From positions 3,904,001 to 3,968,000 of the forward strand of contig OZ245842.1 of the NCBI GenBank assembly GCA_965228895.1: 64,000 nucleotides of DNA. The letters run 5' to 3'. Below the pieces are notes generated by a model, which saw nothing but the letters and a program-made list of their open reading frames with translations, did not search any database and was not told where the DNA came from. A program made the position numbers and the translations under genes. Each line of letters starts with the position of its first letter. Position 1 is the first letter of the stretch. Below are positions 1-64,000 of the stretch, one piece after another. Origin of the DNA: Alphaproteobacteria bacterium (GTDB lineage Bacteria; Pseudomonadota; Alphaproteobacteria; SP197).

Positions 1-85
1 ACCCGGGCGGCTGAGCCATCTGGAACGGCCGAACTATGAGTTCGGCCAGTACCTCGCGCGGCAGATCTGCGGTAACGTCGGCTGA
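1..85 (+). CDS. 3' end of a CDS cut by the window edge (...HLERPNYEFGQYLARQICGNVG*)
   Basis: Open frame 2-85 with high GC3 codons, ending TGA 42 nt before the next ATG. Too short to assign. Confidence 0.35.
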   Translation, partial: PGRLSHLERPNYEFGQYLARQICGNVG

Positions 86-127
86 TCCGGCATCACGACG
101 ATGCCGCCGTAAACTGCTGCAGGTTGG

Positions 128-2074
128 ATGAGTTCAGAACGGCGACGATCGCTTAGACTGGCTGTCATTGGTGCTCTGTTGGTGTCGGCTGTGTTGGTTG
201 TCGGCATCATACTCTGGCGTCAAGAGTCCGATCTTTCGACGATCACCGCGCCGACGATCGTTCTCACCGGCGAACGTGTCGCGTTGCTACGCGAGCGCAT
301 GGAGACCGACCAGGATTTCGCCAGGGAGGTCGCCCACCTCGTCAAGAAGGCAGAGGATTTTCTCGAAATGCCGGTCCTCACGGAGGACTATGTCAATCCA
401 AAGAAAAGCGACCATCCCATCCCACTCTATACGGCGCGCGAGGCGTTCGACCGCCTGACGACGCTGGCGCTTGCCTGGCAGTTAGAAGGCGACACACGGT
501 TTGCGCAAAGAGCAAGGGACGAGGCCATTGCCATCGCGACCTTTACGACCTGGGACCCAAGCCCCTTTTTGACCGTCGCGGAGTACGCCGCCGCGCTATC
601 GCTGGGTTACGACTGGACCCGCGACGCGTTTGCCGAGAACGACGTTCGCCTGGTGCATGAGGCCCTCATTGGCAAGGCGATCGCACCCGGTCTTGCCGCG
701 TACAACGCTGCCGTCGACACCATGGAAGCAAGCTGGGTCCACCCACGGGGAGGCCATCCATCGTTCCAGACCTCAACGGATATCGCGGACGTCGTGTGGC
801 CGGAAGAGACCTTTAACTGGAACATCGTCAACAACGGCGGCCTCGTTCTCGGCGCGCTTGTCCTTCTAGAGGAGCACCCGGACATTGCGGGCCGAGTCCT
901 GGATCGTGCACGGGAGTCAGTGATGTTCGGATTTTCAGGTTACGAGCCGGACGGCGGTTGGGCGGAGGGGCCGGACTACTGGTCCTTCGCGACGCGCTAC
1001 GCCGCGCTGCTCACCTCAGCGCTTGAAGGCGTCACATTGAACGATCATGTGCCGCCGGACCTCACCGCTTTAACGGAGACCGGCGCATTCATCCTCTATG
1101 CCACCGGTCCCACAGGATTGGCCTTCAACTTCGGTGACAGTTCCACGCAACAATCGCGCACCGGCGTCGGCTGGCTTGCCGAACGGTTTGATCAGCCGGT
1201 TTACGCCTGGCTTGACGACCGGGTTCCGCCGGGCTCACGACTTGCTCTCGATGTGATTTGGGACGCGGCGTCGCCTGGCCAATCGCCAAGTGAACTCGAC
1301 CTGCCGCTCAACAGGCATTTCGAAGGAATCCATACGGCGTTTCTGAGGAGCAGTTGGGATGATCCCGACGCCATCTTCGTCGGCTTCAAGGGCGGCCACA
1401 ACGAAGGGCATCACATTCATCTCGACCTCGGCACATTTGTGCTCGATGGACTCGGCGAGCGATGGGCCATCGACCTGGGACCGGACGACTACGAACTCCC
1501 TGGCTATTTCGGTAACAAACGCTGGACCTACTACCGCACATCGACGGTGGGCCACAACACGCTCACGCTAAACGGCCAGAACCAGGATCTGGTGGTAGAA
1601 GTGCCGATCACGGCGTTCGGCGACGGCCAGGACTCTGCCTTCGCTATCGCCGACTTGTCGCCAGCCTACGGTATGCCAACGGGAAGCCTCGTCAGGGGGA
1701 TCGCATTGATCGACCGTAAGGCGGTCCTGGTGCAAGACGAGTTTGATCCTGATGTCACCGACAACATCGTTTGGTCGATGCATACAAGAGCCAACATTGC
1801 GCTCGACGGCAGGACGGCGACGCTGACACAGAACGGCAAGACCATGACGGCGACAATACTGGAGCCGGCGGAGGGCGTAGCGTTCTCGATGCGCTCGGCG
1901 CATCAAGACCCGCCGCAACAGCCCAACACGGGGGTCAACGTGTTGACCACCAACCTGGCATCAGGTGCGGAGATTGACCGGCTTGCGGTTCTCTTCAGCT
2001 TCGGCAAGGACGCGGAGTTGCCGCGCGTCCTCCCCTTCTCGGCGTGGTCCGAACCTAAAGACGCGGCGCCCTAG
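128..2074 (+). CDS. Heparinase II/III-family polysaccharide lyase-like protein with N-terminal membrane anchor
   Basis: N-terminal TM helix; NWNIVNNGG, DGGWAEGPDYW, FNFGD, HHIHLDLGTFVLD and GHNTLTLNG motifs typical of Hepar_II_III proteins. Confidence 0.8.
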   Translation: MSSERRRSLRLAVIGALLVSAVLVVGIILWRQESDLSTITAPTIVLTGERVALLRERMETDQDFAREVAHLVKKAEDFLEMPVLTEDYVNPKKSDHPIPLYTAREAFDRLTTLALAWQLEGDTRFAQRARDEAIAIATFTTWDPSPFLTVAEYAAALSLGYDWTRDAFAENDVRLVHEALIGKAIAPGLAAYNAAVDTMEASWVHPRGGHPSFQTSTDIADVVWPEETFNWNIVNNGGLVLGALVLLEEHPDIAGRVLDRARESVMFGFSGYEPDGGWAEGPDYWSFATRYAALLTSALEGVTLNDHVPPDLTALTETGAFILYATGPTGLAFNFGDSSTQQSRTGVGWLAERFDQPVYAWLDDRVPPGSRLALDVIWDAASPGQSPSELDLPLNRHFEGIHTAFLRSSWDDPDAIFVGFKGGHNEGHHIHLDLGTFVLDGLGERWAIDLGPDDYELPGYFGNKRWTYYRTSTVGHNTLTLNGQNQDLVVEVPITAFGDGQDSAFAIADLSPAYGMPTGSLVRGIALIDRKAVLVQDEFDPDVTDNIVWSMHTRANIALDGRTATLTQNGKTMTATILEPAEGVAFSMRSAHQDPPQQPNTGVNVLTTNLASGAEIDRLAVLFSFGKDAELPRVLPFSAWSEPKDAAP

Positions 2075-2376
2075 TTTTCGTTCCGACAACGAAAAGCGAC
2101 GACTGCTACAAGGCCTTTTTTTTGGGCTTGTTATCGCCCGGGTCCGATGCGGTCGTTAAACTGATAAGTCGGTTCGCCTATACTTGGTGCCCTGTCTCGA
2201 CGTTGAGAGGCATCCCATTGCCATACTTTCTAACAAGAGCCACAGGTGTGGTCTGTCTTGAACATCACCAAGCCCATGATCCATGTTTCGTGCCGTAATG
2301 CGGAAGCGGCTACGTTCTCGGCCGCGAGAAATGCCGAATCCGCCGCGTTGGCCCCCATTAACCGGAGATAGAGGTA

Positions 2377-3711
2377 ATGACGCAGCAGTATAGTCGTCGC
2401 GGTTTCCTGACAGCGGCTTCGGCGACGCTGGCGGCACCGGCGATTGTCCGCGCGGCGACCGGCGACGTGGATGTCGTTATCGTTGGCGCCGGTTCCGCGG
2501 GCCTCGCCGCCGGTCATGCCCTCATTTCGGCAGGACTGACGGTCGCCATTCTCGAAGCGACCGGGCGAATCGGTGGACGGGCTTTTACCGACACCACGAC
2601 ATTTGGGCTGCCCTTTGACCGCGGCTGTTCGTGGTTGCACTCCTCCGACGTGAACCCCTACACGCCCTTGGCGCGCCAATGGGGCTACACCCTGGAGAGC
2701 CATGATGGCGCCGACGAGGCCGTGTTCGTCGGCCACCGTGAGCCGGACAGCGCGGAGTGGTCGGCCTATGATCGCGCATGGCGGGCAACCAGGGGCGGCC
2801 TGTCGGATGCCGGCCAGGACGGCCTCGACCTCCCGGCCTCTGACGTGGTGCCCCAAGGCATTCCGTGGGGCGGCAACAGCCAGACATGGATCGGCCCCAT
2901 GAGCATGGGCATGGACTTTGCCGATCTTTCACCGGTCGATTGGTGGTCGCTGGCGGACACCGAACCCAATCTCGAAGTTCTCGAAGGTTTCGGCACACTC
3001 GTCGCGCGCTACGGCGCAGATCTTCCTGTGACACTCAACGCGCCGGTCACGGCAATTGATCATGGCGCCAATCCGGTCAGGGTCGAAAGCGCTGCCGGCA
3101 CACTGACCGCGCGCGCCGTCATCGTGACGGTGTCGACCGGCGTCCTTGCGGCTGAGAAGGTTCGTTTTATGCCTGGCCTGCCCAATCGTGTGCTCGGCGG
3201 CATTGATGGCTTACCCATGGGTCTGCTCGCCAAAGTGCCGCTGCTGTTCGATGGCGCTCGGTTCGGTCTGAAGGCGAACGAGTGGTTGTCGTACAAGGTC
3301 CCTGAAACCATGCCCGCTGAAGCCTGCTTCTTCCTGACCTGGCCATTCAACACGGACCTCATGATCGGCCTGGTTGGCGGCGCGTTCGGTTGGGACCTCT
3401 CTGCAGCTGGCGACGATGTGGCAGTCGACTTCGCGCTCGGCGAGCTGCGTAAGATCTTCGGCGAGAAGGTCGATCAGCATTTCATCAAAGGCGGTTTCAC
3501 TAACTGGGCCAACGACCCGTGGATCCTGGGTGCCTACGCCTCCGAACGTCCGGGTCAGCACGGCGCGCGCGCAGCGCTGGGCGAACCGATCGACGGACGG
3601 CTGTTCCTGGCCGGCGAGGCGCTGGCCGGCCCCTATGCGGTCACCTGTGGCGGCGCCAACATGTCGGGCACCCGCGTCGCCGGCGACGTCATTCGCAGCT
3701 TGCAGGGGTAA
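2377..3711 (+). CDS. Tat-exported flavin monoamine oxidase-family FAD oxidoreductase
   Basis: SRRGFL twin-arginine signal; GAGSAG dinucleotide motif, RIGGRAFT, C-terminal LFLAGEA; GAGG SD before ATG. Confidence 0.85.
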   Translation: MTQQYSRRGFLTAASATLAAPAIVRAATGDVDVVIVGAGSAGLAAGHALISAGLTVAILEATGRIGGRAFTDTTTFGLPFDRGCSWLHSSDVNPYTPLARQWGYTLESHDGADEAVFVGHREPDSAEWSAYDRAWRATRGGLSDAGQDGLDLPASDVVPQGIPWGGNSQTWIGPMSMGMDFADLSPVDWWSLADTEPNLEVLEGFGTLVARYGADLPVTLNAPVTAIDHGANPVRVESAAGTLTARAVIVTVSTGVLAAEKVRFMPGLPNRVLGGIDGLPMGLLAKVPLLFDGARFGLKANEWLSYKVPETMPAEACFFLTWPFNTDLMIGLVGGAFGWDLSAAGDDVAVDFALGELRKIFGEKVDQHFIKGGFTNWANDPWILGAYASERPGQHGARAALGEPIDGRLFLAGEALAGPYAVTCGGANMSGTRVAGDVIRSLQG

Positions 3712-3842
3712 ATGTGGGGACTGAAGTGACCTGGTGAGAGCGGACCAGTTCCATCGTTGCGATGTATGATCAGCGTCCAGAAGCGGACGACAATGGCCTC
3801 GGATCTAACGCGCGTTTAGCGACCAAGCCCCCCTACGAGAAA

Positions 3843-3937
3843 CCGGGACCCATGAACACGGGACGTCGCCCTTAAGCACGCCCCGTGTTCATGTATCGAT
3901 GGGCCGTGTTCCTGGATCCCGGGTCAAGCCCGGGATG
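3843..3937. repeat. REP-like palindromic element between convergent genes
   Basis: Inverted pair CATGAACACGGG (3851-3862) / CCCGTGTTCATG (3882-3893), followed by the hairpin ATCCCGGG-TCAAG-CCCGGGAT, a common alphaproteobacterial REP-like motif. Confidence 0.7.
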
Positions 3938-3956
3938 CGTCAGTGCAGTCTCAACG

Positions 3957-6551
<2,595 letters not shown>

Positions 6552-6588
6552 TCTTCGGAATCCCCTTTGGAGGCGAATTTCTTACCGA

Positions 6589-6618
6589 AGATATGGTGTT
6601 GTATTTATGCCACACAAG
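6589..6618 (-). promoter_or_regulatory. Putative RpoH (sigma-32) promoter of clpB
   Basis: Minus strand CTTGTG-N14-CACCATATCT about 40 nt upstream of the clpB ATG resembles the sigma-32 consensus CTTGAA-N13-17-CCCCATNT; clpB is a known RpoH target. Confidence 0.65.
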
Positions 6619-6681
6619 GCCCGAAACACTGTTTCGGCCCTACTTAAAGCACGAATTCCACGGGGACCGCGACGTCTGCCC

Positions 6682-7182
6682 TTAAGCCGCTGGTTGCGAT
6701 TCCTCAGGTTTTTTCCGCTTGCGCGTGCGGGTCGGCTTGGCCTCTGCGGGTTCAGCCTCTGCCGCTTCGGCGGCTTCGGCCGGCTTTTCAGCGGCTTCGA
6801 CCGTTTCAGCAGCCTGCTCCGCCTCAACCGGCTCGGCAGCACCGTTTCCAGCACGCTCCACAACGGCCTCGGCCGGCTCGTCTTGACGTTCCCGTTCCGC
6901 CCGCTCGCGCGCGGCCTCGGCCGCCCGTTCGTTGTTGGCGTTGACGATGCGGGTGTAGTGCTCGGCATGCTGCAGGTAGTTTTCTGCGGCTACACGATCG
7001 CCCGTGGACGACGCATCGCGCGCCAGGGCGGCATACTTTTCGGCAACCTGAGCGGCAGAACCGCGCACCTTTACATCAGGGCCGTTGCTATCGAAGGACT
7101 GATTACGGTTACCGCCACCACCACCGCGTCGTGAATGGTTACGGTTGTTGCGGGCTCGCTTGCCCGACCCTCCTGGTCTCAT
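6682..7182 (-). CDS. DUF4167 domain-containing protein
   Basis: FDSNGPDVKVRG...EKYxxLARDA...AENYLQHAEHY signature, acidic low-complexity tail, conserved position between prmC and clpB. Confidence 0.9.
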   Translation of the reverse strand: MRPGGSGKRARNNRNHSRRGGGGGNRNQSFDSNGPDVKVRGSAAQVAEKYAALARDASSTGDRVAAENYLQHAEHYTRIVNANNERAAEAARERAERERQDEPAEAVVERAGNGAAEPVEAEQAAETVEAAEKPAEAAEAAEAEPAEAKPTRTRKRKKPEESQPAA

Positions 7183-7428
7183 GCTTTTTTCACTCTCGCA
7201 CGGTCAGTGATGAAACGCTGCGTCAAACAAACGACATCCTTACGGAGGAAACTCTCCGTTTTGCTTATCTTTCGTCGCTGATGCAGTCAGATTCCGACGC
7301 AGGGTGGCGATCACCGCTTGCTCATCAACCAAAGCCCCTAGGCTTGGTTCCGCCGGTCTGTGCGAGGAGGACGGTATCCAACCAGCGCACGCTTTCCAAG
7401 CAGTTTTTTTCTTCCTGTCCCCAACCCG

Positions 7429-8280
7429 TTAACCTTTGAGAATCAGGCATCTCTCTCGATCGCCGAGGTCACGCCGCCGTTCGATGGCGGAAAGCCCACA
7501 ACGGCTCGCCAGCGCCTCAATGCCATCGGCCTGACCGGGCCCGTGTTCCAGGACGACGATACCCTGGTCAGCCAGGATCGGCCTTACCGGCTTCACGATC
7601 CGGCGATAGGCGTCCAGACCATCAGCCCCGCCGTCGAGCGCGGCGACCGGTTCCCACAAGGCAACCTCCGGCTCCAGTCCGGCGAGCGTCGCGGTCTCGA
7701 TATAGGGCGGATTTGACACCACGATGTCGAAGGGCCCGGTCAACCCGTTCGCCCAATCGCCCGACTGAAATGCCGCGCGATCGTCAAGCGAAAGACGTTT
7801 GGCGTTGTCGCGCGCCAGGGTCAACGCGTCATCGCTGGCATCAACACCCAGACCTGTGCTCGCCGACAGTTCATGCAGGAGTGTCAGCAACAAGCAACCG
7901 GTGCCGGTGCCCAGATCAAGCAGGCGCATCGGCTTCGAACGATTGGCGACATGATCGAGGACTGCCTCGATCAACGTTTCACTCTCGGGCCGCGGGCTCA
8001 GGACGGCGCGGCTGACACCGAAGTCCAGACTCCAAAACTCTTTCGTACCGAGGATCTGCGAGACCGGTTCGCGTGCCTCGCGTCGCGCAATCAGCCTATC
8101 GAAAGCATTTGCGTGGGCTTCGCCAAGCAGTTCATCGCTGTGGCCGATCAGGTGCGCGCGGTCGCAATCGAGCACGTGACAAAGCAATAACTCGGCATCG
8201 CGCTTGGGCGTCTCAACGCCGGCGTCATCAAGGCGTGGCACAGCCGCCGCAATCGACTGCCGGAGTGTTGGTTCCCTCAC
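7429..8280 (-). CDS. prmC: Release factor glutamine methyltransferase PrmC/HemK
   Basis: [11 protein letters not shown] motif, [14 protein letters not shown]; overlaps the prfA stop by 4 nt. Confidence 0.95.
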
Positions 8281-9350
8281 GCCAGCTCGGCCAGTTGCGC
8301 GGCTTGGTCTTCGGCGGTCAGCGCGTCGACGATCTCGTCAAGCCCATCGCCGTTCAACAACTGTTCGAGTTTGTAGAGAGTCAGGTTGATGCGGTGATCG
8401 GTAACGCGCCCCTGCGGGAAGTTGTAGGTGCGGATGCGCTCGGAACGATCGCCGGACCCGACCTGGGAACGACGCGATTCCGCGCGCGCTTCGTCACGTT
8501 CGCGCCGTTCCTCTTCATACAGCCTTGAAAGCAGGATCTTCATCGCCTTGGCGCGGTTCTTGTGCTGCGACTTCTCGTCCTGTTGGGCGACGACAATGCC
8601 GGACGGGATATGCGTGATGCGCACCGCGCTGTCGGTCTTGTTGACGTGCTGGCCGCCGGCGCCGGATGCGCGGTAGGTATCGATCCTCAAGTCCTTGTCG
8701 TCGACATGCACGTCGACCTCCTCGGCCTCCGGCAGCACCGCAACGGTCGCGGCGGAGGTATGGATACGACCGCCAGACTCGGTCACCGGCACGCGCTGCA
8801 CGCGGTGCACGCCTGACTCGTACTTCATCCTGGCAAAGACATCCTGGCCGGAGATCAGCGCCTGGGCTTCCTTGTAGCCGCCAATGCCGATTTCACTGGC
8901 GTTCAGAAGCTCGAAACGCCAGCCGCGCGATTCCGCGTAGCGCTGGTACATGCGCAGGAGATCGGCGGCGAATAAAGCGGCTTCGTCGCCGCCGGTACCG
9001 GCACGGACTTCCAGGATGGCGTTGCGTTTATCGGCCTCGTCGCGCGGCAACAGCATAAGCTGCACCTTGCGCTCCAGCTCCGGCACACGTTCGGCCAGGC
9101 CCTCGCGCTCCTGGCGCGCCATCTCCTTCATCTCGGCATCGCTTTCGGCGGCGATCATCTCGTCGAGTTCGGCCACTTCGCTCTCGGCCGAACGCAGCTC
9201 CTCGACCGTCTGAACCAGCGCCGAAAGCTCCGCATACTCCTTCGATAGCTTGACGAATTCGTCGCTGTCGCCACCGGCCGCCTGGTTCAAGAGCTCGGCC
9301 AGTTCCTGGTGGCGCAACACCACGCGATCGAGTTTTTCCTGCAAACTCAC
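8277..9350 (-). CDS. prfA: Peptide chain release factor 1
   Basis: GGQ motif, PVT anticodon-mimic loop, RTYNFPQGR. Confidence 0.98.
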
Positions 9351-10609
9351 GATTTTTCCTCTTCGTCCACCGGCAGGCGGAACAACGCCTTCAGAACCAC
9401 GTCGGCATGTTCGGCGGCCTTGGGATCGCGTGCCGCCAATTCGCGTAGCGCTTCGGAAGGATCGTGCAGCAACCTTCCGACAAGCCGCCGCGTCGCCTCG
9501 TCGCTTTCGACGCCGCCCAGTTCACGCAACAGTTCAAGGCGGATCGCTTCGAAGCGAGACCGAAGTGCCGCCACCGCCGGGGTCGCGCGCCGCTGGTCCC
9601 GATCACGCTGGAAAGCCGCCAGACTCTCATCGACGATCGCCCATGCCGCATCGGCTTCACCGGCGCGACCCGCGCGCCCGGCAAGCGCGATGCGTTCGAG
9701 GTCGTCGAGACCATAGAGAAACACATCGTCCAGCCGATCTATTTCCGGATCGGCCTCAGGCGGCACCGCCGCATCGACCACGAAGATTGGACGGTTGCGC
9801 CGGCGTTTCAAGGCCTGGCGCAGATCCGCATGGCTCAGCACATGACCGCCGGTGCCAACCGTCAGAATCACGATATCGGCGCCGACCAGATCATCGGCCA
9901 GGTTCGTCATGTCGTGCAGATCGGCCTTCAGACGCTGGGCGACCGGCCCGGCCATGGCGCGCGCGCGGTGGCTCAGACCCAGACGTGACAGGCCATGATT
10001 CAGCATCCGCTCGGCGATCAGCTCGCCGGCCTCACCGGCGCCGATCATCAGACCGGAGACGCGGCCGAGATCGCCGTGGATGTCGCGTGCGATTTCAACA
10101 GCGGCCGAGGCGATCGAAACCGGCCGTTCGCCGATTGCGGTTTCCGTTCTAACCCGCTTGGCCGCCGCATAGGCGGCCTGCAGCCGACGATCGAGCAGAG
10201 GGCCGATCATGTCGTGCTTGGCCGCGCGGCGATGGCTTTCCTTGACCTGGCCCAGCACCTGCGGTTCGCCGACGATCAGGCTGTCGAGCGACGCGGCGAC
10301 AGCGAACAACTGGCGCAACGCATCGTCGCCGCGTTTGACGTAGAGCGACGGCTCGACGGGTGCGCCGGCGCGCGTCTCCAAATGGGCCCGCACGGTGGCC
10401 GCCGCGGCATCCGGGTCGTCATGGGCGACATGCAACTCGATACGGTCGCAGGTCGACAACAGCATTGCTTCGTCGATGCCGGCCGACCGCATGGTCTCGT
10501 AGAACGCCGGCAGTTCCTGTTCGGTCACGAACAGACGTTCGCGCAGATCGAGCGATGCGGAGCGATGGTTGACCCCAACGGCCAGGTGGTGGCGCGCCAT
10601 GGTGGTCAC
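9347..10609 (-). CDS. hemA: Glutamyl-tRNA reductase
   Basis: [15 protein letters not shown] (catalytic Cys), [29 protein letters not shown] motif; directly upstream of prfA. Confidence 0.92.
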
Positions 10610-11853
10610 TAACTGAGCGCGCGCAGACCCTCGCTTACCCGGTCGATCGGGAGTTCGGTCTGCTCCCCGCTGTCGAGGTCGCGCAGCGTCGCAACGCCGC
10701 GGGCAAGTTCGTCGTCACCCATGATGACGGCAGCCCGCGCGTTGACTTTGTTGGCCCGCTGCATCTGTTTTTTCAGATTGCCGCGATAAGCCAACTCGAT
10801 GATCAGGCCCTGCCGGCGCAGGTCATGCGCCAGTTTTTGGGCAGAGGCGCCGGCGGTCTCGCCAACCGGCAGAATGGCATAAGGCCTCGGCAGCGCCGGC
10901 GGGTCGCCCGCCATCATGGCCAGACGTTCGATACCGCCGGCCCAACCGACACCCGGCGTGGCCGGACCACTCATTTGTTCCATCAACCCGTCGTAGCGCC
11001 CGCCGCCGATGACCGTGCCCTGGGCGCCCAGGTCCGCGGTCACGAACTCGAACGCCGTGTGGCAGTAGTAGTCGAGCCCGCGCACGATCTTCGGGTTGAG
11101 TTGATAGGCGATGCCGAGCGCGTCCAGTCCCGTCTTGACCGTATCGAAGAAGTCGGCGGCCCCCGGCGTCAGGTGATCGAAGATGACGGGCGCATCGGCA
11201 ACGATCCGCTTGTCGCCCTCATCCTTTGAGTCCAGCACACGCATGGGGTTGCGTTCCAAACGGTCGCGGCTGTCGTCGCTCAGGTCATCGCGATGGTCGT
11301 TTAGGAAATCGACCAGCGCCTCGCGGTACGCGGTACGGCTTGCCGCATCGCCCAGCGTGTTCAGCTCCAGGCGGGTCCGGTCGAGCACGTTCAGCATTTC
11401 CAAAACATCGGCGGCCATGGCGATCGCCTCTATATCACCGGTTGGCTCGGCAACCCCGAACAGCTCGACGCCGATCTGGTGGAACTGGCGCTGGCGACCC
11501 TTCTGCGGACGCTCGTATCGGAACATCGGCCCGGCATACCAAAGCTTCAGCGGCATCTGCTGCAAGAGGCCGTTGCTCAACACCGCGCGCGCGACCGATG
11601 CGGTGTTCTCGGGCCTGAGCGTGACGGTGTCGCCGCCGCGATCCTCGAACGTATACATCTCCTTGGTCACGACATCGCTGGTGTCGCCCAGGCTGCGCGA
11701 GAAGACGCCGGTGAACTCGAAGACCGGCGTACGGATTTCGCCATAGCCGTAGCGTTCCGCGACGGCGGCACAGGCATCGATGACACGATCCTGGCGCCGG
11801 CAGTCCTCTGGCAAGAGGTCGTGGGTGCCACGCACGGGCTGGAGTTTGGCCAC
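10609..11853 (-). CDS. hisS: Histidine--tRNA ligase
   Basis: [31 protein letters not shown] motifs. Confidence 0.98.
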
Positions 11854-11882
11854 GGCAGATACGTCCGTTTCTTTAGGTTCGG

Positions 11883-13001
11883 CTATTCTGCGGCGTCTGC
11901 TTGCTCGCCGGCGCTCAGGGCTTCGGCCCTGCGTTCGACGAGCTCGACGATGTGCTCGACCATATCGCCGCTCGACACCTTGTGATCGGGGCTGCCCGCC
12001 ATATAGACCAGATGGTTACCCTTGCCGCCGCCTGTCAGGCCGATATCGGTCAGCATGGCCTCACCCGGTCCGTTGACGACGCAGCCGATGATCGAGACGG
12101 TCATCGGCACCTCGACATGGGCCAGGCGCTTCTCCAGCGCGGCGACCGTCTCGGTGACGTTGAACTGTTGGCGCGCGCAGGACGGGCACGCAATGATGTT
12201 AACGCCGCGCTGACGCAGGTTGAGCGCCTTCAGAAGCTCCCAGCCGACCTTCACCTCTTCGACCGGATCGGTCGCCAGGGAAACGCGGATGGTGTCGCCG
12301 ATGCCTTCCCAAAGCAGCATGCCGAGGCCGATTGACGACTTGACGGTACCGCCGATCAGACCGCCGGCTTCGGTAATGCCCAGGTGCAGCGGATAGTCGC
12401 AGGCTGCCGCCAGCTTGCGGTAGGCGCCTACGGCCAGCGGCACGTTCGACGCCTTGACCGAAATCTTGAAGTCCAGGAAGTCGTGGTCTTCCAGGATCTT
12501 CGCGTGATCCATGGCACTTTCGACCATGGCGTCCGGCGTTGGTCCGCCATACTTCTCCAACAGGTGCTTTTCCAAAGAGCCGGCGTTGACGCCGATACGC
12601 ATGGAACAGCCGTGATCCTTGGCCGCCTGCACGACCTCGCGCACGCGGTCGCTGGAGCCGATGTTGCCGGGATTGATGCGCAGGCACGCCGCACCGGCTT
12701 CCGCCGCTTCGATACCGCGGCGATAGTGGAAATGGATGTCGGCGACCAGTGGTACCGGCGCCTCGTAGACCAGCGATTTAAACGCCTTGGTCGACGCTTC
12801 GTCCGGGCACGACACGCGCACGATGTCGGCGCCGGCGATCGCCAGCGCGCTGATCTGTTCGGCCGTCGCATGCACGTCGCTGGTCAGGGTGTTGGTCATC
12901 GACTGCACCGTGATCGGTGCATCGCCACCCACTTCGACGCTGCCGACACGAATTTTGCGGCTTTTGCGCCGTGCCGGCCTGTCGGTGTCTTGATTTTGCA
13001 T
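11883..13001 (-). CDS. ispG: (E)-4-hydroxy-3-methylbut-2-enyl-diphosphate synthase IspG
   Basis: [35 protein letters not shown]. Start moved to ATG 13001. Confidence 0.96.
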
Positions 13002-13082
13002 GGTTTTCGGCCAGTCGCTCTGTCCGGGCCGCCCTGATAGCCCAGCGCCCGAGACCCGTAAAGTCAAACCGGTTGAGGCGCC

Positions 13083-14300
13083 CTATCGCGCTAGCAGGCT
13101 GTCAGGCTCCAGAAGGACGTCCTTGATGACCTCGCCCTGCTCGCCGAGCGGCCCGATCAACTCGCCGTCGACCCGCACTTCCAGGCCGCCCGCGTTACCG
13201 GTTTTCAGCAAGATGTCGCCGCTGTTGGGCACGCGATAACTATCGCCGGGCGACAACACGCGGGTCAGCAGAACCTGGTTGCCCGGGGCCTCGATCTGGA
13301 CCCAACTGGTTTCGACGGCGCGCAACTCGACACGAGAGTCCGTGTTCGTGCGCCCATAGACCCGGGGAACGTAGTCGTCGTCGCCCGTCACGGCCGCGGT
13401 TTCGGCCAGCCCGGCGCCATCCTCGACCGTCGCGATGACATCCGTCTCAGAGTCGGTCGGCGGCAACGTATCGGCTTCGGTCTCGATGGCGTCAATCGCA
13501 ACAGTTTCGGTTGACTCCGTCGGCTCGGGCTCGATCAGGGCCACCTGTTCTGAGCCGACGGCGCTGCCGGCGTTCTGCTCCGACGCACTTGCCACGTTCT
13601 CACGCGCGATCGCGACATCGCCGACCTCGGCGCCGGCCGACAAACCATCGTCGGCCACCGCATCGTCGGGCGCGCCATCGGCAAACAGGGTTTCGATGTC
13701 GTCGCTACCGACGCCAGTATCCTCGCCACCGGCCACGTCGGCGGTCGCCGCGTCGTCACTGCCCGCAACAGCCAGGGCGACGCCGTCATCGCTGGATGTC
13801 TCGGCCAGGAAGTCGGGCACGGGCGGTACGTGTTCCAGGTCGACAAGATCGCGCTCGCCGACCACGTACCACGCCGCAAGCGCCACGACGGTGACCAGCA
13901 TCGCAATAGCGATCATGCGTCCGGTCGGGCGACGCGTCTCGCTCGCGGGCACGGGAAAATAGAGGTTCTGGCGCGCCAGCACGCCGCCTGACTCGTCTTT
14001 GTACAGGCGGACCAGTTCTTCGCCATCCAGGCCCAGGTGCTTGCCATAGGTGCGCACAAAGCCGGCGACATAGGTCGGTCCCGGCAAATCGTCGAAACGG
14101 GCATCTTCGAGTGCTTGAAGGTAATCGAGGCGGATATGCAGCACTGCTGCGACATCTTCGAGCTCGAGACCTTTGGAGAGACGCGCCGATACCAGCTGGT
14201 CGGCAATGCGGCGCGGCGCCGTCTCCGCGTTCACGTCACGAAACGGCGTGACGTTGCTGTCGTCAGCCGTCGGATCGGCCCGTTCCGGTGTCTGTGTCAT
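13083..14300 (-). CDS. rodZ: RodZ-like HTH/TM/DUF4115 cell-shape protein
   Basis: N-terminal HTH (YLQALE...YVAGFVRTYG), single TM, acidic linker, C-terminal DUF4115 (KTGNAGGL); adjacent to ispG. Confidence 0.85.
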   Translation of the reverse strand: MTQTPERADPTADDSNVTPFRDVNAETAPRRIADQLVSARLSKGLELEDVAAVLHIRLDYLQALEDARFDDLPGPTYVAGFVRTYGKHLGLDGEELVRLYKDESGGVLARQNLYFPVPASETRRPTGRMIAIAMLVTVVALAAWYVVGERDLVDLEHVPPVPDFLAETSSDDGVALAVAGSDDAATADVAGGEDTGVGSDDIETLFADGAPDDAVADDGLSAGAEVGDVAIARENVASASEQNAGSAVGSEQVALIEPEPTESTETVAIDAIETEADTLPPTDSETDVIATVEDGAGLAETAAVTGDDDYVPRVYGRTNTDSRVELRAVETSWVQIEAPGNQVLLTRVLSPGDSYRVPNSGDILLKTGNAGGLEVRVDGELIGPLGEQGEVIKDVLLEPDSLLAR

Positions 14301-14399
14301 GGCGCTGTCAAAACCCGACCGCAGGGCCCCTCGTCCCTGGAGATACGGTATCCAACCCTAGCATTGGCGCCAAATTGCGGCAAATCGTGAGGCGTCGAC

Positions 14400-15425
14400 T
14401 CAGGTTTCAAGCGCGGAGGCCGCCTGATTGACCAGTTCGGCCAGGATCTCGGCGGTCGGCTGTTCGGCCGTCACCAAACCAACGCTTTGACCGGCCATCA
14501 GCGAACCGGACTCGACATCGCCGTCGATCACGGCGCGGCGCAACGCCCCGGCCCAGAAATGCTCGATCTCGAGCTGGGCTGCCTTCTGGTCCAGTTCACC
14601 GCCGTCGAAGCGCTCGATGACCTCGCGCTGCTTGTCGAGAAACTCCTTCGTCGCCGCGTTGGTCAGCGCGCGCACCGGAATAACCGGAAAGCGCGGGTCA
14701 AGCTGAACCGACGGCTGGGCGTCGCGCGCGGCGGCACGGATAAAGCTGCGTTTGAAATCGCCGTGGGCGATTGACTCGGTGGCGCAGACGAACCGCGTGC
14801 CCAGCTGCACACCGACGGCGCCCATGGTGAGGTACGTGGCAATCGCCTCGCCCCGGCCGATGCCGCCGGCAACAAACACGGGCACGTCCTCGATATGCGG
14901 CAGAATCTCCTGGGCCAGCACGCCGGTGGCGACCGGACCGATATGGCCGCCGGCCTCCATGCCCTCAATGACGATCCCATCAATGCCGTCGCGGACCAGC
15001 TTGCGCGCGATGGCCAACGCCGGTGCGAAGCCAATCACCTTGGCACCGCGCGCCTTAACACGGGCGATGGTGTTCGATGACGGCAAACCACCGGCAAGCA
15101 CGATGTGGCTGACAGTGTGATCACCACAAACGTCGATCAGCGCGTCGAGATCGGGATGCATGGTGATGAGATTGACGCCGAAGGGTGCTCCCGTCAGGGC
15201 GCGTGTCGCCTCGATCTCAGCAGCCAGCAGATCCGGTGTCATGGCGCCGCAGGCGATTACGCCGAACCCACCGCCATTGGAAATTGCCGCCACCAGATTC
15301 CGCTCGGAAACCCAGGTCATGGCGCCGCCCATGATCGCGTGATCGACGCCCAGAAGATCGCGGCCGCGGGCCCAAAGCTGGTCGAGCCGAGCGCGACCTG
15401 GTGACGCTTTCAACAACCGGTTCAA
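14400..15425 (-). CDS. Nitronate monooxygenase / FabK-like FMN-dependent oxidoreductase
   Basis: GGAMTWVS, EGMEAGGHIG, AGGIGRG, GTRF, GSLMAGQSVG motifs. Confidence 0.88.
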   Translation of the reverse strand: MNRLLKASPGRARLDQLWARGRDLLGVDHAIMGGAMTWVSERNLVAAISNGGGFGVIACGAMTPDLLAAEIEATRALTGAPFGVNLITMHPDLDALIDVCGDHTVSHIVLAGGLPSSNTIARVKARGAKVIGFAPALAIARKLVRDGIDGIVIEGMEAGGHIGPVATGVLAQEILPHIEDVPVFVAGGIGRGEAIATYLTMGAVGVQLGTRFVCATESIAHGDFKRSFIRAAARDAQPSVQLDPRFPVIPVRALTNAATKEFLDKQREVIERFDGGELDQKAAQLEIEHFWAGALRRAVIDGDVESGSLMAGQSVGLVTAEQPTAEILAELVNQAASALET

Positions 15426-16642
15426 TCCACGTCCAGGCCGTAGGCCGTGTGAAGCGCGCGCAGCGCCAGCTCCAGGTAATCCTCGGAAATCAAAACACTG
15501 ATTTTGATTTCCGATGTCGAGATCAGTTGAATGTTGATGCCACGCCCGGCGAGCGCATCAAACATGGTGCGCGCGACACCGGCGTGACTGCGCATGCCGA
15601 CGCCGATCACAGAGACCTTCACCACGTTGGCATCCGGCGCGAAACGCTGCGCGCCCAGCTTGTCGTTATCTTTTTCGAGCAGATCGAGGGTGCGGTCCAA
15701 ATCGGACTTGGCGACGGTGAATGTCAGATCGGTGCGGTCGCCGTCCTCGGAGATGTTCTGGACGATCATGTCGACGTTGATGTTAGCGTCGGCTAAGGGC
15801 CCGAACAGGCTGGCAGCGACGCCGGGCCTATCCGGCAGGCCGATGATGGTGATTTTAGCGTCATCGCGGCTATAGGCGATGCCACTGACAACTTGTTGCT
15901 CCACGATTTCGTCCTCGTCGACGACAAGCGTGCCCGGCGTGTCGGTGAAGGTTGAGAGAACTTGCAACCGCACATGATGGTTCATGGCGGTAGCGACAGA
16001 CCGCGTGTGCAAGACCTTGGCGCCCTGGGACGCCAGTTCCAGCATTTCCTCATAGGTGATCTTATCGAGCTTGCGCGCCTTGGCAACGATCCGGGGATCG
16101 CACGTAAAGACGCCCTCGACATCGGTGAAGATGTCGCAGCGCTCTGCGCCCAGTGCGGCGGCCAGCGCCACGGCGCTCAAATCCGACCCGCCGCGGCCCA
16201 AGGTCGTCACGCGCCCGACGTCGCCGAGGCCTTGAAAACCGGTCACCACGGCGACTTGGCCGTTCGCCAGCCGCTCCTTCAACACACCTGTCTCGATGCG
16301 TTGGATACGGGCGGCGCCATAGACGTCGTCGGTCTGGACCGGAATCTGCCACCCCGTCCACGACCGGGCATCAATACCAAGCTGCTGCAGCGCAATCGCC
16401 ATCAGGCCGGCTGTGACCTGCTCGCCGCTGGAGACGACGGCATCGTATTCGCGCGCGTCGTGAACCGGCGCCATGGTGCGCACCAACTCGACCAGGCGGT
16501 TGGTCTCGCCGCCCATAGCCGACACAACGACCGCGACCTGGTCGCCCCGGTCGACGGCTTCTTTGACGCGTGTCGCGGCGTGGCGGATGCGATCGATACC
16601 GCCAACCGACGTCCCGCCGAATTTCTGAACGATGACGGCCAT
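15422..16642 (-). CDS. lysC: Aspartate kinase
   Basis: QKFGGTSV, TTLGRGGSD, two ACT domains, STSEIKIS. Confidence 0.97.
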   Translation of the reverse strand: MAVIVQKFGGTSVGGIDRIRHAATRVKEAVDRGDQVAVVVSAMGGETNRLVELVRTMAPVHDAREYDAVVSSGEQVTAGLMAIALQQLGIDARSWTGWQIPVQTDDVYGAARIQRIETGVLKERLANGQVAVVTGFQGLGDVGRVTTLGRGGSDLSAVALAAALGAERCDIFTDVEGVFTCDPRIVAKARKLDKITYEEMLELASQGAKVLHTRSVATAMNHHVRLQVLSTFTDTPGTLVVDEDEIVEQQVVSGIAYSRDDAKITIIGLPDRPGVAASLFGPLADANINVDMIVQNISEDGDRTDLTFTVAKSDLDRTLDLLEKDNDKLGAQRFAPDANVVKVSVIGVGMRSHAGVARTMFDALAGRGINIQLISTSEIKISVLISEDYLELALRALHTAYGLDVD

Positions 16643-16670
16643 GTCAGGTCTGTTTCATGGATCGGTTGCC

Positions 16671-16733
16671 AGAGCGGATCGTGGTTAGGTGGAACCGGGT
16701 ACCCGGTTCCACCTAACCACGTGAATCCGCTCT
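16671..16733. repeat. Palindromic element A (AGAGCGGAT...ATCCGCTCT) with a perfect 42-bp internal palindrome
   Basis: 16680-16721 CGTGGTTAGGTGGAACCGGGT|ACCCGGTTCCACCTAACCACG is self-complementary, and the flanking 9-bp arms also pair. Confidence 0.85.
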
Positions 16734-16744
16734 CCATCTATTGA

Positions 16745-16808
16745 TAGAGCAGATTCACCCGTCTTGATGGAATCGCAAAGTGATTCCATCAAGACGGGAT
16801 CTGCTCTA
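16745..16808. repeat. Palindromic element B (TAGAGCAGAT...ATCTGCTCTA), RIME/Bru-RS-like
   Basis: TAGAGCAGAT-tca-CCCGTCTTGATGGAATC-gcaaagt-GATTCCATCAAGACGGG-ATCTGCTCTA; same termini as element A in opposite orientation. Confidence 0.85.
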
Positions 16809-16859
16809 AGGCCGGAAATAGCGCTTCCCGGCCGGAAAGCGGCCCTACATACTCTCGCG

Positions 16860-17645
16860 ATGATAGCGAAGCAAGCCGTCGCCCCCGCACCCGGCAAACG
16901 GCCATCAACGGTCGATCCGAACGAAGTCGACCAGTTTGACGCCCTGGCCGACCGCTGGTGGGACCCGACGGGACCCTTCCGGCCCCTGCACCGACTGACG
17001 CCGGCCCGCCTTACCTATGTTCGTGACCGCATTGCCACACATTTTGGTCTGGAAACTGGCCGAAATGAGCCATTTTCCGGGCTGCGTGGCGTCGATATCG
17101 GCTGCGGCGGCGGCCTGGCCAGCGAACCCCTTACCCGTCTGGGCATGGCGATGACCGGTGTCGACGCCGGCGCGAACAACATCGGCGCCGCCCAGGCACA
17201 CGCCAAAGGCCAAGGCTTGGTCATCGATTATCGCTGCACAACGGCCGAGGACGTTGCCGCAAACGGAGAACGGTTCGACGTCGTTCTGGCCCTTGAAATC
17301 ATAGAACACGTGGCCGATCGGGGCGCTTTTGTCCGGGCTTGTTGCGAACTGGCAACACCTGGCGGCCTGATCATCCTGTCGACGCTCAACCGCACGGCGA
17401 AAGCCTTTGGCCTGGCTATCGTGGGCGCGGAGTATGTTTTGCGCTGGCTGCCGCGTGGCAGTCACGATTGGCGCAAGTTTGTTCGGCCATCGGAACTAGC
17501 CCGCGATCTGCGCACGGCCGGCGCCAAACCGACCGACACAAAAGGCCTCGTCTTCGATATTGTCGCCAACGAATGGCGGCTTGCCGGCGATCTCGACGTC
17601 AACTATTTCATGACCGCCGTTTTGGATGCCCATAATGGAAGCTGA
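16860..17645 (+). CDS. ubiG: Ubiquinone biosynthesis O-methyltransferase UbiG
   Basis: WWDPTGPFRPLH, DIGCGGG, LEIIEHV, STLNRT, GSHDWRKF. Start moved to ATG 16860 because the longer ORF reads through a repeat. Confidence 0.93.
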   Translation: MIAKQAVAPAPGKRPSTVDPNEVDQFDALADRWWDPTGPFRPLHRLTPARLTYVRDRIATHFGLETGRNEPFSGLRGVDIGCGGGLASEPLTRLGMAMTGVDAGANNIGAAQAHAKGQGLVIDYRCTTAEDVAANGERFDVVLALEIIEHVADRGAFVRACCELATPGGLIILSTLNRTAKAFGLAIVGAEYVLRWLPRGSHDWRKFVRPSELARDLRTAGAKPTDTKGLVFDIVANEWRLAGDLDVNYFMTAVLDAHNGS

Positions 17646-17775
17646 TACACGCAGATTGGCGTAACCGGGCCGAATATGTGACGATAGGCGGTTCTTGGGA
17701 CGTAGCAATTGTTGACGAGCCAGGGTGGTTCACCGATCGCGGGGCAAACGACAATCGGGGCATCTCGAGCAGGTC

Positions 17776-19983
17776 ATGGCCGTGGCGACAGTAGAGCAGG
17801 CTGATCTAAGGCGCAGGCGCGAACGGCGCACGATCTGCGCCATTGTCGCCATTTGGGGCTTGGCAATGGTGCTCATGCTGGGTGCCGTTGCCTGGCTCGA
17901 CGAACGCGCGGTGCGGCGCGAAGAAGCGACCTTTAATCACCAGCAATTCCTGGTGACGCAGATCGCCGCGCGCGCCATCCACGATCAGATCCAGAACATG
18001 GTGATCCGTCATGGCAACCTGCTCAGCCTGCAGGTCGCGACCTTGATGTCGAGCTCGACGGTGACGCCCGAGGCGCTCGCCCGTTTCATGGACGCCAATC
18101 GCAACTCGACGGAACTGTCTCTGCTCTTGTTTAACAGCTCAGGACAGCTACGCGCGGAATCCTCAACCAACATGCTGGCCGATCAGGACGTTCTGACCAG
18201 CCTGGGCATCTGGGCCCAGGAAGCGTGGGAAGCGCCGGCGCCCCAAGGCGATACACCGCCCGATGCCGCAATCTTCGCCGACATGCGACAGCGCTCGCTC
18301 GCCATTCGCTATCCGCTGCTCGACGGCACCAGCGTGGTTGGCGTGCTGGTCGTTGTCTTCGACCTGGACAATCTGATCGAGCGCTTTGTGACACCGCTGG
18401 AAGAAGGCCGCTTCGGCGCCAGCATCGTGCTCGCGAGCGATGGGTCGGTGGTCTACGACAAGGTAACCGAGAACATCGGGCGCAATGTCTTCGACGGCCT
18501 GCACGAAGGTTTCCCTGAACTGCTCAGGCTCGACGAAAAGCTTCTGTCGCAGTCGTCGGGCATGGACGAATACGACTTGCGCGGTCAGCCCGGCGGACAG
18601 GCCAAACGCATGCTGGTCGCCTGGAACAGCGTCGACCTAGGCGACGCCAGCATCGTCATCGCGCTTTCCTCACCCGACGCCCAGATTGCCGAGGCCCTGT
18701 CGGAACTGCGTCTGCAATACGTGCTGGCAGGTATCATCGTCGCGGTCGCCATGGTGATGCTCGGCGTCCTGGTACTGCGTTTGCGTCACACCGACTTGCG
18801 CGTCGCCGCCGACGAGTTGCAGCGTCAGGTCGACGTGAGAACCGGCGAACTGGAAGCCAGCGAGACCAAGTATCGGGCGCTGGTCGAAGCCTCGACCCAG
18901 GGCATCACCATCCGTCGCGATGGCAAATTTCTGTTTTCAAATCAAGCGTTTGCCGATATTCACGGCTATCAGAAACCCAGCGATGTCATGGCGCTTGAGT
19001 CCATCGACGATACGGTCGCGGAGGACGATCGCGACAAGCTGCACGAACTGCAGCGACGGTTCGTCCTGACTCATGAGACCGGTGCTTACGAATACCAGGG
19101 CCTGCGCAAGGATGGCAGCACGGTCTGGCTCGAAGCGCGCAACAGCACGGTGCCGTGGGAAGGCGAGGATGCCATGCAGTGCATCGTCGCCGACATCACC
19201 GAGCGCAAGCGCGCCGAGCAGGAGCTGATCTCCGCCAACGTCAATCTGGAGCAGGCCAACCAGGCGAAATCGGATTTCCTGTCGCGCATGAGCCATGAGT
19301 TGAGAACGCCGCTCAACGCCATCATCGGTTTTTCCGAGACCATGTTAAGCGAGGTCTTCGGACCGATCGGCTCCGACCGTTACCGCGACTATGTCAACGA
19401 CATCCACTACAGCGGCACGCACCTTCTGACCCTGATCAACGACGTCTTGGACGTCGCGCGCATCGAGCAGGGCGAGCTCAGGCTAAACGACGATATCGTC
19501 GACATCAGCGACATCGTGCGCACGTCGATCCGCCTGATGGAACCGATCGCAGCACGCGAGAGCATCGGGCTTGAAGTCGATATCGATGATGACCTGCCGA
19601 CCCTGCACGGCGATCGTCGCGCAGTCCGCCAGATCGTTTTCAACCTGTTGTCCAACGCGGTGAAGTTCACCGATAGTGGCGGCACCGTCACCGCCCATGT
19701 CTACCAGGCCCCGGGCGGCGAGATCACCGTGGTGGTTGAAGACACCGGCATCGGCATCCCGGCGACCGCACTCGCCAACATCACCGAGCCCTTTGTCCAG
19801 GCCGCCACTGGTGAGCGCCAATACCAGGGTTCCGGCCTTGGCCTGACCATCGTCAAGGCGCTGATCGAGATGCATGGCGGCACCTTGACGATAGACAGCC
19901 AGGAAGGCGAAGGCACCACAGTGACCGCCATCTTCCCCGCCGAGCGCGTCACCATGCCGGCAAGGAAATTGACCGCGACCTGA
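17776..19983 (+). CDS. Membrane sensor histidine kinase (Cache-PAS-HisKA-HATPase), PleC/DivJ/PdhS-like H-box
   Basis: Two TMs flanking a periplasmic domain, PAS/PAC, MSHELRTPLNAIIGFSE, NLLSNAVKFT, GSGLGL. Start uncertain (17725 or 17776). Confidence 0.9.
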   Translation: MAVATVEQADLRRRRERRTICAIVAIWGLAMVLMLGAVAWLDERAVRREEATFNHQQFLVTQIAARAIHDQIQNMVIRHGNLLSLQVATLMSSSTVTPEALARFMDANRNSTELSLLLFNSSGQLRAESSTNMLADQDVLTSLGIWAQEAWEAPAPQGDTPPDAAIFADMRQRSLAIRYPLLDGTSVVGVLVVVFDLDNLIERFVTPLEEGRFGASIVLASDGSVVYDKVTENIGRNVFDGLHEGFPELLRLDEKLLSQSSGMDEYDLRGQPGGQAKRMLVAWNSVDLGDASIVIALSSPDAQIAEALSELRLQYVLAGIIVAVAMVMLGVLVLRLRHTDLRVAADELQRQVDVRTGELEASETKYRALVEASTQGITIRRDGKFLFSNQAFADIHGYQKPSDVMALESIDDTVAEDDRDKLHELQRRFVLTHETGAYEYQGLRKDGSTVWLEARNSTVPWEGEDAMQCIVADITERKRAEQELISANVNLEQANQAKSDFLSRMSHELRTPLNAIIGFSETMLSEVFGPIGSDRYRDYVNDIHYSGTHLLTLINDVLDVARIEQGELRLNDDIVDISDIVRTSIRLMEPIAARESIGLEVDIDDDLPTLHGDRRAVRQIVFNLLSNAVKFTDSGGTVTAHVYQAPGGEITVVVEDTGIGIPATALANITEPFVQAATGERQYQGSGLGLTIVKALIEMHGGTLTIDSQEGEGTTVTAIFPAERVTMPARKLTAT

Positions 19984-20051
19984 TCGCCGTCCCATAAGGG
20001 CGCACGATTCCTCCCATCAGGGACAAGGCGACAAACCAGGCGGGGTAGACC

Positions 20052-21572
20052 ATGGACAAAATTGCAATCTTCGATCAGTTGGGCCTGAACGATCAGGACC
20101 TGCAGAACGACTACATGGCGGGCGGCGACCACGCGGTCACCAGCCCGATAGACGGCGCCGAACTGGCCCGCGTCAAGATGACATCACCGGATGATGTCGA
20201 CCGCATGGTCGCGCGGTCCGTCGAGGTTCAGCGCGCTTGGCGCAAGCTGACGCCGCCCCAGCGCGGCGAGGTGATCCGCCGCTTCGGCGACGAACTGCGC
20301 GCCCACAAGGATGCGCTTGGCGGCCTGGTCACGCTGGAAACCGGCAAGATCGTTGAAGAAGGCAAGGGCGAAGTGCAGGAGATGATCGACATCTGCGACT
20401 TCGCGCTTGGCCTGTCGCGCCAGCTCTATGGTCTCACCATCGCGTCGGAACGGCCCGGCCATCGCATGATGGAGACGTGGCACCCCCTGGGCGTTATCGG
20501 CTGTATCACCGCCTTCAACTTTCCCGTCGCCGTGTGGTCGTGGAACTTCTGCATCGCGGCGGTCTGCGGCAACACCATGGTGTGGAAGCCGTCGGAAAAG
20601 ACCCCGCTGACGGCGATCGCCTGCAAGCGCCTGTTGGGGCGTGCCGCCGATGCGTGTGACTTCGATGTGCCGTCGGACCTCGTCCAGATCGTCGTCGGCG
20701 CCCAGGAGGCCGGCGAACGTATGGTCGATAACCGCGACGTCGCGCTGGTCAGCGCCACCGGCAGCACGCGCATGGGATACGAGGTCGCGCCCCGCGTCGC
20801 CGGGCGCATGGGCCGTTACCTGCTGGAGCTGGGCGGCAACAACGCGGCCATCGTCGCGCCGACCGCCGATATCGATCTGACAGTACGCGGCATCGTGTTC
20901 TCGGCTGTCGGCACGGCAGGCCAGCGCTGCACCACACTGCGCCGTGTTATCGCCCACGACACCATCTATGACGCGCTGCTGACCCGTCTCAAGGCGGCCT
21001 ATGACAGCGTGCCCATCGGCAACCCCCTGGATGGCGGCAGCTTGGTCGGACCCATCATCGATGGGCGTTCGTTTCAGTCGATGCAGGCCGCGCTATCGCG
21101 CGCGATCGACGAAGGCGGGCGGATTCACGGCGGCGAGCGCGTGTTGGAGACCGAGTATCCCGGTGCCTATTACGTCAAGCCGGCGATCGCGGAGATGCCG
21201 TCGCAGACCGGCGTGGTCACCGAAGAGACCTTTGCGCCGATCCTATACACCATGCGCTACAGCGATTTCGCCGACGCCATCGCCATGCAGAACGACGTGC
21301 CCCAGGGCCTGTCATCCTGCGTCTTCACCAACGACCTTCGCGAAGCCGAAACCTTTGTCTCCGACGAAGGCAGTGATTGCGGCCTGGCCAATGTCAATAT
21401 CGGCCCGTCCGGTGCGGAAATCGGCGGCGCGTTCGGCGGCGAAAAGGATACCGGCGGCGGGCGCGAGTCCGGCTCCGATGCCTGGCGCGCCTACATGCGG
21501 CGCGCCACCAACACGGTCAACTTCTCGACGGAACTGCCGCTTGCCCAGGGTATCAGTTTCGATGTCGGCTGA
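20052..21572 (+). CDS. ALDH family 7 (AmaB/Pcd-like, piperideine-6-carboxylate dehydrogenase)
   Basis: GEVQEMIDICDFA, ELGGNNA, GTAGQRCT, GAEIGGAFGGEK, LPLAQGI signatures of ALDH7. Confidence 0.9.
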   Translation: MDKIAIFDQLGLNDQDLQNDYMAGGDHAVTSPIDGAELARVKMTSPDDVDRMVARSVEVQRAWRKLTPPQRGEVIRRFGDELRAHKDALGGLVTLETGKIVEEGKGEVQEMIDICDFALGLSRQLYGLTIASERPGHRMMETWHPLGVIGCITAFNFPVAVWSWNFCIAAVCGNTMVWKPSEKTPLTAIACKRLLGRAADACDFDVPSDLVQIVVGAQEAGERMVDNRDVALVSATGSTRMGYEVAPRVAGRMGRYLLELGGNNAAIVAPTADIDLTVRGIVFSAVGTAGQRCTTLRRVIAHDTIYDALLTRLKAAYDSVPIGNPLDGGSLVGPIIDGRSFQSMQAALSRAIDEGGRIHGGERVLETEYPGAYYVKPAIAEMPSQTGVVTEETFAPILYTMRYSDFADAIAMQNDVPQGLSSCVFTNDLREAETFVSDEGSDCGLANVNIGPSGAEIGGAFGGEKDTGGGRESGSDAWRAYMRRATNTVNFSTELPLAQGISFDVG

Positions 21573-21591
21573 GCCGGGCGGCGGTTAGCCG

Positions 21592-23379
21592 GTGACCGGC
21601 GACCAGATCGCAATCAGCGTCATCATCCTGGTAGCAGCAGCGCTGTTCATCTGGGGCCGCTGGCGCTACGACCTCGTCGCCTTTACCGCCTTGATTGCGG
21701 CCGTCTTGACCGGCGTGGTCAACAGCACGGCGGCCTTCGCCGGCTTCGGCCATCCCGCCGTCATCACGGTGCTGGCGGTGCTCGTCATCAGCCGCGGCCT
21801 GTTTAACTCCGGTGTCGTCGACATCATCGCGCGCACGGTCGTGCGCGCAAGCGCCAGTCCCTTCCTTCACGTCACCGTGCTGGCCGGTGTCGCGGCCTTT
21901 CTATCGGCGTTCATGAACAACGTCGCGGCGCTGGCGCTTTTGATGCCGGTCGCCCTGCAATCTTGCGCCAAGGTCGACCGCGCGCCGGCTCTGGTCTTGA
22001 TGCCGCTTTCCTTCGGCTCGATTCTGGGCGGCCTTGCAACACTGATCGGCACGCCACCCAACATCATCATTGCGTCCTATCGCGCCGAGAACCTGGGCGC
22101 AGGCTTCGGCATGTTCGACTTTACACCGGTCGGCGGTGTCGTCGCGGTGATCGGTGTTTTGTTCGTTGCGCTGGTGGGTTGGCGCCTGCTGCCCAAGGAC
22201 GTCAGAAGCCGCAATGTTCCCGCCGACCTGATCGCCATCGAAAACTACGTGACCGAAGCCAGCGTTGGCGAAGGTTCGAAGGCGATAGACCAACCGATCC
22301 ACGAGCTCGACGATACGCTGGAGGAACACGACACGCGGATCATCGGCCTGATCAGACAAGGCCGTCGCATCCTGAGTGCGGCGCGGCGCGAACACGTGCG
22401 CGAAGGCGACGTACTGATGCTTGAGGCAAGCCCCGAAGGTATCGCGGCCGCTGTCGCGGATCTGAAACTGGAACTGGTCGGCGACAAGGGTCAGGCAGCC
22501 GAACTCTTGACCGGCGCGAACGCCGTGATGGTCGAGGCCGTGGTTCAGCCACGCAGCCGGATCGAAGGCCACACGCCCAGCAGCCTGAGTCTGGGCCGCC
22601 AACACGATATCAATCTGTTGGCCGTATCACGCCAGGGCAGACCCCATCGCGGCCGCCTGCGCTCGTTCCGCTTCGAAGCCGGCGACGTTCTCCTGCTACA
22701 GGGCGAAAGCGAGGACATCCATACGGCGCTTGGCCGGCTCGGCTGTCTGCCTTTGACCATGCGCGAGGTTTCCATCGGCAAGCGCCGCATGATCCTGCCG
22801 GCCTTGGGTCTGTTCGTCGCCGCCGTCGCCGCCGCGGCGATGGGTCTTGTTGCCATCACCATCGCGTTTTCCGCCGTCATGATCGCCATGGTCTTGTTGC
22901 GCATGGTCAGCCTGCGCGAGCTCTATGACGCCGTCGACTGGCCCGTGCTGGTTTTGCTGGGCGCCATGATCCCGGTCGGCGGCGCGCTCGAGTCAACCGG
23001 CACGACAGCGCTCATCGCCAATGCCATCCTGTCTCTGGCGGGCGATCTCTCGCCGCTCATCCTGCTCGGCCTGGTTCTGGTCGTCACGATGACGCTGTCG
23101 GACATCATGAACAACGCAGCGACCGCCATCGTCATGGCGCCGATCGCCGTCGGCATCTCCAGCGCGTTGGGCGCCAACGCCGATCCGTTCTTGATGGCTG
23201 TCGCCATCGGCGCGTCCTGTGCGTTCCTGACACCCATCGGCCACCAGAACAACACGCTGATCATGGGTCCCGGCGGCTATCGGTTCGGCGACTACTGGCG
23301 CATGGGACTGCCGCTGGAGATCCTTATCGTTGTCGTTGCCGTGCCACTGATCTCGGTCGTCTGGCCCCTGGGAATCTGA
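21592..23379 (+). CDS. SLC13/DASS permease with TrkA-C (RCK-C) domains
   Basis: SAFMNN, TLIGTPPN, soluble central TrkA-C repeats, TPIGHQNN, GGYRFGDY. Confidence 0.9.
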   Translation: MTGDQIAISVIILVAAALFIWGRWRYDLVAFTALIAAVLTGVVNSTAAFAGFGHPAVITVLAVLVISRGLFNSGVVDIIARTVVRASASPFLHVTVLAGVAAFLSAFMNNVAALALLMPVALQSCAKVDRAPALVLMPLSFGSILGGLATLIGTPPNIIIASYRAENLGAGFGMFDFTPVGGVVAVIGVLFVALVGWRLLPKDVRSRNVPADLIAIENYVTEASVGEGSKAIDQPIHELDDTLEEHDTRIIGLIRQGRRILSAARREHVREGDVLMLEASPEGIAAAVADLKLELVGDKGQAAELLTGANAVMVEAVVQPRSRIEGHTPSSLSLGRQHDINLLAVSRQGRPHRGRLRSFRFEAGDVLLLQGESEDIHTALGRLGCLPLTMREVSIGKRRMILPALGLFVAAVAAAAMGLVAITIAFSAVMIAMVLLRMVSLRELYDAVDWPVLVLLGAMIPVGGALESTGTTALIANAILSLAGDLSPLILLGLVLVVTMTLSDIMNNAATAIVMAPIAVGISSALGANADPFLMAVAIGASCAFLTPIGHQNNTLIMGPGGYRFGDYWRMGLPLEILIVVVAVPLISVVWPLGI

Positions 23380-23382
23380 GTC

Positions 23383-24633
23383 ATGACACTCAACGTCCAG
23401 AGCGCTCTTGGCCTTGTTGTCCTGATCTTTATTGCCTGGCTCCTGGGCGGGGCCAGGAAGAAAGGTGCGCTCAAGATCGTCGCCGTCGGTGTCGGCCTCC
23501 AGTTCGTTCTGGCGCTGATTCTGCTGCTCATCAAACCGATACGCGATGCGCTCTCCTTGGTGACCGACGCCGTCGAAGCGATGGCGGCGGCGACCGAGGC
23601 CGGGACAACCCTGGTTTTCGGTTATCTGGGTGGCGGCGCGACACCGTTCGAGGTGAGCAATGCCGGGGCCATGTTCATCCTGGCGTTCCGCGGCCTACCG
23701 CTCATCCTCCTGGTCAGCGCGCTCAGCGCTCTGCTGACCCACTGGCGCATCCTGCCATGGATCATCCAGGCGATCAGTCGCGTCTTGGAGAAGAGCTTCG
23801 GCATCGGCGGCGCGGTCGGCCTGGCGACCGCCGCCAACATCTTTATCGGATCGGTCGAAGCACCGTTGTTTGTCCGTCCGTATCTGGCGCGTATGACACG
23901 CAGCGAACTCTTCGTCCTGATGGTTGGCGGCGCGGCAACCATCGCCGGAACGATGTTTGTCATCTATGCCACCATTCTGGGCGCCGCGGTATCAGACGCC
24001 GCCGGAAACCTACTCGTTGCCTCTGTCATGAGCGCGCCGGCGGCCATCATGGTCGGTCTGCTCATGCTGCCGGAGACCGAAGCCCAGACCAGCGGCCATG
24101 TCGCCGTGACCTCCGAGGCAAGCGGCGCCATGGACGCAATCGTCCAGGGCACCGAACAGGGCATCAAGATCGTGCTCGGCGTCATTGCCATGCTGATCGT
24201 GCTCGTCGCCCTGGTCAGTCTGGTCAATCAGATCCTCGGCCTATTCCCGGATGCCTGGGGCGCACCGTTGTCGTTGCAGCGCCTTCTGGGCTACGCGCTG
24301 GCGCCCCTGGCCTGGTTGCTCGGCATTCCGTGGGCGGAAGCGGAAACCGCCGGTCAGCTTCTCGGGACCCGGGTTATCTTGACCGAGTTCGTCGCCTATC
24401 TGGATCTGGCCGCCCTGCCCGCCGGCACGCTGACCGAACGCAGCGAGATCATCCTGACCTTCGCCATGTGCGGTTTCTCCAGTCTTGCCGCGCTCGGCAT
24501 CATCATCGGCGGCCTGTCGGCCATGGTGCCCAGCCGGCGCGCCGAGATCGTCGCGCTCGCGCCGCGCAGCATCCTGGCCGGCGTCATCGCGACATCCCTG
24601 ACCGGCTGCGTCGTCGGGGTTCTGATCTCCTAA
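23383..24633 (+). CDS. NupC/CNT-family nucleoside:cation symporter
   Basis: ANIFIG, EAPLFVRPYL, ATIAGT, MSAPAA, LTEFVAY, MCGFSS motifs. Confidence 0.9.
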   Translation: MTLNVQSALGLVVLIFIAWLLGGARKKGALKIVAVGVGLQFVLALILLLIKPIRDALSLVTDAVEAMAAATEAGTTLVFGYLGGGATPFEVSNAGAMFILAFRGLPLILLVSALSALLTHWRILPWIIQAISRVLEKSFGIGGAVGLATAANIFIGSVEAPLFVRPYLARMTRSELFVLMVGGAATIAGTMFVIYATILGAAVSDAAGNLLVASVMSAPAAIMVGLLMLPETEAQTSGHVAVTSEASGAMDAIVQGTEQGIKIVLGVIAMLIVLVALVSLVNQILGLFPDAWGAPLSLQRLLGYALAPLAWLLGIPWAEAETAGQLLGTRVILTEFVAYLDLAALPAGTLTERSEIILTFAMCGFSSLAALGIIIGGLSAMVPSRRAEIVALAPRSILAGVIATSLTGCVVGVLIS

Positions 24634-24661
24634 ATCGACCGTTTGTTTGTTGGCCTTGCTC

Positions 24662-24704
24662 TTGACTCAATCGATATATCTAGATATCTAGAAATATCGA
24701 TTGA
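24662..24704 (+). promoter_or_regulatory. -35 box (TTGACT) plus 38-bp near-perfect palindrome, putative ArsR operator
   Basis: TCAATCGATATATCTAGAT|ATCTAGAAATATCGATTGA (24667-24704, one mismatched pair), AT-rich, 16 nt before the ATG of an operon that contains an ArsR gene. Confidence 0.75.
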
Positions 24705-24720
24705 CCCGAAGGAGACCACC

Positions 24721-25125
24721 ATGCGTCTGCACATTTCGATGCAGGTTAAGGAATTCGACAAAGCCATCCGCTTCTACTCGGGCCTGTTCGGCCAGGCGCC
24801 GACGGTGACGCGCGACAACTACGCCAAGTGGGATGTCACCGACCCCAACGTCAACTTCGTCGTTGAAGCCCTGGGCAACGAAGTCCGCGTCGACCACCTG
24901 GGCATTCAAGCGGAGACCAAGGACGAACTGACGGTGCTGGCCGGGCGCATGCGCGAGAGCGGGCAGCCGTTCCTCGATGTCGAGAACGCGCAGTGCTGCT
25001 ACGCGGATCTCGACAAAGCCTGGGTCAAGGGCATGGCCGGCGAAAAATGGGAAGCCTTCTTCACCCACGGCCAGTCGGAGCAGGAATACGGCGAAGACCG
25101 CGAACACTTGCTTGATATCATGTGA
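24721..25125 (+). CDS. ArsI/CadI-family VOC metalloenzyme, copy 1 (vicinal CC intact)
   Basis: MRLHIS, RFYSGLFG, YAKW..DP.VNF, DHLGIQ, CCYA..DKAWV, WEAF; AGGAG SD. Confidence 0.85.
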   Translation: MRLHISMQVKEFDKAIRFYSGLFGQAPTVTRDNYAKWDVTDPNVNFVVEALGNEVRVDHLGIQAETKDELTVLAGRMRESGQPFLDVENAQCCYADLDKAWVKGMAGEKWEAFFTHGQSEQEYGEDREHLLDIM

Positions 25126-25168
25126 CGTCAACACCGTCACAGCCGATCACAAGCAAGGAAGTCATCAC

Positions 25169-25975
25169 GTGGAAACGAATCAAACCGATACCGTCGCTTC
25201 GAGCCAAGGACGTTTGTCCGGCAAGAACGCCATCGTCACCGGCGGCGCCGGCGGCATGGGCCGTGCCGCGTCCGTGCTGTTTGCGCGCGAGGGCGCTGCC
25301 GTCACGATCCTCGACATTCAGAAAGAAGCCGGTGAAGAGACAGTCGACGAGATCGAGCAAGCTGGTGGACGGGCGCAGTTCGTCGAGACCGATGTCACCG
25401 ACACCGGCCAGATCGTTCGTGCTTTCGACAAGGCAACCACGACTTACGGCGAACCGGACGTGTTGTTCAGTCACGCCGGCACCATCATCGTGAAACGTTT
25501 CCACGAAACGACGGACGATGACTACGACCGCCTGATGGCGATCAACGCCAAGTCGTCCTTTCTGTGCTGCCGCGAAGCGATCCGGCGCTTTCTCGACGCT
25601 GGCAGGCCCGGGTCGATCGTTATCACGTCGTCGATCGGCGGCGAAAAAGGTTTCGCTCTGGAAAGCGTCTACTGCATGTCGAAAGGCGCGGTGCTGCAGC
25701 TCGCACGCTCGATATCCAGTGAATACCGGGACCAGGGCATTCGCTGCAACGCGGTCTGTCCGGGTTTCGTGAAAACGGCGCATGGCCTGCGCGAAATCGA
25801 TGAACTCGATGGTCTGGGACAGACCTGGGAAGAGGCCGCGCTTGCCGAATCGCAAGTCCGTATCTGCGAGCCCGAGGAAGTCGCCGCGGCGGCGCTTTAT
25901 CTGGCCTCAGACGACGCGAGCTTCGTCAACGGCACAGCGCTCTATGTCGATAACGACTGGTACGCGAAAGGCTAA
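25169..25975 (+). CDS. Short-chain dehydrogenase/reductase
   Basis: TGGAGGMG, SHAG, YCMSK catalytic motif, NAVCPG; GTG start after AAGGAAG. Confidence 0.88.
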   Translation: METNQTDTVASSQGRLSGKNAIVTGGAGGMGRAASVLFAREGAAVTILDIQKEAGEETVDEIEQAGGRAQFVETDVTDTGQIVRAFDKATTTYGEPDVLFSHAGTIIVKRFHETTDDDYDRLMAINAKSSFLCCREAIRRFLDAGRPGSIVITSSIGGEKGFALESVYCMSKGAVLQLARSISSEYRDQGIRCNAVCPGFVKTAHGLREIDELDGLGQTWEEAALAESQVRICEPEEVAAAALYLASDDASFVNGTALYVDNDWYAKG

Positions 25976-25998
25976 CCCATGCACATCCGGCAAACATT

Positions 25999-26253
25999 GT
26001 GAGTGAAGAAAGCGTCAGGGCGTTTGTGCTGCAGGCGCGCGACGACGAAACGCTCAAGGAATCCATGCGCCACGTCGGCTCATCCGATGACGTGGTCGCG
26101 CTTGCCGTCACAGCCGGTCACAGGTTTTCGGCCGACGACTTGGACAAGACCAACGTCGACCTGGCGGCCGAAGATCTGACGAAACTTGCCGTCCGCCGGG
26201 CCGGCTTCCGTGTCCAGCCTTATGGCGCGAAACACTGGTTCGGGTGGAAGTAG
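25999..26253 (+). CDS. Nif11-like leader peptide protein (possible RiPP-precursor-like peptide)
   Basis: MSEESVRAFV...DETLKE...DDVVALAVTAGHRFSADDL...DLAAEDLTKL matches the Nif11 leader pattern; 18-aa aromatic, cationic tail. GTG start with weak SD. Confidence 0.65.
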   Translation: MSEESVRAFVLQARDDETLKESMRHVGSSDDVVALAVTAGHRFSADDLDKTNVDLAAEDLTKLAVRRAGFRVQPYGAKHWFGWK

Positions 26254-26298
26254 TAACTCTGGCCGCCAAAGCGTGGCCTCTGCCAATGGAGCATTTGA

Positions 26299-26619
26299 AT
26301 GTCGTTTCTTTCCCAACACTTTCCTGAGTTCACATCCACGCTTACGGAAATGGACAAGGTTTACGAACAACACCGAACGATCGACCACAAGACCGACGAG
26401 CTCATCCGTTTTGCCTTGTCGATCAAGGCGCGCTCCAAACCCTGTGTCCTCAAACACTTCAAGGGCGCGGTCGACGCCGGTGCCAACGAATACGATCTCG
26501 CCTATATCCTCGCTCTGGTGATGCGCGAGGCCGCCGGTGCCGACGACTGCTGGACCCACGATGTCATTGGCGACTGGCAGGAGGTCATTTCCGGCAAGCG
26601 CGGCTGCGGTTGTCCTTAG
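26299..26619 (+). CDS. Carboxymuconolactone decarboxylase/AhpD-like protein, Cys-rich
   Basis: IDHKTDELIRFALSI...SKPCVLKH..GAVDAGA helical CMD pattern; additional DDCW and C-terminal CGCP; GGAG SD. Confidence 0.75.
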   Translation: MSFLSQHFPEFTSTLTEMDKVYEQHRTIDHKTDELIRFALSIKARSKPCVLKHFKGAVDAGANEYDLAYILALVMREAAGADDCWTHDVIGDWQEVISGKRGCGCP

Positions 26620-26629
26620 GAGGCATGTG

Positions 26630-27037
26630 ATGGGTGCTCTAGCGGAACAATGGGCGCAGTTGCGCGAGCTCTCGATGCGCGAGGACACGCTGGCGCTGGA
26701 AGAAGCAGCACAGGGTTTTGCCGCGGCGGGGTCGGAACCACGCCTGGAGGTGCTGCGTATCCTGATCCGCGCCGGCGAGGCCGGATTGACAATCGGCGAG
26801 GTACAAAACCGCGTGGGCTTTGCGTCCTCGACGCTGTTCCATCATCTGCGTTTCTTATCGTCGGCCGGCCTTATCGAACAGGTGAAGTCGGGCCGGACGG
26901 TGCACAACCGGGCGAACTTTGCCCGGATCGAATCGCTCGCGGCGTTCCTGCTGCACGAGTGCTGTTTCGAAGATCCCGAGTACGCACCCGACGGCAAGAC
27001 ACTCGGCTGTAAACCGCGCCGGCGTTCACAATCATGA
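26630..27037 (+). CDS. ArsR/SmtB repressor with C-terminal ECC...C metal(loid) site
   Basis: FAAAGSEPRLEVLRILIRAG..GL, STLFHHL..L..AGLI.Q, FLLHECC plus a later Cys; AGGAGG SD 6 nt before ATG 26630. Confidence 0.88.
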   Translation: MGALAEQWAQLRELSMREDTLALEEAAQGFAAAGSEPRLEVLRILIRAGEAGLTIGEVQNRVGFASSTLFHHLRFLSSAGLIEQVKSGRTVHNRANFARIESLAAFLLHECCFEDPEYAPDGKTLGCKPRRRSQS

Positions 27038-27056
27038 ACCCGAAAGGAGAAGACAC

Positions 27057-27497
27057 ATGAAACGGATCCACATGGGAATCGTCGTGACCGATTTCGACAA
27101 ATCGCTGAAGTTCTACTCGGACCTACTCGGCGCCAGCCCAACGCTGCTCAAGGACGGGTATGCGCGCTGGATGCTGGACGATCCCTGCGTCAACCTGAAC
27201 ATCAACGTTCAGGGTCCGGCGCCGGGCATCGATCATGTCGGTATCCAGGTCGACAGCGATGACGACGTTGCCGAAGCCGGCGAACGGTTGCGCGCCGCCG
27301 GTCATCTGGCAAAGGACGATAACGACTCGAACTGCGGCTACGCCGAACAGACCAAGGTGTGGGTCTCCGACCCCCAGGGCGTCGTGTGGGAGACCTTCCA
27401 CTCCAAGAAAGCCCTTGAGAACTATGGCGAAAATGATTTGCCCGACGACCTTATCGAAGAACTGCGCGACGGTGCCGGAGCCACAGCGCCGTCGTAG
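27057..27497 (+). CDS. ArsI/CadI-family VOC metalloenzyme, copy 2 (CG instead of CC)
   Basis: MKRIHM, YARWMLDDPCVN, DHVGIQV, NCGYAEQTKVWVSDPQG..WETF; AGGAG SD. Confidence 0.87.
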   Translation: MKRIHMGIVVTDFDKSLKFYSDLLGASPTLLKDGYARWMLDDPCVNLNINVQGPAPGIDHVGIQVDSDDDVAEAGERLRAAGHLAKDDNDSNCGYAEQTKVWVSDPQGVVWETFHSKKALENYGENDLPDDLIEELRDGAGATAPS

Positions 27498-27522
27498 ACG
27501 AGCTGCCGGGCCGTAGAAATCC

Positions 27523-27559
27523 ATCTGGGGCGAGCCGCGATAGGCGGCTTGCCCCAGAT
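27523..27559 (+). terminator. Strong hairpin closing the ArsR islet
   Basis: ATCTGGGGCGAGCCGC-gatag-GCGGCTTGCCCCAGAT, a 16-bp stem with one G-U pair; no clear U-tract. Confidence 0.5.
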
Positions 27560-27682
27560 TGCCACAATCACACCATGGTCCAGCCGCCTTCCTGTGCCAT
27601 AAGATGGTCGGCGAAGGCATGGGGTCGCTGAAACCATCAAGACCCGCTGCAGTGCCTTCGCCGAAAATCGGGAGGGTTGGCG

Positions 27683-30600
27683 ATGACGGCACGTGGGTTG
27701 GCGACTGTCTGGTGTCTGGTACTTTTGGCCATGGGGCTATCGGGGCCGTATGCCCTGGCACAAGACACCAAGACACTTCCCAGCCTGGAGGTCACCGACC
27801 TCGCCGTCGATCCCGAGAGCGATCCCCCGCTCGCCTGCATCAGCTTCGATGAACGGCTTGCCGAGAGCGAAGGCCTCGACTGGAAGAGTTTCGTCCGCAT
27901 CGACCCGGACGCCGATATCGCCATCACGGCACGGCGCAACTTCCTGTGCCTTGAAGGTCTCAAACACGGTGAGCGTTATGACGTCACCCTGAAAGCGGGC
28001 CTGGCGGGCACCACCTCGGCGCTGGCCGAGGACGTGCCTCTGCAGATCGTCATGCCCGACCGCGCGCCGACCGTGTCCTTTGCCGCCGGCGACGATGTCT
28101 TGCCGCGCGTCGGCGTCCAGGGTCTGCCGGTCACCACGGTCAACGTCCCGATCCTCGTGTTGAAGGTGTTTCGCATCAACGAGCGCGCCGTCGCGGCGCG
28201 TGGCGGCAGCGACCTGCAGGGCGGCGAGGTCTATTCGTGGACCCTGGATGATCTCGAGAACGAGAGCGGCGAGCTCCTGTGGTCCGGCGAAATGGATATC
28301 GCCGGCACCATGAACAAGGACGTGCGCACCGCCATCCCCTTGAATGAGGTGATCGGCACCCTGGAGCCCGGTCTCTATGTCGCCACCGCCCTTGATGCCC
28401 GGCGCGCCGATGACGACTACCCGGCCTGGGAAAGCCAGCCCTTCATGGTCTCGAACCTGGGCGTGGCGACGGCGCTTGGCGATAGCGGTCTGGACGTCAC
28501 CGTGCGTTCGCTGGCCGATGCGACGCCGCTGGCCGGCGTGACCCTGGAACTGATCGCGCGCAACGACGCGGTGCTCGGCACCATCGTGACCGACGCCGAC
28601 GGGTATGCGCGCTTCGATCCCGGCATGGTGCGCGGCACGGGCGGCAATCGGCCCAAGCTGCTGACCGCGACCGACAGCGAGGGCGACTACGTCTATGTCG
28701 ACCTTGCCTCAGCCCCCATTGATCTCAGCGATCGCGGCGTCAGCGGCCGCGCGCCATCGGGCCCGCTGGACGCCTATCTCTATACTGAGCGCGGCATCTA
28801 TCGGCCCGGTGAGACCGCCCATATCACCGCCATTCTGCGTGACGAAAACGGCGCGGCGGCGTCGGACCTGCCGCTGACCTTCCGCGTGCTGCGCCCCGAC
28901 GGTCAGGAGGTCCTGCAACGCACTTCGGCTGACGACGAAGACGGCGGCCATCTGTTGACCCTCGATATCGCGGGCAACGCCTATACCGGCACCTGGACGG
29001 TCGAAGCCTATGTCGATCCGGATGGCGCGCGGGTCGGCCAGGTCAACTTCCTGGTCGACGACTTCGTGCCGCCGCGCATCGAGGTCGAGATGTCGGCATC
29101 GCCCGACGTGCTCTCGGTCAAGACGCCGGAAGCGACCGTCGATGTCGAGGCGCGGTTCCTCTACGGCAGCCCCGCCGGCAATCTGGCGGCCGAGCTCAGT
29201 CAGGTGGTCGCCAAGTCGGTTCACCCCTTCGCCGATCTCCAGGACTACTATTTCGGCCTGGCGGAAGAAAACGTGCTGCCGCGTCAGCTCGACGACATCG
29301 CGTTCACGACCGATGACGCCGGCCAAGCGAGCCTGGCGATCGCGGTACCGCCCGACGAGGGCGTTCAGTCCCCCGTCGAACTGCAATTGCGCGCGACCGT
29401 CTTCGATGTCGGCGGGCGACCCGTCAGCCGTGAGCTGACCTTACCCATCGTCCAGCAGCCGATGCTGCTCGGCATCCGGCCCAGTTTCGAGGACGATCGC
29501 GCACCATGGCGCCAACCCGCCGAATTTGATGTGATCGCTGTCGACTGGTCGGGCCAGCGCATCGACAAATCGGGCCTGCAGTGGGATCTCTTCCGCGAGC
29601 AGTATGACTGGGTCTGGTACGAGGACGACCAGTGGCAGTACCGCGGCGTTCTCTATGACCGTCATATCGCGGGTGGACGCTTCGACGCCGCCGCCGATAC
29701 CCCGGCCCGGATCGCCGCCGAAATCGACTGGGGCTGGTTCCGGCTCGAGGTCTATGATGCCGAAACAGGGATCGCCAGCAGCTACCGTTTCCGTGGCGGC
29801 TGGTCCTATGGCGTCGCCGGATCCGACGGCACGCCGGACGCGGTGACCGTTACCTTGTCCGAACAGGTCTATGCGCCCGGCGACACGGCCGCCGTCTTCG
29901 TTCAGCCGCCGTTCGATGCCGAAGTCGAGATTGCGGTCATGGATAGCGGCGTACGCGACATCATGCGTGTGGCGGTGCCCAAAGAAGGCATGGAGATCAG
30001 CCTGCCGATCGAGGCCACGTGGTCGCCCGGCGTCTACGTCGTCGCGACCGCCTATAACAAGACGCCGATGGCCGACGAACTGATTTCGCGGCGCGCCATC
30101 GGCGCGGTCTGGATGGCCGTCGAGGAACCCGACCAGCGCCTGACGGTGACGATCGATGCACCGGACTCGATCGAACCCACCCAGACACTGGCCGTCCCGA
30201 TCCAGGTGTCCGGTCAGGCCGCCGGCACGAAAGCTTTCGTGACCCTGGCCGCCGTTGATGACGGTATCCTGCAGCTGACGCGCTTCGACGCGCCAGACCC
30301 GGCGAGTTACCTGCTGGACCAACGCCGTCTGGGCGTCGATCTACGCGACATCTACGGCCGGCTGATCGACCCCAGCGCCTCGGCACTCGGTCAGCTGCGC
30401 TCCGGTGGCGACATGATGCGCGGCGCCGGCGTCGGCTCGCTGCCGCAACGCTCCAGCAAGGTCGTCTCGCTCTTCTCCGGCATTGTCGAAACCGATGCGG
30501 ACGGGCGCGCGGTCATCGAGCTCGACATCCCCGACTTCAACGGGCGGCTGAAACTGATGGCGGTCGCGTGGACCGTGGCCGGCGTCGGCGCGGCCGCCGT

Positions 30601-32467
30601 CGACATGACCGTTGCCGCACCCGTGGTGGCCGACCTCTCCCTGCCACGCTTCCTGGCGCCCGGTGACCGTGCCTGGGCGACACTTGCCGTCGACAATGTC
30701 AGCGGCACGCCCGGCCCGTACAGCTTCCAGGTCAACGCCGGTGGCGCCGTGACGATCATCGGCGCGAACCAGCAGAGCATCGATCTGGCGGTCGGCGACG
30801 GCACCGGTCTGCAATTCGAGCTGGTCGGCGACCATCTTGGCGTGGCGGACATCCAGCTCACCGTGACCGGTCCCGACGACTATCTGGAGGTGCGGTCGTG
30901 GGGCCTGACCGTGCGACCGGCGACACGCGCCGATGTCACGCGTGTCTCGATGACACTCGAGCCCGGCGCATCCGACAGTGTGAGTACATCGTTGTCAGAC
31001 GGTCTCTATCCAGAGTCCGTCGTTGCCACGATCGGCCTCAACACCGTGCCGGCGTTCGACGTCAAAGGTCTGCTCGATGAACTCGCCGCATACGGTTACG
31101 CCTGCGCCGAACAGACGACGAGCCGCGCCTTGCCCCTGCTCTATTTTACGAGCGACGGCATGCTGGGCCCGGATGATGTCATCGAGAACCTCACCACCCA
31201 CCACGATGTCGATGAGGCCGTGCGCAGCGTGCTCGCCATGCAGCGGCCCGACGGCACCTTCGGTTACTGGTGGTGGTACAATGACACCAATCTGTGGCTT
31301 TCGACCTATGTCATGGACTTTCTGGTCCGCGCGCGCGAACGCGGCGTCTTCGTGCCTGAATTCGGCTATGACCGCGGCATCAAGGCGCTGCAACGCGCCG
31401 TCGCCGATTGGCGCGACGAGTCCGGCGACCTCGCCTACGCCTATTATGTGCTCGCCAGAAGCGGCAACAGCGACCTCGCCGAGCTCGAGTACTTCGCCAC
31501 GACGCATTATGAGGACGAGTGGTTCCTGGACGAGGCCTTCATCGCCGCGTCGTTCGATCTGCTCGGCGATCCCGAACGGGCTGCCGAGGTCGCGGCCGGC
31601 ATCAACCCCAACTTGGAAGATCTGCAGAGTCACGAGTGGTCGTGGCGCTATCGTTCGGTTTTGACCGATCTCGCCGCCGCCACGGCGGTGCTCGGCGAGA
31701 GTCGGTCGATCCCGGCGGCCAAGGTCCTGAACCTCGCCCAGCTGACGTCGGAGGTCTATGCCACGCGCCGTTGGATCAGCACCCACGAGGAAGCCTGGAT
31801 GCTGCTGGCGGCACGCAGCCTTGACCGTTTCACCGGCGACGTCCGAGCGACACTCGGCGGCGAAACCATTGACCAGAGCCAGGGTTTGAGCCGCGATCTC
31901 GCCTGGCCGCCGGCAGGCGGGTCGCTCGACGTGGCCAACCAGGGCGACAAACCGCTCTACGCGACCGTCACCGTGCGCGGCTATCCGATGGAAGCGCCGC
32001 CGGCCCAGGAGAACGGCTTTTCGATCGAGCGCCAAGTCTACGACATGGCCGGCAACCCGATCGATCCCAGCACCATGGCCCAACACGACCTGGCGGTCGT
32101 CGTCCTGACCGGTGACTTGAGGGACCGCATCTGGTGGGAGTACGAAACCTGGCACGACATCCTCCTGATCGATTTGTTGCCGGCCGGCCTGGAGATCGAG
32201 AACGCCCGGCTTGAAGGCAACCGCGATCTCGAAAACGTCGCCTGGCTAGGCGACGACCTCTCGCCAACCGACAACGTCGAGCAACGCGACGATCAGTATG
32301 CGGCGGCGCTGAGCTTCGCGGGCAAGACCGGCTTCAAGGTCGCCTACATCGTGCGCGCGGTAACGCCGGGCAGCTATGTCTATCCTGCACCCTATGTGGA
32401 GGACATGTACCGGCCGTACCAGTTCGCGACTGGCAAGACCGGCCAGTTGGACGTAACCGGGAACTAG
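27683..32467 (+). CDS. Bacterial alpha-2-macroglobulin (YfhM-like)
   Basis: About 1590 aa; signal peptide, ERGIYRPGE, AAVDDGIL, PRFLAPGD, thioester motif CAEQ, RAVTPG..EDMY; followed by pbpC. Confidence 0.93.
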   Translation: MTARGLATVWCLVLLAMGLSGPYALAQDTKTLPSLEVTDLAVDPESDPPLACISFDERLAESEGLDWKSFVRIDPDADIAITARRNFLCLEGLKHGERYDVTLKAGLAGTTSALAEDVPLQIVMPDRAPTVSFAAGDDVLPRVGVQGLPVTTVNVPILVLKVFRINERAVAARGGSDLQGGEVYSWTLDDLENESGELLWSGEMDIAGTMNKDVRTAIPLNEVIGTLEPGLYVATALDARRADDDYPAWESQPFMVSNLGVATALGDSGLDVTVRSLADATPLAGVTLELIARNDAVLGTIVTDADGYARFDPGMVRGTGGNRPKLLTATDSEGDYVYVDLASAPIDLSDRGVSGRAPSGPLDAYLYTERGIYRPGETAHITAILRDENGAAASDLPLTFRVLRPDGQEVLQRTSADDEDGGHLLTLDIAGNAYTGTWTVEAYVDPDGARVGQVNFLVDDFVPPRIEVEMSASPDVLSVKTPEATVDVEARFLYGSPAGNLAAELSQVVAKSVHPFADLQDYYFGLAEENVLPRQLDDIAFTTDDAGQASLAIAVPPDEGVQSPVELQLRATVFDVGGRPVSRELTLPIVQQPMLLGIRPSFEDDRAPWRQPAEFDVIAVDWSGQRIDKSGLQWDLFREQYDWVWYEDDQWQYRGVLYDRHIAGGRFDAAADTPARIAAEIDWGWFRLEVYDAETGIASSYRFRGGWSYGVAGSDGTPDAVTVTLSEQVYAPGDTAAVFVQPPFDAEVEIAVMDSGVRDIMRVAVPKEGMEISLPIEATWSPGVYVVATAYNKTPMADELISRRAIGAVWMAVEEPDQRLTVTIDAPDSIEPTQTLAVPIQVSGQAAGTKAFVTLAAVDDGILQLTRFDAPDPASYLLDQRRLGVDLRDIYGRLIDPSASALGQLRSGGDMMRGAGVGSLPQRSSKVVSLFSGIVETDADGRAVIELDIPDFNGRLKLMAVAWTVAGVGAAAVDMTVAAPVVADLSLPRFLAPGDRAWATLAVDNVSGTPGPYSFQVNAGGAVTIIGANQQSIDLAVGDGTGLQFELVGDHLGVADIQLTVTGPDDYLEVRSWGLTVRPATRADVTRVSMTLEPGASDSVSTSLSDGLYPESVVATIGLNTVPAFDVKGLLDELAAYGYACAEQTTSRALPLLYFTSDGMLGPDDVIENLTTHHDVDEAVRSVLAMQRPDGTFGYWWWYNDTNLWLSTYVMDFLVRARERGVFVPEFGYDRGIKALQRAVADWRDESGDLAYAYYVLARSGNSDLAELEYFATTHYEDEWFLDEAFIAASFDLLGDPERAAEVAAGINPNLEDLQSHEWSWRYRSVLTDLAAATAVLGESRSIPAAKVLNLAQLTSEVYATRRWISTHEEAWMLLAARSLDRFTGDVRATLGGETIDQSQGLSRDLAWPPAGGSLDVANQGDKPLYATVTVRGYPMEAPPAQENGFSIERQVYDMAGNPIDPSTMAQHDLAVVVLTGDLRDRIWWEYETWHDILLIDLLPAGLEIENARLEGNRDLENVAWLGDDLSPTDNVEQRDDQYAAALSFAGKTGFKVAYIVRAVTPGSYVYPAPYVEDMYRPYQFATGKTGQLDVTGN

Positions 32468-32474
32468 GCTGGCG

Positions 32475-34580
32475 ATGACGGCACGGGGCAACAGACCGCA
32501 GGCCGGCGCCCGCTGGTGGGCACGCGCCACCATGGGCGTGGCGTTGCTCTTCGCGGCTGTCGTCATTGCCGACCGGCTGGTACCGCCCGACGTTACCCGC
32601 TATGCCGACCGCACCCAGGTTGTCGCCGATCGCGACGGCGACGTGCTGCGTGCCTTCGTCACCGAAGACGGCATGTGGCGACTCAAGACATCCGTCGACG
32701 ATGTCGACCCGCTCTACCTCGCTATGCTGGTCGCCTATGAGGACAGCCGCTTCGATTGGCATTGGGGCGTCGACCCGTTGGCGTTGGCGCGCGCGACCGG
32801 CCAGTGGGTCGCCAACGGCCACGTCGTTTCCGGCGGTTCGACGCTCACCATGCAGGTCGCACGCCTGCTGGAGCCGCGCCCGCGCACGCTCGCCTCCAAG
32901 CTGATCGAGATCGCACGCGCCTATCAGATCGAAGCCCAGTTCAGCAAAGACCAGATCCTCGGCGTTTACCTGACGCTGGCACCCTTCGGCGGCAACCTGG
33001 AAGGCGTGCGTGCCGCCAGCCTCGCCTATTTTGGCAAGGAGCCACGTCATCTCTCGCCAGCGGAAGCCGCACTGTTGGTCGCCCTACCCCAGTCGCCGAC
33101 GGCGCTGCGCCTGGACCGCAACCCTGAGGCCGCGCAAGCGGCGCGTGACCGCGTCCTCGACCGGGTCGCCGCCGCCGGTGTCATCACGTTTGCCGAGGCC
33201 GCGCGCGCGAAGCGCGGCGACGTGCCCGACCTGCGCCAGGACCTGCCCTTCCTGGCGCCACATCTCGCCGAACGCCTGCATGCGCTGGACCCCGATAGCG
33301 AGGAGATCGTCACCACCCTCGACGCCGACCTGCAGCGCGCCGTCGAGCGGGTCATCGGCCTGGCGCCGCCGGTTGCCGACCCTGTCGCGAGCGCTGCCGC
33401 GCTGATCGTCGACAACCGCACGGGCTGTGTGGTCGCCCATGTCGGTGCCTTCGATTACTTTGCCGCCGAACGTCAGGGCATGGTCGATATGACCCAGGCC
33501 ATTCGTTCGCCGGGCTCGGCGCTCAAACCTTTCATCTACGCGCTCGCCTTCGAACGCCGCTTGGTCCACCCCGAAACCATCATCGACGATCGCCCGCGCC
33601 GTTTCGGCGGCTACGCGCCGACCAACTTCGACGGCGGCTTCAACGGCGATGTCTCGATCCGCGTCGCGCTGCAACTCTCGCTCAACGTACCGGCGGTCGC
33701 CGTGCTCGATCGTCTGGGTCCCGTGCGCTTCCAGTCGGCGTTGCAGCAGAGTGGTGTGGCGCTTCATTTGCCAGGCGATGCGCCGGCCGCCTCGCTGCCC
33801 CTGGCGCTGGGCGGCGTCGGCATCACGCTGGAAGACATGGCCGCACTTTACGCCGGACTGGCGCGCGGTGGATCTGTCGCGCCGCTTTGCGTCACAGAGA
33901 CCGAGGCACCGGTCGAACCACACCGCTTGGTCCGTCCGTTCGCCGCATGGTACGTCACCGACATCCTGGGCGGCGCGGCACGGCCTCTCGGGTTCCGTAA
34001 CGAGCACGCCGCCTTGCCGTTCAAGACCGGGACGTCCTATGGCTACCGCGATGCCTGGGCTATCGGCTTCTCCGGCGCCTACACGATCGCGGTGTGGGTC
34101 GGCCGGCCAGACGGCGGATCGTGCACCGGCTGCATCGGCATTGATGTCGCCGCACCCCTGATGCGCCGCTTGTTCGAACTCTTGCCACCCGATGCCATGG
34201 ACGGCCTGTCGCCGGCGCCCGCCGGCAGCGTCATCGCGAGCAACGCCGAGCTGCCCGCCCTGCTGCGCCGCTTCGACCGTAACCTGAGCCCCATGCCTCT
34301 TCCCGATCTCGACATCGCGTTTCCACCTGACGGCGTGCGTGTGCGCCTGGCAGAAGACGACGACGGCGCCGAGGCCCTGCCGCTGCGCGCCGAAGGCGGT
34401 GTCTTGCCGCTGACATGGCTGGTCAACGGTGAACCGGTGCCCACCTATGGCCGACTTTCGCTCGCCGAATGGCTGCCCGACGGCGCCGGCTTTGCTGACA
34501 TTAGAGTCGTCGACAGCCACGGTCAGTCGGCCGCGGCGCGGGTCTTCATCGAGCTGCATGACGCCGGAGGCGCGCTCTAG
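32475..34580 (+). CDS. pbpC: Penicillin-binding protein 1C
   Basis: EDSRF..HWGVD and SGGSTLTMQ transglycosylase motifs; SPGSALKP, SLN, KTGTS transpeptidase motifs; C-terminal BiPBP domain; canonical partner of the a2M gene. Confidence 0.93.
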   Translation: MTARGNRPQAGARWWARATMGVALLFAAVVIADRLVPPDVTRYADRTQVVADRDGDVLRAFVTEDGMWRLKTSVDDVDPLYLAMLVAYEDSRFDWHWGVDPLALARATGQWVANGHVVSGGSTLTMQVARLLEPRPRTLASKLIEIARAYQIEAQFSKDQILGVYLTLAPFGGNLEGVRAASLAYFGKEPRHLSPAEAALLVALPQSPTALRLDRNPEAAQAARDRVLDRVAAAGVITFAEAARAKRGDVPDLRQDLPFLAPHLAERLHALDPDSEEIVTTLDADLQRAVERVIGLAPPVADPVASAAALIVDNRTGCVVAHVGAFDYFAAERQGMVDMTQAIRSPGSALKPFIYALAFERRLVHPETIIDDRPRRFGGYAPTNFDGGFNGDVSIRVALQLSLNVPAVAVLDRLGPVRFQSALQQSGVALHLPGDAPAASLPLALGGVGITLEDMAALYAGLARGGSVAPLCVTETEAPVEPHRLVRPFAAWYVTDILGGAARPLGFRNEHAALPFKTGTSYGYRDAWAIGFSGAYTIAVWVGRPDGGSCTGCIGIDVAAPLMRRLFELLPPDAMDGLSPAPAGSVIASNAELPALLRRFDRNLSPMPLPDLDIAFPPDGVRVRLAEDDDGAEALPLRAEGGVLPLTWLVNGEPVPTYGRLSLAEWLPDGAGFADIRVVDSHGQSAAARVFIELHDAGGAL

Positions 34581-34667
34581 GCTGGCTTAGCCAAGCTTGA
34601 AGAAAACGCTTCCTCAGCCGCCAACGTCGCACCATAGTTTGCCGGTCCGCGTCATGGAGCCGGAACC

Positions 34668-35810
34668 ATGAACAGACCCACCCGTTCCACCAAGGCAATG
34701 CCATTGGACGCTGGCCGCTTCGATCCCGATAGCGCGGAGGCATCGTCGACTCTGCCAGCCTCTTGGTACTACGAGCCGGAAATCTATCGCCGCGAGCACG
34801 AGGCGATCTTCTATCGGACATGGTGGTATCAGTGCCACGTTTCGGACCTCGCCAAGCCCGGCGACTTCACGTGCGGCGCCGTTGCCGACCAGAAGATCTT
34901 CATCATGCGTGGGCGCGACAACGAACTGCGCGCGTTCTACAACGTCTGCAGCCACCGCGCCCATCCGCTGTTGGAAGGCCAGGGCAACAAGGTGCTGATC
35001 ACCTGCCCCTACCATCAGTGGTGCTACAACAGCGACGGCACGTTTCGGCAGGCAGGCGGGCGCGAGACGCTTGAGGGCTGGATCCCCGACAACGCCGACC
35101 TGAAGCCTGTACGCCTCGAAAACTACGGCGGTTTCCTATTCGTCAACCTTGACCCGGACGCCAAGCCGCTTATCGAACAGGCGCCGCAGCTTATGAAGGA
35201 CTTCTACACATGCTGCCCGCGCCTGGACGACCTCGTCCGCGTCGAGCGGCGCGAACGCGAGGTTGCGGCCAACTGGAAGACACTCGTGGACAACAACCAC
35301 GAATGCTACCACTGCGACGCCAACCACAAGTCGCTGATGGAGTTGGTCGACTACGACAACAAGGCCGTCTGGTCCGATGACGGCATCACGTTCTCCCACA
35401 CGGTCGAACGCAAAAAACTCGACAACAGCGCATACGCCCTCAACGACGTCGCGATCGAACAGGATTCGCTGTTCAGTTACATCTGGCCGAGCTTGATACC
35501 GCTGTTCTTTCCGGGAACGCCAAGCGCGGTGATGTTCCAAGTCCTGCCGACCGGGCCCGAGACCTCAACCGTGCGCCACGACTTCTATTTTCTGAGTCGC
35601 GCGCCAAGCGAACAGGAACAGGCTTTCATGGATTGGATGACAAACGTGCTGGTGCCCGAAGACGTAGCCCTGTGCGAACACGTCCAGCAAGGCCTGCATT
35701 CGCGCGGTTATGACCAGGGCAGGTTTGTCGTCGACCGCGACCACGTTGCGTTCTCCGAACACCACGTCCATTTCTTTCAGCGGTTCGTCTATCAGGCGCT
35801 CACGCGATAG
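34668..35810 (+). CDS. Rieske oxygenase alpha subunit, quaternary-amine (CntA/GbcA/CMO-like) group
   Basis: CSHR...CPYH Rieske ligands; NWK.LVDNNHECYHC..H mononuclear Fe motif; ED..LCE.VQQGL.SRGY. Confidence 0.88.
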   Translation: MNRPTRSTKAMPLDAGRFDPDSAEASSTLPASWYYEPEIYRREHEAIFYRTWWYQCHVSDLAKPGDFTCGAVADQKIFIMRGRDNELRAFYNVCSHRAHPLLEGQGNKVLITCPYHQWCYNSDGTFRQAGGRETLEGWIPDNADLKPVRLENYGGFLFVNLDPDAKPLIEQAPQLMKDFYTCCPRLDDLVRVERREREVAANWKTLVDNNHECYHCDANHKSLMELVDYDNKAVWSDDGITFSHTVERKKLDNSAYALNDVAIEQDSLFSYIWPSLIPLFFPGTPSAVMFQVLPTGPETSTVRHDFYFLSRAPSEQEQAFMDWMTNVLVPEDVALCEHVQQGLHSRGYDQGRFVVDRDHVAFSEHHVHFFQRFVYQALTR

Positions 35811-35827
35811 CGCCTCGCATTGCCGGG

Positions 35828-36112
35828 TTACTTGGTTAGACCGCGCCGCAGATCGTCGGGGCTGAGCACGGGCATGATCTCGATAGCTGCATTGACCGCA
35901 GCGAAGAACGGCTCGTTGATCTCCGCCAAGCGCGCTTGATCCTCCAGCTCGAAGAAGACCATGCCGGCGCGCTGGCCGTCCTTGACCATGAAGTAGGCCG
36001 CTTCGGCGTTAGTCTGCTCGAGCAACGTGTCGATCGCCGCGCCCAGCGTACCGTCCTTGGCAGTCTCGTTGCCCTTTTGAACGGGGATGGTGAACGAAAG
36101 CATCAAACGCAT
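35828..36112 (-). CDS. Small conserved hypothetical protein (DUF3303-like)
   Basis: 94-aa ORF with GGAGGA SD; EAAYF...GQR...FF...EPFF...PVL..DDL pattern. Confidence 0.65.
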   Translation of the reverse strand: MRLMLSFTIPVQKGNETAKDGTLGAAIDTLLEQTNAEAAYFMVKDGQRAGMVFFELEDQARLAEINEPFFAAVNAAIEIMPVLSPDDLRRGLTK

Positions 36113-36155
36113 GGTTTCCTCCAGAATGAGAGCGATGGGCGCTCTGGGGGTGGTT

Positions 36156-37418
36156 TCACGTGGGCGGGTTCGCGAATGAGAGCGTACCATCACGCTCGAA
36201 TCGTCCGAACAAGGATTGGCGCCATGCCAAAGAGCGCCGGCAGGCTTCGCGCTCGGCCTCTTTGTCTGGCGGCGCGTTATTCACAGATGCCGCCTCGGCG
36301 GGCCTAGACGTTGCGGCCAAGGGATCGCTGCCGGTCATGAGATCATGGCCGTGCAGGCCACCGGCCAATACGGCGACTTCCGGCCAGCCCTGCTGCATCA
36401 TCCAACTTGCCGTGACGATCGCGCGCGCACCGTCATCGTCGACCAAACACAGGCGCGCGTTGCGCGTCGCCAGATGATCCTCGGTACAGCCCGCGAGCTC
36501 ACCACCGGGAATCGACCGGGCGTCCCAGAGGTGCCCGGCCTGATATTCGTCCGGCGTTCTGACATCGACGACATAGAGCGTGCGATGGTCGGACTCGCGG
36601 CGCCAGATATCGAGTTCGTCCGGCTCGATCGTGCCTACGCCAAATTTTGCGGCGATACGGTCAGCAGCCTCGCGTCCCGCCTCTCTTGCTTTGCTGGAGA
36701 CCGGACCCACCTTGCGCGTTGCGCCAACTTCAAGGTCGTCACCGGTCATGACCCAATCCCCGGTGCCTTCGTCCAGCGCGACGACCGGATTGGCGAAGCC
36801 GGCGTTGATCAGCGTCTGGCAACCCAGGATGCCGCGTGTCTTGCCGCCGCAGTGAACGACAAAAGTCGCGCTCGTATCGACGGCCAGATCAAAGGCATCG
36901 CGAACAAGCTCGGCCACCGGCACGTTGATGGCGCCGGGCAGCGTGCCGCCGTGATATTCATCATAAGGGCGGCTGTCGACCAGGACGATGGGTTCGCCGG
37001 ACGCCAATCGCCGCTTCAGCTCCGCACCGTCTATGCGTGGTGTGGCGCATTGCTCCTGAACGAACAAACCAAAGCAGTTGGCCATGGCGTAGCCGGTCTC
37101 GAACAACGCATAACCCGCCGCTACCCATGTCTGAACGCCACCGTCCAGGGTATACAGATTGCTATAGCCCATCGCCGCCAACCGGATGGCAGCTTCCTCG
37201 GCCAGATCATCACCGTCATCGCACAGGACAACAGGCGTCGAAAGGCGCGGCACAAAGCCACGAACCAGATCGTCCAACCTGCCGATGGGCGTGTTGACAG
37301 CACGTAGCAGGTGGCCGGTCTCATAGGCAGCGCGTTCGCGTGCATCCAGCACGGCGATCTCACCGCCGCCCCTCAGCATGGCGTGAAACGATCCGGGATC
37401 GATGGGGGCAGCCGTCAT
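36156..37418 (-). CDS. Multi-domain rhodanese/sulfurtransferase
   Basis: Three rhodanese repeats (LDARE..GH, VDSRP..EY, VDVRT..EY..GH); active-site-like HCGGKTRG. Confidence 0.85.
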   Translation of the reverse strand: MTAAPIDPGSFHAMLRGGGEIAVLDARERAAYETGHLLRAVNTPIGRLDDLVRGFVPRLSTPVVLCDDGDDLAEEAAIRLAAMGYSNLYTLDGGVQTWVAAGYALFETGYAMANCFGLFVQEQCATPRIDGAELKRRLASGEPIVLVDSRPYDEYHGGTLPGAINVPVAELVRDAFDLAVDTSATFVVHCGGKTRGILGCQTLINAGFANPVVALDEGTGDWVMTGDDLEVGATRKVGPVSSKAREAGREAADRIAAKFGVGTIEPDELDIWRRESDHRTLYVVDVRTPDEYQAGHLWDARSIPGGELAGCTEDHLATRNARLCLVDDDGARAIVTASWMMQQGWPEVAVLAGGLHGHDLMTGSDPLAATSRPAEAASVNNAPPDKEAEREACRRSLAWRQSLFGRFERDGTLSFANPPT

Positions 37419-37442
37419 GGCACGAGACCGGTGCCGATCGGC

Positions 37443-38966
37443 CTAGCGGGCCGCAGCGGGTTCCGAAAGTTGGACGCTGTTCCCAGCCGGCATCTGCGCA
37501 CCATCGCCGGGATTGCTGAACATCAGAACGTCGTCGTCGATCGGCGCATCGCGGATCAGCTTCTTGTCCTGAGCAAAGTCCTGCGTATGGCGCCAGGGCT
37601 CGCGGTCGCCTTGTTTAGGGAATAAATGCATCATGCGTTGCATGTAACCGGCCGAGAAGTCATCGATCCACGGCAGCGCCTGCATGGTCTTGTCGCTGTC
37701 TCGCAGACGCGGCGTCGCCTGGCGCATGCCCAACGCGTCCATCCGGTTGATCAACCGGCACACGAATTCCGCCGTCATATCCGCGCGCAAGGTCCATGAC
37801 GCGTTGATGTAACCGAAGGTCTGCACCAGGTTCGGCACGTCCGAATACATCATGCCCTTATAGGAGAACGTCTCCGGGAACGCGACGGGATCACCGTCGA
37901 CGCTGAACGTGACGCCGCTGGCGACGATCAGCTTTAGACCGGTCGCCGTCACGATAATGTCGGCGTCCAACTCCTTGCCCGACTTGAGTTTGAGACCGGA
38001 TTCCGTAACCGCCTCGATGTGATCCGTCTCGACAACGGCCTTGCCGGCGTTGATGACATTATAGAGGTCGTCATCGGGGATCAGGCATAGCCGCTGATCC
38101 CAGGGGTTGTAGCCCGGCGTGAAATGGGTCTTCACGTCATAGTCAGCGCCCAAGGCCTCGCGAACGAGATAGAGAAGCTCCTGTTTGACGACCTTCGGCT
38201 CCGTGCGCGTGCGGCGATAAAACGCGACATCGTTACGCACGTTTTTCCAGCGGGTCACCTTGTAGGCCATCTCTTCAGGCAGAAAACGCCGCAAGCGGTT
38301 GGCATCGGCGTCGACGGCAGGCATCGACACGACATAAGTCGGCGAGCGCTGCACCATCGTGACCTCGGCACCCTTCTCGGCCATGGCCGGCACCAAGGTC
38401 ATCGCGGTCGCCCCGCTGCCGATGACAACGACCTTCTTACCCGCGTAATCGAGCTCTTCCGGCCAGAACTGCGGGTGAACGATGGTGCCCTGGAAACGCT
38501 CCATGCCATCGATGGCCGGATCATGCGGTTCGTCGTAATTGTAATAGCCGCCACACATTAAAAGCATGTTGCAGGTGAATTGGACGGGCTCGCGCTCGTC
38601 GCCCCTCTCGGCTTCAACCGTCCACCGCGCGTCGTCCGTCGACCAGTGTGCTGCGATAACCTTGTGGCCGTAACAGATGTGATCAGTCACGCCGTGTTCT
38701 TCGGCGGCTTCGCGCACGTAGCTCAGAATTGACGGGCCGTCCGCAATCGCCTTGGCCGCGCGCCAGGGTTTGAAGTTGTAGCCAAGCGTGTGCATGTCGC
38801 TGTCAGAGCGCACACCGGGATAACGGAAGAGATCCCACGTCCCGCCGAGAGCGTCGCGGCCTTCCAGCAGGACAAACGTCTTGCCCGGGCACTCCGCCTG
38901 AAGGTGGCAGGCGCTGCCGATGCCGGAAAGGCCCGCACCGACGATCACAACGTCAAAATCGCTCAC
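37443..38966 (-). CDS. Baeyer-Villiger-type FAD monooxygenase (EthA/AlmA-like)
   Basis: GAGLSG, GGTWDLFRYPG.RSDSD, FQGTIVHPQFWP, GSGATA, QRSPTY, PWDQRLC. Confidence 0.92.
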   Translation of the reverse strand: MSDFDVVIVGAGLSGIGSACHLQAECPGKTFVLLEGRDALGGTWDLFRYPGVRSDSDMHTLGYNFKPWRAAKAIADGPSILSYVREAAEEHGVTDHICYGHKVIAAHWSTDDARWTVEAERGDEREPVQFTCNMLLMCGGYYNYDEPHDPAIDGMERFQGTIVHPQFWPEELDYAGKKVVVIGSGATAMTLVPAMAEKGAEVTMVQRSPTYVVSMPAVDADANRLRRFLPEEMAYKVTRWKNVRNDVAFYRRTRTEPKVVKQELLYLVREALGADYDVKTHFTPGYNPWDQRLCLIPDDDLYNVINAGKAVVETDHIEAVTESGLKLKSGKELDADIIVTATGLKLIVASGVTFSVDGDPVAFPETFSYKGMMYSDVPNLVQTFGYINASWTLRADMTAEFVCRLINRMDALGMRQATPRLRDSDKTMQALPWIDDFSAGYMQRMMHLFPKQGDREPWRHTQDFAQDKKLIRDAPIDDDVLMFSNPGDGAQMPAGNSVQLSEPAAAR

Positions 38967-39086
38967 GGCATTCTCCGAAGCGCCAAGAAATCGTCGCGAT
39001 TATTCCCTTCTTTCGCCGCCATCGCCACCAATAGTAAGGCTGCACGACGCCGGCCACGGGGGGCGGCGGAAACCGGGGGAACCCTT

Positions 39087-40706
39087 ATGGTTCGGTCCAA
39101 CGGACTGCTGAACACCCGTCATGCCTTTCCAGTTCTGATCGCTTCGATGGTTGCCGCGCCGCTGCTCGGCTGCGAGAGCGAACCCGCCGTCACAAACCAG
39201 GACGACAAGGTCGTCTATGAGGCCGAGGCGAGAATCGAAGGGCTCTTCGCACCGCCGGCACCGGTGATGACGCCACCGGGCGACGCCTATGAGGACATCG
39301 AACCGAACCCGGTCATCGCAGTGGTCGAGGAGCCGGTGTCGACCTTTTCCATCGATGTCGACACGGCCGCCTACGCCAACGTGCGCCGTTTCCTGAATGA
39401 AGGTTCTTTGCCGCCACGCGATGCCGTGCGCGTCGAAGAAATGATCAACTATTTCGACTACGCCTATGAACCGCCGCTTGACGCCACCGAGCCGTTCTCG
39501 GCAATGACCACCGTGGTCCCGACGCCGTGGAACGACGGCACACAACTCGTGCACATCGCGATCAAGGGCTACGACGTCGTCGACATCGAGGAACGACCGC
39601 GCGCTAACCTCGTCTTTCTGGTTGACGTCTCCGGCTCCATGCAAGGTCCCGACCGGCTGCCACTTCTGGTGCAAAGCCTGCGCCTCCTCGTCAACGCGCT
39701 AGACCCGGACGACAGCGTCGCCATCGTCACCTATGCCGGCAGTGTCGGCGTCGCGTTGGAGCCGACACCGGTTGCCGACAAGGCGAAGATCCTGGCTGCG
39801 CTGGACTCACTCGGCGCGGGCGGATCGACGGCCGGCGCCGCCGGTATCAACCTTGCCTATGACACCGCAAGGTCAAGCTTTGTCGAAGATGGTTTGAACC
39901 GAGTCATCCTGGCCACCGACGGCGATTTCAATGTCGGCGTCAGCGACACCGACACATTGCAGGAGATGATCGAGCGCGAACGCAAGAGCGGCGTTTACCT
40001 CTCGGTACTCGGGTTTGGCCGCGGCAACCTGAACGACCAGATGATGCAACGCATCGCGCAGCACGGAAACGGCAACGCCGCCTATATCGACTCGTTGATG
40101 GAAGCCAAGAAAGCGCTGGTCGACGAACTCGACGGCACGCTCTTTCCGATCGCCAACGACGTCAAGATCCAGGTCGAGTTCAATCCCGCCCAGGTGGCCG
40201 AGTACCGGCTGCTGGGTTATGAAACCCGCCTGCTCGATCGCGAAGACTTCAACAATGACAAGGTCGACGCGGGCGAAATCGGCAACGGCCACGCCGTGAC
40301 CGCGATCTACGAAATCGTCCCGACGGCTTCACCGTTCCGCTGGGTCGATCCCTTGCGCTACAGCACCGACACAGAGTCTGTGGACGATGAAACGCACGGC
40401 AACGAACTCGCCTACCTGAAGATCCGCTACAAGCTGCCCGGCGAAACCACCAGTGTGCTCATGCAACAGCCCATCCTGGCGCCGGCCGACGACACCGGTC
40501 TGGCCGAGGCCAGCGAGGACGTGCGTTTCGCCGTCGCCGTTGCCGCCTATGGCGAGCTGCTGCGCGACGACGTTCACCTGGGAACGTGGCAGATGGGCGA
40601 CGTCATCGATCTGGCCAGCAGTGCCTTGGGCGACGACCCCTATGGCTATCGCCGCGAGTTCGTCCGTCTCGCCGACCTCGCCGGCAGTCTGCGCACGACC
40701 CATTGA
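39087..40706 (+). CDS. YfbK-like vWA-domain lipoprotein
   Basis: Lipobox LLGC; STFSIDVDTAAY, DVSGSM MIDAS, TDGDFNVG, DUF3520-like DFNNDKVDAGEIG. Confidence 0.88.
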   Translation: MVRSNGLLNTRHAFPVLIASMVAAPLLGCESEPAVTNQDDKVVYEAEARIEGLFAPPAPVMTPPGDAYEDIEPNPVIAVVEEPVSTFSIDVDTAAYANVRRFLNEGSLPPRDAVRVEEMINYFDYAYEPPLDATEPFSAMTTVVPTPWNDGTQLVHIAIKGYDVVDIEERPRANLVFLVDVSGSMQGPDRLPLLVQSLRLLVNALDPDDSVAIVTYAGSVGVALEPTPVADKAKILAALDSLGAGGSTAGAAGINLAYDTARSSFVEDGLNRVILATDGDFNVGVSDTDTLQEMIERERKSGVYLSVLGFGRGNLNDQMMQRIAQHGNGNAAYIDSLMEAKKALVDELDGTLFPIANDVKIQVEFNPAQVAEYRLLGYETRLLDREDFNNDKVDAGEIGNGHAVTAIYEIVPTASPFRWVDPLRYSTDTESVDDETHGNELAYLKIRYKLPGETTSVLMQQPILAPADDTGLAEASEDVRFAVAVAAYGELLRDDVHLGTWQMGDVIDLASSALGDDPYGYRREFVRLADLAGSLRTTH

Positions 40707-41612
40707 TCACGCATCGCGCGCCGGCCCCTTGTGACTCAGAAACCAGTCGCGCATGCGCGTCACGAGCTCGGGGTCGCGCGGCACGCGCGGCGCAATGAGA
40801 TAGAAACCGGTCTCGTCGCCGACCGTCAGGTCGAACAGGCGGCACAGACGTCCGGCCTCGATGTCAGCCTGGACAAGAGGTTCGCTTGCCAGAGCGATGC
40901 CCTGACCGGCGATGGCCGCATCGATCGCCAGCGACTCCTGTGAGAACCGCAACGACCGCGCGGGTTCGAGAGGTTCGCCCCTGCCTGCCTGCTCCAGGTA
41001 CTTGGGCCACCAGCCATGGGTATCGTGAAGGAGAACGTGGTGGGCAAGATCAGCCGGTTCCTCCAGCGGATGATCACCATCGAGCAGCGCCGGGCTGCAC
41101 ACCGCGAACATGTCGAGACCGTAGAGCAAGTCGGCTGACAGACCAGGGCCAAAAGGCGGTTTACCTTGGCGCACGGCAATGTCCACGCCGTCGCTTTGAA
41201 AGTTCGCCATCGCGACCGTGGCGACCACCTGGACATCAAGGTCGGGATTGGCTTGCGTGAACGCACCCAACCGCGGCACCAGCCAGCGCGCCGCGAACGA
41301 CGGCGTTGCGGAGACCGTCACCGTCTGTTGCTGGGGGCGCAGTTCTTCCGTCGCCTCGGCGATGATCCGCAGCGCGCGCGCAATCGGTGTGCGATAGCGC
41401 CTGCCGGCCTCGGTCAGGGCGAGCCCGCGGGGCAGACGATCGAACAGCTTGACGCCAAGTTCGGCCTCCAGACCGCGTATCTGTTGCGCCACCGCACCCT
41501 GGGTGACGCCCAGTTCCTCGGCCGCCAGACGGAAGTTGAGCTGGCGCGCGACGGCCTCGAACACTCTGAGGGCGTTCAATCGTGGATAGCGGGAGGGCCG
41601 TTGCTCACTCAT
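40707..41612 (-). CDS. LysR-family regulator (GcvA-like)
   Basis: LNALRVFEAVARQLNF..AAEEL.VTQGAV HTH; PSFAARWLVPRL. Confidence 0.92.
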   Translation of the reverse strand: MSEQRPSRYPRLNALRVFEAVARQLNFRLAAEELGVTQGAVAQQIRGLEAELGVKLFDRLPRGLALTEAGRRYRTPIARALRIIAEATEELRPQQQTVTVSATPSFAARWLVPRLGAFTQANPDLDVQVVATVAMANFQSDGVDIAVRQGKPPFGPGLSADLLYGLDMFAVCSPALLDGDHPLEEPADLAHHVLLHDTHGWWPKYLEQAGRGEPLEPARSLRFSQESLAIDAAIAGQGIALASEPLVQADIEAGRLCRLFDLTVGDETGFYLIAPRVPRDPELVTRMRDWFLSHKGPARDA

Positions 41613-41617
41613 TATCC

Positions 41618-41632
41618 TGTAGATTTTCTACA
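41618..41632. promoter_or_regulatory. LysR recognition site in the divergent lysR/SDR promoter
   Basis: Perfect inverted repeat TGTAGA-TTT-TCTACA, 5 nt upstream of the lysR ATG; contains T-N11-A. Confidence 0.7.
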
Positions 41633-41715
41633 TGCATGAAAGCGGGCTTCTGCTTAGACGTCCCTGCTGGACTGTGTCAAACACCCCATCAGACCGACAG
41701 ACCAGGGAGAGAGCC

Positions 41716-42420
41716 ATGTCTTCAGAAAGAGTTGCCGTCATCACGGCAGGCGGCAGCGGCATGGGCGCCGGTGCGGCCCGCAAGCTGGCCGCAGACGGTT
41801 TCCGCGTCGCTATTCTTTCTTCATCCGGCAAGGGCGAGGCGCTGGCCAAGGAGCTCGGCGGCCTTGGCGTCACCGGATCCAACCAGTCGAACGACGACGT
41901 GAAGCGCCTGGTTGACGGGGCCATGGACACATGGGGTCGCATCGACGTGCTGGTCAACAGCGCCGGCCACGGACCGCGCGGTCCCGTCCTCGACCTCAGT
42001 GACGAGGACTGGCACCAGGGCATGGAGGTCTATTTCCTCAGCGCCGTCAGACCGACGCGCCTGGTGACGCCGGTCATGCAGCAGCAGAACGGCGGCGTCA
42101 TCATCAACATTTCGACCTTCGCGGCGTTCGAGCCGGACCCGGTGTTTCCGACCTCCGGCGTTTTCCGCGCCGGCCTTGCCGCCTATACCAAGCTCTACTC
42201 GGACAAATACGCCGCCGACAACATCCGCATGAACAACGTGCTGCCCGGCTTCATCGACAGCCTGCCGGAAAAAGAGGAGTTCCGCGCCCGCATTCCGATG
42301 GAGCGCTACGGCAAGACAGAGGAGATCGCCGACGTCGTCGGTTTCCTGGCGTCAGACGGCGCGGGCTACATCACCGGCCAGAACATCCGCGTCGACGGCG
42401 GTATTACGCGATCGGTGTAA
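41716..42420 (+). CDS. SDR oxidoreductase (atypical, SxxxR in place of YxxxK)
   Basis: TAGGSGMG, NSAG, PTSGVFRAGL, NNVLPG, DGG; GGAG SD. Confidence 0.88.
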   Translation: MSSERVAVITAGGSGMGAGAARKLAADGFRVAILSSSGKGEALAKELGGLGVTGSNQSNDDVKRLVDGAMDTWGRIDVLVNSAGHGPRGPVLDLSDEDWHQGMEVYFLSAVRPTRLVTPVMQQQNGGVIINISTFAAFEPDPVFPTSGVFRAGLAAYTKLYSDKYAADNIRMNNVLPGFIDSLPEKEEFRARIPMERYGKTEEIADVVGFLASDGAGYITGQNIRVDGGITRSV

Positions 42421-42430
42421 CGGGACGGCC

Positions 42431-43447
42431 TTACTTCGCCGCGGCCCAGACCGCATCCAGGAAAGACTGGGTCGCGATGGTGGCGGCCGCGTAGGCGGTC
42501 CACGTTTCGGTGGTCTCACTGCGTGCGAGATCGGCGAAGTCCTCGATCATGAGAACCTGTTGCGGCGTCTTCGACGGCGTCTCGACAAAGATGAAGTCTT
42601 GCGGCGTCATCGACCGTGTGCGCACGGTATAGCCCGTCGGCACATCGGCGGCCTGGCTGCCGATGCTGTTGGTCCAGTTCATGACGAAGTCGTCCATGGC
42701 CAAGACGCCCTTCTCGCCAAGCAGGCGGAAGTCCTCCAGCCTGGTGCCGCACTGGAAACCCGAACCGAAGGTCATGGTCTCGCCACTCTCGAAGCCGAGC
42801 GCGCCGATAGCCTCGGTCACGGCACCCGTATCGCTGTCGCGCCGCAGCACCACCTCGACCTCCGAAACAGCCCCTTGAGGCCGCAGGTATTCGACGATGG
42901 CGCGCATGCAGTACCAGCCGAGATCGCCCAACGCTCCCGTCGGTTCCAAAGCCGGGTCAAAGCGGATGTCCGACCGGTCGTCCAGGGGGCTGTAAAAGAC
43001 GCAGTGGAGGCCAAAGCGCTTGCCGATTCGTCTCTCAGCCACCGACCGGACGGCATCGCGGCGCGGATGGTGCACGAAGTGCGTGGCGTCCATGAACAGA
43101 AGGCCTGCCGAGGCAGCGGCATCGGCTATGCGCGCGACGGACCGGCCGTCCATAAACGGTTTATCGACGAGCACGTGCTTACCCGCCGCGATCGCCGCCA
43201 GCGCGACCGCTTCCTTCTTGGCCGTCGGGATCGCCACATAGACAGCGTTCACATCGTCGCGCGCCAGCAACGGCTCCAGACCTTCGACCGCCTGGGCATC
43301 CGCGCGTCCCGTGACAAAAGTCTCGGCTCGGCTCAACGTCCGGCTCGATACCGCCGCCAATCTTGCGTTGCCGGCCTGCTGGATCGCATTCGCGACCTCG
43401 TTGGCGATCATGCCGGTGCCGACAATACCGAAACCGAACGACGTCAT
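42431..43447 (-). CDS. Gfo/Idh/MocA-family oxidoreductase
   Basis: GIVGTGMIA, AVYVAIP, GKHVLVDKP, GALGDLGWY. Confidence 0.88.
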   Translation of the reverse strand: MTSFGFGIVGTGMIANEVANAIQQAGNARLAAVSSRTLSRAETFVTGRADAQAVEGLEPLLARDDVNAVYVAIPTAKKEAVALAAIAAGKHVLVDKPFMDGRSVARIADAAASAGLLFMDATHFVHHPRRDAVRSVAERRIGKRFGLHCVFYSPLDDRSDIRFDPALEPTGALGDLGWYCMRAIVEYLRPQGAVSEVEVVLRRDSDTGAVTEAIGALGFESGETMTFGSGFQCGTRLEDFRLLGEKGVLAMDDFVMNWTNSIGSQAADVPTGYTVRTRSMTPQDFIFVETPSKTPQQVLMIEDFADLARSETTETWTAYAAATIATQSFLDAVWAAAK

Positions 43448-43483
43448 GGCGCTGCCAGCAAACTCTCGTTTGCGCTGCGCAAC

Positions 43484-44620
43484 CTACGCCCCGTCGAGCG
43501 CCTGCTTCACCATGTGGTGGAAAAGGTGAACGACATGCTCTTCCTGGCCATCGACTTCGGGGCCGACGATGAAGCGGCCCTGGTCATAGGCGTGGGACAT
43601 GAGACCGCGCTGGACAGATTCACACAACGACTGGTCTTCCCGGCCCAGCAGGTCGAACAGATAGGTGTCGCGGTCTTTGTCCTCGGGATCACCCGGTGCG
43701 GATAGGCGTTCGTTGACAAACGACGTCGTGGTCGGACTGCGCGGCACAATGTGCGTGATGTTCACGTTCACCGAGCCCGGCACGACGTTGATCGTCGTCG
43801 TCGGCCACAGATACCAGAACGCCGCGCGCTGGATCGGGTCGTCTTCGCTAAACGTATAGGCGCTGTTCTCCGGCTTCGTCTCCGGCCCCAACTGGAACGC
43901 CGAGATGCCGTCGATCGTGTGTTCGTAGCACGCCATGTCGATCATGTCGGCGAACGCCGGATGGGCGGGGCCGCAGTGGTAGCACTCGACATAATTGTCG
44001 ACGACCACCTTCCAGCCTGCCTGCATCACGCTGTCGCCAAACGTGCTTGTGCCGGTGAACGCGAGATCGTCGTAGTTCGGCACGAACCCGCGGATCGACG
44101 CCTCCAGGTTCGGCGCCTGCTGGGCCAACGGGACGGCGTCGTCATCCAGGTTGACGAAGATGAGGTTGCAGAACTCTTCGACGCGCACGGGTTTGAGGCC
44201 AAAGTCACTCTTGTCGAAACCCTTCACCGACTCGCAATTGCGCGCGGCCCTCAGGCTGCCGTCCGGCGCATAGGCCCAGGCGTGATAAGGGCAGGTGATC
44301 ACCGCCTTGACGTTGCCGGTGCCCTCAAGCAGTTCGTGGGCGCGATGCTGGCAGACGTTGTAGAACGCGCGCAGTTCGCCGTCGCGGCCGCGGATGACAA
44401 AGACGCCCTGGTCGACAATGGTCGTGGTCATGTAGTCGCCGGGTTTGGCGACCTGGCTCTTGTGGCCGACATACTGCCAGGTGCGGAAAAAGATGCGCTC
44501 CTTTTCCAACTCGAAGATCTCGGGGTCGGTGTAATAGCTGGCCGGCAGGGTATAGGAGTGTGCAGCGTCTTCCGTCAGGGGTTTGGGAAACGCTGCATGA
44601 ACGACATTCGACGTTGCCAT
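43484..44620 (-). CDS. Rieske oxygenase alpha subunit, CntA/YeaW-like
   Basis: CQHRAH...CPYHAW; WKVVVDNYVECYHCGPAHP; ED..LCESVQRGL; GGAGGA SD before ATG 44620. Confidence 0.88.
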   Translation of the reverse strand: MATSNVVHAAFPKPLTEDAAHSYTLPASYYTDPEIFELEKERIFFRTWQYVGHKSQVAKPGDYMTTTIVDQGVFVIRGRDGELRAFYNVCQHRAHELLEGTGNVKAVITCPYHAWAYAPDGSLRAARNCESVKGFDKSDFGLKPVRVEEFCNLIFVNLDDDAVPLAQQAPNLEASIRGFVPNYDDLAFTGTSTFGDSVMQAGWKVVVDNYVECYHCGPAHPAFADMIDMACYEHTIDGISAFQLGPETKPENSAYTFSEDDPIQRAAFWYLWPTTTINVVPGSVNVNITHIVPRSPTTTSFVNERLSAPGDPEDKDRDTYLFDLLGREDQSLCESVQRGLMSHAYDQGRFIVGPEVDGQEEHVVHLFHHMVKQALDGA

Positions 44621-44640
44621 CGTCACATCCTCCGGCAGTT

Positions 44641-44662
44641 TTATTGAATATGTATTCAATAA
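44641..44662. promoter_or_regulatory. Perfect 10-2-10 palindrome, BetI/TetR-like operator
   Basis: TTATTGAATA-TG-TATTCAATAA, 20 nt upstream of the Rieske ATG in a divergent gap. Confidence 0.7.
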
Positions 44663-44723
44663 TAATCTGGCCGTCTCGGCCTTGTCAATCCGCGGTGGCA
44701 TCACAGCATAGAGGGAGATCACC

Positions 44724-45263
44724 ATGGCGGCTATTCGCGGCTATATCGGCTGCAGTCTCGACGGCTACATCGCCTCATCCGACGGTTCGCTTGACTGGCT
44801 GACCAAGTATGACGGCATCGATGCGGGCGCACTGGATTACGAGCGGTTCATCGCCGGCATCAAGACCGTGGTCATGGGTCGCGCCACCTATGACGCCATC
44901 GTGGGCTTTGACGTCGGTTGGCCTTACACCGACCAGGAAACGATGGTCGTGACGTCGCGCGCGATCCCCGATGCCGTCGGGTCGCCGGCTGTCTGGTCCG
45001 ACGACATCGACGATCTGGTCGCCGACCTGCGCAGCAAGGATAACGGGGATGTTTGGGTGGTCGGCGGCGGCCGGCTCCAGCAAGCGTTCATCGATCGCGG
45101 CGCCCTCGACAGCCTGATGCTGTTCGTCGTGCCCGAGATCATTGGCGGCGGTGTTCCACTGTTTCCGGCCAGCGGGTTCGCCAGGACCGTGCGTCTGGAT
45201 GCCGCGCACGTGTTGGATCGCGGCTGTCTGGGCCTCATTTACGACTTCGCAGGTGCTTCCTAA
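44724..45263 (+). CDS. Dihydrofolate reductase-like (RibD C-terminal) protein
   Basis: SLDGYIA..DGSLDWL, MGRATY, WVVGGG, PEIIGGGVPLF. Confidence 0.88.
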   Translation: MAAIRGYIGCSLDGYIASSDGSLDWLTKYDGIDAGALDYERFIAGIKTVVMGRATYDAIVGFDVGWPYTDQETMVVTSRAIPDAVGSPAVWSDDIDDLVADLRSKDNGDVWVVGGGRLQQAFIDRGALDSLMLFVVPEIIGGGVPLFPASGFARTVRLDAAHVLDRGCLGLIYDFAGAS

Positions 45264-45313
45264 CCGAACGTCATGACTTATCATGGTCGCCGCCACACCG
45301 GAGTACCTCGTCC

Positions 45314-46921
45314 ATGTCTCAATCCATGATCGTCGCGCCGCAGCCCGATGCCGTCGAAGCCAGCGCGCGCGCCTTACGAGACGGCGGCAACGCGCTTGAT
45401 GCCGCCCTTGCCTGCGCCTTCGCGCAGACCGTGGTCGATCCCTTGATGTGCGGCATCGCCGGGTTTGGCAGCCTGCAGGTGCTGATGCCGGGGTCGGGCG
45501 CCCATGAGATTATCGATTTTCACGGGCGTGTCCCCACCGCCGCGACGCCCGAGATGTGGCAGGACCTGATCCGGGGCGAGACCGAGGACGGCTTTGGCTT
45601 CGTTCTGAAGGATGCGGTCAACGACTTGGGCTATCAGTCGATCACCACGCCCGGTACCTTGAAGGCCTTCGAGGAAGCGCACCGGCGTCACGGTAACCTG
45701 CCATGGTCGCGCATCCTGGAACCGGCGATCGCGCTGGCGGCGGACGGCTACGTCCTGGCGCCGGAGGTCTATTACTACTGGGTCTCCCGCGACGCGCCCG
45801 GCCGCATTGCGGTGCGCGATCGTCTCGCCTATTCGCCCGCCGGCCGTGCGATCTATTGCGAAGACGACGGCACGCCAAGAGACATCGGCAGTGTCATCCG
45901 CAATTCCGATATGGCCGCGACCCTCTCGCGCATCGCCGATGGTGGCGCCGATGTTTTCTATCATGGCGACATTGCCCAGACGATCGATGCCGACATGAAG
46001 GCCCATGGCGGCCTGCTGTCGGCCGTCGACCTGGCGGATTACGAGACGGTCACGGGCGAACCGCTCTGGGGCAGCTACCGTGGACTCAGCTTTTCCACCA
46101 ACCGGCCGCCAGGCGGTGGCATCATGTTGATCGAGATGCTGAACATTCTGGAAAACTTCGACCTCGCCGCCATGGGCCATAACAGCCCGGACTATATGCG
46201 CGTGGTTGCCGAAGCGATGAAGATCGCGACATCCGACAAGGACAACTTTGTCGGCGATCCCCGTTTCGTCGATGTGCCGGTCGACCGGTTGACGGACAAG
46301 GCCTATGCCGCCGGCCACGCTGAGGCGATCGAGCGCGGCGAGATCGCCCAGGTCGAGCGGCTCGGGCTGGCCGAATCGGCGGGCACAACCCATATCAGCG
46401 TCGCCGACGCCCATGGCAACGCGGTCTCGGTGACCCATTCGCTGGGCATGATGTCCGGGGTCGTCACCGACGGTTTGGGTTTCATGTACAATGGCTGCAT
46501 GGCCGTCTTCGACCCTCGGCCCGGGCGCGCCGGCTCGATCGCACCAGGCAAGGCGCGGTTCAGTTCGGTCTGCCCGACCATCGTCTTCCAGAACGGTGAG
46601 CCCTGGCTGATCCTGGGCGCGCCTGGCGGCACCCAGATCGCCATGGGTGTGCTGCAGGTCATGTTGAACGTCATCGATTTCGGCATGTCCGTGCAGGAGG
46701 CCGTCCTGGCGCCGCGCTTCTCGGCGACCAGCGACGCGATCACCGTGACCGCGCGCATTCCGCGCTATGCCTATGCATCGCTTGAGGAACGCGGTTATCC
46801 AATCGCCAGAAGCCCCTATAGTTACGAAATCGCCTCGGTCCACGCGCTCAAAAAGGTCGATGGCAAATGGACAGGTGCCGCCGATATTCCTTATGGCGGT
46901 GGCATGGCGTTGGGAGTCTAG
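45314..46921 (+). CDS. ggt: Gamma-glutamyltransferase family protein
   Basis: GGNALDAA, CGIAGFG, TPGTL, nucleophile-bearing TTHIS, GAPGG; start at ATG 45314. Confidence 0.88.
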   Translation: MSQSMIVAPQPDAVEASARALRDGGNALDAALACAFAQTVVDPLMCGIAGFGSLQVLMPGSGAHEIIDFHGRVPTAATPEMWQDLIRGETEDGFGFVLKDAVNDLGYQSITTPGTLKAFEEAHRRHGNLPWSRILEPAIALAADGYVLAPEVYYYWVSRDAPGRIAVRDRLAYSPAGRAIYCEDDGTPRDIGSVIRNSDMAATLSRIADGGADVFYHGDIAQTIDADMKAHGGLLSAVDLADYETVTGEPLWGSYRGLSFSTNRPPGGGIMLIEMLNILENFDLAAMGHNSPDYMRVVAEAMKIATSDKDNFVGDPRFVDVPVDRLTDKAYAAGHAEAIERGEIAQVERLGLAESAGTTHISVADAHGNAVSVTHSLGMMSGVVTDGLGFMYNGCMAVFDPRPGRAGSIAPGKARFSSVCPTIVFQNGEPWLILGAPGGTQIAMGVLQVMLNVIDFGMSVQEAVLAPRFSATSDAITVTARIPRYAYASLEERGYPIARSPYSYEIASVHALKKVDGKWTGAADIPYGGGMALGV

Positions 46922-46924
46922 GTC

Positions 46925-47728
46925 ATGGATGCGAAGACAGCGGTCAGAAAGTCCTTCGAGGAAGGCGACTACCCCTATCCCGAGCCCTTTGGGCGCAAGA
47001 AATACGAGAAGAAGAAGGAACCCCTGCAGATCGAGCTGGTCCGCATGCTGCGCTGGTTGCACGAGACCGACCAACGCCTGGTCCTCGTTTTCGAGGGACG
47101 CGATGCGGCCGGCAAAGGCGGCATGATCAAGGCGCTGACGGAACACCTGAACCCCCGCGTCGCCCGCGTCGTTGCCCTGCCTAAACCCAACGAGACCGAA
47201 CGCGGTCAATGGTACTTCCAGCGCTACGTCGCCCACCTGCCGACCAAGGGCGAAATGGCTCTGTTTGACCGCTCCTGGTACAACCGCGCCGGCGTCGAGC
47301 GCGTCATGGGTTTCTGCGACGAGCCGCAGTACCGCCTGTTCATGAACCAGGCGCCGGCCTTCGAACGCATGCTGCTGGATGACGGCGTCCTGCTCTTCAA
47401 ATATTGGCTCACCATCAGCCAGCACGAACAGAAGCGCCGTTTCGAACGCCGCTGCAAGGATCCTCTGAAGCAGTGGAAAATGAGTCCGATCGACATGGCC
47501 GCTGTCGACAAATGGGATGACTATACGAAGGCGCGCGAAGAGATGTTTGCGGCGACTGACACCCCGTTCGCACCGTGGACCGTCGTCAACGCCGAAGATA
47601 AACACCGCGCCCGGCTGGCAACCATGCGCCACCTGTTGTCGGCACTTGACTACGACGGCAAGAATTCCGACGTCATCGGCACGCCGGACTCCAAGATCAT
47701 CGATCACCCGGATGGCGTCACCTACTGA
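46925..47728 (+). CDS. ppk2: Polyphosphate kinase 2
   Basis: FEGRDAAGKGG, WYFQRY, DRSWYNRAGVERVMGF, WKMSP.D. Confidence 0.95.
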   Translation: MDAKTAVRKSFEEGDYPYPEPFGRKKYEKKKEPLQIELVRMLRWLHETDQRLVLVFEGRDAAGKGGMIKALTEHLNPRVARVVALPKPNETERGQWYFQRYVAHLPTKGEMALFDRSWYNRAGVERVMGFCDEPQYRLFMNQAPAFERMLLDDGVLLFKYWLTISQHEQKRRFERRCKDPLKQWKMSPIDMAAVDKWDDYTKAREEMFAATDTPFAPWTVVNAEDKHRARLATMRHLLSALDYDGKNSDVIGTPDSKIIDHPDGVTY

Positions 47729-47915
47729 CGCCTTCGTGCGCCAGCAAATGTGGCGCTAACCCGGCGACAAACCGGCAATGGTCTGACATCGCTCTGTTTT
47801 TCGCCGGCTTCACGGCAGAAAGATCACAGCGGGAAACTTTTTTGCGAAGGGTTTTCCGTGGCCGTGCGTATGAGAAACACGACCAGGACAAACCCTAACA
47901 AGAGAGAAGAAACTC

Positions 47916-48695
47916 ATGGATCGCGTTGTTACCCCTACTCTGGCCGCCACGGCCTTGCTGCTGCTGCTCGCCGGTGTTTCCGCGACGGCCCACTCGGCCG
48001 GCGACCGCGCCGAAGCGATGTTCGATCGCGCCGACACCAATGCCGACGGTTCGATCACTGTCGAGGAATGGCAGGCCATGCGTGACACCATGTTCACGAC
48101 CATGGACGCCAACGCCGATGGTTACGTCACGATTGAGGAGGCCCAGTTGATGCGCGCCGAACGTCACGGCGACAAGATGATCGAAAAACACGATGCCGAC
48201 GGCGACGGGCTGGTCTCGACCGACGAGTTCATGAACGGCGAGTTCAAGGGCCTGAAGAAGTTCGAGCGGCTCGATGCCGACAGTGACGGTGTCGTCACCC
48301 AGGCTGAAGCCGACGAAAGCCGTCATGGCAAGAAACTCATGGAAAAGGCCGACCTGAATGGCGACGGTCAGGTGACGATGGACGAAATCATGTCGCTCCG
48401 CGCCGAGAAGTTCGCCACCATGGATACGGACGGCGACGGTTTTGTTTCGGCCAGCGATGTCTCCGAAGCCTATGCCGCGCGCAAGGCCGAGTCGGACCAC
48501 CAGGGTCACGGCAAACACCATCGCATGTTCGAACGTGCGGATGCCGATGGTGACGGCCAGATTTCGGCCGACGAGTTCGCCAACACCAAACCGAACATGT
48601 TCGAGTGTCTGGATGCCGACGGTGACGGCGCCATCACGCTCGACGAAGCGTCGGATCGCGATCGTCACCGCGATTGCCGCAAAGACGCGGGCTGA
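47916..48695 (+). CDS. Secreted EF-hand calcium-binding protein (8 loops)
   Basis: Signal peptide, then eight DxDxDG-type loops (e.g. DTNADGSITVEE, DADGDGLVSTDE, DLNGDGQVTMDE). Confidence 0.88.
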   Translation: MDRVVTPTLAATALLLLLAGVSATAHSAGDRAEAMFDRADTNADGSITVEEWQAMRDTMFTTMDANADGYVTIEEAQLMRAERHGDKMIEKHDADGDGLVSTDEFMNGEFKGLKKFERLDADSDGVVTQAEADESRHGKKLMEKADLNGDGQVTMDEIMSLRAEKFATMDTDGDGFVSASDVSEAYAARKAESDHQGHGKHHRMFERADADGDGQISADEFANTKPNMFECLDADGDGAITLDEASDRDRHRDCRKDAG

Positions 48696-48809
48696 CCCTC
48701 CCCCGTCTCCTCGCGGCGGGCGGCGCGCTCGACTTCGGTCGTCGCGCCGTTCGTTTTCTTACCCTATGCTCATCTGCTCACGATCATCTCTTGGGCACCG
48801 AGCTGACGC

Positions 48810-49613
48810 ATGGCACCGGACAAACAGCCGTCCTCAGACTTGCAGCGCGACGGCCACACCATCTTCTACGACCTCAGCGGAACCGGCACGCCGGTCACGC
48901 TGATCCACGGGGTCGGCACCTGGTCGGACGACTGGCTCGGCGTGATCGAGCGGTTCGGCGGGCGGTTCCGCACGCTGCGCTACGACCTCAGAAGTCATGG
49001 CCGATCAGGGTCGCCGCCGGGCGATTACACGGCCGCTGATTTCGTCGGCGATCTTGTCTGCCTGCTCGACCATGTCGGCATCGAAAAGACACACCTTGCC
49101 GGCTTTTCTCTCGGCGGATTGATTGTCCAGGCGTTCGCGCTGGCCCATCCCGACCGCGTCGACCGCCTTGCGCTCATGTCGACGGTTGCCGGGCGTACGG
49201 CCGAGGAGCGCGAAAGGGTCATGGGTCGCCTCGACTTTATTCGCAACGAACCGCCGGTCAGCTATTTTGATGCGTCGGCGTCGCGCTGGTTCACCGACAG
49301 TTTCCGCGCCGAACACCCGGACCTCCTAGCGGAAAAGAAAAAGGTAATCGGCCGTATGGATACCGACCGTTATGCCGCCTGCTACCGCGTGCTGGCCGAA
49401 AGCGATTTTGCCGACGAACTCCACCGAATCCCAAACCGCACCTTGGTCATGACCGGCGAATTCGATCAGGGCTCCAACCCGCGCATGGCACGCCTGATGC
49501 ACGAGCGCCTGCCCGATTCCGAACTGATCATCCTGCCGCGTCTGCGCCACAGCATCCTGCTGGAGGCGCCCGATATCGTCGGCGGCATCCTGCGCGAGTT
49601 CTTTTCGCCGTAA
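48810..49613 (+). CDS. Alpha/beta hydrolase (PcaD/TgnD-like)
   Basis: LIHGVG, YDLRSHG, GFSLGG nucleophile elbow, TGEFD, LRHS. Confidence 0.85.
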   Translation: MAPDKQPSSDLQRDGHTIFYDLSGTGTPVTLIHGVGTWSDDWLGVIERFGGRFRTLRYDLRSHGRSGSPPGDYTAADFVGDLVCLLDHVGIEKTHLAGFSLGGLIVQAFALAHPDRVDRLALMSTVAGRTAEERERVMGRLDFIRNEPPVSYFDASASRWFTDSFRAEHPDLLAEKKKVIGRMDTDRYAACYRVLAESDFADELHRIPNRTLVMTGEFDQGSNPRMARLMHERLPDSELIILPRLRHSILLEAPDIVGGILREFFSP

Positions 49614-50417
49614 CTACCCCGCTCTCACCGACAAACGGTCAATCCGCAAACGGTGGCGGTCGTCGGTCAATCGGCGGACCCCGCCAAGTACCGCCAGGAC
49701 GACGCCGAAGCCGGTGGCGCCGCCGATCAGGAACATCACAAGCAGCTGATACTTGACCGCCTCGACCGGCGGCACGCCGGCCAGGATCTGGCCGGTCATC
49801 ATGCCCGGCAGCGAGACGATACCGGTCGCCGACATCGAGTTGATGATCGGCATGAACCCGGCGCGCAGCGCATCGCGCATGATCGTACCGAGCGCTTCGA
49901 ATCGCGGCTGGCCGAGCGCGATACGGGCTTCGATCGAGGCGCTTTCGCGTACCGCCGCGACGGTCAGGGTATCCAGACCCAGGCTGATGCCGGTCATGGT
50001 GTTGCCCAGGATCATGCCGAGTAACGGGATGGCATAGCGCGGATCGAACCAGGGATCGGGCCTGATCTGCGTGCCCAAGGCCAGGACGGTTACGCTGATC
50101 GCCGCGACCAGCATGGTCGAAACGCCGAGACCATAGGCCCAGAAGCCCCTGAGACGGTTCTTCTGGCGGGCCATCACCTCGTAACCGGCGACGGCGACCA
50201 TGACCAAGGCCATCAAGCCGGTCCACAAGGGCGACGCACGTTCGAACAGGAACGTCAGCACCAGGCCGACGAGCAGGAGCTGGACCGTCATGCGGATGGC
50301 GGCGACAAACAACTGCCGCGCAAGCCCCAATGACAGCAGGATCGAGAGGATCCCGTTGACGACAAGCAGCAACGCCGCCAGCGCGATGTCCTGATAGGTG
50401 AGTTCGATGAAGTTCAT
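49614..50417 (-). CDS. fetB: FetB/YbbM-like ABC permease
   Basis: RMTVQLLLVG, IPLLGMILGN, SLPGMMTGQILAG..P..AVKYQ. Confidence 0.88.
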   Translation of the reverse strand: MNFIELTYQDIALAALLLVVNGILSILLSLGLARQLFVAAIRMTVQLLLVGLVLTFLFERASPLWTGLMALVMVAVAGYEVMARQKNRLRGFWAYGLGVSTMLVAAISVTVLALGTQIRPDPWFDPRYAIPLLGMILGNTMTGISLGLDTLTVAAVRESASIEARIALGQPRFEALGTIMRDALRAGFMPIINSMSATGIVSLPGMMTGQILAGVPPVEAVKYQLLVMFLIGGATGFGVVLAVLGGVRRLTDDRHRLRIDRLSVRAG

Positions 50418-51031
50418 GACGCGGCCGGCTCCAGACAGCCCGCGCGCATGTGATAGCAACGCTCCCCGAGCCGCTCGGCGAATGCCCGATCATGGGTCGC
50501 AACCAGCAGCCCCATACCTTGCTCGCGCCGGGTTTCCAGAAGATCGGCAACGAGGTCACGGCTTTCGGTATCAAGCGCCGCCGTCGGCTCATCCAACAGC
50601 AGCACCTCGGGGTCTTGGATGAGCGCTCGGACAAGCGCCAAACGCTGTTTTTCGCCGGTCGAGAGGCGATTCACCGGTGCATCGAGAAAACTCTCCGCAA
50701 GGCCGAGGCGGCCCATGGTTTCCCGTGCACGATCCGATTTTGCCATGTGGGGTCCGACCGTTTCGGTCCACCAGCCGGGCTCAGCGGCGACATACGTCAC
50801 CTTGGAGCGCCAAGCTGGTCCCGGCATGGCCGAGCACGCGGTGCCGTTCAGATAGACCTCGCCCTCATGGGGGTCGAGGTCGGCGATCGCGCGCAGCAGC
50901 ATCGACTTGCCCGAACCGGACGGCCCCATCACCGCGCCACACGAACCCGCATTTAGCGCCAAAGTGGCCGGCGCCAGGCCCGGGCGCGCGACACCATCGA
51001 TCACCAACAATGCCTGGCTCGTTTCGGTCAT
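50414..51031 (-). CDS. fetA: FetA/YbbL-like ABC ATPase
   Basis: GPSGSGKS, LSTGEKQR, LLLDEPT, ATHD; ATGA overlap with fetB. Confidence 0.85.
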   Translation of the reverse strand: MTETSQALLVIDGVARPGLAPATLALNAGSCGAVMGPSGSGKSMLLRAIADLDPHEGEVYLNGTACSAMPGPAWRSKVTYVAAEPGWWTETVGPHMAKSDRARETMGRLGLAESFLDAPVNRLSTGEKQRLALVRALIQDPEVLLLDEPTAALDTESRDLVADLLETRREQGMGLLVATHDRAFAERLGERCYHMRAGCLEPAAS

Positions 51032-51882
51032 GAGGGTTCCCGGCCATCAGGCCAGGGCAGCATGGCGGCTTCGAAAGCACCGACATGCCGGAGCGTTCCG
51101 GCCGCCCGCTTGGCGCCCGCCTCCAGGCTGCGGCGGACATCCCGCGTTTGGGCATAGGACGCCAGGAACCCCGCCTGGAAGCTGTCGCCCGCGCCCGTCG
51201 TGTCAACGACATCGGTAACAGCCACGGCGGGACAGGCGATTCGTTCTCGGCCGCCCAGCGCCAGACTGCCGGCAGCACCCAACGTCACGACAAAGAGCTT
51301 GCCGTGGTGCTGGGCCAGCCCTTCAAGCGCGTCGATCAGGTCGGTGTCACCGGCAGCCAAACCAGCGAAACCGATATCGATGCTGGGCAGAGCACGCCTG
51401 ACCGGTGCCAGGCGATCATCGGTGTCGTTCAGGTCTAAAAAGTCGACGGCGCGCAAACCAGACGATGGCGTCTTCACCGCCGACTCAAAAAAACCCATGA
51501 CCTGCCGGTAACAGGTCATCAACAGCACGTCGGAGTCGGCAATGATGGGTGATTCCGCAGCGCCGACACGATAGTCCGTGAGCACGCCGGCCTCGTAGCG
51601 GATGAAGATCCGCTCGCCCGATGGATCGTGGTCGATGACCTGCAACGACGTGCGCCCCGCCATCTCAGGCAACACACCCGCGACATCATGGCCGACGATC
51701 GCCGCGCGCACGTCGCTGGCTTCGCGGTCGTTGCCGAGCGCACAGACCACCGCGATCTCGCTGCCCGGCGGAAAGGTTGCCTTGGCGTTGACCGCAAAGT
51801 TGAGCGCGATCCCGCCGACACGGTCGGCCTTCAGGTCGAGGTAACGGTCGACCCCGCAGTCACCGACCGCGACCACGCGCAT
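51028..51882 (-). CDS. PfkB-family sugar kinase, fructoselysine-6-kinase (FrlD)-like
   Basis: VGDCGVDRY, GGIALNFAV, VVTLGAAGS, DTTGAGDSF. Confidence 0.8.
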   Translation of the reverse strand: MRVVAVGDCGVDRYLDLKADRVGGIALNFAVNAKATFPPGSEIAVVCALGNDREASDVRAAIVGHDVAGVLPEMAGRTSLQVIDHDPSGERIFIRYEAGVLTDYRVGAAESPIIADSDVLLMTCYRQVMGFFESAVKTPSSGLRAVDFLDLNDTDDRLAPVRRALPSIDIGFAGLAAGDTDLIDALEGLAQHHGKLFVVTLGAAGSLALGGRERIACPAVAVTDVVDTTGAGDSFQAGFLASYAQTRDVRRSLEAGAKRAAGTLRHVGAFEAAMLPWPDGREPS

Positions 51883-52682
51883 CACGCTGCCGCCGCTTTG
51901 TCGCGCGCGATCGCAACCAGCTCGGCCACACGCTTGGCGTCGATGGCATCACCCGACTTCAGGCCTGTGCCGACAATGGCGCCGTCTGCGACAGCCAGCA
52001 GCGCTTCGGCGTTCCCGGCATCAAGGCCGCTCCCAAGGATGACCGGAATGGCACCCGCACCCTCCTTGGCGGCCGCTACCGACGCGACATCCGGCGCGTG
52101 GCCGGTGGCATCGCCGGTCACGACGATCGCATCGGCCCCGGCCTCGGCGGCGAGCGATGCCGATTCGGCAAGGCTGCGCTCGACCAGCATGGTGGCGTAC
52201 TTGACCTGGATATCGGCCAGGATCAGCACGTCGTCGGCACCGATCGCACGGCGATAGGCCAGCAATCCCGCCGCATCGATCCGCATGGCACCGCCGTGCT
52301 CGGGCCGCGACATCGGGTCGACGAAATAGTCTGTGCGGATGAACGAACCGCCGGCCGCGTGCGTCACGGCGAGCGACGCCTCGGGATCGTTCAGCAGGAT
52401 TTCCGCCCCGACCCGGACATCGGCTGACGCCGTCACGACTTCCCGAGTCACCCGCGTCATCGCCGCCGTCGTTTCGGCGGATGAGAGCACGCGGTGCGGC
52501 CGGTCGTATTCGTTCTCGACCAGCGCGCCCTGCGCGCCGCCCGCCTCGAGCGCAGCTAGATCGCCAAGCGCCTTATCGATCACCGCATCAAGGCCAGGCG
52601 AGTCCGGATAACCCGGCAGGGGCGGCAGATGGATGACGCCAATAATCGGCTTGCCCGCGCCAAACAGATCGTGGAACCGCAA
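51882..52682 (-). CDS. BtpA/SgcQ-family protein
   Basis: IIGVIHLPPLPG.P, VENEYD.P, ADIQVKY, VTGDATG, GSG, IVGT.LK. Confidence 0.9.
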   Translation of the reverse strand: MRFHDLFGAGKPIIGVIHLPPLPGYPDSPGLDAVIDKALGDLAALEAGGAQGALVENEYDRPHRVLSSAETTAAMTRVTREVVTASADVRVGAEILLNDPEASLAVTHAAGGSFIRTDYFVDPMSRPEHGGAMRIDAAGLLAYRRAIGADDVLILADIQVKYATMLVERSLAESASLAAEAGADAIVVTGDATGHAPDVASVAAAKEGAGAIPVILGSGLDAGNAEALLAVADGAIVGTGLKSGDAIDAKRVAELVAIARDKAAAA

Positions 52683-52789
52683 CGGCCTCTCCCCTCACGC
52701 CTCAAGGCAGGCTGGCCGCTCAAGCCATGGGATGCAAGGACGCCGTCGACGGTCTATAGAGGCGGGATGAACACGGGGAGAGCACAACC

Positions 52790-53794
52790 ATGACCGAGAT
52801 CTCGATGACCTATCTGAACGGGCCGGACATCGAGAAGCTCGCCATGACCAACGACGAGATCCTGGATGCCGTCGAAGCCGGCCTCCTGGCGCAGGGACGC
52901 CAACAAACCGTCCTGGAGCCGCGCGTGCATCTGGTGCCCGAGAGCTCCGACAAGGGCCATTTCAACGTGCTGCGTGGGTTTATCGCGCCGCTCGAGGTCG
53001 CCGGCGTCAAGATCGTCGGCGATTTCGTCGACAACTACAAACAGGGCCTGCCGTCCGAGATGGCGCTCCTCAACCTGTTCAGCCCGGAAACCGGGATGCC
53101 CAAGGCGTTGCTGGACGCAACCGCCATCACCGATATGCGCACCGGCGCGATGACCGCGTTGGGCGGCAAGTACCTGGCCCGCAAATCGAGCCAGCGTCTC
53201 GGCAATATCGGCGCGCGCGGCTCGTCCTATTGGAACGTGCGTCTGCTCGATCACCTCTTTGACTTCGACGAGATACGCGTTCATTCGCGCCGGCCGGAAA
53301 GCCGCGAGGCCTTCGGCGAACGTCTGTCGCGCGACCTCGGCAAGACCGTCATCGTCACCGACGACTGGGAGAGCTGCCTGAAGGGCGCCGACATCCAGGT
53401 CGAGGCCTCGCGCCTGCCTGAACCCCATCCCCACTTCAAGACCGACTGGGTGCCCAAGGGCGGCTTCGTCGTGCCCTACGGCACCATGAGCGCAGTCGAG
53501 TTCTCGCTGACCGACATCATGGACAAGGTCGTTGTCGACGACTGGGTCCAATGCCAGCCCGGCCGCCCGTACGGATCGCTGCGCCGCCATGTCGACGAGG
53601 GCAAGGTGACCCAGGAAAACCTGCATGCGGAGATGTGCCAGATCGTGGCCGGCGACCGCCCGGCCCGCGAGAGCGATGACGAGACAATCCTGTTCTGGCA
53701 CCGCGGTTTGAGCCTCTCCGACATCGCGCTCGGACAGGCCATGGTCGACAAGGCCGCGAGGCTCGGCATCGGCACCAGCTTGCCCTATCGTTGA
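52790..53794 (+). CDS. Ornithine cyclodeaminase/mu-crystallin family protein
   Basis: AGVKIVGDF.DN, ITDMRTGA, IGARG, RGLSLSDIA. Confidence 0.88.
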   Translation: MTEISMTYLNGPDIEKLAMTNDEILDAVEAGLLAQGRQQTVLEPRVHLVPESSDKGHFNVLRGFIAPLEVAGVKIVGDFVDNYKQGLPSEMALLNLFSPETGMPKALLDATAITDMRTGAMTALGGKYLARKSSQRLGNIGARGSSYWNVRLLDHLFDFDEIRVHSRRPESREAFGERLSRDLGKTVIVTDDWESCLKGADIQVEASRLPEPHPHFKTDWVPKGGFVVPYGTMSAVEFSLTDIMDKVVVDDWVQCQPGRPYGSLRRHVDEGKVTQENLHAEMCQIVAGDRPARESDDETILFWHRGLSLSDIALGQAMVDKAARLGIGTSLPYR

Positions 53795-53845
53795 CATTCG
53801 TTGCCCGCCGCCTGACCCCCAACCCGACCTGGAGCGCCCCCCAAA

Positions 53846-55015
53846 ATGGATATCACCTTGAGTTCGGCCGACCGCGACCTGCAGGCCAAAGCCAAGAGCT
53901 TCGCCGAAGAATGGCTGTTTCCCTATGAAGAGCTGGCCGAGGACGATGCCGGTGTGCCACCCGAAACCATGAAGAAGATCCTGGCCGCCTCGGTCGACGC
54001 CGAACTCTCGGGCATGAACCACAGCGTTGAAGACGGCGGGCGTGGTTACAACGTCGTGCAGCAATGCCTAATCTATGAAGAGCTCGGCAAGGCGACCGGC
54101 GGACTCGCCCTGATCCACTCGATCGTGCCGCCCTATTCGCTGAAGTTCGCGACGCCCGAGCAGAAGGAGAAGTACCTCAGGCCCACCATCAACGGCGAGA
54201 AGTCCGTCGCCTTCATGGTGTCGGAGAAGGACGCTGGCTCCGACGCGCGCGGCATCAAGACGACCGCCGTCCAACAGGGCAACCACTACGTGATCAACGG
54301 CGAGAAGTGGTTCGCCAGCCACGCGGACTATGCCGACTACTCGCTGCTGCACAGCAATATCGACGGCGATCCGGAAAAGGCGACGCTTTTTATCGTCGAC
54401 AAGGGCACACCCGGCATGTCGGTCAAGCATCTCTCAAAATACATGCTGAACCGGGCCGGGCGCACGCCGCAGATCCTGCTGGAAGACATGAAACTCGAGG
54501 CGGGCCAGATCCTGGGCGGTATCGGCCAGGGTTTCGAACTCACCAAAGACTGGTTCATCGAACAACGCATGTTCATCGCCTCGCGCTGTGTCGGCTCCGC
54601 GATCCGCGCCGCCGAGACCGCCGAGGCCTATGCCCGCGAGCGCGAAGCGTTTGGCCAGAAGGTCGGCGACTTCCAGGCGATCGCCTTCAAGATCGCCGAC
54701 ATGGCGGTCGACATCATGACGGCGAAGACTCTGCTTTACCGCTGCGCCGCCGAAATCGACTCCGGCATCGAACGCAAGCTCGCGCACGCGCGCGCCTCGG
54801 CGGTCAAGCTTGTCTGCACGGAGATGGCGGGGCGCGTCTGCGACGAGGCGCTGCAAATCATGGGCGGGCGCGGCTACATGGTCGAATGCCCGACCGAACG
54901 CCTTTACCGCAGCGTCCGCCTGGAACGCATCGTCGAAGGCACATCGGAAATCCAGCGCGTCGTCATCGCCGGCCAGATCAAAAAGCGCGGCTTGGCGCTC
55001 TATACGAGCCTTTAG
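53846..55015 (+). CDS. Acyl-CoA dehydrogenase
   Basis: SEKDAGSD, INGEKWF, REAFGQ, QIMGGRGY, EGTSEIQR. Confidence 0.92.
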   Translation: MDITLSSADRDLQAKAKSFAEEWLFPYEELAEDDAGVPPETMKKILAASVDAELSGMNHSVEDGGRGYNVVQQCLIYEELGKATGGLALIHSIVPPYSLKFATPEQKEKYLRPTINGEKSVAFMVSEKDAGSDARGIKTTAVQQGNHYVINGEKWFASHADYADYSLLHSNIDGDPEKATLFIVDKGTPGMSVKHLSKYMLNRAGRTPQILLEDMKLEAGQILGGIGQGFELTKDWFIEQRMFIASRCVGSAIRAAETAEAYAREREAFGQKVGDFQAIAFKIADMAVDIMTAKTLLYRCAAEIDSGIERKLAHARASAVKLVCTEMAGRVCDEALQIMGGRGYMVECPTERLYRSVRLERIVEGTSEIQRVVIAGQIKKRGLALYTSL

Positions 55016-55028
55016 CGTTGGCGTCGGC

Positions 55029-55113
55029 CCCCTCACCCAACTCCGGCTAAGGCGCATTCGCACCTAAGCCTGCGCAACCCTCTCCCCTTGAGGGAGAGGG
55101 CCGGGGTGAGGGG
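55029..55113. repeat. REP-like element (CCCCTCACCC / CCCTCTCCC family)
   Basis: Outer arms CCCCTCACCC / GGGTGAGGGG enclosing the hairpin CCCTCTCCC-CTTGA-GGGAGAGGG, between convergent genes. Confidence 0.75.
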
Positions 55114-55138
55114 TCGCGCGCGCCGGCGCGCGAAAATC

Positions 55139-56815
55139 CTAATCCAGCATCGGCAGCTTCAGGTGGTGCTCGGCGGCGCACTCAACGGCGATGTCGTAGC
55201 CGGCGTCGGCGTGGCGCATGACGCCGCTGGCGGGATCGTTCCAGAGCACGCGCGCGATACGCCGGTCGGCGTCTTCGCTGCCATCGCAACAGATGACCAT
55301 GCCGGCGTGCTGGGAGAAGCCGATACCGACGCCGCCGCCGTGGTGGATCGAGACCCAGGTCGCGCCTGACGCGGTGTTCAACAGCGCGTTCAGCAACGGC
55401 CAGTCGGCGATGGCGTCGGAGCCGTCCTTCATGGACTCGGTCTCACGGTTGGGGCTGGCGACCGAACCTGAATCAAGGTGATCGCGGCCGATGACGATCG
55501 GCGCCTTCACCTCGCCCGTGCGCACCATCTCGTTGAAGGCAAGCCCCAGCTTGTCGCGCTGCCCCAGCCCGACCCAGCAGATGCGCGACGGCAGGCCCTG
55601 GAAGTGGATGCGCTCCCTCGCCATGTCGAGCCAGTTGTGCAGGTGTTTGTCGTCGGGGATCAGCTCCTTCACCTTGGCGTCGGTGGCGTAGATATCTTCG
55701 GGATCGCCGGAAAGCGCGGCCCAACGGAACGGGCCAACACCGCGGCAGAACAAGGGACGGATATAGGCCGGCACAAAACCCGGGAAGTCGAAGGCGTGCT
55801 CGACGCCCTCCTCCTGCGCCATTTGGCGGATATTGTTGCCGTAGTCGAGCGTCGGGACGCCGGCGTTCCAGAAGTCGAGCATGGCCTGGACCTGAACCGC
55901 CATCGATTCCTTGGCCGCTTTGACCGTGCCTTCGGGATCGCTCTCGCGCCGTTCGTCCCACTCGGCCAGAGACCAGCCCGCCGGCAGATAACCGTTCAGC
56001 GGATCGTGGGCGCTCGTCTGGTCGGTCACCACATCGGGATGGGCGCCGCGTTTGACCAGTTCGGGGAACACCTCCGCCGCGTTGCCGAGCAAGCCGATCG
56101 ACACGGCCTCCTTCTTCGCCGTCGCGTCTTCGATCATCGCCAGCGCATCGTCCAGGTCGTCGGTGCTTTTATCCAGATAGCCGGTCCTGAGCCGCATCTC
56201 GATGCGCGACGGTTGGCATTCGACGGCCAGCATCGACGCACCGGCCATGGTCGCAGCCAAGGGCTGCGCGCCGCCCATGCCGCCGAGGCCGCCGGTTAGG
56301 ATCCAACGGCCCGAGAGGTCGCCCGCGTAGTGCCGGCGGCCGACCTCGACGAAGGTCTCGTACGTGCCCTGAACGATGCCCTGGCTGCCGATATAGATCC
56401 ACGAGCCCGCCGTCATCTGGCCGTACATCATGAGGCCGGCGCGGTCGAGTTCGTGGAAGTGCTCCCAGTCCGACCAGTGGGCGACCATGTTGGAGTTGGC
56501 GATCAGAACCCGCGGCGCGTCCTTGTGGGTACGAAAGACACCGACCGGCTTGCCCGATTGCACCAACAGCGTCTCGTCGTCGTCGAGTTCGCGCAGGGTG
56601 GCGACGATGCGGTCGAAACACTCCCAGTTCCGCGCCGCGCGCCCGATGCCGCCATAGACGACCAGTTCTTCCGGCTTTTCGGCGACCTCGGCATCCAGGT
56701 TGTTCATCAGCATGCGCAGCGGCGCCTCGGTCAGCCAGCTCTTCGCGCTGATATCCGAACCACGGGCAGCACTGATCGTTCTCGTGTTGTCGCGGCGGTT
56801 CTCGGCTGCGGTCAT
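55139..56815 (-). CDS. hutU: Urocanate hydratase
   Basis: [56 protein letters not shown]. Confidence 0.97.
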
Positions 56816-56897
56816 GGCCCGGCTCCCTGGAACACTGCTTCGGTGCTATAAACCCTCTATAGAGCAGCCCTACGACCGGTCAACACCACGCGCAACC

Positions 56898-57848
56898 ATG
56901 GCAAGCTTCGACCCTCTGTCACGCAAGGCGTTCGCCGATGCCAGCAAGCCGCACACGGACGGCTTCTTCTGGCGTTATGACGGGCCGACCTGGCTCGTCG
57001 CCATCGGCACCTATGCGGCCTGGCTGCTGCTGATCATCTTTCACGATCTCATTCCCTGGCCGGTCATGATGATCGTCGGCGGCTATGTGCTGGCACTGCA
57101 TTTCTCGCTGCAGCATGAAGCGATTCACGGCTGGCGCTCGATCCCCGGCTGGCTGAGAACCGCGGTCGTGTGGCCACCGATCGGCGGCTGGCTGCCGTTT
57201 GAAATCTACCGGCGCGCCCACAGCCTGCATCACCGCAACACGGTTCTAACGTTCCCTGGCGAGGACACGGAATCCTACTATCACAAACGCGCGGACTGGC
57301 AGCGCTACAGCGCCCTATGGCGCGGCATCCTGCTGTTCCACCAGACGTTCTTGGGCCGGCTCCTGATCGGGCCGTTACTGCGCTGGCGCAAGCTGGTGAT
57401 AATCGAAGGCGGCATGTTGTTACGCGGTGATTTCAGCAACGTGCCGATTTGGCTCGGCTTCTTTGCCGGTCTCGCCGTCATCCTGTGGTTCGTCAGCGGC
57501 GTCTGTGGCATGCCGATCTGGGAATACTACGTGCTGCTGGTCTATCCCGGTCTCAGCATCGGCTTGATCCGCGCTTTCATCGAACACCGCTATGGACGGC
57601 GCGCCGGCGAGCGCATTGCCATCGTCGAATCGAATTGGGTGTTCGGCCTGCTGTTCCTTTGGAACAACATGCACCTCATCCATCATCTCTATCCGGCGAT
57701 GCCGTGGTACCGGATTCCCGCCTTCTACCGTAAGCATCGTTCGGAACTACTGGCGCACAACAGCCAGTATCGCTTCAGAGGTTACGGCGAGATCGCGCGT
57801 CGCTGGTTCCTGAAACCGGTCTTCGTCCCGGTTCACCCGATCAAGTAG
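56898..57848 (+). CDS. Membrane di-iron desaturase/hydroxylase (fatty-acid desaturase family)
   Basis: His boxes QHEAIHG, HSLHH, EH, HLIHH with TM segments; start at ATG 56898. Confidence 0.85.
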   Translation: MASFDPLSRKAFADASKPHTDGFFWRYDGPTWLVAIGTYAAWLLLIIFHDLIPWPVMMIVGGYVLALHFSLQHEAIHGWRSIPGWLRTAVVWPPIGGWLPFEIYRRAHSLHHRNTVLTFPGEDTESYYHKRADWQRYSALWRGILLFHQTFLGRLLIGPLLRWRKLVIIEGGMLLRGDFSNVPIWLGFFAGLAVILWFVSGVCGMPIWEYYVLLVYPGLSIGLIRAFIEHRYGRRAGERIAIVESNWVFGLLFLWNNMHLIHHLYPAMPWYRIPAFYRKHRSELLAHNSQYRFRGYGEIARRWFLKPVFVPVHPIK

Positions 57849-57860
57849 AGACGATCTGCG

Positions 57861-58931
57861 TTACTCCGCGGCGACGGGCTCGCGCGCGTTGCTGCCTTCG
57901 AATGCCGGCATCACCTCGTCGACGAAGAGACGCAGCGACTTCTGCTGTTCTTCCATCGGCAGACCGTAGCTGGCGCAGTAGAGGAAGTTATCGACGCCGA
58001 GTGCCTCATAGGCCCTGAGCTTGGCGATTACCTCGTCGGGCGTTCCGAACATCAGGTTCTCGCACAGCATCTTTGGATCGTACTCCGCCCGGTTGTCCAG
58101 GCTGGCCAGATCGATGACTTCCGGGAAGCCGTTGGAGACCGCGCCCAGTTCCTTGAACAGGTTCTCGAACTGCGCGCTTTGGTGACGCACCGCGTTGATA
58201 TAGTGCTCCCAGTCGCCCGCGTTCTCGTAAACGGCCGCATAGCGCATGGTTAGGAACGTCGGTCGTTTGACATCCGGCGCCTTGGCGAGAGCGTCCTCGA
58301 AGCGGCCCATATAGGTCTCGACTTCCGAGAACGGGCGGGACAACGCCCAGGTCATGATGTTGCAGCCGTTGGCGAGCGCCCAGTCGAAGGTACCGGGATC
58401 GCGCGCGGCCACCCATATCGGCGGGTGCGGATCCTGCAGCGGCTTGGGGCACGCCGTGGTCGGCGGGAACGACCAGAACTCGCCCTCGTGTTCGTAGTCG
58501 CCGGCCCAAAGCTGTTTCAGCACCGGCAGCATTTCCTGCATATAGGCGACGCCGACCTGCTGCTTCAGGCCGCCGGCCATGCGGTTGAACTCGCGCTGAT
58601 AAGCGCCGCGGCCGATGCCGAACTCCAGTCTCCCGCCGCTCAACAGATCGAACATGGCAGCCTCGCCGGCGAGCTTCACCGGATGCCAATAGGGCGCCTG
58701 CACGATGGCGGTGCCCAGGTGGATATTGTCGGTGTGCGCGGCCCACCATGTCAGCAGCGGAAACGGCGCCGGCGCGATGGTCATCTCGATCGCGTGGTGC
58801 TCGGCGGCCCAGGCGATTTCGAAACCGCCCTGGTCGGCCATCTGGACCATCTCAAGGGTGTGGCGCGCGACATCCTTCATGTCGATCGCGGGATCCATGC
58901 GTTCCATGTTGATGGCGAGACTGAATTTCAT
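57861..58931 (-). CDS. Luciferase-like flavin-dependent monooxygenase, TgnB-like
   Basis: MKFSL..NMER, AEHHA..MTIAP.PF, WHPVKLAGEAAM, GRGAY, PKPLQ.PHPPIWVAARDP; GAGG SD before ATG 58931. Confidence 0.87.
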   Translation of the reverse strand: MKFSLAINMERMDPAIDMKDVARHTLEMVQMADQGGFEIAWAAEHHAIEMTIAPAPFPLLTWWAAHTDNIHLGTAIVQAPYWHPVKLAGEAAMFDLLSGGRLEFGIGRGAYQREFNRMAGGLKQQVGVAYMQEMLPVLKQLWAGDYEHEGEFWSFPPTTACPKPLQDPHPPIWVAARDPGTFDWALANGCNIMTWALSRPFSEVETYMGRFEDALAKAPDVKRPTFLTMRYAAVYENAGDWEHYINAVRHQSAQFENLFKELGAVSNGFPEVIDLASLDNRAEYDPKMLCENLMFGTPDEVIAKLRAYEALGVDNFLYCASYGLPMEEQQKSLRLFVDEVMPAFEGSNAREPVAAE

Positions 58932-58994
58932 GGCGGCTTTCCTCGATCCGGCAACGGTGGCAATCGAGGCGAAGTAAACGGGTGAGCGGTCAGA

Positions 58995-59039
58995 GCGTAA
59001 ACGGCAAAAAGGATGGCCCTTGCGTAACGAAAACTTCAC
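58995..59039 (-). promoter_or_regulatory. Conserved upstream motif, copy A
   Basis: GTGAAG-tttt-CGTTACG-N19-CGTTTACGC upstream of the LLM gene; same motif at 61550-61594. Confidence 0.7.
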
Positions 59040-59127
59040 ACGGCGTTCGGCACTTGCGGTCTCTTAGGGCCCGCTAACGGCGGGATCGACCAGTCGATGT
59101 TCAGTACCTGCACAGCGTAAGAGGCGC

Positions 59128-60312
59128 CTAAGACGGTGGCAGGTCCAGGATCGCCTCGGCCATGGCGATGATGTCGGGGTAGTAACTGGCGTCGTAGCCT
59201 TCCGCGTCTTCCAGCACGCTGAAGAAGACAATGACGGTCCGGCTTGCCGGGTCGACCAGCAGATACTGGCCGCCGTAGCCGCCATGGCTGACCCAGCGGC
59301 CGTTCGTCATGAGCTGGTTGTGGTAGGTCAGGTCATCGCGATCTTCGTAGCGCGGCTGGCCCTGCTCCTTGAGCGTGCGTTCCAGAAATGCCGGACTGCC
59401 GACCATCTCACCGCTGACGCCGCGGCCACCGCGCGCGATCAGCCCGCCGTAGCGGGCGAGATCGCGCGCGGTCAGCGAGACGCCCCCCGCTATCACGGGC
59501 ACACCGTCGCAATCGGTCGAAATGTGGAAGGTGCCTTCGATGCCGGCGGCCTCGACGATATCCAGCACGTGATCACACAGGCTCTTGCCGCTGATCCGTT
59601 CGGCGATCCATCCGGCAATGTCGGTGTTCGGTGACTTGTATTGCGTCATGCCGGTCGTGTTGGTGATGTCGTCGCTCACCAGTTGGGCGGCAAACGCGCG
59701 GCAGCTGAACGGCTGCTCGCCGTCGGGCTGCAAGCGCCAGCCCATGGCGATCTCCTCGCGCCCGTAACCGACCGTGGCACCCGGCGTCGCGTTGAAGTGC
59801 CAGGGGTCGGCATAGTCCTCGTTGAAGTTGTTGATGACGTTCATATCGAGGACCTGCTGCACCGTCGCCTCGGCATAGCCACTGCCGACCTCGGGCAGGT
59901 AGTGCGAGACCTTGGCGTCGAGATCAATCAGACCGTCCTCAACCAGACGGCCGCACACCAGATGCATGGTCGTCTTGCTGATCGACTGGATGCTGTGCGG
60001 CCGGTCAGGCCCGAAGTCGGCGGCGTATTTTTCGAAGAACACGGTTTGATCGCGCACGACAACCATGCCGGAGAACATCGTCGATCCGGTCAGCTGGCGC
60101 ACCAGTGCCAAATCACCGATACGCCGGTCGATGACTTTGGTCAGCGGCAAAACGTTGGTGGCGCGAAGGCTCAGGCCGTAACGGGACAGCCGGTGGAGGT
60201 TGTGAAACCCCCACCGGCGTTTGTCCGGCCGGTTCCAGTTCGCCTGATTGCGCGCCTCGACGTCGAGGTCGGGATTGCGAACCGTCGTCAGCCCATGGTC
60301 GTCCGACGACAC
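59128..60312 (-). CDS. Serine hydrolase, class C beta-lactamase / NylB-like fold
   Basis: SISK (SxxK), YKSPNTD, LTARDLAR, HGGYGGQ. Confidence 0.85.
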   Translation of the reverse strand: MSSDDHGLTTVRNPDLDVEARNQANWNRPDKRRWGFHNLHRLSRYGLSLRATNVLPLTKVIDRRIGDLALVRQLTGSTMFSGMVVVRDQTVFFEKYAADFGPDRPHSIQSISKTTMHLVCGRLVEDGLIDLDAKVSHYLPEVGSGYAEATVQQVLDMNVINNFNEDYADPWHFNATPGATVGYGREEIAMGWRLQPDGEQPFSCRAFAAQLVSDDITNTTGMTQYKSPNTDIAGWIAERISGKSLCDHVLDIVEAAGIEGTFHISTDCDGVPVIAGGVSLTARDLARYGGLIARGGRGVSGEMVGSPAFLERTLKEQGQPRYEDRDDLTYHNQLMTNGRWVSHGGYGGQYLLVDPASRTVIVFFSVLEDAEGYDASYYPDIIAMAEAILDLPPS

Positions 60313-60321
60313 GGGCGGAGA

Positions 60322-61422
60322 CTAAAGACCCGCGCGGACGTCCTGGTACAGCGTTTCGTACTTGGCTTCGTACTCCGGATCCATCGCCGGGAAGAAGATC
60401 GTGTTCGCGATCAACGTCTCGGGATCGGAGAAGCCCAACTGGTCGAGGCGCTCCTGGGGCAGCATCTCGTATGCCGCCAGGTTGGCGCTGCCGTAGCCAT
60501 AGTTATCGATCAGCCAGGCACCGGATTCCGGCGAGATCCAGGCATCGATATAGGTGTAGACGGCATCCAGATCGGTCGCGTCCTTATGGATGATGAAACC
60601 GGAACCCCACGCGAAGACACCTTCCTTCGGCACCATGTAGCCGACCGGCACGCCTTCGTCCTGCAGGGTGACGAACGACTGGTTCCACGCATAGGCCGCA
60701 ACGACTTCGCCGTTGGCGATCGCCTGCTCCATCTCGGTCACGTCCGACCAGTAGAAGCGGGTGAGGTCGCGCTGCTTCGACATCAAACCCTGAACCTCGG
60801 CGAGCTGGTCGTCCGACAGGGTCCAGACGTTATCGTAGCCCAGCATCAACGCGGCGACGGCAACCGTCGCCACCGACGTGTCGTACCAAGCCAACCGATT
60901 GGCATAAGCATCGTCATAGAGGATCGCCCAGGAGTTATCGTTGATGTACTTCTGGTCAATCATGTCGGTGCGGTAGAGCAGCGACGAGTTGCCGAACTCC
61001 GCCGGCACGAAATAGCGGGTGTCGTCAAAGATAGAACCCGAGATGTCCTTGATGCCGGGCGCAATCGTGCCCCAGTTGCTGAGCCGGCTGGTGTCGATCG
61101 GCTGAATCAGTCCGGCGTCGACATAGCGCTGGATCATGTAGTTGCCGGGATGGATGAAGTCCGGTGCAAAGCCAGCGCGAATCTTCTCGAACGATTCGAT
61201 GTCGGACGCGATGTAGCTGAATTCCGGCGGCCCGCCGTACTTGTCGATGTAACCGCCCATCATCTCGGGCATGTCATAACCGGCCCATGTGTGGCCGGAG
61301 ATTTCGCCGGCCGCGCGGGCGCCGCGCGTCATCAGCGGCACGCTGACGATACTGACACCAAGCGCCGCGAGGTTCTTGGCCAACTCACGCCGGTCCATGA
61401 CCGGACCCTTTATCGTTTTCAT
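60322..61422 (-). CDS. PotD/PotF-family ABC substrate-binding protein with Tat-like signal
   Basis: MDRRELA twin-arginine signal, TWAGYD, LIQPIDTSRL, PKEG, AVYTYIDAWIS; GGGAGG SD. Confidence 0.85.
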   Translation of the reverse strand: MKTIKGPVMDRRELAKNLAALGVSIVSVPLMTRGARAAGEISGHTWAGYDMPEMMGGYIDKYGGPPEFSYIASDIESFEKIRAGFAPDFIHPGNYMIQRYVDAGLIQPIDTSRLSNWGTIAPGIKDISGSIFDDTRYFVPAEFGNSSLLYRTDMIDQKYINDNSWAILYDDAYANRLAWYDTSVATVAVAALMLGYDNVWTLSDDQLAEVQGLMSKQRDLTRFYWSDVTEMEQAIANGEVVAAYAWNQSFVTLQDEGVPVGYMVPKEGVFAWGSGFIIHKDATDLDAVYTYIDAWISPESGAWLIDNYGYGSANLAAYEMLPQERLDQLGFSDPETLIANTIFFPAMDPEYEAKYETLYQDVRAGL

Positions 61423-61549
61423 GTGATGCCTCCCCAGAAATGAGCAATCGGGCCGCCCGTCGGTGTCAGACCGACGCCCGCGACCCCGTGCGAACGCAAA
61501 CCCGACCGCCCCGTCGAGCAAGCTTCATGCTCGGGCCGGAGCGCCTTGG

Positions 61550-61594
61550 GCGTAAACGTAGAAAATAGTTTGCTACACGTAACGTCAGCTTCAC
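61550..61594 (-). promoter_or_regulatory. Conserved upstream motif, copy B
   Basis: GTGAAG-ctga-CGTTACG-N19-CGTTTACGC upstream of the SBP gene. Confidence 0.7.
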
Positions 61595-61611
61595 GCAAAA
61601 AAGCTTCGGGT

Positions 61612-63096
61612 TCAGCGCATCACGAACGGGTTGCCCATCGGCGCCGACGACGTGTTGATCCAGACCGTCTTCGGCCTTGTGTAGTCGTAGATCGCCTGGG
61701 CACCCGACTCGCGGCCATAACCGGAATCCTTGAAGCCGCCGAACTCGGCGATCGGCGACACCACCCGATAGGTGTTGATCCAGACAATGCCGGCGCGAAT
61801 CTGCTTTTGCACCCTGAGCGCCCTGGCGATGTCCTTGGTGAAGATGCCGGACGCCAGGCCGTACTTGGTATCGTTGGCCTTGGCGATCACCTCGTCCTCG
61901 TCCTTGAAACGCAGCACCGACAGCACCGGGCCGAACATCTCGGTGTCGACGATCTCCATCTTCTGGTCCGGACACTCGACGATGGTCGGCTCGTAGAACC
62001 AGCCGGCGTTCAAATGCGCCGGCTGTTTGCCGCCATGGTGGACGGTGCCGCCCTGCTCCTTCGCTCTGGCAACCTGTGTCTCGCACGCGTTGAGTTGGCC
62101 CAGGGTGCACAAAGGACCCATCTGGGTTTCCTCGGCCAGCGGATCACCGATCAGAATCTTTTCGGCGCGGCCCGTCAGGTCGGCCAGAAACGTGTCGTGG
62201 ATCTTCTCGTGCAGATAGATCCTGGAACCGGCAACGCAGCTTTGGCCGCTGGCGCCGAAGATGCTTGCCATCGAACCATTCACCGCGCTTTCAAGGTCCG
62301 CGTCGTCGAACACGACGACCGGCGACTTGCCGCCCAGTTCGAGCGACACCTCGGCGAAGTTTTCGGCCGAGTTGCGCACGATGTGCCGCGCCGTCTCGGG
62401 CCCGCCGGTGAAGCTGATGCGCGCGACCAGCGGGTGCGTCGTCAGCACACGACCGCACGGCTCGCCGAAGCCGGTGACGACGTTGACGACACCTTCGGGA
62501 AAGCCTGCTTCCTCGATCAGCTTGGCGAACTCCAGCATCGCGGCCGACGCGTGTTCCGACGCCTTCAAGACCACCGTGTTGCCGGCAGCCAGCGCCGGCC
62601 CGATCTTGACCGCGACCAGGAAGAGCTGGCTGTTCCACGGTACGACGGCTGCGATCACGCCGAGCGGTTCGCGTGTCGTGAAGACACAGAGGTCCGGCTT
62701 GTCGATCGGCAGCGTTTCGCCATGCACCTTGTCGGCAAGGCCGGCATAGAAGTGGAAGAACTCGGCGATGTACTTCGCCTGCCAGCGCGTTTCCTTCAGC
62801 ATCTTGCCGGTATCGATCGTCTCGGTGCGGCCCAATTCCTCCGACTTGTCGGCCAGAAGATCGCCCAGGCGGCGCAGGTACTTGCCGCGTTCGGTCGGTG
62901 TCATCGACGCCCACAGTCCTTCGCTGAACGCGCGGTGCGCGGCTTTGATGGCGCGGTCGACATCGTTTTCGGTCGCCGCCGGGATCTTCGCCCATACCGC
63001 GCCCGTCGACGGGTTGACACTGTCGAACATGCCGCCGTCTTCGGCGTCACACCACGCGCCGTCGATGAACATCTGATAGGATTTTGCTTCGCTCAT
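61612..63096 (-). CDS. Aldehyde dehydrogenase, TgnC-like
   Basis: PWNSQLFL.AVK, FTGGPETARHIVRNSAEN, ELGGKSP, GQSCVAGSR, C-terminal NPFVMR. Confidence 0.9.
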   Translation of the reverse strand: MSEAKSYQMFIDGAWCDAEDGGMFDSVNPSTGAVWAKIPAATENDVDRAIKAAHRAFSEGLWASMTPTERGKYLRRLGDLLADKSEELGRTETIDTGKMLKETRWQAKYIAEFFHFYAGLADKVHGETLPIDKPDLCVFTTREPLGVIAAVVPWNSQLFLVAVKIGPALAAGNTVVLKASEHASAAMLEFAKLIEEAGFPEGVVNVVTGFGEPCGRVLTTHPLVARISFTGGPETARHIVRNSAENFAEVSLELGGKSPVVVFDDADLESAVNGSMASIFGASGQSCVAGSRIYLHEKIHDTFLADLTGRAEKILIGDPLAEETQMGPLCTLGQLNACETQVARAKEQGGTVHHGGKQPAHLNAGWFYEPTIVECPDQKMEIVDTEMFGPVLSVLRFKDEDEVIAKANDTKYGLASGIFTKDIARALRVQKQIRAGIVWINTYRVVSPIAEFGGFKDSGYGRESGAQAIYDYTRPKTVWINTSSAPMGNPFVMR

Positions 63097-63200
63097 GACG
63101 CGACCTCCCCAACTCGATTCGTAAATGAACCTAGTGCACGTCTCCCGGTCGTGGCTAGATGTATGGACGGAACAGCACCATCAACGAAGGAACGATCGTC

Positions 63201-63590
63201 ATGTCGAAGGCAAAGGAAATCATCGGCGGGCCGCTGGTTATCGGCGGTCGAACGCTATCGCTGTCCAGGGCCGTGCGCGCCGGCGACATGGTCTATCTGA
63301 CCGGCCAGATTCCCATGAAGGACGGTGCGCCGATGACCGACGGCAGCATCGAAGACCAGACTCGCGTGACCCTCGACCTCATCACCGAAACCCTGAGCGA
63401 GGCCGGCTGCACGCGCGATGATGTCGTGAAGGCGATGGTCTGGCTGCGCGATGTCGAGGACTTCCCCGGCTTCAACAGCGTCTATGCCGAGTACTTCCCA
63501 AAAGACCCACCGGCCCGATCGGCGGTGCTGACCCAGTTGCTGGTCGACGTGAGGATCGAGATCGAGGTTGTCGTCTATAGCCCGCAGTAG
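63201..63590 (+). CDS. RidA/YjgF-family imine deaminase
   Basis: LSRAVRAGD, TGQIP, FNSVYAEYF...PPARS, IEIE; AAGGA SD. Confidence 0.9.
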   Translation: MSKAKEIIGGPLVIGGRTLSLSRAVRAGDMVYLTGQIPMKDGAPMTDGSIEDQTRVTLDLITETLSEAGCTRDDVVKAMVWLRDVEDFPGFNSVYAEYFPKDPPARSAVLTQLLVDVRIEIEVVVYSPQ

Positions 63591-63593
63591 GTG

Positions 63594-64000
63594 TCAACGC
63601 TGTGCCATCACCCAGTCGTGAAACCGTTGCGCGCCGGAACCCAGGCGCACGCCGCGTGGCGTGACCATGTAGACACCGTAGCCTTTCGACTGAACGGCCT
63701 TCATCGGGCGCACGAGGTCACCGCGCGCCAGGTGATGATCGACGATGTTGCTGAAACCCAGCGCCACGCCGTGGCCTTCGATGGCGGCCTGGATGATGTT
63801 GGCGTAGTTGTCGTAACCCAACGTGCGGAAGTTCGCCGGCAGTTTGACGCCGGCGCCTTCCAGCCACCACGTCCAGTCTTCGTCGGAATGCGGCGCGCCG
63901 TCCAGATTCAGGAGCGGCTGCGACAAGAGGTCGGCCGGCTTGGCGATGGGGCCCGCCGACTCCAAGAAATCCGGCGCGCAAACCGGGAACGTGTCGGTAT
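63594..64000 (-). CDS. LysR-family regulator, C-terminal part (cut by the window edge)
   Basis: FPVCAP..., W..WL, NIIQAAIEGHGVALG, GDLVRP: GcvA-type substrate-binding domain. Confidence 0.8.
   Translation of the reverse strand, partial: TDTFPVCAPDFLESAGPIAKPADLLSQPLLNLDGAPHSDEDWTWWLEGAGVKLPANFRTLGYDNYANIIQAAIEGHGVALGFSNIVDHHLARGDLVRPMKAVQSKGYGVYMVTPRGVRLGSGAQRFHDWVMAQR

Follow-up and report, generated by a model that had tools for sequence, protein, structure and literature searches.

Yoshinaga and Rosen are said to have described ArsI as a C-As lyase in 2014. According to the accessible part of PMC12607644, it is the sole characterised aerobic C-As lyase, and roles in its catalysis are assigned there to active-site residues including K105 and Y38. 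ArsI/CadI-type VOC proteins are found together with an ArsR-family repressor in arsR-arsI modules and in arsI-arsR-arsC-acr3 operons, such as the one carried by Rhizorhabdus dicambivorans plasmid p1 (L083). The accessible sections of PMC11868830 indicate that C-terminal cysteine sites of ArsR proteins sense As(III) or MAs(III), Type 2 (AfArsR-like) repressors having a three-cysteine site at the end of the C-terminal helix. For aerobic dimethylarsenate demethylation and for the reduction of pentavalent methylarsenicals, the same sections name organisms and no genes (PMC11868830).

Here we describe a six-gene cassette located in a 64-kb window, i.e., the whole stretch of 64,000 nt that was analysed, from an alphaproteobacterial contig (OZ245842.1). 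It has the repressor and the VOC protein in common with arsR-arsI systems, and the likeness extends to the Fe(II) triad and cysteine pair of the first VOC protein (VOC1) and to a CC of ArsR at the same alignment column. Unlike arsI-arsR-arsC-acr3 operons, it lacks ArsC, Acr3, ArsB, ArsH, and ArsP; unlike arsR-arsI systems, it encodes two VOC paralogues, one of them with a single cysteine, and genes for an SDR, a Nif11-like protein and a four-cysteine CMD protein lie between the two. We regard the cassette as a rare variant of the ArsR/ArsI organoarsenical module, and the interpretation given in the original prediction is partly supported. With moderate confidence, we favour the reading that this compact, self-repressed and probably horizontally acquired cassette would handle thiol-reactive trivalent organoarsenicals by C-As cleavage instead of export.

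All six genes lie on the + strand (24721-27497) in the order VOC1, SDR, Nif11-like, CMD/AhpD-like, ArsR, and VOC2, and are separated successively by 43, 23, 45, 10, and 19 nt (Table 1). The original prediction of six co-oriented, closely spaced genes was hence recovered in both gene calls and order, and its placement of the islet between nupC and the alpha-2-macroglobulin gene was borne out by the annotation of the flanks. It had further claimed that neither an arsenite pump nor a reductase is present, and indeed no member of the ArsB, Acr3, ArsC, ArsH, or ArsP families was detected among the six genes and the 49 other ORFs of at least 90 aa in the 64-kb window; these families include those that mark a canonical ars operon (an ArsB/Acr3 pump and/or an ArsC reductase). 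The GC content of the islet is 0.57-0.63 compared to 0.63-0.69 in the flanks, and GC3 reaches 0.61-0.73 in three listed ORFs of the islet (one of which is an opposite-strand ORF) compared to about 0.8 in most other ORFs.

Table 1. Coordinates of the cassette, its regulatory DNA and its flanking genes in the 64-kb window, with dN/dS for each cassette gene (L001 is the second locus described in the text).
Feature	Position	Strand	Description	dN/dS
NupC-type nucleoside transporter	23383-24633		flank of the cassette	
TTGACT, -35-like hexamer	24662-24667	+	adjoins the palindrome; identical in L001	
AT-rich palindrome, putative ArsR operator	24667-24704	n/a	38 bp; 19+19 nt, 95% complementary, no spacer	
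VOC1	24721-25125	+	134 aa	0.12
SDR	25169-25975	+	268 aa; GTG start	0.17
Nif11-like	25999-26253	+	84 aa	0.18
CMD	26299-26619	+	106 aa	0.04
ArsR	26630-27037	+	135 aa	0.12
VOC2	27057-27497	+	146 aa	0.07
GC-rich hairpin after VOC2	27523-27559	+	16-nt arms, 5-nt loop	
Bacterial alpha-2-macroglobulin	27677-32467		flank of the cassette	

The full set of genes is rare, as it was present in only 1 of 80 loci examined. This alphaproteobacterial MAG locus (L001) harbors the same six genes in identical order and shares with the window a colinear stretch of 2.8 kb (72.8% nucleotide identity), and the flanks share no similarity; the synteny search suggested along with the original prediction thus revealed that the six genes travel together in a second genome. 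Purifying selection is evident in each of them, with dN/dS between 0.04 and 0.18. The cassette, six genes behind one conserved palindrome, is therefore a genuine conserved unit, which was probably acquired horizontally. A chance juxtaposition of unrelated genes, which would have no function in common and perhaps not even be co-transcribed, is barely credible: relatives of the SDR and of the CMD protein do occur in different, unrelated contexts, and consensus scans called neither a promoter nor a terminator, but genes, order and operator are repeated between unrelated flanks, selection acts on each gene, and the genes are only 10-45 nt apart.

The AT-rich palindromic operator proposed at the head of the islet was confirmed as a palindrome that is unique in the window and precedes the six genes, its binding by ArsR being putative. 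Its core occurs once in the window and had no match in any of 100 shuffles, and palindromes of similar size are scarce, with only three in the whole window and a single simulated sequence out of 20 containing any. The putative operator is better conserved with L001 than the coding DNA (87.5 vs. 72.8% identity), and a G-to-T change in the left arm of the L001 palindrome is mirrored by a C-to-A change in the right arm, as read by eye from the alignment. Since the consensus scan called no full sigma-70 site, the adjoining TTGACT hexamer is regarded as a putative promoter element. At the other end, the strong terminal hairpin that had been noticed is present: the segment holding it (27498-27600) folds with a z-score of -4.07, unequalled by any of 200 shuffles. 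This hairpin has no U tract and was not called by the terminator scan. Because L001 exhibits no equivalent (fold z +0.83), it belongs to the window locus and not to the cassette.

Both VOC proteins score just below the 116-bit cut-off of the NCBIfam model NF041414 (ArsI_CadI), which covers ArsI and CadI together (112.8 bits for VOC1 and 114.4 for VOC2), and the VOC1 orthologue of L001 reaches 122.6 bits. VOC1 narrowly misses the Pfam Glyoxalase cut-off (19.7 vs. 20.6 bits); in the PDB it matches ArsI best (5d4f and 5c4p, E 1.4e-22), which places it in the VOC/glyoxalase fold with ArsI as closest solved relative. The T. curvata ArsI structure is likewise the best solved relative of VOC2 (E 2e-20), as it is of VOC1. 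Residues H4, Y34, H59, C92-C93, K99, and E111 of VOC1 correspond to Q8, Y38, H65, C98-C99, K105, and E117 of ArsI 5c4p, so that the Fe(II) triad (Q/H, H, E) and the equivalents of Y38 and K105 are present, with Leu at the position of Q103. Judging from this alignment, VOC1 holds the full ArsI active-site residue set including the vicinal cysteine pair, which is also kept in L001 and in 120 of 120 sampled homologues. Unlike ordinary ArsI, VOC1 falls in a subclade of its own, formed by about 28 clusters of at least 57% identity, beyond which ordinary ArsI/CadI proteins follow at 49% or less.

In VOC2, the Fe(II) triad and the equivalents of Y38, Q103, and K105 are all kept (H, Y, H, Q, K, E), and the position of the cysteine pair reads C-G in the window as in L001, the second Cys being replaced by Gly. 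On these residues, VOC2 is a single-Cys ArsI/CadI-like paralogue, and the plasmid gene most similar to it (48% identity) encodes an ArsI/CadI protein within an arsI-arsR-arsC-acr3 operon. The claim of two ArsI enzymes thus holds insofar as both proteins are ArsI/CadI-like and VOC1 carries the vicinal pair, but without the second cysteine in VOC2 the cassette does not encode two equivalent ArsI enzymes.

The repressor possesses a winged-helix HTH recognised by two Pfam models, HTH_20 with 30.4 bits against a cut-off of 27 and HTH_5 with 25.3 against 22; it scores 45.8 bits with NCBIfam HTH_metalloreg, below the cut-off of 55. Its predicted C-terminal CC...C was found as CC-x14-C in the window, recurs in L001 as a CC and a later Cys, and aligns by its CC with the ArsR of the canonical L083 operon. 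The position of the pair is reminiscent of AfArsR (Type 2) and of the MAs(III)-selective SpArsR, in which a sensory cysteine pair sits at the C-terminal end of the dimerisation helix (PMC11868830). The third cysteine has a variable spacing, 14 residues past the pair in the window and 17 in L001, compared to five in AfArsR as described in PMC11868830.

Since the ArsI_CadI family also covers CadI, for which we know of no established function, room is left for cadmium or another soft metal. ArsR would then sense Cd, Pb, Zn, or Sb, the VOC proteins would act like the cadmium-induced CadI, and the CMD protein would be a metal-buffering thiol protein. Both VOC scores are borderline for a model that joins ArsI and CadI, permeases travelling with the CMD family match a Cu/Zn efflux family below threshold, and ArsR weakly matches the family of the CadI neighbour Rv2640c. 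However, this last match misses its cut-off by a wide margin (42.6 vs. 155 bits), ArsC and Acr3 accompany the nearest named relatives in their ars operons, and VOC1 keeps the C-As lyase catalytic residues including K105 and Y38, whose roles are given in PMC12607644. We thus consider a CadI-type soft-metal operon unlikely.

The CMD protein barely exceeds the cut-off of Pfam CMD (24.0 vs. 23 bits), and its family profile matches CMD structures (7y4r, E 1.3e-8); the GSU3128 family and ArsM/AhpD fusion models were also matched, though weakly. The family alignment exhibits four invariant cysteines (C49, C84, C103, and C105), and the CxxC...H redox motif is incomplete as its first Cys is a Ser (S46-x-x-C49...H53). 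This four-Cys family is highly conserved, the window copy being 66-70% identical to relatives in other bacteria and archaea, although the sub-type of the window (TDELIRF, 106 aa) is separate and occurs in 1 of 80 loci only. At the 79 other loci, mostly of anaerobes, the neighbours are an ArsP_1 permease (51/79), ArsR (48/79), and a thioredoxin (Thioredoxin_3, 56/79) assigned by NCBIfam to the "MTH895/ArsE family," and more rarely a LMWPc ArsC (7/79) or an Acr3-type protein (6/79); these counts refer to single-linkage BLAST clusters, with one or two members of each checked against Pfam. No ArsI, SDR, or Nif11 gene adjoins the CMD gene at any of the 79. The expected linkage of CMD to arsR hence recurs, but that to arsI never does, ArsP_1 and the ArsE-type thioredoxin being found instead. 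Such ArsR-ArsP_1-thioredoxin-CMD clusters share the four-Cys protein and an ArsR-family regulator with the cassette, but unlike it have an efflux permease at their core, together with a thioredoxin-like protein. We found no published description of the four-Cys family or of these clusters in the literature searched, and the function of the family, once learned, would annotate hundreds of genes.

The thiol motif at the CMD active site could also suit an operon against non-metal thiol or electrophile stress (reactive sulfur species, quinones) under a Cys-based redox sensor of the ArsR family. Some members of that family sense persulfide, and relatives match the BigR model, whereas the window ArsR does not. 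A distant CMD relative (31% identity) occurs in a Blh/YeeE/TauE sulfur operon of a Bosea plasmid, but is too distant for a transfer of function, and the companions of the close CMD family are ArsP_1, ArsC, and Acr3. As the VOC proteins are moreover specifically ArsI/CadI-like and carry the arsenical-binding cysteine pair, such a stress operon seems quite improbable.

Classical SDRs are marked by a TGxxxGxG motif and an N-S-Y-K tetrad, both of which were found in the translated SDR (Pfam adh_short_C2, 2e-59). By the usual SDR rule, the Asp that ends beta-2 points to NAD as cofactor. Its closest relatives outside the cassette (68-70% identity) were traced to six plasmid loci, in all of which the SDR gene immediately precedes an OpuAC-type ABC importer, in GntR-SDR-OpuAC/ProW/ProV clusters of Rhizobiaceae and Paracoccus replicons. 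These importers are of betaine/choline type and have no metalloid genes nearby, in contrast to the cassette. A recurrent association of this SDR with arsR/arsI was therefore not encountered elsewhere, which partly contradicts the original prediction.

Under the favoured reading of organoarsenical cleavage, an ArsR dimer would occupy the palindrome, thereby covering the promoter, and be released when a trivalent arsenical binds the CC(+C) site. VOC1 would cleave mono-substituted trivalent arsenicals (methylarsenite, aromatic arsenites) to As(III), whereas VOC2 may accept a substrate with only one As-S bond or have a non-lyase role. The CMD protein may form a thiol relay that either maintains cysteine sites in the reduced state or converts pentavalent organoarsenicals into trivalent substrates, and the NAD-type SDR, whose origin would be a betaine-like catabolic cluster, may handle the organic moiety; we infer both redox roles. 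This reading draws on the conservation of the cassette and its operator as a unit, on the proximity of VOC1 and VOC2 to ArsI structures and the residues kept in VOC1, on the plasmid relative of VOC2 in an ars operon, on the conserved C-terminal CC of ArsR, and on the ties of the CMD family to ArsR/ArsP_1/ArsE clusters. The absence of a pump or reductase nearby counts against it, since As(III) would be set free in the cell by the cassette on its own; ars genes at other sites of the genome would have to take care of it. The scores of VOC1, VOC2, and ArsR below cut-off, the non-arsenic contexts of the SDR, the absence of ArsI next to the CMD family at the 79 other loci, the variable third cysteine of ArsR, and the lack of a full promoter call also weigh against it. 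From the organo-metalloid processing module first proposed, C-As cleavage by an ArsI-like VOC1 under ArsR is retained, but outside the cassette the SDR and CMD protein have no ArsI-linked context.

To our knowledge, no pentavalent methylarsenical reductase has been identified. A complete aerobic demethylation route, in which CMD (perhaps with the SDR) would reduce pentavalent methylarsenicals, VOC2 cleave di-substituted species such as DMAs(III), and VOC1 convert MAs(III) to As(III), can be imagined but is distinctly unlikely; DMAs(III) is allotted to VOC2 because di-substituted arsenicals can offer one As-S bond only. In a bolder version, which builds on the descent of the SDR from betaine-importer clusters, the organoarsenicals converted could resemble choline or betaine, candidates being arsenocholine, dimethylarsinoylethanol, and arsenobetaine products. 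The cassette nevertheless supplies three candidates for these steps, the single-Cys ArsI paralogue, the four-Cys AhpD-like protein and the SDR, and the operon is small enough to be expressed in its entirety. If it answered to cadmium or sulfur stress instead, nothing but an odd small protein would set it apart from ordinary stress operons.

This small protein matches Pfam Nif11 (PF07862; 39.2 bits, cut-off 23.8) and TIGR03798 (39.9 bits, cut-off 32.3). Leader-like residues 1-69 are followed by an invariant tail, FRVxPYGAKHWFGWK, which is its most conserved part. Like Nif11-type RiPP precursors (TIGR03798, prochlorosin-like), it thus combines a Nif11 leader with a short C-terminal segment that follows a motif containing Gly; unlike them, it has an invariant, cassette-unique tail with a core devoid of Cys, Ser, and Thr, and no maturase or peptidase-ABC exporter of Nif11 peptides was found in the window or in L001. 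In a metalloid-induced peptide system, the leader would be cut after "AG" to yield a 15-residue aromatic, cationic core that the SDR, VOC, or CMD proteins would modify or use as a cofactor. The leader model does end just before R-R-A-G, leaving the conserved tail beyond, and the match to TIGR03798 exceeds its cut-off, but neither the cassette nor the 49 other ORFs of the window encode a LanM, radical SAM protein, cyclodehydratase, or peptidase-ABC exporter, the core offers none of the three residues named above, and the VOC, CMD, and ArsR families each have metalloid links of their own, which makes such a system very doubtful. Recurrence of the Nif11 gene with arsR/arsI in other contexts was not observed: full-length relatives amount to two proteins in a set of 5.8 billion and one cluster among 1.84 billion representatives, and in both sets the variant is known only from this cassette, a restriction that would also suit the peptide system. 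The same holds for the short distance between the SDR and Nif11-like genes, 23 nt in the window and 3 nt in L001.

Gene calls, Pfam and NCBIfam searches and a repeat search confirmed the layout of the original prediction, that is, six co-oriented genes preceded by a palindrome, followed by a hairpin and lying between nupC and an alpha-2-macroglobulin gene. Only 10-45 nt separate neighboring genes.

Coordinates of the cassette, its putative signals and its flanking genes (window positions)
Feature	Position	Strand	Remark
NupC-type nucleoside transporter	23383-24633		upstream flank of the cassette
Putative operator (19+19-nt AT-rich palindrome)	24667-24704		abuts a TTGACT hexamer
VOC1	24721-25125	+	Pfam/NCBIfam
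SDR	25169-25975	+	Pfam/NCBIfam
Nif11-like	25999-26253	+	Pfam/NCBIfam
CMD	26299-26619	+	Pfam/NCBIfam
ArsR	26630-27037	+	Pfam/NCBIfam
VOC2	27057-27497	+	Pfam/NCBIfam
GC-rich hairpin (16-bp stem)	27523-27559		downstream of the cassette
Bacterial alpha-2-macroglobulin gene	27677-32467		downstream flank of the cassette

The core of the putative operator occurs once in the 64 kb and was matched by none of 100 shuffles. Palindromes of the operator's size were found at just three sites of the window, and 1 of 20 simulated sequences contained any. Besides the operator, long palindromes are confined to 16684-16717 and 16762-16794. One has perfect arms, each of 15 nt or more, around GGTACC and the other is of arm-loop-arm form; both are intergenic, between an aspartokinase-like gene (15422-16642, minus strand) and a methyltransferase gene (16764-17645, plus strand). 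The stretch bearing the terminal hairpin (27498-27600) folds with a z-score of -4.07; the hairpin has no U tract, was not called by a terminator scan, shows no repeats of its arms elsewhere beyond chance and has no conserved counterpart in L001, an alphaproteobacterial MAG locus with a second cassette. No Rfam family matched positions 23000-29000 at an E-value of 0.1 or better. The islet has a lower GC content than its flanks, and GC3 is lower in the three islet ORFs listed (one on the opposite strand) than in most other ORFs.

The cassette is real and conserved as a block, as indicated by the same six genes in the same order in L001, between unlike flanks, together with a conserved operator and purifying selection. 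An alignment of 32 CMD homologues was used to scan one genome per GTDB species; of 599 stretches that matched a pattern, 422 proved to be relatives, and the top 80 of these were kept. The cassette is rare, since L001 alone among these 80 loci carries all six genes. The CMD proteins of L001 and the window are 88% identical, and the two loci are colinear over 2.8 kb with 72.8% nucleotide identity and show none beyond the cassette. The operator region is more similar (87.5%) than the coding DNA, with an identical TTGACT and palindrome core and one substitution mirrored across both arms. The dN/dS values between window and L001 indicate purifying selection on every gene of the cassette: 0.12 (VOC1), 0.17 (SDR), 0.18 (Nif11-like), 0.04 (CMD), 0.12 (ArsR) and 0.07 (VOC2). 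The SDR, Nif11-like and CMD genes, if part of one module, would travel with arsR and arsI; they do so in L001, where all six stand together, and none of the other 79 CMD loci has ArsI, SDR or Nif11. That the six genes were juxtaposed by chance is hardly credible. A third copy may exist, since P0131, a relative of VOC1 (77%), and P0002, a relative of CMD (87%), both list an ENA contig of 10177 nt.

The L001 cassette is flanked upstream by two methyltransferases and a papain-like protein and downstream by an EamA transporter. One methyltransferase (L001 328-1476), 3 kb upstream of the cassette, has arsenite methyltransferase as its best NCBIfam match, far below threshold (82 bits for a cut-off of 263), and the EamA-family gene (L001 7331-8245) begins 100 nt downstream of the cassette on the same strand. 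On plasmids, none of the 92 records matching the islet in a distant blastn search reached 80% query coverage, the matches being to the SDR and weakly to VOC2, and to no other part. No flanking direct repeats of the kind left by mobile elements were found around the cassette, where long direct repeats reflect the similarity of the VOC paralogues or are intragenic, and no recombinase family was detected among the window ORFs scanned.

Among described systems, the cassette comes closest to arsR-arsI modules and to arsI-arsR-arsC-acr3 operons, from which it differs by the lack of pump and reductase, the twin VOC paralogues and three extra genes. As originally predicted, no arsenite pump or reductase was found, the ArsB, Acr3, ArsC, ArsH and ArsP families being absent from the six genes and from 49 other ORFs of the window; the cassette is thus not a canonical ars operon. 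The observed unit, operator, active-site residues and family contexts are best read, with moderate confidence, as an operon, autoregulated by ArsR, for the detoxification or processing of trivalent organoarsenicals through C-As cleavage. In such an operon, ArsR would repress at the palindrome until released by an arsenical. The regulator scores above the Pfam HTH_20 and HTH_5 cut-offs and below that of the NCBIfam metalloregulator model. Its DNA-binding helix has no Cys, and its C-terminus reads ECC-x14-C, a motif kept in L001, where the spacing is 17. In an alignment, this CC falls on the CC of the ArsR from the ars operon of Rhizorhabdus dicambivorans plasmid p1. Such C-terminal Cys sites respond to As(III), or to MAs(III) where there are only two Cys, according to PMC11868830.

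VOC1 aligned with the solved ArsI of T. curvata (E-value 1.4e-22) and retains the Fe(II) triad (H4, H59 and E111) along with Y34, K99 and the C92-C93 pair, with roles assigned from ArsI as given in PMC12607644. Among its homologues, about 28 clusters with at least 57% identity form a small subclade, and ordinary ArsI/CadI proteins reach no more than 49%. Judged by sequence, VOC1 has the tested features of ArsI save for a borderline score with the NCBIfam ArsI/CadI model (112.8 bits for a cut-off of 116; 122.6 for the L001 orthologue), and it would act as the C-As lyase. VOC2 retains the triad and the Y, Q and K residues, and lacks the Cys pair, having C-G at this position as does its L001 orthologue. 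C-C occupies this site in all 120 VOC1 homologues sampled, a set queried with VOC1 in which single-Cys forms may be under-represented. The best plasmid relatives of VOC2 (at most 48% identity) are annotated ArsI/CadI, and some lie within arsI-arsR-arsC-acr3 operons. An operon of CadI type, directed at soft metals, shares this family label and is an unlikely alternative. Under the organoarsenical reading, VOC2 would have diverged in substrate or role. Two thiol ligands are required by MAs(III), according to PMC11868830, and DMAs(III) would by extension accept one only; the pairing of a single-Cys paralogue with a Cys-pair enzyme is thus consistent with stepwise demethylation.

The CMD family is strikingly conserved in sequence (879 hits), the window protein being 66-70% identical to relatives in other bacteria and archaea. 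Four Cys (C49, C84, C103 and C105) are invariant, and the CxxC...H of AhpD is replaced by SxxC...H. In the organoarsenical reading, CMD would serve as a thiol relay or reductase. Neighbors were counted within 3.5 kb on either strand, as single-linkage BLAST clusters with 1-2 members each checked by Pfam. Of the 79 loci other than L001, 70 extend 1.5 kb or more upstream. Among these 79, a Thioredoxin_3 protein (NCBIfam "MTH895/ArsE family") was found in 56, an ArsP_1 permease in 51, ArsR in 48, an LMWPc ArsC in 7 and an Acr3-type protein in 6, with at least one of ArsR, ArsP_1, ArsC and Acr3 in 57. The window CMD represents a sub-type of its own, which just 1 of the 80 loci shares. In L002-L080 (e.g., L031 4089-6324), a four-Cys CMD/AhpD-like gene of about 107 aa usually follows ArsR, the ArsP_1-family permease and the MTH895/ArsE-type thioredoxin. 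A search of the literature outside subscription journals, judged from its listings, found neither a link of the CMD family to ars operons nor a description of CMD as fourth gene of such clusters. The AlphaFold model of CMD is mediocre (mean pLDDT 77), and a fold search returned no significant match (best E-value 0.32, TM-score 0.35).

The best plasmid match of CMD is just 31% identical; encoded at L088 5941-6294, on a plasmid of Bosea sp. AS-1, it comes last in a row of Blh/YeeE/TauE sulfur-handling genes, suggesting that small CMD proteins may have been recruited more than once into operons of thiol chemistry. A thiol or sulfur stress operon, which would match such a neighborhood, is an improbable reading of the cassette. 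A pathway of aromatic degradation (extradiol dioxygenase, diol dehydrogenase, CMD) was rejected, the VOC proteins being single-domain and ArsI-like and CMD having no decarboxylase-type relatives.

The SDR, of the classical type, would act on the organic moiety of the organoarsenical. SDRs from replicons of Rhizobium, Shinella, Sinorhizobium and Paracoccus share 68-70% identity with it and, in 6/6 loci examined, immediately precede genes for an OpuAC-type binding protein, a fused ProW-like permease and a ProV-like ATPase, pointing to a probable origin in a pathway that breaks down a betaine- or choline-like compound. Linkage of the SDR to arsR and a VOC gene is seen in L001 and not among these closest relatives. 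Their cluster is conserved (L081, L082 and L084-L087), and five of the six also carry a GntR regulator and another SDR upstream.

The Nif11-like protein exceeds the Nif11 and TIGR03798 cut-offs, and conservation is highest in its tail, V-R-R-A-G-F-R-V-x-x-x-G-x-K-H-W-F-G-W-K. Two full-length relatives, one being the window's own, were found in a set of 5.8 billion proteins, and a search of 1.84 billion representatives gave a single full-length cluster, with 242 further hits that cover the leader alone. No RiPP maturase or exporter was found near the gene, and a system of peptide modification, as the Nif11 family might evoke, is very improbable. The literature search, again outside subscription papers, found no link of a Nif11 protein to ars operons, and the ESM Atlas gave generic cluster names for CMD and Nif11 and nothing further.

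Elsewhere in the window, three minus-strand ORFs of 777, 436 and 209 aa (45374-47707, 52754-54064 and 54434-55063) match no Pfam family, and their GC3 of 0.63-0.65 is well under that of their neighbors; they may be foreign DNA or novel genes. A protein of 259 aa (47916-48695) contains many EF-hand calcium-binding repeats.
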